From a virus, in the IMG/VR virus record IMGVR_UViG_3300045988_116487: a stretch of 18,759 bases of DNA, one strand, 5' to 3'. The position numbers and the translations under genes were made by a program. Positions 1 to 18,759 of this stretch are shown here, piece after piece (the stretch's first letter is position 1; the number at the start of each line of letters is the position of its first letter). The notes beneath the pieces were generated by a model. That model worked only from the letters and a program-made list of their open reading frames with translations. It was not told the origin of the DNA and ran no database searches.

Positions 1-99
1 AATGTGCGGCACGCGACCGTTCACCTTGCGCGACTTGACCCGCATTGCTGATTTCTTCGATGTGAGCGTCGATTTCCTTCTTGGTCGTTCTGATTATGC
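1..99. repeat. Terminal direct repeat, copy 1 (identical to 18661-18759); most likely circular-assembly overlap
   Basis: All 99 nt (aatgtgcggcacgcgaccg...tctgattatgc) recur exactly at the last 99 nt of the window. The repeat coincides precisely with both window ends, and an ORF plus its RBS are only complete when the ends are joined. Confidence 0.9.
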
Positions 100-121
100 G
101 AAACCGTTGGAGGTGGCGTGA
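2..121 (+). CDS. 39-aa remnant of an XRE/Cro-CI-type HTH regulator (C-terminal part only)
   Basis: ATG at 2, TGA at 119-121. Translation is MCGTRPFTLRDLTRIADFFDVSVDFLLGRSDYAKPLEVA. The ADFFDVSVDFLLGRSD motif is the typical C-terminal helix of XRE-family phage regulators, and the DNA-reading helices are absent. In the circular continuation an in-frame TAG (18653-18655) forbids a longer N-terminus. AGGAGG lies at 18654-18659, only 2 nt from the ATG. Confidence 0.45.
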   Translation: MCGTRPFTLRDLTRIADFFDVSVDFLLGRSDYAKPLEVA

Positions 122-318
122 TGGCTGGCGTGGAACGTGTGGCGGTGCATGTAAGCCGTCTGGCGCATTGTCCCGCCGTGTTCTTCGTTGAGTTCTCGCG
201 TGCCGGTTCGGTGGGGAACCTCGTTGTTCCTCTGGATCGTTCCGAGGCCGAAGCGTTGCGCGACGAGCTTGGCGAAGCGCTGTCGGGCCGGATTACGGAG
301 GCCCCGGATGTTAGTTGA
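121..318 (+). CDS. Hypothetical small early protein (65 aa)
   Basis: ATG 121 overlaps the upstream TGA (TGATG). The ORF is open to TGA 316-318. No recognisable motif. Weak resemblance to the 1260-1454 product (PxxFxVxF...E.LR...L). Confidence 0.55.
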   Translation: MAGVERVAVHVSRLAHCPAVFFVEFSRAGSVGNLVVPLDRSEAEALRDELGEALSGRITEAPDVS

Positions 319-916
319 TGGTTTTAATGATCTCCACGGGTTCAGGGCATCCGTCCCAGACGATGGTGAATTTGATGGGGTAATGGGCTTTGCCGTCCCC
401 GTCCTCCACGTGTCCGTCAAAGAACGCGGTGCCGCCTTGTTGACGCTCCTCTCGCAGTTTCGGCAGTCCAATGTTGAAGAAGTGGACGTCGGGCAGCCCC
501 CATGGTTCGCTATCGGTTCTTCCGAGATAGTTGTTCCATGTGTTCGTGTAGGTTCCCTCGACCGCTTCGGCAAACACGGAGATGTTGCGCGCGGGGCCTC
601 CGATGTTGGTAAGGACGAAGCGCGACCCGCTTTCGTCGATGTCGATTCTGAACTTGGGCGGCATGGGTGGCTTGCGAGTTGCCGGCGTTGTTGCTGGAAA
701 CATGGCGTCTATTTCGTCATTCGTGATTGGCGTCGCAGGCCCTTCCGCTGGTGTTTCCTTCCGGGACGCTTTGCTAACGAGGCCAATAAGTTTTTTGACG
801 ATGAACGCGCCCGCCCCACCGATGATTGTCAATATTGCGCAAATCGCCATGACCCAGTTCGGGTCACCCATGTCGATGTTTTGAAACCAATTCGTAATTC
901 CATTCATGACGTTCAA
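311..916 (-). CDS. Membrane-anchored protein (201 aa), antisense to the early operon; candidate lysogeny-expressed moron or superinfection-exclusion factor
   Basis: The minus-strand ORF has a protein-like composition and one N-terminal hydrophobic helix (WVMAICAILTIIGGAGAFIVKKLIGLV), then a Pro/Thr linker and a globular domain. The overlapping plus-strand ORF 188-949 is Arg/Cys/Trp-rich and looks like a shadow ORF. No clear SD, so the start is uncertain (M1, M4 or M16). Confidence 0.65.
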   Translation of the reverse strand: MNVMNGITNWFQNIDMGDPNWVMAICAILTIIGGAGAFIVKKLIGLVSKASRKETPAEGPATPITNDEIDAMFPATTPATRKPPMPPKFRIDIDESGSRFVLTNIGGPARNISVFAEAVEGTYTNTWNNYLGRTDSEPWGLPDVHFFNIGLPKLREERQQGGTAFFDGHVEDGDGKAHYPIKFTIVWDGCPEPVEIIKTIN

Positions 917-936
917 TCTACAACCGGAGGTGTCTC

Positions 937-1146
937 GTGCCGTATCTGAAGCCTGAGTCCACCAGCGACACGTTTGACGTGTTTTGCAGGGTGACCGATG
1001 GTGGCAATCCTTATCGTTTCCATGTCCTCGCGGACATCCGTGGGCAGTTGTTGGACGTGGATGGGTTGTCGATGGGTGAGTTGGTGACGGTCAATCGTGA
1101 GATTGCCAGGGCCATCAGGGAGGCGAAGCATGCGCGCCATCTGTAG
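937..1146 (+). CDS. Hypothetical small protein (69 aa)
   Basis: GTG start at 937 with GGAGG at 926-930 (6-nt spacer). Stop TAG at 1144-1146. No family recognised. Confidence 0.6.
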   Translation: MPYLKPESTSDTFDVFCRVTDGGNPYRFHVLADIRGQLLDVDGLSMGELVTVNREIARAIREAKHARHL

Positions 1147-1276
1147 GACCGTGCTACGTGGCCTGTGCGTCGTGGCTGTGTTGCCGTCGGTGCTGCTGGC
1201 GGTTGGTTTGTGCGCGTTCTGGCGGTGGCTGTGGGACGACGATGACGAGAGGAGTCGGTATGGGTACGGCTACTAG
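1130..1276 (+). CDS. Possible 48-aa single-pass membrane peptide (too short for the ORF track)
   Basis: ATG 1130 is preceded by GGGAGG (1118-1123, 6-nt spacer). My translation is MRAICRTVLRGLCVVAVLPSVLLAVGLCAFWRWLWDDDDERSRYGYGY, with stop TAG at 1274-1276. It overlaps both neighbours by 17 nt, consistent with coupled translation. Confidence 0.3.
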   Translation: MRAICRTVLRGLCVVAVLPSVLLAVGLCAFWRWLWDDDDERSRYGYGY

Positions 1277-1454
1277 GGTCTGCGTGGATAATTACGAGGC
1301 CTATCCGGGTATCTTCCGTGTGTCGTTCGACTCCGGTGATGTTCGCGCGGCGGTGGTGCTGACCCGCCCGCAGTTGGAGCAGTTGCGCTCGTGCGTGACT
1401 GATTCGTTGGCTCATGACGATGCGGTGCGGCGAAGACGCGGCGGCGATCTGTGA
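1260..1454 (+). CDS. Hypothetical small protein (64 aa)
   Basis: Internal ATG of ORF 1158-1454 with GAGAGGAG at 1247-1254 (5-nt spacer). The Cys/Arg-rich N-terminal extension of the tracked ORF looks non-coding. Confidence 0.5.
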   Translation: MGTATRVCVDNYEAYPGIFRVSFDSGDVRAAVVLTRPQLEQLRSCVTDSLAHDDAVRRRRGGDL

Positions 1455-1871
1455 CGGCTTGCGCCGTCGATAACCGAATATGCCTTTGACCACGCCGACC
1501 GTCGGTTGCGTGCGAGGCGTGATGAAGCACCCGGCCGCGCCTTGCCCAGCGCGTTACAAACACACCACGTGTGGCGTGGTGGTTGAAGCGTCCCTAGCGG
1601 GGAGGCGTGCGGGTTGCAGCTAAACGCACGTGTCGTGTTCCCAGGGACGAAAGCGGCACCATCGGCCCCATGCGTGGGGTGGCACGTGCGTTGACCTTCG
1701 TCGCGGCATTGTGCCGCTGACCATATGCGCCGGCCTTGGCTCCATGCCGAAATGCTTTGCATGTGGGAACCCTTCGGAAATTCAGGAATCTTCGGATTCT
1801 TGTTTTTCCGCTTAGGGTTCCCCGCTCTAACCTTCCACCATCCGAAATCTACAAACGATTCATTCAGAGAC

Positions 1872-1888
1872 TTATCCACTTATCCACA
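1872..1888 (+). promoter_or_regulatory. Two tandem DnaA-box-like 9-mers (TTATCCACT, TTATCCACA)
   Basis: The sequence cTTATCCACTTATCCACAaac lies 22 nt upstream of ATG 1910. The second 9-mer equals the classical DnaA-box consensus TTATCCACA. A third 8/9 copy lies in reverse orientation at 1283-1291 (cgtggataa). Confidence 0.3.
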
Positions 1889-1909
1889 AACGAGATTGGG
1901 GGCAACATC

Positions 1910-2269
1910 ATGGGCTATGCGGTTGATTACATTCCTACCAGCGAGCAGAAGCGCAGAAAGGTGAAGAAGAAGTACCGTCGAGAGCATGTGACCAGCAAGG
2001 CCATCAGGGCGAAGGACATGAAGAAGGCGGTGAAATGGAATCTACCCAGGCTTGAGTACGACACCACCGGAGCGGATACCGTGGATCGTTCCATCGCCAT
2101 CAGGATTCTCCACTTGGATTGCATCAGCCGTGACACCGACCCGGACGGCGACCATGCCATGCAGCAGTTGGTGAGCGAGGGCATCGTGTCGAAGCCGAAG
2201 CGTGTGGGTGGCCGTCAGGTGTTCGACCGCGCCGACCTGATCCAGTCGTTGAAGGCGTGGACTCGTTGA
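1910..2269 (+). CDS. Basic DNA-binding-like protein (119 aa) with Xis/MerR-like C-terminus
   Basis: ATG 1910 is the first Met after the non-coding region. The N-terminus is Lys/Arg-rich (KRRKVKKKYRREH). The C-terminal SKPKRVGGRQVFDRADLIQSLKAW resembles the wing/recognition end of excisionase-family HTH_17 domains. The stop overlaps the next start (ATGA). Confidence 0.7.
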   Translation: MGYAVDYIPTSEQKRRKVKKKYRREHVTSKAIRAKDMKKAVKWNLPRLEYDTTGADTVDRSIAIRILHLDCISRDTDPDGDHAMQQLVSEGIVSKPKRVGGRQVFDRADLIQSLKAWTR

Positions 2270-2448
2270 TGGCGGGCAAGTATCTGACCACGGCTCAGGC
2301 GGCGGAATACTTGGGAGTGAGCACCCGCACGATGCGCAGGTGGCGAAGCCGCAACATCGGTCCCGCGTATGTTAGGTATTCAGACCGCACGTGCAGGTAT
2401 CCGCTGGGAGGCTTGGAAAGGTTCAGGGCGGATCATGCCGCGCGTTGA
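2269..2448 (+). CDS. Excisionase-family (HTH_17/MerR-like) DNA-binding protein, 59 aa
   Basis: MAGKYLTTAQAAEYLGVSTRTMRRWRSRNIGPAYVRYSDRTCRYPLGGLERF is a textbook Xis/AlpA-type helix-turn-helix pattern. ATG 2269 overlaps the upstream TGA. Confidence 0.8.
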   Translation: MAGKYLTTAQAAEYLGVSTRTMRRWRSRNIGPAYVRYSDRTCRYPLGGLERFRADHAAR

Positions 2449-3208
2449 CCATCGTTTGAGGGTGCCGCCCGCGATAAGCGCGGAAGTGGTGGCACGGTAC
2501 GGCAACGACTGTTGGCTGGACATGCCGGGATGCACGAAGGTGGGCGACACGTCCGACCATATCGTTCCCCACGTGTTCGGCGGTCCCACTATCGTCAAGA
2601 ATCTGCGGCGGGCGTGCAGGCATTGCAACGGCTTGCGGCGTGAACGCATACTATCCGGTTGGCCTAGCGTGATCCACGCGGTCATCGGTCCGCCATGCGC
2701 GGGCAAGACCACGTGGGCGTTGGAGCACATGCAGCCGGGCGACATCATCGTGGATTACGACCGGTTGGCGGACGCGCTCATGCCGGGCATGCCGGACGAT
2801 ACGCCCGTGCCCGACGCGGTGCGTGACCTCGTGGCCGGGGCATGGCAGGGAGCCTATCGCAACGCGGTCACGCTGGCCAAACCCGTGAGCCTGTGGCTGG
2901 TCAAGGTCATGCCCGGCACACAGCGAAGCCCGCGCCTATTGGACGAATGGCTGGCGTTGGACTACGACATACACGTGTGTGATCCTGGCAAGCCCGTGGT
3001 GGTGGAGCGGCTGGAGGAACTGAAGGCCGGACGGCGTGAGCTGGCCAGCATGCGCCAGTGGTACAGGAGCGGCATCACCCAGGCAGGCATAGACTCAAGG
3101 CAGAAGGCGAGGCGCGCGAGGCTCGCGAGCCTTGGCCTACGCGATGGCGAACCAACCACGCCAGTCGTGGCCTCTTCGCCGCCGGTTCGGGCGCGGCCTC
3201 GCTGGTAG
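2435..3208 (+). CDS. HNH endonuclease fused to a P-loop NTPase/kinase-like domain (257 aa)
   Basis: HNH motif DHIVPHVFGGPTIVKNLRRACRHCN sits in the first ~70 aa. It is followed by Walker A GPPCAGKTT and a ~150-aa domain. The position just upstream of the terminase genes is typical of HNH proteins in cos-type phages. ATG 2435 was chosen inside tracked ORF 2369-3208. Confidence 0.85.
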   Translation: MPRVDHRLRVPPAISAEVVARYGNDCWLDMPGCTKVGDTSDHIVPHVFGGPTIVKNLRRACRHCNGLRRERILSGWPSVIHAVIGPPCAGKTTWALEHMQPGDIIVDYDRLADALMPGMPDDTPVPDAVRDLVAGAWQGAYRNAVTLAKPVSLWLVKVMPGTQRSPRLLDEWLALDYDIHVCDPGKPVVVERLEELKAGRRELASMRQWYRSGITQAGIDSRQKARRARLASLGLRDGEPTTPVVASSPPVRARPRW

Positions 3209-3221
3209 CCGCCCGTTTTTT
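3188..3221 (+). terminator. Putative rho-independent terminator after the HNH gene
   Basis: GC-rich stem cgggcg(c)g / ccgcccg with one bulge and a 13-nt loop, followed by TTTTTT (3216-3221). It overlaps the stop codon at 3206-3208. Confidence 0.45.
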
Positions 3222-3376
3222 AAGCCGCAATGCACCACCGATACCCCGCGCCCACCGTTTTCTTATCCCCACAAACCAAATAAAAAAGCCCGAAAACAGG
3301 GACGGAACCCACGAGTTCGGACTGATTCGTTAGCCAATTAGGGAATCTACAACAATTTTGGTTTGGAGGCAACAAC

Positions 3377-3688
3377 ATGGGTGAGTTCCATGGACTCGAC
3401 GGCATGGAGGACGCCGGAATCGTCAAGGGGCCGCAGGAAAAAGCGACCGAGAAGTTCATCAACAGGTTCAGGGAAGGCAAGGCGGACAACGCCATGGCCG
3501 ATTTCCTGTATTCGAGCATGCTGAGCATCGCGCGCAACATCGACGCGCAGAACAACCGTGGCCGCGAGATAAGCCGCAACATGACCTCCCTGCTCGGCTA
3601 CATCCAACAGCTCGAAACCATCTACCCGTCCACACCTTCCCAGACTGACGACAGGCTGGAGGAACTCATGGCGGCGATGGCGAGATGA
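3377..3688 (+). CDS. Putative terminase small subunit (103 aa)
   Basis: GGAGG at 3365-3369 and ATG at 3377. It is a small acidic/helical protein immediately upstream of TerL and translationally coupled to it (ATGA). The call rests on position and size, not on a motif. Confidence 0.65.
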   Translation: MGEFHGLDGMEDAGIVKGPQEKATEKFINRFREGKADNAMADFLYSSMLSIARNIDAQNNRGREISRNMTSLLGYIQQLETIYPSTPSQTDDRLEELMAAMAR

Positions 3689-5151
3689 GCGTCAAACCCA
3701 CCCCCAGCCTCAAACCACGCTACGCGACCCCGCGCAACCTTGCGCGTCCGACCGATGGCGGCAAGGAAGCCCGCATAGCCGAAGCGTTGGGCACCCCGTT
3801 CTTGCCATGGCAGCGCATGGTTTCCGACGTGTTCGGTGAGATAGACCCCGACACCGGCACCTACTATTACGACACTTTGGTGCTCACCGTGCAACGGCAG
3901 GCCGGGAAAACCACGCGCGAGCGGGCGACCGAAACCCGCAACGCGTTGTGGGGGCCGAACCGTCGTGTGTGGTATCTGGCGCAGACCGGCAAGGACGCAT
4001 CCCAGCAGTTCCGCGAGTACATCACCGGTTTCGACAAGTCTCCGCTGGCTCCGTTGGCCGCTTCCAAGCGCATGAGCAACGGCAGCATGTGCCTCACGTT
4101 GAAGAACGGCAGCACGATACAGCCGGGCGGCACGACCGACAGTGGCGGCCACGGCTTCCAGGGTGATTCGCTGACGTTGGATGAATGCTGGGCGCTGCCA
4201 GCCGACAAGGCCAAGGCGATCCTGGACGGTTTCCTTCCCACGACCACCACGCGTTTGAAGCTTACCGGCGTACGGCCACGGCTCACGTTCTGTTCGACCG
4301 AGGGCACGGCGGAATCCACGTTTTTCAATCCGAAGCTTGACGAGTTGCGGGCGATGATGGACGCGGGCGAACCCATGGGACGAACCTGCTTCTTCGATTT
4401 CGGTATACCGTTCGGCAGTGATCCCGAAGACTTGGACAACATTTGGGCGCATCATCCCGGTGCCGGGCATTTGTTCGACTACGACCAGTTGGCCGATTTC
4501 CGCCGTCAGTTCAGCCAGGACGCGGCGGGTTGGGCGCGTGCCTTCGGCAACTTGCGGGATTCGGGAATCATCGACCGTGCGATAGACCCGCAACTGTGGC
4601 AGTCCACCAGCGCCAACGCTATAGATCCGGCTGAGGCCACCGGGCGCGTGTGTTTCGGCGTGGCCGTGGCCATGGGAGGCATCGGCACCGCGATAGTCGC
4701 ATGCATCGAGACCGAGGCCGTGCCCCTGTTGCAGGTCGTGGACGTGTTGCCGGGAACCGGCAGCGCGCCGGAACGATTGAGGGAATTGCAGGAACGCTAT
4801 CACGCGCCCATCTGCATCGACATGCGTGGGCCGTCCGCGGCGTTGGCCGACCGGTTGCGTTTGAGCTTGGATGAATGGGGCATAGCCCGTTACGAGCTTG
4901 TGGATATGAGGGCGGCTGACGCGGTGACCGCGCCGCAGGCGTTCATGAGCGCGTTGGATCAGCACGCGGTGAATCACGCGCCCGATTCAGACATGGATCG
5001 TGAGGCGGGTTTGGCCGGTAAGCGCATGAGTGGTGACGCTTGGCTGTGGAACAGGGCTGAGGGCGTGAACGCGCCGACCATCGAGGCCGCGACGCTCGCC
5101 CTGTGGGGATTGACGCACATGCCCGACGACACACCGCCCGGAGTGTACTAA
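3685..5151 (+). CDS. terL: Terminase large subunit (488 aa)
   Basis: Walker A-like QRQAGKTT and Walker B-like SLTLDECW are present, with a C-terminal nuclease-size domain. The position is canonical, between TerS and portal. Confidence 0.95.
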   Translation: MSVKPTPSLKPRYATPRNLARPTDGGKEARIAEALGTPFLPWQRMVSDVFGEIDPDTGTYYYDTLVLTVQRQAGKTTRERATETRNALWGPNRRVWYLAQTGKDASQQFREYITGFDKSPLAPLAASKRMSNGSMCLTLKNGSTIQPGGTTDSGGHGFQGDSLTLDECWALPADKAKAILDGFLPTTTTRLKLTGVRPRLTFCSTEGTAESTFFNPKLDELRAMMDAGEPMGRTCFFDFGIPFGSDPEDLDNIWAHHPGAGHLFDYDQLADFRRQFSQDAAGWARAFGNLRDSGIIDRAIDPQLWQSTSANAIDPAEATGRVCFGVAVAMGGIGTAIVACIETEAVPLLQVVDVLPGTGSAPERLRELQERYHAPICIDMRGPSAALADRLRLSLDEWGIARYELVDMRAADAVTAPQAFMSALDQHAVNHAPDSDMDREAGLAGKRMSGDAWLWNRAEGVNAPTIEAATLALWGLTHMPDDTPPGVY

Positions 5152-5167
5152 AACGTGGCCGACGTGT

Positions 5168-5203
5168 CCGCTTATGGCCGCTATGGCCGCTTATGGCCGC
5201 TAT
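5168..5203. repeat. Short tandem repeat CCGCT(T)ATGG x3.5 in the terL-portal gap
   Basis: Units are ccgcttatgg, ccgctatgg, ccgcttatgg and ccgctat, followed by a T5 run. Seen directly in the sequence. Confidence 0.8.
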
Positions 5204-5222
5204 TTTTTGGCGTGGCGCTGCC

Positions 5223-6365
5223 ATGCCGCGCATCATGTCCGGCATGAGCATACGAGAGATGATGGCGAACATGTGGGGCGCGGTGAAGCGTTCCGCCAAT
5301 CGCGTGTCAAGCGTGGCGACCGCGCCGTTCCGCCGTCCGGCCGGGCGTGACCCGTTGAACATGTCGGTCGTGTTCCGAGGCGTGCAGATATTGCAGACCG
5401 CAGTCAGCGGCTTGCCCGTGCGCCAGTTGCGGCATGGCATGGCCGTGGAACCCGCGCGGATCGTGGAACGCCCGGACCCCGACACGTGGCGGGCGGACTT
5501 CATCAGCGAAACCGTCATGGGCTTGGCGTTGAACGGCAACGCGTTCTGGCTGAGGTTGAAGGGCGTGGACGGCTCAACCATCGGCTTGCGGAATCTGCCG
5601 CCAGCGTTGGTGAGCGTTTCCGACGCTCGCGGCGACATCGCCAACCCCGACAAGCGCTATTGGTACATGGGGCGCGAATACACGTCAAACGACATCATTC
5701 ATCTCAGATTCTTGAAGGTGCCGGGACGGTTGCGCGGCATGGGGCCCATCGAGGCGGCGCGCGAGGAGATCGAGGGAGCCATCGACGCGCGCGATTACAA
5801 ATCAAGGTATTTTTCCGAGGGCACGCATCCCACGGGCATCATCAGCACCGCGAAGCCGTTGAACGACGAAGTGGCCGAGAAGGTCAAGGAAAGTTTCAAG
5901 CGCAACGTCGATGACGTGAAGGTGCTCACCGGCGACCTGAAATACACCCAGCTGGCGCTGAGTCCCAAGGACATGCAGTTTCTGGAGACGCAGCAGTTCG
6001 ACACCACGCAGATAGCCCGCCTGTTGGGCATCCCCGCTTCGCTCATGCTCGCGGCGGTGGAAGGCTCGAACCTCACCTACAGCAATATCGAACAGGAATG
6101 GATACAGTTCGCGGACTTCACTCTTGAAGCCTACGCGCAGCCCATCGAACTCGCGTTGGGTGAGGTGCTGCCGCGCGGCACCAGCGTGGAACTCGACTGG
6201 GACAGCATGCGCCGAAGCGACACGAAGACCAAGGCCGAAACCTACCAGATTCTCATAGCGTGCAACGTGCTCACCGTAGATGAGGCGCGCGCCATGGAAG
6301 GCAGGCCACCACTACCCGCCGCACCAACCCCGCAACCATCGAACGACTTGGAGGAAACCGAATGA
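5223..6365 (+). CDS. Portal protein, HK97-type (about 380 aa; start ambiguous)
   Basis: Portal-typical motifs are present (NGNAFWLRL, FLETQQFDTTQIARLLGIPASLM). In-frame start candidates are 5193, 5223 and 5244, and none has a strong SD. The stop overlaps the next gene (ATGA at 6362). Confidence 0.9.
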   Translation: MPRIMSGMSIREMMANMWGAVKRSANRVSSVATAPFRRPAGRDPLNMSVVFRGVQILQTAVSGLPVRQLRHGMAVEPARIVERPDPDTWRADFISETVMGLALNGNAFWLRLKGVDGSTIGLRNLPPALVSVSDARGDIANPDKRYWYMGREYTSNDIIHLRFLKVPGRLRGMGPIEAAREEIEGAIDARDYKSRYFSEGTHPTGIISTAKPLNDEVAEKVKESFKRNVDDVKVLTGDLKYTQLALSPKDMQFLETQQFDTTQIARLLGIPASLMLAAVEGSNLTYSNIEQEWIQFADFTLEAYAQPIELALGEVLPRGTSVELDWDSMRRSDTKTKAETYQILIACNVLTVDEARAMEGRPPLPAAPTPQPSNDLEETE

Positions 6366-7933
6366 ACGAACGCAAGGAAATCGCCTACCGCGGCCTGAAA
6401 CTCCGCAAAGCATCAGATGGTGACGGGCGCAGCATCGAGGGCGTGGCCGTCCCGTTCGGTGACATCTACAACGACCCGTGGGACGGGGCGGAAACGTTCG
6501 ACCGTGACACCGTTTTCGAGAACGCCGACACGGCCAAGCTCTGCTACCAGCACGCCGAACTGATCGGCGCGATCACTTCGGCAGAGAACCGCGACGACGG
6601 GCTTCACATCGCCGCACGAATCGCTGACACCCAGCTTGGGCGCGATGCGGTGGCATTGATGGACGAAGGCGCGTTGGACTCGCTCAGCGTCGGATTCGTC
6701 CCGTTGGAGGACGAACGCGACGAAAACAACGTGACCCACCGCCGCCGCGTGCGCCTCCTGGAAGTGAGTTTGGTGAGCTGGCCCGCATACCAGAACGCCA
6801 AGGTGGAGAACCACCGCAACCTCAATACCGAGAACAGCCAGGAAAGGAACCACATGGAAAACGAAACCATCGAAAAGGTGCGCGCGGAACAGGCCGAACA
6901 GGCCGACGTGCTGCGCAGCATCCAGGCGAGCCTAGCCACCATGAACAACCATGGCAGCTCGAATCCCGCCGCATCCTACCGCAGCTACGGGCATCTGCTC
7001 AAGCAGCTCGCCAAGGGCGACGAACAGGCGCGCAACGACTACGAGCAGATCAGCAAGCGCGACTACACGGGCGGCGTGCTCGCCAACAGCGACCCGCAGC
7101 CGGTATGGATCAGCAACACGCTTCGCATCCTCGAACAGCGCCGCCGCATCACCAACCTCGTGTCACACGCCGCGCTGCCGTCCGAAGGCGAGACGCTGAG
7201 CTATCCCATCGTCACCGAGGACACCACCACCGTAAGCAAGCAGGCCAAGGAAGGCGACTACCTCCCCTATGGCGAGATCAAGATCGGGGCACGAACCGCG
7301 ACCATCGAAACCTACGGCGGCTACACGTCCCTGAGCCGCCAGGCCATCGAACGCGCCAGCGTGCCCTACTTGGACAAAACCCTTGAGGCGTTGGTCAAGG
7401 CGTACGCGCGCAACACCGAAGCCGCCACCCGCATCGCCCTCTACGGTGCCATCGGTGACGTGTCCGCCTCGGACAAAATCGACGCGGGCAAGGCATTGAC
7501 GGCGATGACCCCGAACGACTGGCTCGACATCATCATCGACGCGCGCCTTGAGGTTGAAGACCGCAACACATCATTGGACTATCTCGGCGTTTCCGGCGAC
7601 GTGTTCAAGGCCATCGCCCACCTGAGCGACGACGGCGACCGTTTCATGGACATCAGCGGCGGCGGCATCGACCGGCTCGGCAGCATCGACACGACCGACA
7701 TCACCGGTTCACTGCTTCGCGTGCCAGTGGTGCTCATGCCCGGCGCGGCCGCAGGAACCGCCGCGTTCCTCGACAAGGGAGCCGTGACCGTGTGGGAGAA
7801 CGGCAACAGCCCGTTCCAGCTCCAGGACGACAACGTACTCAACCTCACCAAAGACTTCAGCGTGTACGGCTACGCCGCGTTCGGCGTGACCTTGCCCGAA
7901 GGCATACTGCCCATCAAGTTCGCCAACGCCTGA
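6362..7933 (+). CDS. Prohead protease (S78/HK97-type) fused in frame to HK97-fold major capsid protein (523 aa)
   Basis: The N-terminal ~160 aa carry HK97-protease hallmarks (EGVAVPFG, CYQHAELIG, LDSLSVGF, LLEVSLVSWPAY). The remainder begins with a coiled-coil delta-like region (ETIEKVRAEQAEQADVLRS) and continues as a capsid-like sequence (ATIETYGGYTSLSRQAIERAS). There is no stop between the two parts. An internal SD-like gaaagga plus ATG lies at 6854. Confidence 0.9.
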   Translation: MNERKEIAYRGLKLRKASDGDGRSIEGVAVPFGDIYNDPWDGAETFDRDTVFENADTAKLCYQHAELIGAITSAENRDDGLHIAARIADTQLGRDAVALMDEGALDSLSVGFVPLEDERDENNVTHRRRVRLLEVSLVSWPAYQNAKVENHRNLNTENSQERNHMENETIEKVRAEQAEQADVLRSIQASLATMNNHGSSNPAASYRSYGHLLKQLAKGDEQARNDYEQISKRDYTGGVLANSDPQPVWISNTLRILEQRRRITNLVSHAALPSEGETLSYPIVTEDTTTVSKQAKEGDYLPYGEIKIGARTATIETYGGYTSLSRQAIERASVPYLDKTLEALVKAYARNTEAATRIALYGAIGDVSASDKIDAGKALTAMTPNDWLDIIIDARLEVEDRNTSLDYLGVSGDVFKAIAHLSDDGDRFMDISGGGIDRLGSIDTTDITGSLLRVPVVLMPGAAAGTAAFLDKGAVTVWENGNSPFQLQDDNVLNLTKDFSVYGYAAFGVTLPEGILPIKFANA

Positions 7934-7950
7934 CAGAAAGGAACCCGACC

Positions 7951-8190
7951 ATGGAATGGAAGACCAAACTACCCAACATCCCCGAAGACACGTATGGCCC
8001 CGCGTTCGAGCCGACCATCATCGCCGCGATCAATGAACTCCGCGCAGCCATCGGCGGCACGACGGCACCGGAGGCCACCACCGTTGACACGCTCGGCGGC
8101 GCGACCGACATCGGCAAGAACATTCTCAAGGCGCGTGACGCGGCGGCGGTGCGCACCCTGCTGAACGTGGCCGAGAAACCGGCGGCCTGA
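7951..8190 (+). CDS. Small head/neck-associated protein (79 aa), function unknown
   Basis: ATG 7951 with gaaagga upstream, inside tracked ORF 7792-8190. The position is directly after the capsid gene. Confidence 0.7.
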   Translation: MEWKTKLPNIPEDTYGPAFEPTIIAAINELRAAIGGTTAPEATTVDTLGGATDIGKNILKARDAAAVRTLLNVAEKPAA

Positions 8191-8513
8191 TGGCGGACGA
8201 CCCACTTCTGAATGAACTCGCAAGGCAGGCCGGAACGCTCGACACCGACGACCGTCCGGCCTTGGCCGCGAGGCTCCGCGCGGCACGCGCCTACCTCTCC
8301 CCGCACGTGGATGGCTACGGCATCCCGAAGGACGTGGTGGACGACTGCACGCTGTCGGTGGCTTTGGACTTGTGGCAGGCCAAGGACGCGAGAAACGGCA
8401 TCGTGGGAATCACGGACGGCGTGGAACCGTTCAGAATCCCCACCGACCCGTTGCGCACCGCTTGGCCGAAGCTCAGGGCGGCGGGCTTGCCCGCAGGATT
8501 GGGCATCGCATGA
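8190..8513 (+). CDS. Head-tail adaptor/connector candidate (107 aa)
   Basis: ATG 8190 overlaps the upstream TGA. Size, position and an acidic helical N-terminus resemble gp6-like head-tail connectors. The assignment is positional. Confidence 0.65.
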   Translation: MADDPLLNELARQAGTLDTDDRPALAARLRAARAYLSPHVDGYGIPKDVVDDCTLSVALDLWQAKDARNGIVGITDGVEPFRIPTDPLRTAWPKLRAAGLPAGLGIA

Positions 8514-8875
8514 GCCGAGTGGACGAACTCACCGAACAGCTCACGGAACGCATCACCGAAGCCGGGCACGGCCTGATCCTCCAAGTCACCACAGACCCGT
8601 CACTGGTCAAACCATCGCCGGGCAAGGTCAGCTTGGTCATCATGCCGCCTGACATCGCTTGGGACGGCTGGGAACTGGAACCAAACGTGACGTTCAAGAT
8701 TCTCGCGGTGGCGGGAACAGCGAACACGAACAAGCGCGGCTACGACCTGATCCTAGAAGCCATGGACATCATGCACCAGGCGGACGTGAACATGGCCACG
8801 GCCACTCCAGTCGGCTTCAACCTCGCGGGCGCGGGAACGCTCGCCGCATACGAAATCACACTCAACCCCATGTAA
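8510..8875 (+). CDS. Neck / tail-terminator-like protein (121 aa)
   Basis: ATG 8510 in an ATGA overlap with the previous gene, inside tracked ORF 8372-8875. The assignment is positional. Confidence 0.65.
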   Translation: MSRVDELTEQLTERITEAGHGLILQVTTDPSLVKPSPGKVSLVIMPPDIAWDGWELEPNVTFKILAVAGTANTNKRGYDLILEAMDIMHQADVNMATATPVGFNLAGAGTLAAYEITLNPM

Positions 8876-8891
8876 TCGAAAGGACACAATC

Positions 8892-9323
8892 ATGGCGGCA
8901 ATCAGAACATTGGGACCGGGCAAGCTCACCATCACCGACACGGGTAAGGGGCGCGACTTCAGCGCGCAGGTCACCAAGGTGCAATTGGCGGCGTCGAACA
9001 ACACCGACGACCCTATCAATTTCCTCGACGGCTCTCAGGACACCAGCACAAGCACCGATTGGACGCTTGAAGGCACCATCGTGGACGACTTCGACGCCGA
9101 CAACCTCAGCGCGTGGTGTTTCGACCACGCTGGCGAGCAGATGCCGTTCGAGTGGGTGCCGAACGCCAAGGGCAAGATCAAGTGGACGGGCAACGTGAAT
9201 GTGAGCGCCGTGAGCATCGGTGGCGACGTGAAAAGCAAGAACACCAACGATTTCAGTTTCCCCGTCACCGACCTCCGCCACGATGCCTACAGCGGAACCA
9301 TCACCGCGCAAGAAGGAAACTAG
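8892..9323 (+). CDS. Putative major tail (tube) protein (143 aa)
   Basis: Upstream RBS aaagga. The N-terminal LGPGKLTITDTGKGRDFSAQVTKVQL pattern and a beta-rich composition resemble small siphovirus tube proteins. No other tube candidate lies before the chaperone genes. Confidence 0.6.
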   Translation: MAAIRTLGPGKLTITDTGKGRDFSAQVTKVQLAASNNTDDPINFLDGSQDTSTSTDWTLEGTIVDDFDADNLSAWCFDHAGEQMPFEWVPNAKGKIKWTGNVNVSAVSIGGDVKSKNTNDFSFPVTDLRHDAYSGTITAQEGN

Positions 9324-9324
9324 C

Positions 9325-9708
9325 ATGGCCGCGACAGCCGCCTACGTGGTAGGCCAAAAACGGTTCGTGTCCACCATGCGCAAGGCGGGCGCGGACATGA
9401 AGGAACTCAAGGAAGTCAACCGGCAGGCCGCGAACATCGCATTGCCAGCGGTGCGCAATCTCGCGCCGCGCGGCAAGAACGGCAGGTTGGCTTCATCAAT
9501 CCGTGTCGGGGCGACACAGAAGGCCGGTGTCATCCGCGCGGGAAGCAAAAGCGTGCCCTATGCGGGCGTCATCAACTACGGGTGGCCAGCCCGGCGCATC
9601 AAGCCGCGCCTGTTCGTCAACAACGGCGTGGCCTCGACGGAAGGCGCGTGGCAGCGCGTCTACAGGCAATTCATCGATAAGACACTCAACGAAGTAAAGG
9701 GAGCCTAG
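9325..9708 (+). CDS. HK97 gp10-family neck/tail-completion protein (127 aa)
   Basis: ALPAVRNLAPRGKNGRLASSIRVG...VPYAGVINYGWP matches the gp10-family pattern (aP.dtG.Lr.Si ... Ya..vEfG). ATG 9325 lies 2 nt after the previous stop. Confidence 0.7.
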   Translation: MAATAAYVVGQKRFVSTMRKAGADMKELKEVNRQAANIALPAVRNLAPRGKNGRLASSIRVGATQKAGVIRAGSKSVPYAGVINYGWPARRIKPRLFVNNGVASTEGAWQRVYRQFIDKTLNEVKGA

Positions 9709-9711
9709 ATC

Positions 9712-9978
9712 ATGCAGATCGTGAAAGTCACCTACGCGGACGGCCGCACCGAGGAAACGCGACTCACGCCGCGCGCCCTGTGCCAGGCCGAGGAACACGC
9801 CCAGATCAACAAATGGGCGGCGGGCGACGCCAGCCGAATCCGCCAGTCCTACTATCTCGCGTTCATCGCCATGCGCAACGCCGGTCACACCACGCTCGGC
9901 TTCGACGAGTGGATGGACACCGTGGACGACATCGCGCTCGAACAGAAAGACCCGGAACCAGCAAACCCTACGCTCTGA
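9712..9978 (+). CDS. Tail assembly chaperone, G-like (88 aa)
   Basis: Small acidic protein directly upstream of the tape measure. It contains GFDEWMDTVDDI, typical of tail chaperones. An overlapping -1 frame is open through to 10145. Confidence 0.8.
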   Translation: MQIVKVTYADGRTEETRLTPRALCQAEEHAQINKWAAGDASRIRQSYYLAFIAMRNAGHTTLGFDEWMDTVDDIALEQKDPEPANPTL

Positions 9979-10145
9979 CCGCGTGGCCTGACGACTCGCT
10001 AGGCCGTCTCTCTTGCCTGCTGTCCCGCTATTTCGGCGGCACCCCGTGGGAGTGGAGGGAGAAGGCAAGCGAATTTGATTGGGCGACGGCGGTGGAGATA
10101 TTGCAGGACGAAACCGAACGAATGGAGGAAAACGATGGCTCATAG
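9712..10145 (+). CDS. Tail assembly chaperone frameshift product, GT-like: join(9712..9969, 9969..10145), about 144 aa
   Basis: The -1 frame (tracked ORF 9780-10145) is open across the end of G and stops 11 nt into the tape-measure gene. A_AAC_CCT at 9963-9969 is the only X_XXY_YYZ heptamer near the G stop. Confidence 0.6.
9963..9969 (+). promoter_or_regulatory. Candidate -1 programmed ribosomal frameshift heptamer A_AAC_CCT
   Basis: In the G frame the codons are gca AAC CCT. Slipping back one nt gives AAA CCC and then continues in the open -1 frame (YALTAWPDDS...). Confidence 0.5.
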
Positions 10146-12072
10146 CGCGATCATGTCGGTGCGCATCACCGGCAACAGTGACGACGCGGTGAAGGCGTTC
10201 CAGAAGGCCACCAGCAAGGCGGCGGCGTTCGGCAGCTTCATGGGCGGTGCCGCGTTGAAGGGCGTGACCGAGTTGTGGGACAAGCTCAAGGACTTCGGCG
10301 GCGCTGTCATCGACATGAGCGACAGCACCGACAAGTTCGTGCAGACCATGAACTTCGCGGGCATCGACACGTCGAACGTGGAGAAGGCGTCACAGGCGGC
10401 GCGCGACTACGCCGACCGCACCGTGTACGACCTCTCAACGATACAGAACACCACCGCCCAGTTGGCCGCGAACGGCATCAGCGACTACACCGGTTTGACC
10501 GAGGCGGCGGGCAACCTGAACGCCGTGGCGGGCGGCAACGCCGACACGTTCAAAAGCGTGGCGATGATGCTCACCCAGACGGCTGGCGCGGGCAAGCTCA
10601 CGACCGAGAACTGGAACCAGTTGGCCGACGCCATCCCCGGCGCTTCGGGCAAACTCCAGGAAGCCATGCTCAAGAACGGCGCGTACACGGGCAATTTCCG
10701 CGACGCGATGGAAAAGGGCGAGATATCGGCGGACGAGTTCAACAAGGCCATCATGGACTTGGGCATGAGCGACGTCGCCAAGGAAGCCGCATCGAGCACG
10801 AAGACCATGGAAGGCGCGTTGGGCAATCTGGAAGCCGCCATAACAGGCGGACTCACAGACGCGTTCGACCTGTTCAAACCCACGGTGACCGGAGCGCTCA
10901 CCGAAGCCGCCGACAGCGTGAGCGATTTCGCCGCGAAAGCCACCGGAGGATTGAAGCAGTTCACCGACTCCATAAGCAAGACTGGAGCGTTCCAATCCCT
11001 CGCGGACACCGTGAAGGCCGTGGGCGGCGCGCTCGGCTCGATGGGCCAGGCGTTCTCCGACATCGCCACCACGATAGCGCCCGGACTGCAAGGATTGTCC
11101 GACGCGGGAAGCATCGGCACGCAGTTGGGCGACGCGTTCAACGGCGCGGCCGGTATCATCCAGGCGGTGGCCGACAAGCTCACCCAGTTCGGTGATTGGG
11201 TCAGCGCGAACGCCGAACCCATCGCGGGCGCGCTGGTGGCCATCGGCGGCGGACTCGCCGCGTTCAAGGTGGCCAGCGCCATCAGCGCCGTGGTGGCCGC
11301 GTTGCAGGGCTTCAGCATCGCCGCGACCGCCGCCGAAGTGGCGCAATGGGCGTTGAACGTCGCCATGAACGCGAACCCAATCATGATCGTGGTCACCGCC
11401 ATAGGCGCGTTGGTGGCCGCGCTGGCGTGGTTCTTCACCCAAACCGAAACCGGGCGCAACATCTGGAGCCAGTTCACCGCGTTCATGGGCGGATGCGTGA
11501 ACAACATAATCGGTTTCTTCCAAGCGTTGCCCGGCAGAATCGGCGCGTTCTTCCAGAACGCGGCACAAGGCGCGCAGAACGCATGGAACGGCGTGGTCGG
11601 CTTCTTCTCCAGCATCCCAGGCCGTATCCTCTCCGCATTGGGCAACGTGGGCGGCCTGCTCGTGAACGCCGGCAAAAGCATCATAGACGGTTTCCTCCGG
11701 GGATTGAAAAGCGCATGGGACGGCGTGACCGGTTTCGTGGGAGGCATAGCCGACTGGATCACCTCGCACAAGGGGCCGATCAGCTACGACCGTCGCCTGC
11801 TGATCCCGCACGGCAAAGCCATCATGGCGGGCTTCGCCCAGGGACTTGAAACAGGTTTCCAAGGCAAGGTGAGGACCGCCATCGCATCCGTCAACACCAG
11901 CCTAGCGTCAACGAGCATGTCCGCCATGCTCAACGGAACACGGGCGGGCTTGGCGGGCACGACCGTGGGCAACAACTACGAGGGGCACATCGACGGCACC
12001 GTGGCGGACCCGGACGGCACCGCCAAGGCCATCCGCAAACTCCTAGCCGATTACGAGGGTGTGCGACGCTGA
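10135..12072 (+). CDS. Tape measure protein (645 aa)
   Basis: Long Ala/Gly-rich helical protein with a central hydrophobic block (IAGALVAIGGGLAAFKVASAISAVVAAL ... IMIVVTAIGALVAALAWFF). ATG 10135 is preceded by ggagga. It follows the chaperone pair. Confidence 0.9.
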   Translation: MAHSAIMSVRITGNSDDAVKAFQKATSKAAAFGSFMGGAALKGVTELWDKLKDFGGAVIDMSDSTDKFVQTMNFAGIDTSNVEKASQAARDYADRTVYDLSTIQNTTAQLAANGISDYTGLTEAAGNLNAVAGGNADTFKSVAMMLTQTAGAGKLTTENWNQLADAIPGASGKLQEAMLKNGAYTGNFRDAMEKGEISADEFNKAIMDLGMSDVAKEAASSTKTMEGALGNLEAAITGGLTDAFDLFKPTVTGALTEAADSVSDFAAKATGGLKQFTDSISKTGAFQSLADTVKAVGGALGSMGQAFSDIATTIAPGLQGLSDAGSIGTQLGDAFNGAAGIIQAVADKLTQFGDWVSANAEPIAGALVAIGGGLAAFKVASAISAVVAALQGFSIAATAAEVAQWALNVAMNANPIMIVVTAIGALVAALAWFFTQTETGRNIWSQFTAFMGGCVNNIIGFFQALPGRIGAFFQNAAQGAQNAWNGVVGFFSSIPGRILSALGNVGGLLVNAGKSIIDGFLRGLKSAWDGVTGFVGGIADWITSHKGPISYDRRLLIPHGKAIMAGFAQGLETGFQGKVRTAIASVNTSLASTSMSAMLNGTRAGLAGTTVGNNYEGHIDGTVADPDGTAKAIRKLLADYEGVRR

Positions 12073-13601
12073 TGGCACAACAACCATTCATGTACTTGGA
12101 CACCGGCGACGGGTGGAAGCCGGTCAACGACCATCGGCAGGACATCGCCGCGTTGGATGATTTCACGATTTCGTGGGGAGCCGACGACCCCGTGAGCCAA
12201 CCCGATCCGGCGGTGCTCACGTTCGACCTGATCGACCGGGCTGGCGACTTTGCCGGCAAGGCCGTCACATTGTCGGGCTCGCGCGCGCTGGTGCAACTCA
12301 GCGCGGAACCCACGTGGGACATGCTGCCCGACAGCATGGGCGCATGGGAGCGGATACGCGGCACCATCGCCCAACTGTACCAGCAATACGTGCCCACGGC
12401 TCCAGAAGCTCCGGGCGAGAACGTGCCCACCCTGTTCATCGGCACGATAGGCCATGGCGGCACCGTCACCGACTTGGGCAACAGGTGGCGCATCCATTTG
12501 ACCGCCACAAGCCTGATGGTCATGTGGGAACGCCTGCAATCACAAGGCCCCACCAGCGGTGAGGCGAAGCACGCGGGACGCCATTGGGTCGGCACCCCGG
12601 CCGCGCGGTTGGCGGAACTCAACAAGCGCGCCCAACAGGCGGGCGCTCCCATAGCCGAACCCCAATCGTTGCAATTGCCCCCGGCAGTCGCCACGTACAA
12701 GACCGACGATTACCCGTCGCAACTTGACTTGCTGTCGCGCATGTACGCGCACGTCATGCCCGCGCCCGCATGGTACGAGCATTACCAGGGTGAAACCATC
12801 ACCCTCCGCCCGCTGTCGTTGGCCGGATCGGTGCAGGTGCATGTGGGCGTGGATGGCATGCCGTACGTGCTCGTGGACGGCCAACACCGTGACACGTTGC
12901 CAGCGAATCTCGTGGCCGGCGATTTGGAACTGTCCATCATGGAGCCGGTCACGCAGGCCGTGGCCAAAACCAAACGCGCGAAGAACAACGACGGCGTGGT
13001 GGAATACGACGACATGGAAACCGTCTACACGGACATGAACCGTTTGCCCACCCGGCTCACGGACACGCAGAAAAGCGTCACGGCCGATTCGGACGCCGTG
13101 GCCGGCGACGACTCGGGCGGTTTGCACACGGGCGGCACGTTCGCCCCGTCCGACGCGCAACGGCAGGCGGCGGCATCGTGGATCGTCACGCACGACACCC
13201 GGCTGCGCAACGAGTCCATTAAGTTCATTGGAACGAACCTAGACCCGGTGTCGTTCCCGCACCTGTTCCGTCCCGAACCCTCCGGTCCCGTGCTTATCAC
13301 CGGCATACGTTTGAGCACGTTGAACGGCATGGACGGGCGACCGGCGTTCTCCGGCGCGTTCACGACCATCGGCGGGCGTATCACGTTCACCCACAAGCGG
13401 GGCATGACCCATGAAGCGACCATGTACCCGCTCGACTCCACAGCGAACACCGGCATGCGCTGGCAGGACTTCACGGACTGGCCGGCCACATTCGCGCAAT
13501 GCGTGTTCACGTTCGCGGAATTGACAGGGTTCACAGTTTTCGACAAACCGACAAGCACGACCGGCATCGACCGGCCGAACTGGGAAGGAAACCAAGAATG
13601 A
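12072..13601 (+). CDS. Minor tail protein (509 aa), distal-tail/baseplate candidate
   Basis: ATG 12072 overlaps the tape-measure TGA. It is the only large ORF between the tape measure and the fibre. The function is positional. Confidence 0.8.
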   Translation: MAQQPFMYLDTGDGWKPVNDHRQDIAALDDFTISWGADDPVSQPDPAVLTFDLIDRAGDFAGKAVTLSGSRALVQLSAEPTWDMLPDSMGAWERIRGTIAQLYQQYVPTAPEAPGENVPTLFIGTIGHGGTVTDLGNRWRIHLTATSLMVMWERLQSQGPTSGEAKHAGRHWVGTPAARLAELNKRAQQAGAPIAEPQSLQLPPAVATYKTDDYPSQLDLLSRMYAHVMPAPAWYEHYQGETITLRPLSLAGSVQVHVGVDGMPYVLVDGQHRDTLPANLVAGDLELSIMEPVTQAVAKTKRAKNNDGVVEYDDMETVYTDMNRLPTRLTDTQKSVTADSDAVAGDDSGGLHTGGTFAPSDAQRQAAASWIVTHDTRLRNESIKFIGTNLDPVSFPHLFRPEPSGPVLITGIRLSTLNGMDGRPAFSGAFTTIGGRITFTHKRGMTHEATMYPLDSTANTGMRWQDFTDWPATFAQCVFTFAELTGFTVFDKPTSTTGIDRPNWEGNQE

Positions 13602-14191
13602 AAACCACACCCACCTACGGCATCAGCTACATAGAAGGCAGCGACCTAGTATCGAACGCGGCCGCTGGTTTCAAAAAGGCGGCGGAAACCACGGAAGCCG
13701 CGTTGAAACTGGTGGACCAGCGTTCGACCATCGAGGGCGTGAAGCCCGCCATAGCGGGCACGCTCGCCACGCTCGCCACGATGAGAGGCGCCACCGGCCA
13801 AACCGGCTACGTGACCTCAGACGGCAATAACAACGGGCCTTACTGTTGGAACGGTTCGGCATGGGTGAAATACGCGCAGAACACGCAAATCAACTCATTG
13901 CAATCGCAGATCGCCGCGATAACACAGGGTTACGAGTCCGGCACCGTCACCCTCCAGACAACACAGTTGGGTGCGGCCTCGGTCAGGTTCGCCAAGCACA
14001 AGACCAAACCCAAGGCCGTGCTCGTAACCCGCGTCAGAAATAACCAAGACGGCGACGACAGAGCCAGAATCTTCAACCCGATAGTGTGGGATATCACCGC
14101 CACCGAGTTCCAAGTGCGTTTCTGGCGTCTGGACACGCACAACTGGGCCGAGTCCTGGCCGCTCACGTTCTCTTACCTAGCCATCTGGTGA
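13598..14191 (+). CDS. Tail fibre / receptor-binding protein, expressed variant A (197 aa)
   Basis: ATG 13598 in an ATGA overlap with the upstream gene. The N-terminal TYGISYIEGSD motif and GPYCWNGSAWVKY are common in actinophage fibre proteins. A short coiled coil (NTQINSLQSQIAAIT) follows, then an 84-aa C-terminal domain that starts just after inverted repeat IR-L. Confidence 0.85.
   Translation: MKTTPTYGISYIEGSDLVSNAAAGFKKAAETTEAALKLVDQRSTIEGVKPAIAGTLATLATMRGATGQTGYVTSDGNNNGPYCWNGSAWVKYAQNTQINSLQSQIAAITQGYESGTVTLQTTQLGAASVRFAKHKTKPKAVLVTRVRNNQDGDDRARIFNPIVWDITATEFQVRFWRLDTHNWAESWPLTFSYLAIW
13923..13942. repeat. IR-L: left inverted repeat / candidate recombination site inside the fibre gene
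   Basis: cacagggttacgagtccggc. The reverse complement of 14439-14458 is cacagggttatgagttcggc, giving 18/20 identity with the first 10 nt perfect. It encodes QGYESG in the fibre frame. Confidence 0.8.
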
Positions 14192-14192
14192 C

Positions 14193-14438
14193 CTACTTCC
14201 AGAGGGCGAGCCAGTAGAACTTCGTCGGCTGATTGGCGGCCCAGGCGTTGCTATCGTTCCTGCGGAACCTGACTTGAGCGCCATTATTGGTCAGCTCGTA
14301 CACCATTGGGCTCAGGAATCGGTCGAGATCATCGGACGGCGTTCTCGCCAGCATCACCAGCATTGCCTGAGGAGACGTGGAGTGTCGGACCCAATTGACG
14401 GTGGCCACACCGTTTTGATCGGTGCTTGCGTCGACCAC
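14193..14438 (-). CDS. Silent alternative fibre C-terminal cassette B (no ATG or RBS of its own; in-frame homology extends to 14456)
   Basis: The minus-strand frame reads SQGYEFGVVDASTDQNGVATVNWVRHSTSPQAMLVMLARTPSDDLDRFLSPMVYELTNNGAQVRFRRNDSNAWAANQPTKFYWLALWK. It aligns along its length with variant A (QGYESGTVTLQTTQLGAASVRFAKHKTKPKAVLVTRV...FQVRFWRLDTHNWAESWPLTFSYLAIW). Upstream in frame there is only a stop (14493-14495) and no ATG. The tracked M is a GTG inside the homology. Confidence 0.75.
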   Translation of the reverse strand: MVDASTDQNGVATVNWVRHSTSPQAMLVMLARTPSDDLDRFLSPMVYELTNNGAQVRFRRNDSNAWAANQPTKFYWLALWK

Positions 14439-14458
14439 GCCGAACTCATAACCCTGTG
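14439..14458. repeat. IR-R: right inverted repeat / candidate recombination site
   Basis: gccgaactcataaccctgtg on the plus strand, the inverted partner of 13923-13942. It lies 24 nt upstream of the next gene's ATG (14483) and leaves that gene's RBS outside the segment. Confidence 0.8.
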
Positions 14459-14482
14459 ATCCCGTCTCATTTGAAAGGAAAC

Positions 14483-14752
14483 ATGGTGGATTTCATCACC
14501 GCGATAGCCGGCGCGTGCGGCGTCGCGTTCGGCGCTGCCGTGCAGGCCGTTGTGGCGTGGCTCAACAACAAAGCCACCCACGAGGAAAACAGCGCCGACA
14601 TGCTCCACGAAGCGCAAACAGAACTCAAGGACACCATGGCCGACATGAATCTGTTGTGGGAGCATAACCGCGCGCTCATCGACCACATATACAGGGGCGC
14701 GCCACCACCCCCGCCGAACCCGCCCGAAGGCTTGTTCAAACACGACAACTAA
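14483..14752 (+). CDS. Single-pass membrane protein of the lysis cassette (89 aa; holin-like or lysis accessory)
   Basis: ATG 14483 with gaaaggaa upstream. It has an N-terminal TM helix (FITAIAGACGVAFGAAVQAVVAWL), then a coiled coil and a Pro-rich tail. It lies immediately upstream of the endolysin. Confidence 0.7.
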   Translation: MVDFITAIAGACGVAFGAAVQAVVAWLNNKATHEENSADMLHEAQTELKDTMADMNLLWEHNRALIDHIYRGAPPPPPNPPEGLFKHDN

Positions 14753-14764
14753 AAGGACACAACA

Positions 14765-15649
14765 ATGGCATTGAACATCAAACAAGTGCCCAGCCCGAAC
14801 CATTACAACGGGCGCAACGGGCATCGGGTGACTCACATCACCCTGCACATCATGGTCGGCCGTCTCGCCGGCACCGACGCCGTTTTCCAGCGGCCGAGTT
14901 CGCAGGCTTCGGCCCATTACGGCATCGGCGGCACGGGTGAGATTCACCAGTACGTGAGCGAAGCCAACGGCTCATATTCCGACGCGAATTTTTCGAGCAA
15001 CAACAGCACCATCAGCATCGAGCATGAAGGCGGTATGGCCGGTGTGCCCATGACCGACGCATGCGTGGAGGCGTCCGCACAGTTGTGCGCGGACATTAGC
15101 CGCCGTTACGGGCTCGGCAAGCTCTGGCACGACGGGTTGAACGGCAACGTGTGGCTGCACCGCGAGATACCCGGCACGGACCATTACGGATGCCCCGACC
15201 GAGCACCGAACGGTCTGCCCGTCCAACGGGTCATCGACCGCGCCAATCAATTGTTAACCAATCCATCTAGTCAAGGAGAAACAGAAATGAGCACAGCACT
15301 GGTTATCTGGGACGACGACAGCGGCGTGGGCTACTACTGGAGCCCCGAAACCGGCCGCGTCGGCCTATCACACCCGGACCAGGTCGTGGTGTTGAAGAAC
15401 GCCGGCGTGAAAGAGATTCACAGCAGCAAGAAAGCCCCGTGGGCGGCGCGCGCCGATCAAATCAGCCAATTCGTGCAGGCCAAGACGACCGCGTACGAGA
15501 AGGCTCAGACGGCCGCGTTGGAGGCCATGGCCAAGAGCATCGGCGCGGACCCGAACACCATCGCCGACACCGTGCGCAAGGCCGTGGAAAGCAAGTTGGC
15601 CACGCTCGACATCCAGATCACCACCAAGGACAAGGGGACGGGCAAATGA
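14765..15649 (+). CDS. Endolysin: N-acetylmuramoyl-L-alanine amidase (Amidase_2/PGRP-type) plus C-terminal domain (294 aa)
   Basis: VTHITLHIMVG ... AHYGIG ... NNSTISIEHEG ... LHREIPGTDHYGCP is the Amidase_2 zinc-amidase pattern. The C-terminal 120 aa follow an AT-richer linker that contains a perfect internal AAGGAG (15273-15278) and an in-frame ATG at 15287. Confidence 0.9.
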   Translation: MALNIKQVPSPNHYNGRNGHRVTHITLHIMVGRLAGTDAVFQRPSSQASAHYGIGGTGEIHQYVSEANGSYSDANFSSNNSTISIEHEGGMAGVPMTDACVEASAQLCADISRRYGLGKLWHDGLNGNVWLHREIPGTDHYGCPDRAPNGLPVQRVIDRANQLLTNPSSQGETEMSTALVIWDDDSGVGYYWSPETGRVGLSHPDQVVVLKNAGVKEIHSSKKAPWAARADQISQFVQAKTTAYEKAQTAALEAMAKSIGADPNTIADTVRKAVESKLATLDIQITTKDKGTGK

Positions 15650-15906
15650 GCGACCCCGTGAATACTCCGGGAGTGGCCGACCACAAGGCCACCGGCAGCA
15701 TGGACGCGGAGAAGGGCTACACGCCCGTGTTCAACAACACCGTGCGCACCATCGCGTATGTGGCCGGTCTCATCGCCGTAGCGGTCGGTTTCGGTTTCAC
15801 CCAGTTCGGTGACCCGACCGTGGGCGATTACATCACCACCGTGGGCGGTCTTATCGCTGGTGGTTTCGGCGTGGCATACAATCCGCTGCGCATGGCCGGA
15901 AAGTAG
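15646..15906 (+). CDS. Holin, two transmembrane segments (86 aa)
   Basis: ATG 15646 in an ATGA overlap with the endolysin stop. It has two hydrophobic helices (TIAYVAGLIAVAVGFGF, ITTVGGLIAGGFGVAY). The position after the lysin is typical of actinophages. Confidence 0.8.
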   Translation: MSDPVNTPGVADHKATGSMDAEKGYTPVFNNTVRTIAYVAGLIAVAVGFGFTQFGDPTVGDYITTVGGLIAGGFGVAYNPLRMAGK

Positions 15907-15913
15907 CCCAATC

Positions 15914-16399
15914 ATGACGATGGTGCACATACGATTACGCGCCCCGACCAACGGCGGCACCCGTGCCGGCGTCGGCATGGTCGTGTTCCAACCATCCGCC
16001 CGTCATACCGACGACGCAAGTGTGGTGTTGCCCGACACGTTCACCGTGGTGCTGGACGAAGAAGGCGAAGCCACCGTGGACATCCAGCCCACCGGTCCCG
16101 ACTGGTGTTGGAAAACCGACGAGCAAGTGCCCTACGGGTCTATTCGCTGGTTCACCGTGCCCGACACGGCCGGCACGCTGGAATACGCGGAACTTACGGA
16201 CGTGGACCCGCGCACGTTCAAACCGGGACGCAACCTCGCCGCATGGCAGGCCGTCACCGGCGACATCAAAACCATGATCGACAGCATGCCCCGGTTCCTC
16301 ACCGGGCACGGCTCCCCGACCATCGACGGCAAGCCGGGTGACATCTACCTCGACTTGGACACCATGGACCTCTACACCAACAACCAAGAAAGGAACTAA
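15914..16399 (+). CDS. Minor tail / fibre-like protein encoded downstream of the lysis cassette (161 aa)
   Basis: The pattern VVFQP...[23 protein letters not shown]...[26 protein letters not shown] and the C-terminal [16 protein letters not shown] resemble conserved actinophage minor tail proteins, as I recall them. The start is uncertain (15914 or 15920) and there is no clear SD. Confidence 0.65.
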
Positions 16400-16401
16400 C
16401 C

Positions 16402-16665
16402 ATGGCATTCGGAAAAATCGGCAGTCTTCGCGGCGAACAGGGACCACAGGGCCCACGCGGACCCGAGGGACCGCAGGGGCCGCAGGGCGACAGGGGCGAT
16501 CCGGGCCCCGCCGGAGCCAGGGGCGAAACCGGCGCGCCCGGCCCCGCTGGTCCGGCGGGTCCGGGCATCGTGTTCACCCAGGGTGCTCCCACCGGCAGCG
16601 GCGTGGCCGGCGCGATGTACGTGGACAAAACCACGTTCGATGTGTACGTGTGGAGAGCCGACTAA
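16402..16665 (+). CDS. Collagen-like (Gly-X-Y) fibre protein (87 aa)
   Basis: RBS gaaagga, ATG 16402. A run of about 18 Gly-X-Y triplets ([45 protein letters not shown]) is followed by [15 protein letters not shown]. Confidence 0.8.
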
Positions 16666-16778
16666 TGGCCTACGACCGCATCGGCAATCTGAAAGGCAGC
16701 ACGCCCGATGACGCCAAGCTCCGCGCGTTGATTCTCGCGGTGTTGAAGACCGTCACATGGGCGCAACTGTCAGGCTGA
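16665..16778 (+). CDS. 37-aa ORF resembling only the N-terminal start of a fibre protein
   Basis: TAATG overlap with the collagen-like gene. [16 protein letters not shown] parallels the [14 protein letters not shown] start of the preceding gene. Its 3' end overlaps the convergent recombinase gene by 9 nt. Confidence 0.4.
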   Translation: MAYDRIGNLKGSTPDDAKLRALILAVLKTVTWAQLSG

Positions 16779-17597
16779 GAGCAGCACGGCGGCCATGCCC
16801 GCGCGCAGCCGTTCGTCTGGCATTGCCACGTACACCTGTGTCGTTTCCACGCTCGCGTGACCGAGCAGCTTGGACACCAGCAGCAGGTCGTGCGTGGCTT
16901 GCCACGTGGCGGTAGCATACCGGTGGCGCAGGCTGTGCGCGGTCCATCCGTCACCGAGCAGGCTCGACAGTCTGTCGCCTATGTAGCTTTCCTCGACGTG
17001 CCCGCCGAACCGGCCGGGGAACACGTACCCATCGCACGCGCTTATCAGGTCGGCCAAGTCGTCGGGTAACGGCACTATGCGCTGTTTGTCGCCCTTGCCA
17101 TTGACCACCAGCGACCGGCCAACGAGATCGTCAACCACGTCGCCGCTGGACACCCGGCCTATCTCGCCACGCCTTAAACCGCACTCGGCACCGAGCCGCA
17201 GCATGATTCTCTCGGACTCGCTGGCACGCCCCAACGCGGCCAATATCACCTTGTCCGGGCACGGGCGCGGATGAGGTCTAGGACGTTTGGTTTTAGGCAG
17301 TTCCATGCTTGGGTCATCATTGCGCCGGCCGGTCTGCCGCATCCATGCGAAGAAGCTGGACACCGTGTTGCGGTACGCTTTGCGTGTTTCCGGTTTCCAG
17401 GATTGCGAGGCGAACCACTGTGTCATCATCTCGCAGGTGACTTCATACGGCGAGACACCCAGACATACGGCCGTGTATGTCATTTTTCGCCGTCTGGTCA
17501 ATAGTGTTTGCTCGCTGCGGCCACCGGCCTTCAGTGCCGCGAGCCATCCGGTCAATTCCTCACGCCATAACGGGGGCGCTACCCATTTTTTCGTCAT
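16770..17597 (-). CDS. Tyrosine recombinase 1 (275 aa, short Xer/Rci-like; candidate fibre invertase)
   Basis: Catalytic signature present: ECGLRRGEI (Arg I), GKGDKQRIVP (Lys), HSLRHRYAT (His-x-x-Arg), LLGHASVETTQVYVAM (His, Tyr). A SAM-like N-domain is present and no long arm-binding domain is apparent. It is a paralog of the 17790-18614 product. Confidence 0.9.
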   Translation of the reverse strand: MTKKWVAPPLWREELTGWLAALKAGGRSEQTLLTRRRKMTYTAVCLGVSPYEVTCEMMTQWFASQSWKPETRKAYRNTVSSFFAWMRQTGRRNDDPSMELPKTKRPRPHPRPCPDKVILAALGRASESERIMLRLGAECGLRRGEIGRVSSGDVVDDLVGRSLVVNGKGDKQRIVPLPDDLADLISACDGYVFPGRFGGHVEESYIGDRLSSLLGDGWTAHSLRHRYATATWQATHDLLLVSKLLGHASVETTQVYVAMPDERLRAGMAAVLLSA

Positions 17598-17613
17598 GAC
17601 ACATCATGTGTCA
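17597..17613. promoter_or_regulatory. Perfect palindrome TGACACA-TCA-TGTGTCA overlapping the start codon of recombinase 1
   Basis: Arms of 7 bp with a 3-bp centre, seen directly. Base 17597 is the first base of the minus-strand ATG. Confidence 0.4.
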
Positions 17614-17657
17614 CGCCGCTAAACTTAGAATCAGCCGGGGCATGGATTTGGACCTTG

Positions 17658-17705
17658 GACCTCTGGGATACCCAGAGGTCACAGGTTCAAATCCTGTCCC
17701 CGCTA
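17658..17705 (+). other. attP core region: 10-3-10 palindrome plus the 3' part of a tRNA-Met-like gene (not a functional tRNA)
   Basis: 17671-17705 (cccagaggtcacaggttcaaatcctgtccccgcta) reads as the anticodon-stem 3' strand, variable loop, T-arm (ACAGG-TTCAAAT-CCTGT), acceptor 3' strand and discriminator of a Met-type tRNA, as I recall those sequences. The left arm gacctctggg (17658-17667) is a perfect inverted copy of cccagaggtc (17671-17680). The would-be anticodon loop is only 3 nt (ata). Confidence 0.7.
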
Positions 17706-17718
17706 CGAATCGCGGGAG

Positions 17719-17752
17719 GCCGTCACGAATTTATCGTGACGGCTTTTTGTTT
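17719..17752 (+). terminator. Rho-independent terminator downstream of the tRNA fragment
   Basis: Stem gccgtcacga / tcgtgacggc (10 bp perfect), loop attta, then tttttgttt. After integration it would terminate the reconstituted host tRNA. Confidence 0.8.
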
Positions 17753-17789
17753 CCTAGCAGCATTATTGCCGATTGGACGATGATGTCCC

Positions 17790-18614
17790 GTGAAAAAACA
17801 ACATCCAGCCCCACTCTGGGCAGAATCTATCAACATGTGGCTCGACTCACTGAAGGCGGCGGGCTACTCCACCAACACGCTCAACACGCGGCGCTGCCAG
17901 ATGAGCGCACTGTCGCGGGCGCTTGAGGGCGATCCTAAGGACGTGGAAGGCGACGACCTGCTCGCCCACTTCGCCGCGAAGGACTGGAAGCCCGAGACAC
18001 GCAAGGGCGCGAAGAACGCCTGCGTCAGCTATTTCCGATGGCTCAAAGCGTCCGGCCGCAGCGAGGCCGATCCGAGCGAGTTCCTACCCACCGTCAAGCG
18101 TCCCGAACCGCATCCCCGGCCATGCCCGGACGTGGTCATACTCACCGCACTGCGCAAGGCCACGGACAGCGAACGGCTCATGCTGCGTCTCGGCGCGGAA
18201 TGCGGTTTGAGACGCTTCGAGATAGCGAAGGTGCACAGCCGCGACGTCATGCGCGACCTCGTGGGCTGGAGCCTCGTCGTCGTAGGCAAGGGCGACAAGC
18301 AACGCATCGTGCCGATCGGCGACGACCTCGCCCTGCTGATCCGCTCCGCCCACGGCTATCTGTTCCCCGGCCGGTGGAGCGGCCACGCCGAATCATCCTA
18401 CGTCGGCCGACACCTGAGCGACCTCTTGGGCGACGGATGGACGGCCCACAGCCTGCGCCACAGGTACGCGACCACGACCTACGCCGCCACACGAGACCTG
18501 CTGCTCGTCTCCAAGCTCTTGGGGCACGCCTCGGTCGAGACCACGCAACGGTACATCGCCATGCCCGACGACCGGCTGCGCGCCGCAGTGGAAGCCACGC
18601 GCCTCGCCGCATGA
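17790..18614 (+). CDS. Tyrosine recombinase 2 (274 aa; candidate integrase)
   Basis: GTG start supported by alignment with the paralog (KKQHPAPLW vs TKKWVAPPLW). Same catalytic signature: ECGLRRFEI, GKGDKQRIVP, HSLRHRYAT, LLGHASVETTQRYIAM. It lies just downstream of the tRNA fragment in the same orientation, the usual tRNA-int arrangement. Confidence 0.9.
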   Translation: MKKQHPAPLWAESINMWLDSLKAAGYSTNTLNTRRCQMSALSRALEGDPKDVEGDDLLAHFAAKDWKPETRKGAKNACVSYFRWLKASGRSEADPSEFLPTVKRPEPHPRPCPDVVILTALRKATDSERLMLRLGAECGLRRFEIAKVHSRDVMRDLVGWSLVVVGKGDKQRIVPIGDDLALLIRSAHGYLFPGRWSGHAESSYVGRHLSDLLGDGWTAHSLRHRYATTTYAATRDLLLVSKLLGHASVETTQRYIAMPDDRLRAAVEATRLAA

Positions 18615-18649
18615 TGTTGCATTGATGTCATATTGATGTATGATAGATG
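18611..18649 (+). promoter_or_regulatory. AT-rich early promoter candidate (TTGCAT-16 nt-TATGAT) embedded in four (T/A)GATGT repeats at exact 11-bp spacing
   Basis: TGATGT occurs at 18611, 18622 and 18633, and AGATGT at 18644. The -35-like TTGCAT is at 18616-18621 and the -10-like TATGAT at 18638-18643. AGGAGG and the ATG of the 39-aa ORF follow directly. Confidence 0.45.
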
Positions 18650-18660
18650 TTATTAGGAGG

Positions 18661-18759
18661 AATGTGCGGCACGCGACCGTTCACCTTGCGCGACTTGACC
18701 CGCATTGCTGATTTCTTCGATGTGAGCGTCGATTTCCTTCTTGGTCGTTCTGATTATGC
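18661..18759. repeat. Terminal direct repeat, copy 2 (identical to 1-99)
   Basis: Base-for-base identical to 1-99. It contains the first 98 nt of the same 39-aa ORF annotated at 2-121. Confidence 0.9.

What the first reader, a model, noticed from the sequence alone, without database searches (positions are those of the whole stretch)
13923..14458. Invertible DNA switch that would exchange the receptor-binding C-terminus of the tail fibre
Seen directly: a 20-bp sequence inside the fibre gene (13923-13942, cacagggttacgagtccggc) recurs inverted at 14439-14458 with 18/20 identity, the first 10 nt perfect. In both copies the repeat is read in the same codon register (Q-G-Y-E). Between the repeats lie two tail-to-tail cassettes whose stop codons are 1 nt apart. 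Cassette A is the current 3' end of the fibre gene (84 aa after E113). Cassette B is antisense and has no ATG or RBS of its own. Its in-frame homology starts exactly at the repeat (QGYEFGVVDAS...). It aligns end to end with A but is strongly diverged (for example VRFAKHKTKPKAVLVTRV vs VNWVRHSTSPQAMLVMLA, and FQVRFWRLDTHNWAESWPLTFSYLAIW vs AQVRFRRNDSNAWAANQPTKFYWLALWK). Inversion would give an in-frame 196-aa fibre with a different tip. The downstream gene's RBS (14472-14480) stays outside the segment. Nucleotide conservation confined to the junction, against diverged cassettes, is the signature of site-specific inversion systems such as Gin/Cin/Min and the R64 shufflon. No serine invertase is encoded here, only two tyrosine recombinases. 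That would make this a tyrosine-recombinase host-range switch, comparable to the Rin system I recall being described for bifidobacterial prophages. Here it is a minimal two-cassette form located before the lysis genes.
Basis: partly seen in the sequence, partly recalled or inferred. Interest (0 to 1): 0.9.

Follow-up and report, generated by a model that had tools for sequence, protein, structure and literature searches.

The report
Invertible phage tail-fibre tip switch
A small Bifidobacterium prophage carries a 0.5-kb DNA segment that flips to give its tail fibre one of two lectin-like tips; public data show both states in near-identical phages, but this locus was already described as 'putative' in 2018 and its recombinase is still unknown.

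Summary
The main interpretation, an inversion that swaps the fibre's C-terminal tip, is strongly supported.

- The predicted flipped 196-aa protein exists in public data: 48 protein clusters at 91-97% identity over the full length.
- Contigs 98-99% identical to the window carry exactly this segment inverted, with the breakpoints inside the repeat.
- 64 related loci keep the core CAGGGTTA unchanged on both arms. Four different cassette pairs occur in both orientations.
- One pair of phages differs at 3 of 5000 left-flank bases and 1 of 532 segment bases, yet has opposite orientation.
- Both tips are predicted to fold as H-type-lectin-like domains, as found at the ends of phage tailspikes and pyocin fibres.

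It is not new. Mavrich et al. [quoted passage not shown] They found it in the about 18-kb tRNA-Met-integrated prophages 689b-1 and Bb423phi2, with inversion at CAGGGTTA and no flanking recombinase. It is not the Rin shufflon.

The enzyme remains unidentified. Of the two tyrosine recombinases in the window, 16770-17597 is the prophage's arm-less integrase and is present in every relative. The other, 17790-18614, belongs to a neighbouring element.

The parts
13598..14191 (+). Tail-fibre / receptor-binding-protein gene, 197 aa, currently carrying tip A
   Evidence: It follows the tape measure gene (10075-12072) and a 509-aa minor tail protein gene. AF2 model has pLDDT 87. Fold matches are actinophage minor tail proteins, tail fibres and H-type lectins.
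13598..13924 (+). Constant N-terminal part of the fibre (codons 1-109): globular domain followed by a helix (residues 95-107)
   Evidence: 93-99% identical in all loci, whichever tip is attached.
13923..13942 (+). Left inverted repeat. The core CACAGGGTTA is at 13923-13932 and the invariant 8-mer CAGGGTTA at 13925-13932.
13925..14191 (+). Cassette A, the expressed tip (Q110-W197 plus stop)
   Evidence: The same cassette is found silent and antisense in loci that express tip B.
14193..14456 (-). Cassette B, the silent tip (87 codons plus stop, no start signal of its own)
   Evidence: It is found fused in frame to the constant part in 48 protein clusters and in loci L001-3, L010, L011 and others.
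14439..14458 (-). Right inverted repeat (core at 14449-14458). Its outer flank is 2 bp shorter than in many relatives.
13933..14448 (.). Invertible segment between the two cores (516 bp; 524 bp from core start to core start)
   Evidence: Window 13918-14458 aligns to L001 in reverse orientation at 98%, while both flanks align forward at 98.4-98.9%.
14472..14752 (+). RBS and 89-aa gene downstream of the switch (holin position). It lies outside the segment.
   Evidence: The amidase gene follows at 14765-15649.
16770..17597 (-). rec1: arm-less tyrosine integrase of the prophage. It is the only recombinase of the phage and a candidate invertase (inference).
   Evidence: Pfam Phage_integrase. 44% identical to integrases of cluster G mycobacteriophages and Gordonia phages. 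Best PDB match is 5VFZ Gp33, E 1e-28. Present in every relative that has enough downstream DNA.
17630..17700 (.). Attachment-site remnant: the 3' half of tRNA-Met and its inverted copy, forming a near-palindrome
   Evidence: The complete tRNA-Met lies at the other prophage end in relatives.
17790..18614 (+). rec2: a paralogous tyrosine integrase (62% identical to rec1) that belongs to a neighbouring element and is not part of the switch-bearing phage
   Evidence: In chromosomal relatives, host genes follow rec1 directly. In L001 and L002, rec2 is followed by BrnT/BrnA.

Best explanation
The 0.5-kb segment 13933-14448 is a reversible, site-specific inversion module (a genetic switch). It lies inside the late operon of an about 18-kb Bifidobacterium prophage that integrates at tRNA-Met.

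**How it works.** Recombination between the two inverted copies of the asymmetric core CA-CAGGGTTA flips the segment. One copy sits at codons 109-112 of the fibre gene. The other sits just upstream of the next gene's RBS. After a flip, the constant N-terminal 109 residues are joined in frame, at Q-G-Y-E, to tip B (196-aa protein) instead of tip A (197 aa). The displaced tip is stored antisense and without a start signal.

**What the tips are.** Both are about 88-residue H-type-lectin-like beta-sandwiches, of the kind found at the distal ends of phage tailspikes and pyocin fibres. The switch therefore most likely changes which cell-surface glycan the virion binds.

**Shown:** the architecture, the existence of both states in near-identical phages, and breakpoints confined to the 8-bp core.

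**Inferred:** that the exchange is catalysed by a tyrosine recombinase. My single most likely candidate (about 0.4) is the prophage's own arm-less, Brujita/BPs-type integrase at 16770-17597. About equally likely is a host enzyme acting in trans. That the tips determine host range is also inferred.
For: **1. The flipped product exists.** A query made of window residues 1-109 plus cassette B found 48 clusters of 196-aa proteins at 91-97% identity and 100% coverage. Some have 190-360 member sequences.

**2. The inversion is precise.** Against L001, window 13000-13942 and 14439-15000 align forward (98.9% and 98.4%). Window 13918-14458 aligns in reverse (98.0%).

**3. Many loci, both orientations.** 64 loci carry the switch, with CAGGGTTA exact on both arms.
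- A-on/B-off 24 loci, B-on/A-off 20.
- A/C 3, C/A 2.
- D'/I 4, I/D' 3.
- G/H 2, H/G 1.
- Twelve of the A-on loci came from exact-protein look-ups, so they are not independent.

**4. The flips are recent.** L007 (A-on) and L033 (B-on) differ at 3 of 5000 left-flank bases and at 1 of 532 segment bases once one segment is reverse-complemented. Orientation is scattered over the tree built from flanking sequence.

**5. The crossover is confined to the core.**
- Bases from +1 onward always travel with the cassette (A: CGAGTCCGGC; B: TGAGTTCGGC; C: TGAGGCCGGC).
- The polymorphic base at -1 stays with the flank. The left/right combinations are A/A 41, G/G 20, A/G 3 and G/A 0, and the A/G loci occur in both orientation states.

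**6. The constraint acts on the DNA.** The core uses GGT and TAY codons in a genome with GC3 of about 0.8. It is invariant across tip families that are 31-48% identical or not homologous at all.

**7. Silent cassettes are maintained.** 39 of 40 are full-length, and pN/pS is similar for silent and expressed copies.

**8. Fold.** The A-form model (pLDDT 87) and the B-form model (pLDDT 85) have the same topology. Both hit Helix pomatia agglutinin, phage phi297/LKA1/AP22 tailspike C-termini and R-pyocin fibre feet. In BFVD they hit actinophage minor tail proteins, tail fibres and 'H-type lectin domain' proteins.

**9. Literature.** The same inversion, at the same 8-bp sequence, was seen between prophages 689b-1 and Bb423phi2 (PMC6109161).

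**10. In favour of rec1 as the enzyme.**
- It is the only recombinase gene of the phage.
- It is present in all switch-bearing loci of both phage lineages at 60-100% identity.
[quoted passage not shown] This is the title of Lunt & Hatfull 2016, cited; I could not read the paper.
Against: - No read-level evidence of mixed orientations within one culture or sample was available. The rate of switching is therefore unknown.
- No recombinase adjoins the segment; rec1 is 2.3 kb away.
- The core is absent from the att region. The integrase's att sequences do not resemble the inversion site convincingly: 10/19 against the T-arm by hand comparison.
- Integrase variants only 60-66% identical accompany the identical core. 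This fits a host enzyme at least as well as the phage integrase.
- The window's right arm lacks the extra outer identity (GATAAC) seen in many relatives. However, loci with this shorter arm also occur in both orientations.
- Receptor binding by the tips is inferred from fold and gene position only. Foldseek E-values are modest (1e-3 to 4e-6).
- Mavrich et al. saw no induction of Bb423phi2, so it is unproven that virions are made.
Confidence: 0.88

Rival explanations
1. The switch is real but is flipped by a host-encoded recombinase acting in trans, as Mavrich et al. proposed. Candidates are XerC/XerD or another chromosomal tyrosine or serine invertase. The phage integrase plays no part.
For: - No recombinase flanks the segment.
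- The identical core accompanies integrases that are only 60-66% identical.
- Many relatives show a dif-like dyad ATAA-N7-TTAT across the left arm.
- The paper suggests a trans-acting invertase.
Against: - The switch works in phage lineages found in several Bifidobacterium species, so the host enzyme would have to be universal.
- The window-type right arm lacks the ATAA dyad yet occurs in both orientations.
- All the classical phage tail-fibre switches encode their own invertase (my own knowledge of Gin, Cin, Min and Rin).
Confidence: 0.4
2. The two orientations arose by rare RecA-dependent homologous recombination or gene conversion between short repeats. Under this reading the locus is an evolutionary fossil of duplication and inversion, not a working switch.
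For: Only comparative, between-sample evidence is available. No within-population heterogeneity was shown here.
Against: - Perfect identity between the arms is only 10-18 bp.
- Breakpoints always fall in the same 8-bp core.
- Some cassette pairs are not homologous, so nothing but the core can pair.
- Near-identical phages differ in orientation.
- At least four cassette pairs each occur in both states.
- Synonymous positions of the core are invariant.
Confidence: 0.06
3. Cassette B is an independent small antisense gene (annotated as BB139W423_0332-like, 56-93 aa in gene calls). It would be a paralogue of the fibre tip with its own function, and the repeat would be a by-product of shared ancestry.
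For: Gene callers predict 56-93-aa ORFs there. An in-frame GTG exists at 14438.
Against: - Homology starts exactly at the repeat, upstream of any start codon, with no Shine-Dalgarno sequence.
- The cassette is found fused to the constant part in many phages.
- The called ORF lengths vary with chance start codons.
Confidence: 0.04
4. The opposite orientations in databases are assembly artefacts at an inverted repeat.
For: Most of the supporting contigs come from metagenome assemblies.
Against: - The perfect repeat (10-18 bp) is shorter than the k-mer sizes assemblers normally use (my own knowledge).
- Both states occur in contigs of up to 0.6 Mb, in NCBI genome assemblies, and in the published isolate genomes.
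- The flipped protein is seen in hundreds of independent sequences.
Confidence: 0.01

Closest known systems
The 'second putative phase variation system' of the tRNA-Met-integrated bifidoprophages 689b-1 and Bb423phi2 (Mavrich et al. 2018, Sci Rep 8:12772, PMC6109161)
   Same: - Same phage group: about 18 kb, at tRNA-Met next to metA.
[quoted passage not shown]
- The same 8-bp boundary CAGGGTTA.
- No flanking recombinase.
   Different: Nothing essential differs. The paper had two genomes and called both genes 'function unknown'. This analysis adds:
- 64 loci;
- about nine tip families, in two phage lineages;
- near-identical phages in opposite states;
- a lectin-like tail-fibre fold;
- the point that the phage's only recombinase is its arm-less integrase.
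Rin shufflon of the dnaJ2-integrated bifidoprophages (Bb423phi1, Bl157phi1, Bl30698phi1; same paper)
   Same: An inversion that fuses a constant N-terminal part of the receptor-binding protein to alternative C-terminal cassettes of about 90-100 residues. It uses a short asymmetric crossover site, occurs in Bifidobacterium prophages, and has a presumed tyrosine recombinase.
   Different: - Rin has an adjacent dedicated rin gene, 4-5 Rv cassettes and the 11-bp rix site TTCCCTAACCC.
- Here there are two cassettes, no adjacent recombinase and a different core. rix is absent.
- The two sites share only the hexamer GGGTTA.
Gin (Mu), Cin (P1), Pin (e14) and Min (p15B) tail-fibre inversion systems
   Same: The biological logic is the same: a flip of a DNA segment exchanges the C-terminal, receptor-binding part of a tail fibre between alternatives stored in opposite orientation.
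   Different: - Those systems use serine invertases encoded next to the segment, 26-bp sites with a 2-bp crossover, and a Fis-dependent enhancer (my own knowledge).
- No serine recombinase is encoded in this window.
The fim switch (FimB/FimE) and the R64 shufflon (Rci): tyrosine-recombinase inversions
   Same: Short inverted repeats (9 bp in fim, my own knowledge) whose outer half-sites are poorly conserved. Here the outer flanks vary while the core and the inner arm are conserved.
   Different: - fim flips a promoter, not a coding cassette.
- Rci acts on seven sfx sites and is encoded beside the shufflon.
- Here the enzyme is unknown.
Brujita/BPs-type arm-less integrases of integration-dependent immunity phages
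   Same: rec1 is 44% identical to cluster G mycobacteriophage and Gordonia phage integrases. Its best PDB match is 5VFZ Gp33, which I recall as the Brujita integrase. Like them it lacks an arm-binding domain and sits next to att.
   Different: No member of that family is known to me to mediate a programmed inversion elsewhere in the phage genome. Here that role is only a hypothesis.

Membership tests
Second bifidoprophage inversion locus (Mavrich 2018) | The inversion boundaries lie at the 8-bp sequence CAGGGTTA | tested here: met
   CAGGGTTA is present at 13925-13932 (+) and 14449-14456 (-) and nowhere else in the window. It is invariant in 64 related loci. Paper text.
Second bifidoprophage inversion locus (Mavrich 2018) | [quoted passage not shown] | tested here: met
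   Core-to-core distance is 524 bp. The segment holds cassette A (the 3' end of the 197-aa gene) and the antisense cassette B.
Second bifidoprophage inversion locus (Mavrich 2018) | Host element is an about 18-kb prophage integrated at tRNA-Met next to metA, with an integrase at one end | tested here: met
   - Relatives sharing the window's small terminase protein lie between tRNA-Met/HTS (metA) and rec1.
- The last 39 bases of that tRNA are the exact reverse complement of the paper's attR.
- The window itself lacks the extreme left end.
Second bifidoprophage inversion locus (Mavrich 2018) | Both orientations are observed among related prophages | tested here: met
Rin shufflon | rix crossover site TTCCCTAACCC upstream of each cassette | tested here: not met
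   No match in the window, even allowing 1 mismatch.
Rin shufflon | A dedicated recombinase gene (rin) flanking the cassette array | tested here: not met
   The segment is flanked by the fibre constant part and a holin-position gene. The nearest recombinase is 2.3 kb downstream and is the integrase by homology.
Rin shufflon | Three or more Rv cassettes allowing multiple inversions | tested here: not met
   There are exactly two cassettes in all 64 loci.
Serine-invertase tail-fibre switches (Gin/Cin/Pin/Min) | A serine recombinase (resolvase/invertase) encoded next to the invertible segment | tested here: not met
   Pfam scans of 38 ORFs across the window found only Phage_integrase domains.
Serine-invertase tail-fibre switches (Gin/Cin/Pin/Min) | 26-bp gix/hix-type sites with a 2-bp crossover, plus a Fis-bound enhancer | not testable with these tools
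   By eye the site has no gix/hix-like 12-2-12 dyad. The crossover is mapped only to within the 8-bp core. The staggered-cut length needs biochemistry.
Tyrosine-recombinase inversion systems (generic) | Strand exchange within a 6-8-bp asymmetric overlap that is identical in both partner sites | tested here: inconclusive
   The exchange is confined to an asymmetric 8-bp stretch that is identical in both arms. This is compatible with the feature but does not exclude a serine enzyme.
Tyrosine-recombinase inversion systems (generic) | A cognate tyrosine recombinase shown to act on the sites | not testable with these tools
   Needs co-expression or mutant assays.
Arm-less integration-dependent-immunity integrases (rec1) | About 275 aa, with core-binding and catalytic domains only, homologous to Brujita/BPs integrases, and adjacent to att | tested here: met
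   - 275 aa, with the Phage_integrase domain at residues 122-260.
- 44% identical to cluster G and Gordonia phage integrases.
- PDB 5VFZ E 1e-28 over residues 25-268.
- The att remnant starts about 33 bp from its start codon.

The most novel reading that the evidence does not exclude
The prophage's single arm-less integrase would do two jobs: integration at tRNA-Met and programmed inversion of the tail-fibre tip. That would make this 18-kb phage the first case of a phage integrase doubling as a host-range invertase.

A possible trace of this is that the inversion site parses as CAGGG|TTATGAG|NNCGG. It shares a 10-nt exact match (CTCATAACCC, shuffle p about 0.003, chosen post hoc) with the anticodon arm of the tRNA-Met gene the phage integrates into.

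Separately, and already shown here, the same 10-bp core serves as a universal docking point. Through it at least nine tip families, some not homologous to each other, are exchanged between two phage lineages.
Probability: 0.3. Interest if true: 0.7.

Novelty: already known. Interest (0 to 1): 0.35.

Why it matters
Bifidobacteria are key members of the infant and adult gut. Their phages have never been propagated lytically, and what determines their host range is unknown.

This small prophage is very common. The window's small terminase protein is indexed in more than 4,600 blocks of the public assembly collection. A working tip switch in such a phage would help explain how it persists across strains whose surface glycans differ. 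It also offers a natural library of lectin-like tips.

The open point is the recombinase. If it is the arm-less integrase, this would be a compact example of one recombinase serving two programmes. If it is a host enzyme, it would be a phage trait controlled in trans. As a discovery, however, the locus is already published.

Tried and rejected
- **Phage database.** Megablast of 12000-16000 against INPHARED phages found no match. These prophages are not deposited as phage records.
- **GTDB representatives.** A protein-guided scan of representative genomes found no relative.
- **RNA genes.** ARAGORN and Rfam found nothing in the window. The tRNA-like stretch at 17630-17700 is only a 3' half.
- **Published att.** The paper's 39-bp att was not found in the window at up to 3 mismatches. 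The copy beside rec1 is a diverged variant.
- **Profile-guided locus search.** It failed because no block was conserved enough.
- **More distant fibres (207-231 aa).** They lack QGY and have no convincing inverted repeat. Their tail-to-tail antisense open frames are best read as an effect of high GC content.
- **Contig ends at the repeat.** I looked for these as a sign of mixed orientations in one sample. L038 is merely chimeric.
- **Site against the tRNA T-arm.** I compared the inversion site with this likely integrase core by hand. It matches 10/19, which is not significant.
- **dif-like parse of the left arm.** Rejected as a requirement, because arms of the window type lack it and still flip.
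- **Anticodon-arm match.** I kept the 10-nt match only as a lead. The att common core starts after the anticodon loop, and the centre of the att palindrome varies between integrase variants.
- **Literature.** Lunt & Hatfull 2016 could not be retrieved.
Full report
**1. The observation**

13923-13942 is CACAGGGTTACGAGTCCGGC. 14439-14458 reads CACAGGGTTATGAGTTCGGC on the other strand. That is 18/20, with the first ten bases identical.

It is the only inverted pair of that quality within 1 kb in the whole 18.7-kb window. Dinucleotide shuffles give 0.05 such pairs per window.

The gene 13598-14191 encodes 197 aa, and Q110-G-Y-E113 lies on the repeat. The opposite strand, read from 14456, gives QGYEFGVVDAS... 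for 87 codons. It stops 1 nt from the fibre's stop codon.

The two tips are 42% identical end to end (E 7e-23). Both have the GC3 bias of coding sequence. No start codon or ribosome-binding site precedes the point where homology begins. The next gene's RBS and ATG (14472-14485) lie outside the segment.

**2. The surroundings**

The window is almost all of a small siphovirus-type prophage. In order it carries:

| Coordinates | Feature |
|---|---|
| 2369-3208 | HNH/AAA protein |
| 3377-5151 | terminase |
| 5103-6365 | portal |
| 6362-7933 | protease-capsid fusion |
| 10075-12072 | tape measure |
| 12072-13601 | 509-aa minor tail protein |
| 13598-14191 | the fibre |
| 14483-14752 | holin-position gene |
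| 14765-15649 | amidase |
| 15646-16778 | membrane protein, tail-like protein, collagen-repeat protein and a 38-aa ORF |
| 16770-17597 (minus strand) | 275-aa tyrosine recombinase, rec1 |

Beyond a tRNA-derived near-palindrome (17630-17700) lies a second recombinase, rec2 (17790-18614), 62% identical to rec1.

**3. Does the segment really invert?**

I built the protein the flip would make (residues 1-109 plus cassette B) and searched 5.8 billion proteins with it.
- 48 clusters of exactly 196 aa matched at 91-97% identity over the full length. Several represent 190-360 sequences.
- The unflipped form is likewise abundant.

In a contig encoding one of the flipped proteins (L001), both flanks align forward to the window at 98.4-98.9%. 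Window 13918-14458 aligns in reverse at 98.0%. This is a clean inversion with both breakpoints in the repeat.

Across all fetched loci, 64 carry the module with CAGGGTTA exact on both arms.

The tips fall into families A-E (31-48% identical to each other). Further tips occur in a second phage lineage: G, H, D', I and J. Some of these are not homologous to the lectin-like ones.

Four different pairs occur in both orientations:

| Pair | First tip on | Second tip on |
|---|---|---|
| A/B | 24 | 20 |
| A/C | 3 | 2 |
| D'/I | 4 | 3 |
| G/H | 2 | 1 |

Twelve of the A-on loci were fetched by exact-protein look-ups and are not independent.

L007 (A-on) and L033 (B-on) differ at 3 of 5000 left-flank bases. 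Once one segment is reverse-complemented, they differ at 1 of 532 segment bases. Orientation is scattered over the tree built from flanking sequence. Inversion is therefore recurrent and recent relative to point mutation.

**4. Where the exchange happens**

Everything from the first base after CAGGGTTA travels with the cassette. The one polymorphic base just before it stays with the flank. The left/right combinations are A/A, G/G and A/G, never G/A, and the A/G loci are found in both states. The crossover is thus confined to the asymmetric 8-bp core, as Mavrich et al. inferred.

The outer flanks are poorly conserved (ATAACR, GGATCA, CTGACA, GGTTCA, TAATCA). The inner arm keeps YGAG-NN-CGG.

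The window's right arm is 2 bp shorter than in many relatives and lacks the extra GATAAC identity. Loci with this shorter arm still occur in both states (window and L014-20 against L010, L025, L031, L032 and L039). This window's switch is therefore probably functional.

The core uses GGT and TAY codons in a genome with GC3 of about 0.8, and it never varies. That points to selection on the DNA rather than on the protein.

**5. What the protein is**

AF2 models of the A form (pLDDT 87) and of a natural B form (pLDDT 85) share one layout:
- an N-terminal domain;
- a helix at residues 95-108;
- a six- to seven-stranded C-terminal beta-sandwich that starts at the QGYE junction.

Foldseek places the tip with several groups:
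- H-type lectins (Helix pomatia agglutinin, SLL-2, discoidin);
- the C-terminal domains of phage tailspikes (phi297 gp61, LKA1 gp49, AP22 gp54);
- R-pyocin fibre feet;
- in BFVD, actinophage minor tail proteins, tail fibres and 'H-type lectin domain' proteins.

E-values are modest (4e-6 to 1e-3), but the picture is consistent for both tips.

The tip domain also ends a 1041-aa phage protein with a YQBQ-like domain.

Silent cassettes are intact in 39 of 40 loci. A crude pN/pS is above 1 for expressed and silent copies alike. This fits diversifying selection on cassettes that take turns being expressed.

A second phage lineage has a constant part only about 50% identical, yet carries near-identical A and B tips joined at the same T-QGYE codons. 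The core therefore also acts as a module boundary for exchange between phages.

**6. The recombinase**

rec1 is present at 97-100% identity in every close relative that has enough downstream DNA. It is present at 60-66% identity in the second lineage.

rec2 is found only in the window, L001 and L002. There it is followed by BrnT/BrnA and another prophage. In chromosomal contigs, host genes (GlgE and others) follow rec1 directly. rec2 therefore belongs to a neighbouring element.

rec1 is the prophage integrase by homology:
- 44% identical to integrases of cluster G mycobacteriophages and small Gordonia phages;
- best PDB match 5VFZ 'Gp33', E 1e-28, which I recall as the Brujita integrase;

No other recombinase domain was found in 38 ORFs.

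Two readings remain. Either the integrase moonlights as the invertase, or a host enzyme acts in trans. I rate them about equal (0.4 each).

One lead favours a link to tRNA-Met. The site shares 10 consecutive bases (CTCATAACCC) with the anticodon arm of the tRNA-Met gene used for integration (shuffle p about 0.003, chosen post hoc). Three points weaken it:
- the att common core begins after the anticodon loop;
- the centre of the att palindrome varies among integrase variants;
- the core is absent from att.

**7. Comparison with what is known**

Mavrich et al. 2018 (PMC6109161) describe exactly this locus. In the two about 18-kb tRNA-Met-integrated prophages 689b-1 and Bb423phi2, an about 500-bp sequence is inverted between the two genomes at CAGGGTTA. 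It contains a small gene and the 3' end of its neighbour. They found no flanking recombinase and no identifiable gene function.

Relatives of the window sit between tRNA-Met/metA and rec1. The last 39 bases of that tRNA are the exact reverse complement of the paper's attR.

The locus is not the Rin shufflon of the same paper. The rix site is absent, no rin gene adjoins it, and it has two cassettes rather than four or five. It works like Gin/Cin/Min but encodes no serine invertase.

**8. Verdict**

- The inversion-switch interpretation is supported.
- The attribution to the two tyrosine recombinases is unproven, and for rec2 unlikely.
- The system is already known.

This analysis adds population-scale support, a catalogue of tips, a fold assignment, and a sharpened question about the enzyme. 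Interest is moderate to low.

Noticed in passing
window 17630-17700 (also L016 14000-14075): A near-palindrome lies next to the start of rec1: GGGGCATGGATTTGGACCTTGGACCTCTGGG-ATA-CCCAGAGGTCACAGGTTCAAATCCTGTCCCC.
- The right arm is the displaced 3' half of tRNA-Met.
- The left arm is its inverted copy on the phage side.
- In relatives the two arms change together (for example GGGTTTGGACCGTGG with CCACGGTCCAAACCC).
- The centre differs between integrase variants: ATA, CAACCATGTT, GCAACAACGTTA or TATCC.
   Followed up: partly
window 17790-18614; L001 14231-15646; L002 14244-20591: A second arm-less integrase, 62% identical to rec1 and ending in ...RLAA (ssrA-like), is transcribed away from the att palindrome. 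In relatives it is followed by BrnT/BrnA and another prophage that carries a reverse transcriptase. It looks like a second element at the same att. L122 shows a tandem copy of the same phage after the integrase.
   Followed up: partly
window 15914-16778: Three tail-like genes lie downstream of the lysis genes.
- A 161-aa protein whose N-terminus matches minor-tail PHROGs.
- An 87-aa collagen-repeat protein whose length varies between relatives (73, 87 or 99 aa; 182 aa in L046).
- A 38-aa ORF that starts [11 protein letters not shown], resembling the collagen protein's [11 protein letters not shown].
   Followed up: partly
window 13925-14456 and the same cassettes in 40 loci: A crude pN/pS of 1.6-2.8 in the tip cassettes, for expressed and silent copies alike, against about 1.1 in the constant part. 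Counts are small and recombination is not modelled.
   Followed up: partly
L056-L068 (second phage lineage): The same core joins the fibre to tips with no detectable homology to the lectin-like ones: QGYWSTGSS... (91 aa), QGYESAKFTW... (121 aa) and QGYGLPIVKAG... (about 100 aa). The exact inverted repeat reaches 18 bp in the D'/I pair.
   Followed up: partly
window 6362-7933 and 2369-3208: The prohead protease (Peptidase_S78) is fused to the major capsid protein in one 523-aa ORF. An HNH endonuclease is fused to an AAA_33 kinase-like domain upstream of the terminase.
   Followed up: no
proteins P0298 and P0311 (found): The tip-like domain recurs at the C-terminus of a 1041-aa phage protein with a YQBQ-like domain. 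It also matches, more weakly, stretches of a 2476-aa protein that Pfam annotates with repeated Big_1/invasin Ig-like domains.
   Followed up: no
window 1-2300: The left 2.3 kb has weak coding signal (few ORFs with high GC3) and no Pfam hits. The window starts inside an XRE-type HTH gene, so the extreme left end of the prophage, with the intact tRNA-Met, is not included.
   Followed up: partly

Follow-up and report, generated by a model that had tools for sequence, protein, structure and literature searches.

A second integrase in a circular bifidophage genome, probably captured from a neighbouring prophage at a shared tRNA-Met gene

The viral sequence analysed here (IMG/VR record IMGVR_UViG_3300045988_116487; the window, 18,759 nt) carries two tyrosine recombinase genes, Rec1 and Rec2, transcribed away from each other across a fragment of tRNA-Met. 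The window is probably the circular form of a derivative of a small tRNA-Met bifidophage of the Bb423phi2/689b-1 type, in which Rec2 was taken from a neighbouring prophage, prophage B, by an event of the aberrant-excision type. Rec1 is the phage's own armless integrase, of the Brujita/BPs type. Rec2, as far as sequence comparison can tell, is the integrase of prophage B, which is different, larger and integrated at the same tRNA-Met, and it is a captured hitch-hiker here. The outcome is ordinary phage mosaicism. The features on which this reading turns are listed below, in the order of the circle.

16770..17597, minus strand: Rec1, 275 aa, ATG start, C-terminal end -LLSA
17598..17669, minus strand: integrase-proximal arm of the native attP, with an inverted tRNA pseudo-copy (17635-17667) and, across the start codon of Rec1, a short palindrome
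17670..17680, plus strand: ACCCAGAGGTC, the sole stretch common to the native attP and the Rec2-borne tRNA
17670..18660, plus strand: foreign block R, 991 nt, comprising the tRNA-Met 3' half, a terminator, Rec2 and the 46 nt upstream of brnT
17671..17705, plus strand: tRNA-Met 3' half (anticodon-stem 3' strand, variable loop, T arm, acceptor 3' strand)
17719..17749, plus strand: terminator-like hairpin followed by a T-run
17790..18614, plus strand: Rec2, 274 aa, GTG start, C-terminal end -RLAA
18615..18660, plus strand: brnT upstream region of prophage B, with repeats ATTGATGT and the RBS AGGAGG, now joined to a truncated cro
18660..18661, no strand: illegitimate junction of prophage-B DNA to phage cro codon 42, with no microhomology (L012 vs L016)
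2..121, plus strand: truncated cro-like gene, 39 aa, equal to codons 42-80 of an 80-aa XRE-type protein whose HTH part is gone

The two ends of the window are an exact direct repeat of 99 nt (1..99 = 18661-18759; identity fails at 100 nt), so the contig is circular, with 18,660 bp. We infer that this circle represents a real replicating or packaged molecule. It is ~430 bp larger than the wild type (18,221-18,260 bp, ~18,230). Positions 1-697 match positions 697-1 of the viral contig L016 at 96%, and the phage genes that were checked are all intact and the same as in the wild type. A 63-aa HTH_17 protein is encoded at 2257-2448. The terminase of the small phage is found in 5,949 index blocks, and the family is very abundant in the infant gut.

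Both recombinases belong to the tyrosine family. PF00589 is their sole Pfam match, at 66.7 and 56.5 bits (cut-off 27.1), and each has the full R-K-H-x-x-R-H-Y set (R142, K168, H221-x-x-R224, H247 and Y256 in Rec1; R141, K167, H220, R223, H246 and Y255 in Rec2), aligned with Brujita gp33 and PDB entry 5VFZ. In BLASTP they share 168 of 273 residues without a gap (62%, E = 3e-119). The best PDB match of Rec1 is 5VFZ (E = 1e-28), whose identity as the Brujita Int was confirmed by aligning Brujita gp33. The alignments to 5VFZ and gp33 span residues 25-268 or 18-268, and neither Rec1 nor Rec2 has a lambda-type arm-binding domain; in size and alignment both correspond to the armless Brujita/BPs-type integrases (for the armless Brujita integrase, Lunt and Hatfull 2016, as cited in PMC6109161). 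Rec1 is 31% identical to Brujita gp33 and 44% to cluster G and Gordonia integrases. The conserved tails, -LLSA and -RLAA, look ssrA-like. The first-pass annotation had described two divergent recombinases of 275 and 274 aa with intact catalytic sets, an apparent lack of a lambda-type arm-binding domain and long shared sequence blocks, and this description holds in full, down to the presence of every quoted block in both proteins.

The exact Rec1 protein occurs on 538 contigs, annotated as a Bifidobacterium integrase, and a 2,411,276-bp genome carries an identical Rec1 in a prophage whose coordinates fit Bb423phi2. Rec1 was the only recombinase beside the att junction in 24/24 large contigs, as the end gene of a prophage of ~18 kb next to host genes. 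At the opposite, left end, all ten large contigs (10/10) read metA-tRNA-rep-cro, with a phage-supplied tRNA 3' half of the CATGG type and no Rec2. In contigs of the attP form (L016, L017 and L020), where two tRNA 3' halves form attP as a long palindrome, rep reads through this palindrome into int, and cro is divergent. The L016 rep is 142 aa long, spans the att core and ends in LILSLAA, whereas the prophage forms, of 97 or 113 aa, overlap the tRNA. We conclude that the native phage has integration-dependent immunity, in which rep and int are co-transcribed, the 3' end of rep contains attP, and cro is divergent. The published description of Bb423phi2/689b-1 matches this layout (Mavrich et al. 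2018, PMC6109161), and attP likewise lies within rep in the integration-dependent immunity phages BPs, Brujita and Charlie (PMC3694055). The arrangement is absent from the window, where rep is deleted.

The gap between Rec1 and Rec2 measures 192 bp (17598-17789) and contains the tRNA-Met 3' half, as had been proposed for a gap of ~190 bp. It is near-palindromic: a pseudo-copy of the tRNA 3' half in inverted orientation (17635-17667) is followed by the spacer ATA and the true 3' half. This near-palindrome, the 99-nt terminal repeat and the truncated cro had all been overlooked before. ARAGORN called no tRNA in the window and the Rfam tRNA model gave only 20 bits on the gap; the sub-threshold Rfam matches to microRNA-like hairpins there are due to the palindrome. 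The two arms of the gap have different sources. Positions 17598..17669 are identical in the Rec1-only lysogens L001 and L010 and match the attP-form viral contigs L016, L017 and L020, whereas 17671..17705 exactly reproduces the 3' half of an intact tRNA-Met that L011, L032 and L033 carry. The overlap ACCCAGAGGTC was delimited by comparing the window with L016 and L001 on one side and with L033 on the other, and a site-specific crossover probably took place within it. The hybrid att (17635-17705) has one arm from each phage, each adjoining its own integrase gene. The terminator-like hairpin was read from the sequence and keeps its position after the intact tRNA in L032 and L033; it was not flagged by the scanner, and a promoter/terminator scan of the gap and of the Rec2-cro junction gave nothing decisive.

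The sequence to the right of the crossover is that of another prophage. Positions 17671-18660 are identical (990/990) to contigs that carry prophage B without the small phage (L033, L034, L036 and L039-L041), and the same 990/990 identity was found in L032, L035, L023, L025 and L027. In prophage B, the order is tRNA-Met, Rec2, BrnT/BrnA, holin, GH25 lysin, RVT_1 reverse transcriptase and tail genes. The segment 18615..18660 matches L012 (8916-8976) and L011 (10883-10942), and the BrnT start codon comes next in both loci. Most gene callers start Rec2 at M16, giving a protein of 259 aa; an exact look-up from the GTG start gave no match, and the 259-aa form was matched exactly in 39 blocks. Members of its cluster are annotated as B. 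longum or B. catenulatum integrases. Rec2 could alternatively be part of a small int-BrnTA island, as in L011, and not of prophage B proper.

Block R takes the place of the phage repressor, the control region between rep and cro, and the first 41 codons of cro. The ORF after Rec2 is the 5'-truncated cro, whose full-length form lies at 819..577 in L016. The 18660/18661 junction is identical in at least nine contigs, including L023-L028, L031 and L032, and the exact 39-aa product was called on 15 contigs. A simple prophage lying upstream of a resident Rec2 island was rejected, as the sequence after Rec2 is phage cro and the window ends in the 99-nt repeat.

These junctions suggest the following origin. 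The small phage would have integrated into a lysogen of prophage B, between the tRNA 5' half and B, so that the Rec1 end and the int-side att arm came to adjoin the displaced tRNA 3' half, its terminator and Rec2, with the integrases head to head. Illegitimate recombination in this tandem lysogen would then have fused cro codon 42 to the base 46 nt beyond the end of Rec2. The circle so formed would have kept the hybrid att, gained 991 bp of prophage-B DNA and, relative to L016, lost ~560 bp: rep with the functional att arm, the control region between rep and cro, and the first 41 codons of cro. The hybrid att, the neighbour DNA swapped in, the single illegitimate junction and the near wild-type size are the marks of a lambda-bio-type aberrant excision from a tandem lysogen. 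We infer the excision event itself, the order of these steps and the choice of integrase at the hybrid site.

Tandem, integrated and circular forms each occur in other metagenomes, in independent assemblies. L035 is a tandem lysogen with a Rec1-att-R-BrnT junction, and in L018 the head-to-head place beside Rec2-BrnT-BrnA is taken by another phage, whose integrase is 82% identical to Rec1. The integrated variant is L032, which reads metA-tRNA-Rec2-truncated cro-phage genes, and the circle-type junction (Rec1-att-R-truncated cro) is present in L023, L025 and L027, which other assemblers produced from other samples. The hybrid att is still usable, given that the variant also exists in integrated form at tRNA-Met, where Rec2 takes the tRNA end. 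The earlier prediction that integration would place the two genes at opposite prophage ends is borne out by L032, where Rec2 lies at the tRNA; Rec1 takes the far end, as at the L035 junction. Neither the junction nor the hybrid att turned up in scans of three public collections, viral_contigs, genome_contigs and metagenome_contigs, so the evidence for recurrence comes from gene-index look-ups alone.

Could the window be no free circle at all? The variant might be a defective prophage in a chromosome ordered tRNA-R-variant-Rec1-att-R-BrnT-B, its apparent circularity being an assembly cycle through the 991-bp repeat. L032 (tRNA-R-truncated cro) and L035 (Rec1-att-R-BrnT) would be the two chromosomal junctions expected of such a locus, and rep, the cro HTH and the early promoter region are all missing from the variant. 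However, L032 and L035 come from different samples, the ring of the window closes at an arbitrary point and not at a repeat boundary, and three more contigs from different samples and assemblers cross Rec1-att-R-truncated cro unbroken. The wild-type identity of the intact phage genes also argues against a defective prophage, and we regard this explanation as unlikely. The other alternatives concern the function of the second recombinase and involve the invertible tail-fibre segment, whose features are as follows.

13598..14191, plus strand: tail-fibre-like gene, 197 aa, with its 3' part inside the invertible segment; gene calls in L035 and L001
13923..13942, no strand: left inversion site, inverted repeat CACAGGGTTACGAGTCCGGC, with the crossover within CAGGGTTA
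14015..14030, no strand: internal third copy of the inverted repeat, CGGGTTACGAGCACGGC on the minus strand
14439..14458, no strand: right inversion site, inverted repeat GCCGAACTCATAACCCTGTG

The tail-fibre-like gene has no Pfam or PHROG match and follows the tape-measure and minor tail protein genes. The internal site is kept in L013-L016 and L021, where it inverts along with the segment. The 8-bp inversion site CAGGGTTA of this switch has already been described, and no recombinase flanks the switch (Mavrich et al. 2018, PMC6109161). The first-pass annotation had proposed that one phage duplicated its recombinase, one copy serving integration and the other acting as the dedicated invertase of this switch. 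Such a division of labour would suit two intact genes with full catalytic sets, a published switch without a flanking recombinase and a window with no recombinase, serine recombinases included, besides these two. Yet another prophage ends in exactly the sequence of Rec2 and its flanks (100% identity), and ~2,170 Bifidobacterium integrases cover the same span of divergence as the supposed duplicates. Rec2 is missing beside Rec1 in all 24 large contigs and from all ten normal left ends, and the switch flips nonetheless: both orientations are common in relatives, and two Rec1-only prophages, L001 and L004, have 0 mismatches outside an exact inversion of 516 nt. The switch therefore does not need Rec2. 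In prophage B, for its part, the 10 kb adjoining Rec2 contain neither such inversion sites nor strong inverted repeats. We consider the duplication scenario highly improbable. The related suggestion that Rec1 and Rec2 form a heteromeric pair of the XerC/XerD kind, each binding one half of att, draws on their Xer-like domain layout and on the hybrid att, in which each arm adjoins its own integrase gene. Against it, the native attP (L016, L017 and L020) and all normal lysogens have a single integrase, and one Int is reported to carry out both integration and excision in related systems (PMC3694055). The two genes are paired only where two prophages abut (L018 and L035) or in the present variant, as a by-product of tandem integration. 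With no sign of an obligate pair, this proposal has a very small chance of being right.

Neither recombinase is a dedicated fibre invertase. A gene with this role would lie next to the switch and co-occur with it; the nearest inversion site is 3.3 kb from Rec2 and 2.3 kb from Rec1, Rec2 is absent from the switch-flipping phages, and Rec1 co-occurs with the switch and sits at att. Rec1 is nevertheless the best candidate for the invertase. Tentatively, and with more doubt than confidence, we suggest that Rec1 is directionless and promiscuous, and performs integration, excision and fibre inversion at sites that imitate its tRNA-Met target. The right inversion site GCCGAACTCATAACCCTGTG matches the tRNA-Met anticodon arm GCTGGGCTCATAACCCAGAG at 15/20 positions. 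This match includes the only 10-mer common to the tRNA and the whole genome; ~4 shared 10-mers are expected genome-wide by chance and one was observed, so that it is the location that is notable (~1e-3, post hoc). In the same alignment, the inferred integration and inversion crossover intervals overlap. The switch-bearing phages found with a fibre query have near-identical integrases (93-99%), and phages whose integrases are 82% and 72% identical to Rec1 have no such switch. A likeness noted previously between the inversion repeat and the T arm of the tRNA is attributable to chance, because the TCACAGG arm came with Rec2: the native attP has TCCATGG or TCCAAGG, not TCACAGG, in phages that carry the same inversion sites. 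If Rec1 is the invertase, it answers a point left open by Mavrich et al. 2018; the question of the fibre switch now points at the phage's single integrase.

Our results remove an attractive reading of the second gene, that of a spare integrase serving as an invertase or an Xer-like partner. They provide a natural case of tandem lysogeny by two phages with related integrases at one tRNA gene, of a neighbour's integrase captured by an event of the aberrant-excision type, and of the loss of a whole immunity module from a genome still listed as a "complete circular" viral contig. For viral genome catalogues, the caution is that circular and intact-looking does not mean wild type. Broussard and Hatfull postulated that the evolution of genetic switches included a stage at which a phage carried two att-int cassettes (PMC3694055), and the window is a real example of this state.

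Compared with known systems, Rec1 and Rec2 resemble XerC/XerD in having a core-binding and a catalytic domain and no arm-binding domain, with weak matches to XerD, XerA and XerH structures; unlike XerC/XerD, they are phage-borne and tRNA-targeted, with no conserved pair and no dif-like site. Rin is the armless, XerD-like tyrosine shufflon invertase of dnaJ2-integrated bifidophages (PMC6109161), and by this description it parallels the present case as an armless tyrosine recombinase in a bifidophage with an invertible fibre or receptor-binding-protein segment. The Rin rix site TTCCCTAACCC has TAACCC in common with the inversion site here and does not itself occur in the window; Rin lies directly beside its cassettes, whereas Rec1 and Rec2 sit at att junctions like integrases, away from the switch. 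With BPs, Brujita and Charlie, the shared features are small armless integrases whose C-terminal tails look like degradation tags and, in the native relatives, attP inside rep, co-oriented rep and int, and divergent cro; the differences are the Bifidobacterium host and the deletion of the rep half of the system from the window. The closest counterpart is Bb423phi2/689b-1, of ~18.2 kb, with a tRNA-Met site beside metA, the att core sequence, int at one end and rep at the other, a tag restored in the viral form and a ~500-bp invertible fibre segment at CAGGGTTA (PMC6109161). The window departs from it in lacking rep, the control region and half of cro, with a second integrase and a foreign tRNA half in their place. 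In lambda gal and bio phages, DNA from beside one end of the prophage stands in for phage DNA of the opposite end. The variant is similar in keeping one hybrid att, in having one site-specific and one illegitimate junction, and in a size within the packaging range. It differs in that its cargo is the integrase of an adjacent prophage and not a host operon, in the loss of its immunity genes, and in that its aberrant excision is presumed.

The window holds two divergent tyrosine recombinase genes, Rec1 and Rec2, on either side of a 192-bp gap. We conclude that they are homologous integrases of two phages, which tandem integration placed side by side and an illegitimate recombination then locked into a single genome.

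Features of the window
13923-13942 and 14439-14458, repeats of the invertible tail-fibre segment (switch), 496 nt apart, containing CAGGGTTA
16770-17597, minus strand, Rec1, 275 aa
17635-17667, gap, inverted and slightly degenerate copy of the tRNA-Met 3' half, separated from the true half by a 3-nt spacer (ATA)
17671-17705, gap, exact tRNA-Met 3' half, true arm of the near-palindrome
17790-18614, plus strand, Rec2, 274 aa

The first-pass annotation had correctly located both ORFs with full catalytic sets: PF00589 (phage-integrase catalytic domain) is the sole domain match of each protein, and the catalytic residues are kept when the pair is aligned, and also in alignments to relatives and to the Brujita integrase. 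Rec1 and Rec2 share 62% identity across 273 residues without a gap. Among phage proteins, Rec1 is closest, at 44% identity, to the small integrases that Cluster G mycobacteriophages and Gordonia phages encode, and its best solved structure, with which it was aligned, is 5VFZ (Brujita gp33, an armless integrase). The exact Rec1 protein was found on 538 contigs, annotated as a Bifidobacterium integrase; these include a 2,411,276-bp genome in which the prophage coordinates fit Bb423phi2.

Bb423phi2 and 689b-1 are ~18-kb prophages integrated at tRNA-Met beside metA, and use integration-dependent immunity (PMC6109161). The left prophage end reads metA-tRNA-Met-rep(97/113 aa)-cro in all 10 large chromosomal contigs, the tRNA 3' half there being phage-supplied (CATGG-type T arm and CCA). 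At the other end, Rec1 is the last prophage gene in 24/24 large contigs read, with no second recombinase; its int-side arm adjoins a displaced tRNA 3' fragment, followed by host genes (a 635-aa gene, glgE and ppa). In integration-dependent immunity systems one tagged integrase performs both integration and excision (PMC3694055), and the Rec1 prophages, with their single integrase, match this published logic. This small phage family is extremely common in samples with Bifidobacterium: 5,949 index blocks list the exact terminase large subunit (3685-5151).

ARAGORN detected no tRNA gene in the 192-bp gap, which contains a near-palindrome (repeat I3) whose minus-strand arm matches the published att core of Bb423phi2 and 689b-1 (PMC6109161). 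Three native viral contigs (L016, L017 and L020) share one attP-form layout: cro-like gene divergent from rep, then the functional tRNA 3' half (reverse complement), TAT, the inverted pseudo-half and int. The viral rep encodes 142 aa ending in LILSLAA, its reading frame crossing the att core, such that the C-terminal tag is encoded across the palindrome. The native attP of the family is a long palindrome in which two tRNA-Met 3' halves oppose one another across a spacer of 3 nt (6 nt in L019), the arms being 33–36 nt long. It lies at 1215-1300 in L016 and upstream of int in L017 and L020, and the window has the corresponding palindrome at 17635-17705. The host fragment displaced in the prophage loci L001-L010 is identical to the pseudo-arm along 33 nt, which suggests arm-to-arm gene conversion or a crossover elsewhere than inferred.

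Rec2 has a different source. Its exact 259-aa form occurs in 39 index blocks, and in eight loci (L033, L034, L036-L041) it lies directly 3' of an intact tRNA-Met adjoining metA, with brnT and a brnA-like gene after it. Next come, on the other strand, genes for holin, GH25 lysin and RVT_1 reverse transcriptase, and large tail genes. Together they form one end of another, larger prophage, B. The first-pass interpretation was therefore right only in part: the observation of two related recombinases stands, but duplicated paralogues with divided labour do not, as Rec2 and its flanks (17671-18660) are identical to these prophage-B loci at 990/990 nt, the homology running from the tRNA anticodon-stem 3' strand to just 5' of the BrnT start codon. 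Among the prophage-B loci (L033-L041, 11.4–20.8 kb), the BrnT/BrnA toxin-antitoxin pair adjoins the integrase, and the RVT_1 gene, placed between lysis and tail genes, may be a diversity-generating retroelement; one locus (L011) has only Rec2-BrnT-BrnA-189 aa, without a phage.

The tRNA-Met locus is an integration hot spot. On a 282-kb contig (L035) the small phage is in tandem with B, in the order phage genes, Rec1, palindrome, tRNA 3' half, Rec2, brnT, B. In L018 Rec2-BrnT-BrnA is met head-to-head by another small phage, whose integrase shares 82% identity with Rec1, and in L012 an unrelated element, encoding a 406-aa integrase, occupies the same tRNA, also adjoining Rec2. The divergent pair therefore forms whenever something integrates into the tRNA preceding Rec2. 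The L012 element (188-7789, upstream of Rec2) also encodes a Rep_OBD protein and a XamI-type restriction-modification pair.

The contig closes as an 18,660-bp circle through a direct terminal repeat of exactly 99 nt (1-99 = 18661-18759; identity fails at 100 nt), missed in the first pass. Downstream of Rec2 lie 46 nt from upstream of brnT, and the sequence then enters the native cro of the phage at codon 42; positions 1-697 match L016 697-1. Missing from the circle, but present in L016, are cro codons 1-41 (HTH), the segment between rep and cro, the whole rep gene and the functional att arm, replaced by a 991-nt block of prophage B (17670-18660). At 17670-17680, ACCCAGAGGTC is the only sequence common to both parents, and this boundary is site-specific; at 18660|18661 the parents share no homology. 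The circle is ~430 bp longer than the 18.2-kb wild type, a net gain that plausibly keeps it within packaging range. Downstream of Rec2 and the brnT upstream region (18615-18660; repeats ATTGATGT, RBS AGGAGG), the early operon opens with a 39-aa cro remnant (2-121), whose ribosome-binding site is that of BrnT. The PR/PRep region of the native phage is missing, and control by the prophage-B BrnA antitoxin is conceivable.

The identical illegitimate junction recurs in contigs of several studies (L023-L028, L031, L032). The variant is a rare minority, its truncated cro product being found on 15 contigs. A 134-kb contig (L032) represents the integrated form, metA-tRNA-Rec2-truncated cro-early genes-structural genes; for this variant, the earlier proposal that integration puts the recombinases at opposite ends is correct. 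An assembly cycle through the duplicated 991-nt block could mimic a circle. We consider this unlikely: L023, L025 and L027, from other samples and assemblers, follow the circle-type path Rec1-palindrome-Rec2-truncated cro, they and the window run unbroken through the block, and the point at which the window closes is arbitrary and does not coincide with the block's boundary. For these reasons we think that a circular or concatemeric molecule exists.

Rec2 had also been proposed as the invertase of the switch. This does not hold: the segment flips in Rec1-only prophages, where both orientations are common, and prophage B has no such inversion sites next to Rec2. Between L001 and L004, from different samples, the flanks show 0 mismatches in 3,298 nt and 7,125 nt, and the 516-nt segment of one is the exact reverse complement of that of the other; the same holds for L005 and L007. 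Hence inversion is a recent event that needs no Rec2 nearby. The switch has a third, internal site (14015-14030), slightly degenerate and ~98 bp from one segment end, also seen in L013-L016 and L021; instead of inverting simply between two states, the switch may be a small shufflon with three sites. The inner part of the repeat encodes a conserved (Q/A)GYE(S/F/H)G motif opening each cassette.

The suggested likeness of the inversion repeat to the attP T-arm rests on TCACAGG of the imported arm, which is foreign to native attP, and was rejected. Another likeness links the right-hand repeat to the tRNA-Met anticodon arm, GCTGGGCTCATAACCCAGAG: read as its reverse complement, GCCGAACTCATAACCCTGTG, the repeat agrees with the arm at 15/20 positions. 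Within it, CTCATAACCC (14445-14454), identical to anticodon loop plus stem, is the sole 10-mer that the tRNA has in common with the remainder of the genome; ~4 such matches are expected by chance genome-wide, only the location being notable (~1e-3, post hoc). Rec1 thus becomes the leading invertase candidate. Its family is described, as cited in PMC6109161, as armless, directionless and promiscuous. The ~500-bp invertible segment of Bb423phi2 and 689b-1, at CAGGGTTA, was reported "with no recombinase flanking the locus" (PMC6109161), and no other recombinase was detectable among the window ORFs; a Rin-like enzyme of a co-resident prophage, or a host recombinase, is a possible alternative to Rec1. 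The published Rin crossover site, TTCCCTAACCC, also has TAACCC.

Elsewhere in the window, a 63-aa HTH_17 protein (2257-2448; excisionase-like fold family) lies just upstream of a 279-aa HNH/AAA_33 protein (2369-3208) matching a small-terminase PHROG, and may be a partner of the terminase and not a recombination directionality factor. A single 523-aa ORF (6362-7933) fuses the prohead protease (Peptidase_S78) to the major capsid protein (Phage_capsid_4), as in gene calls of related loci.

Aberrant excision of the small prophage, together with adjoining prophage-B DNA, would yield the two-integrase circle. Polylysogeny at a tRNA hot spot and capture of the specialised-transduction type are known processes, of which this is a new instance. 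The window shows the pattern of lambda-bio/gal, in which a prophage is aberrantly excised with DNA of one flank; unlike in lambda-bio/gal, the “flank” here is a neighbouring prophage.
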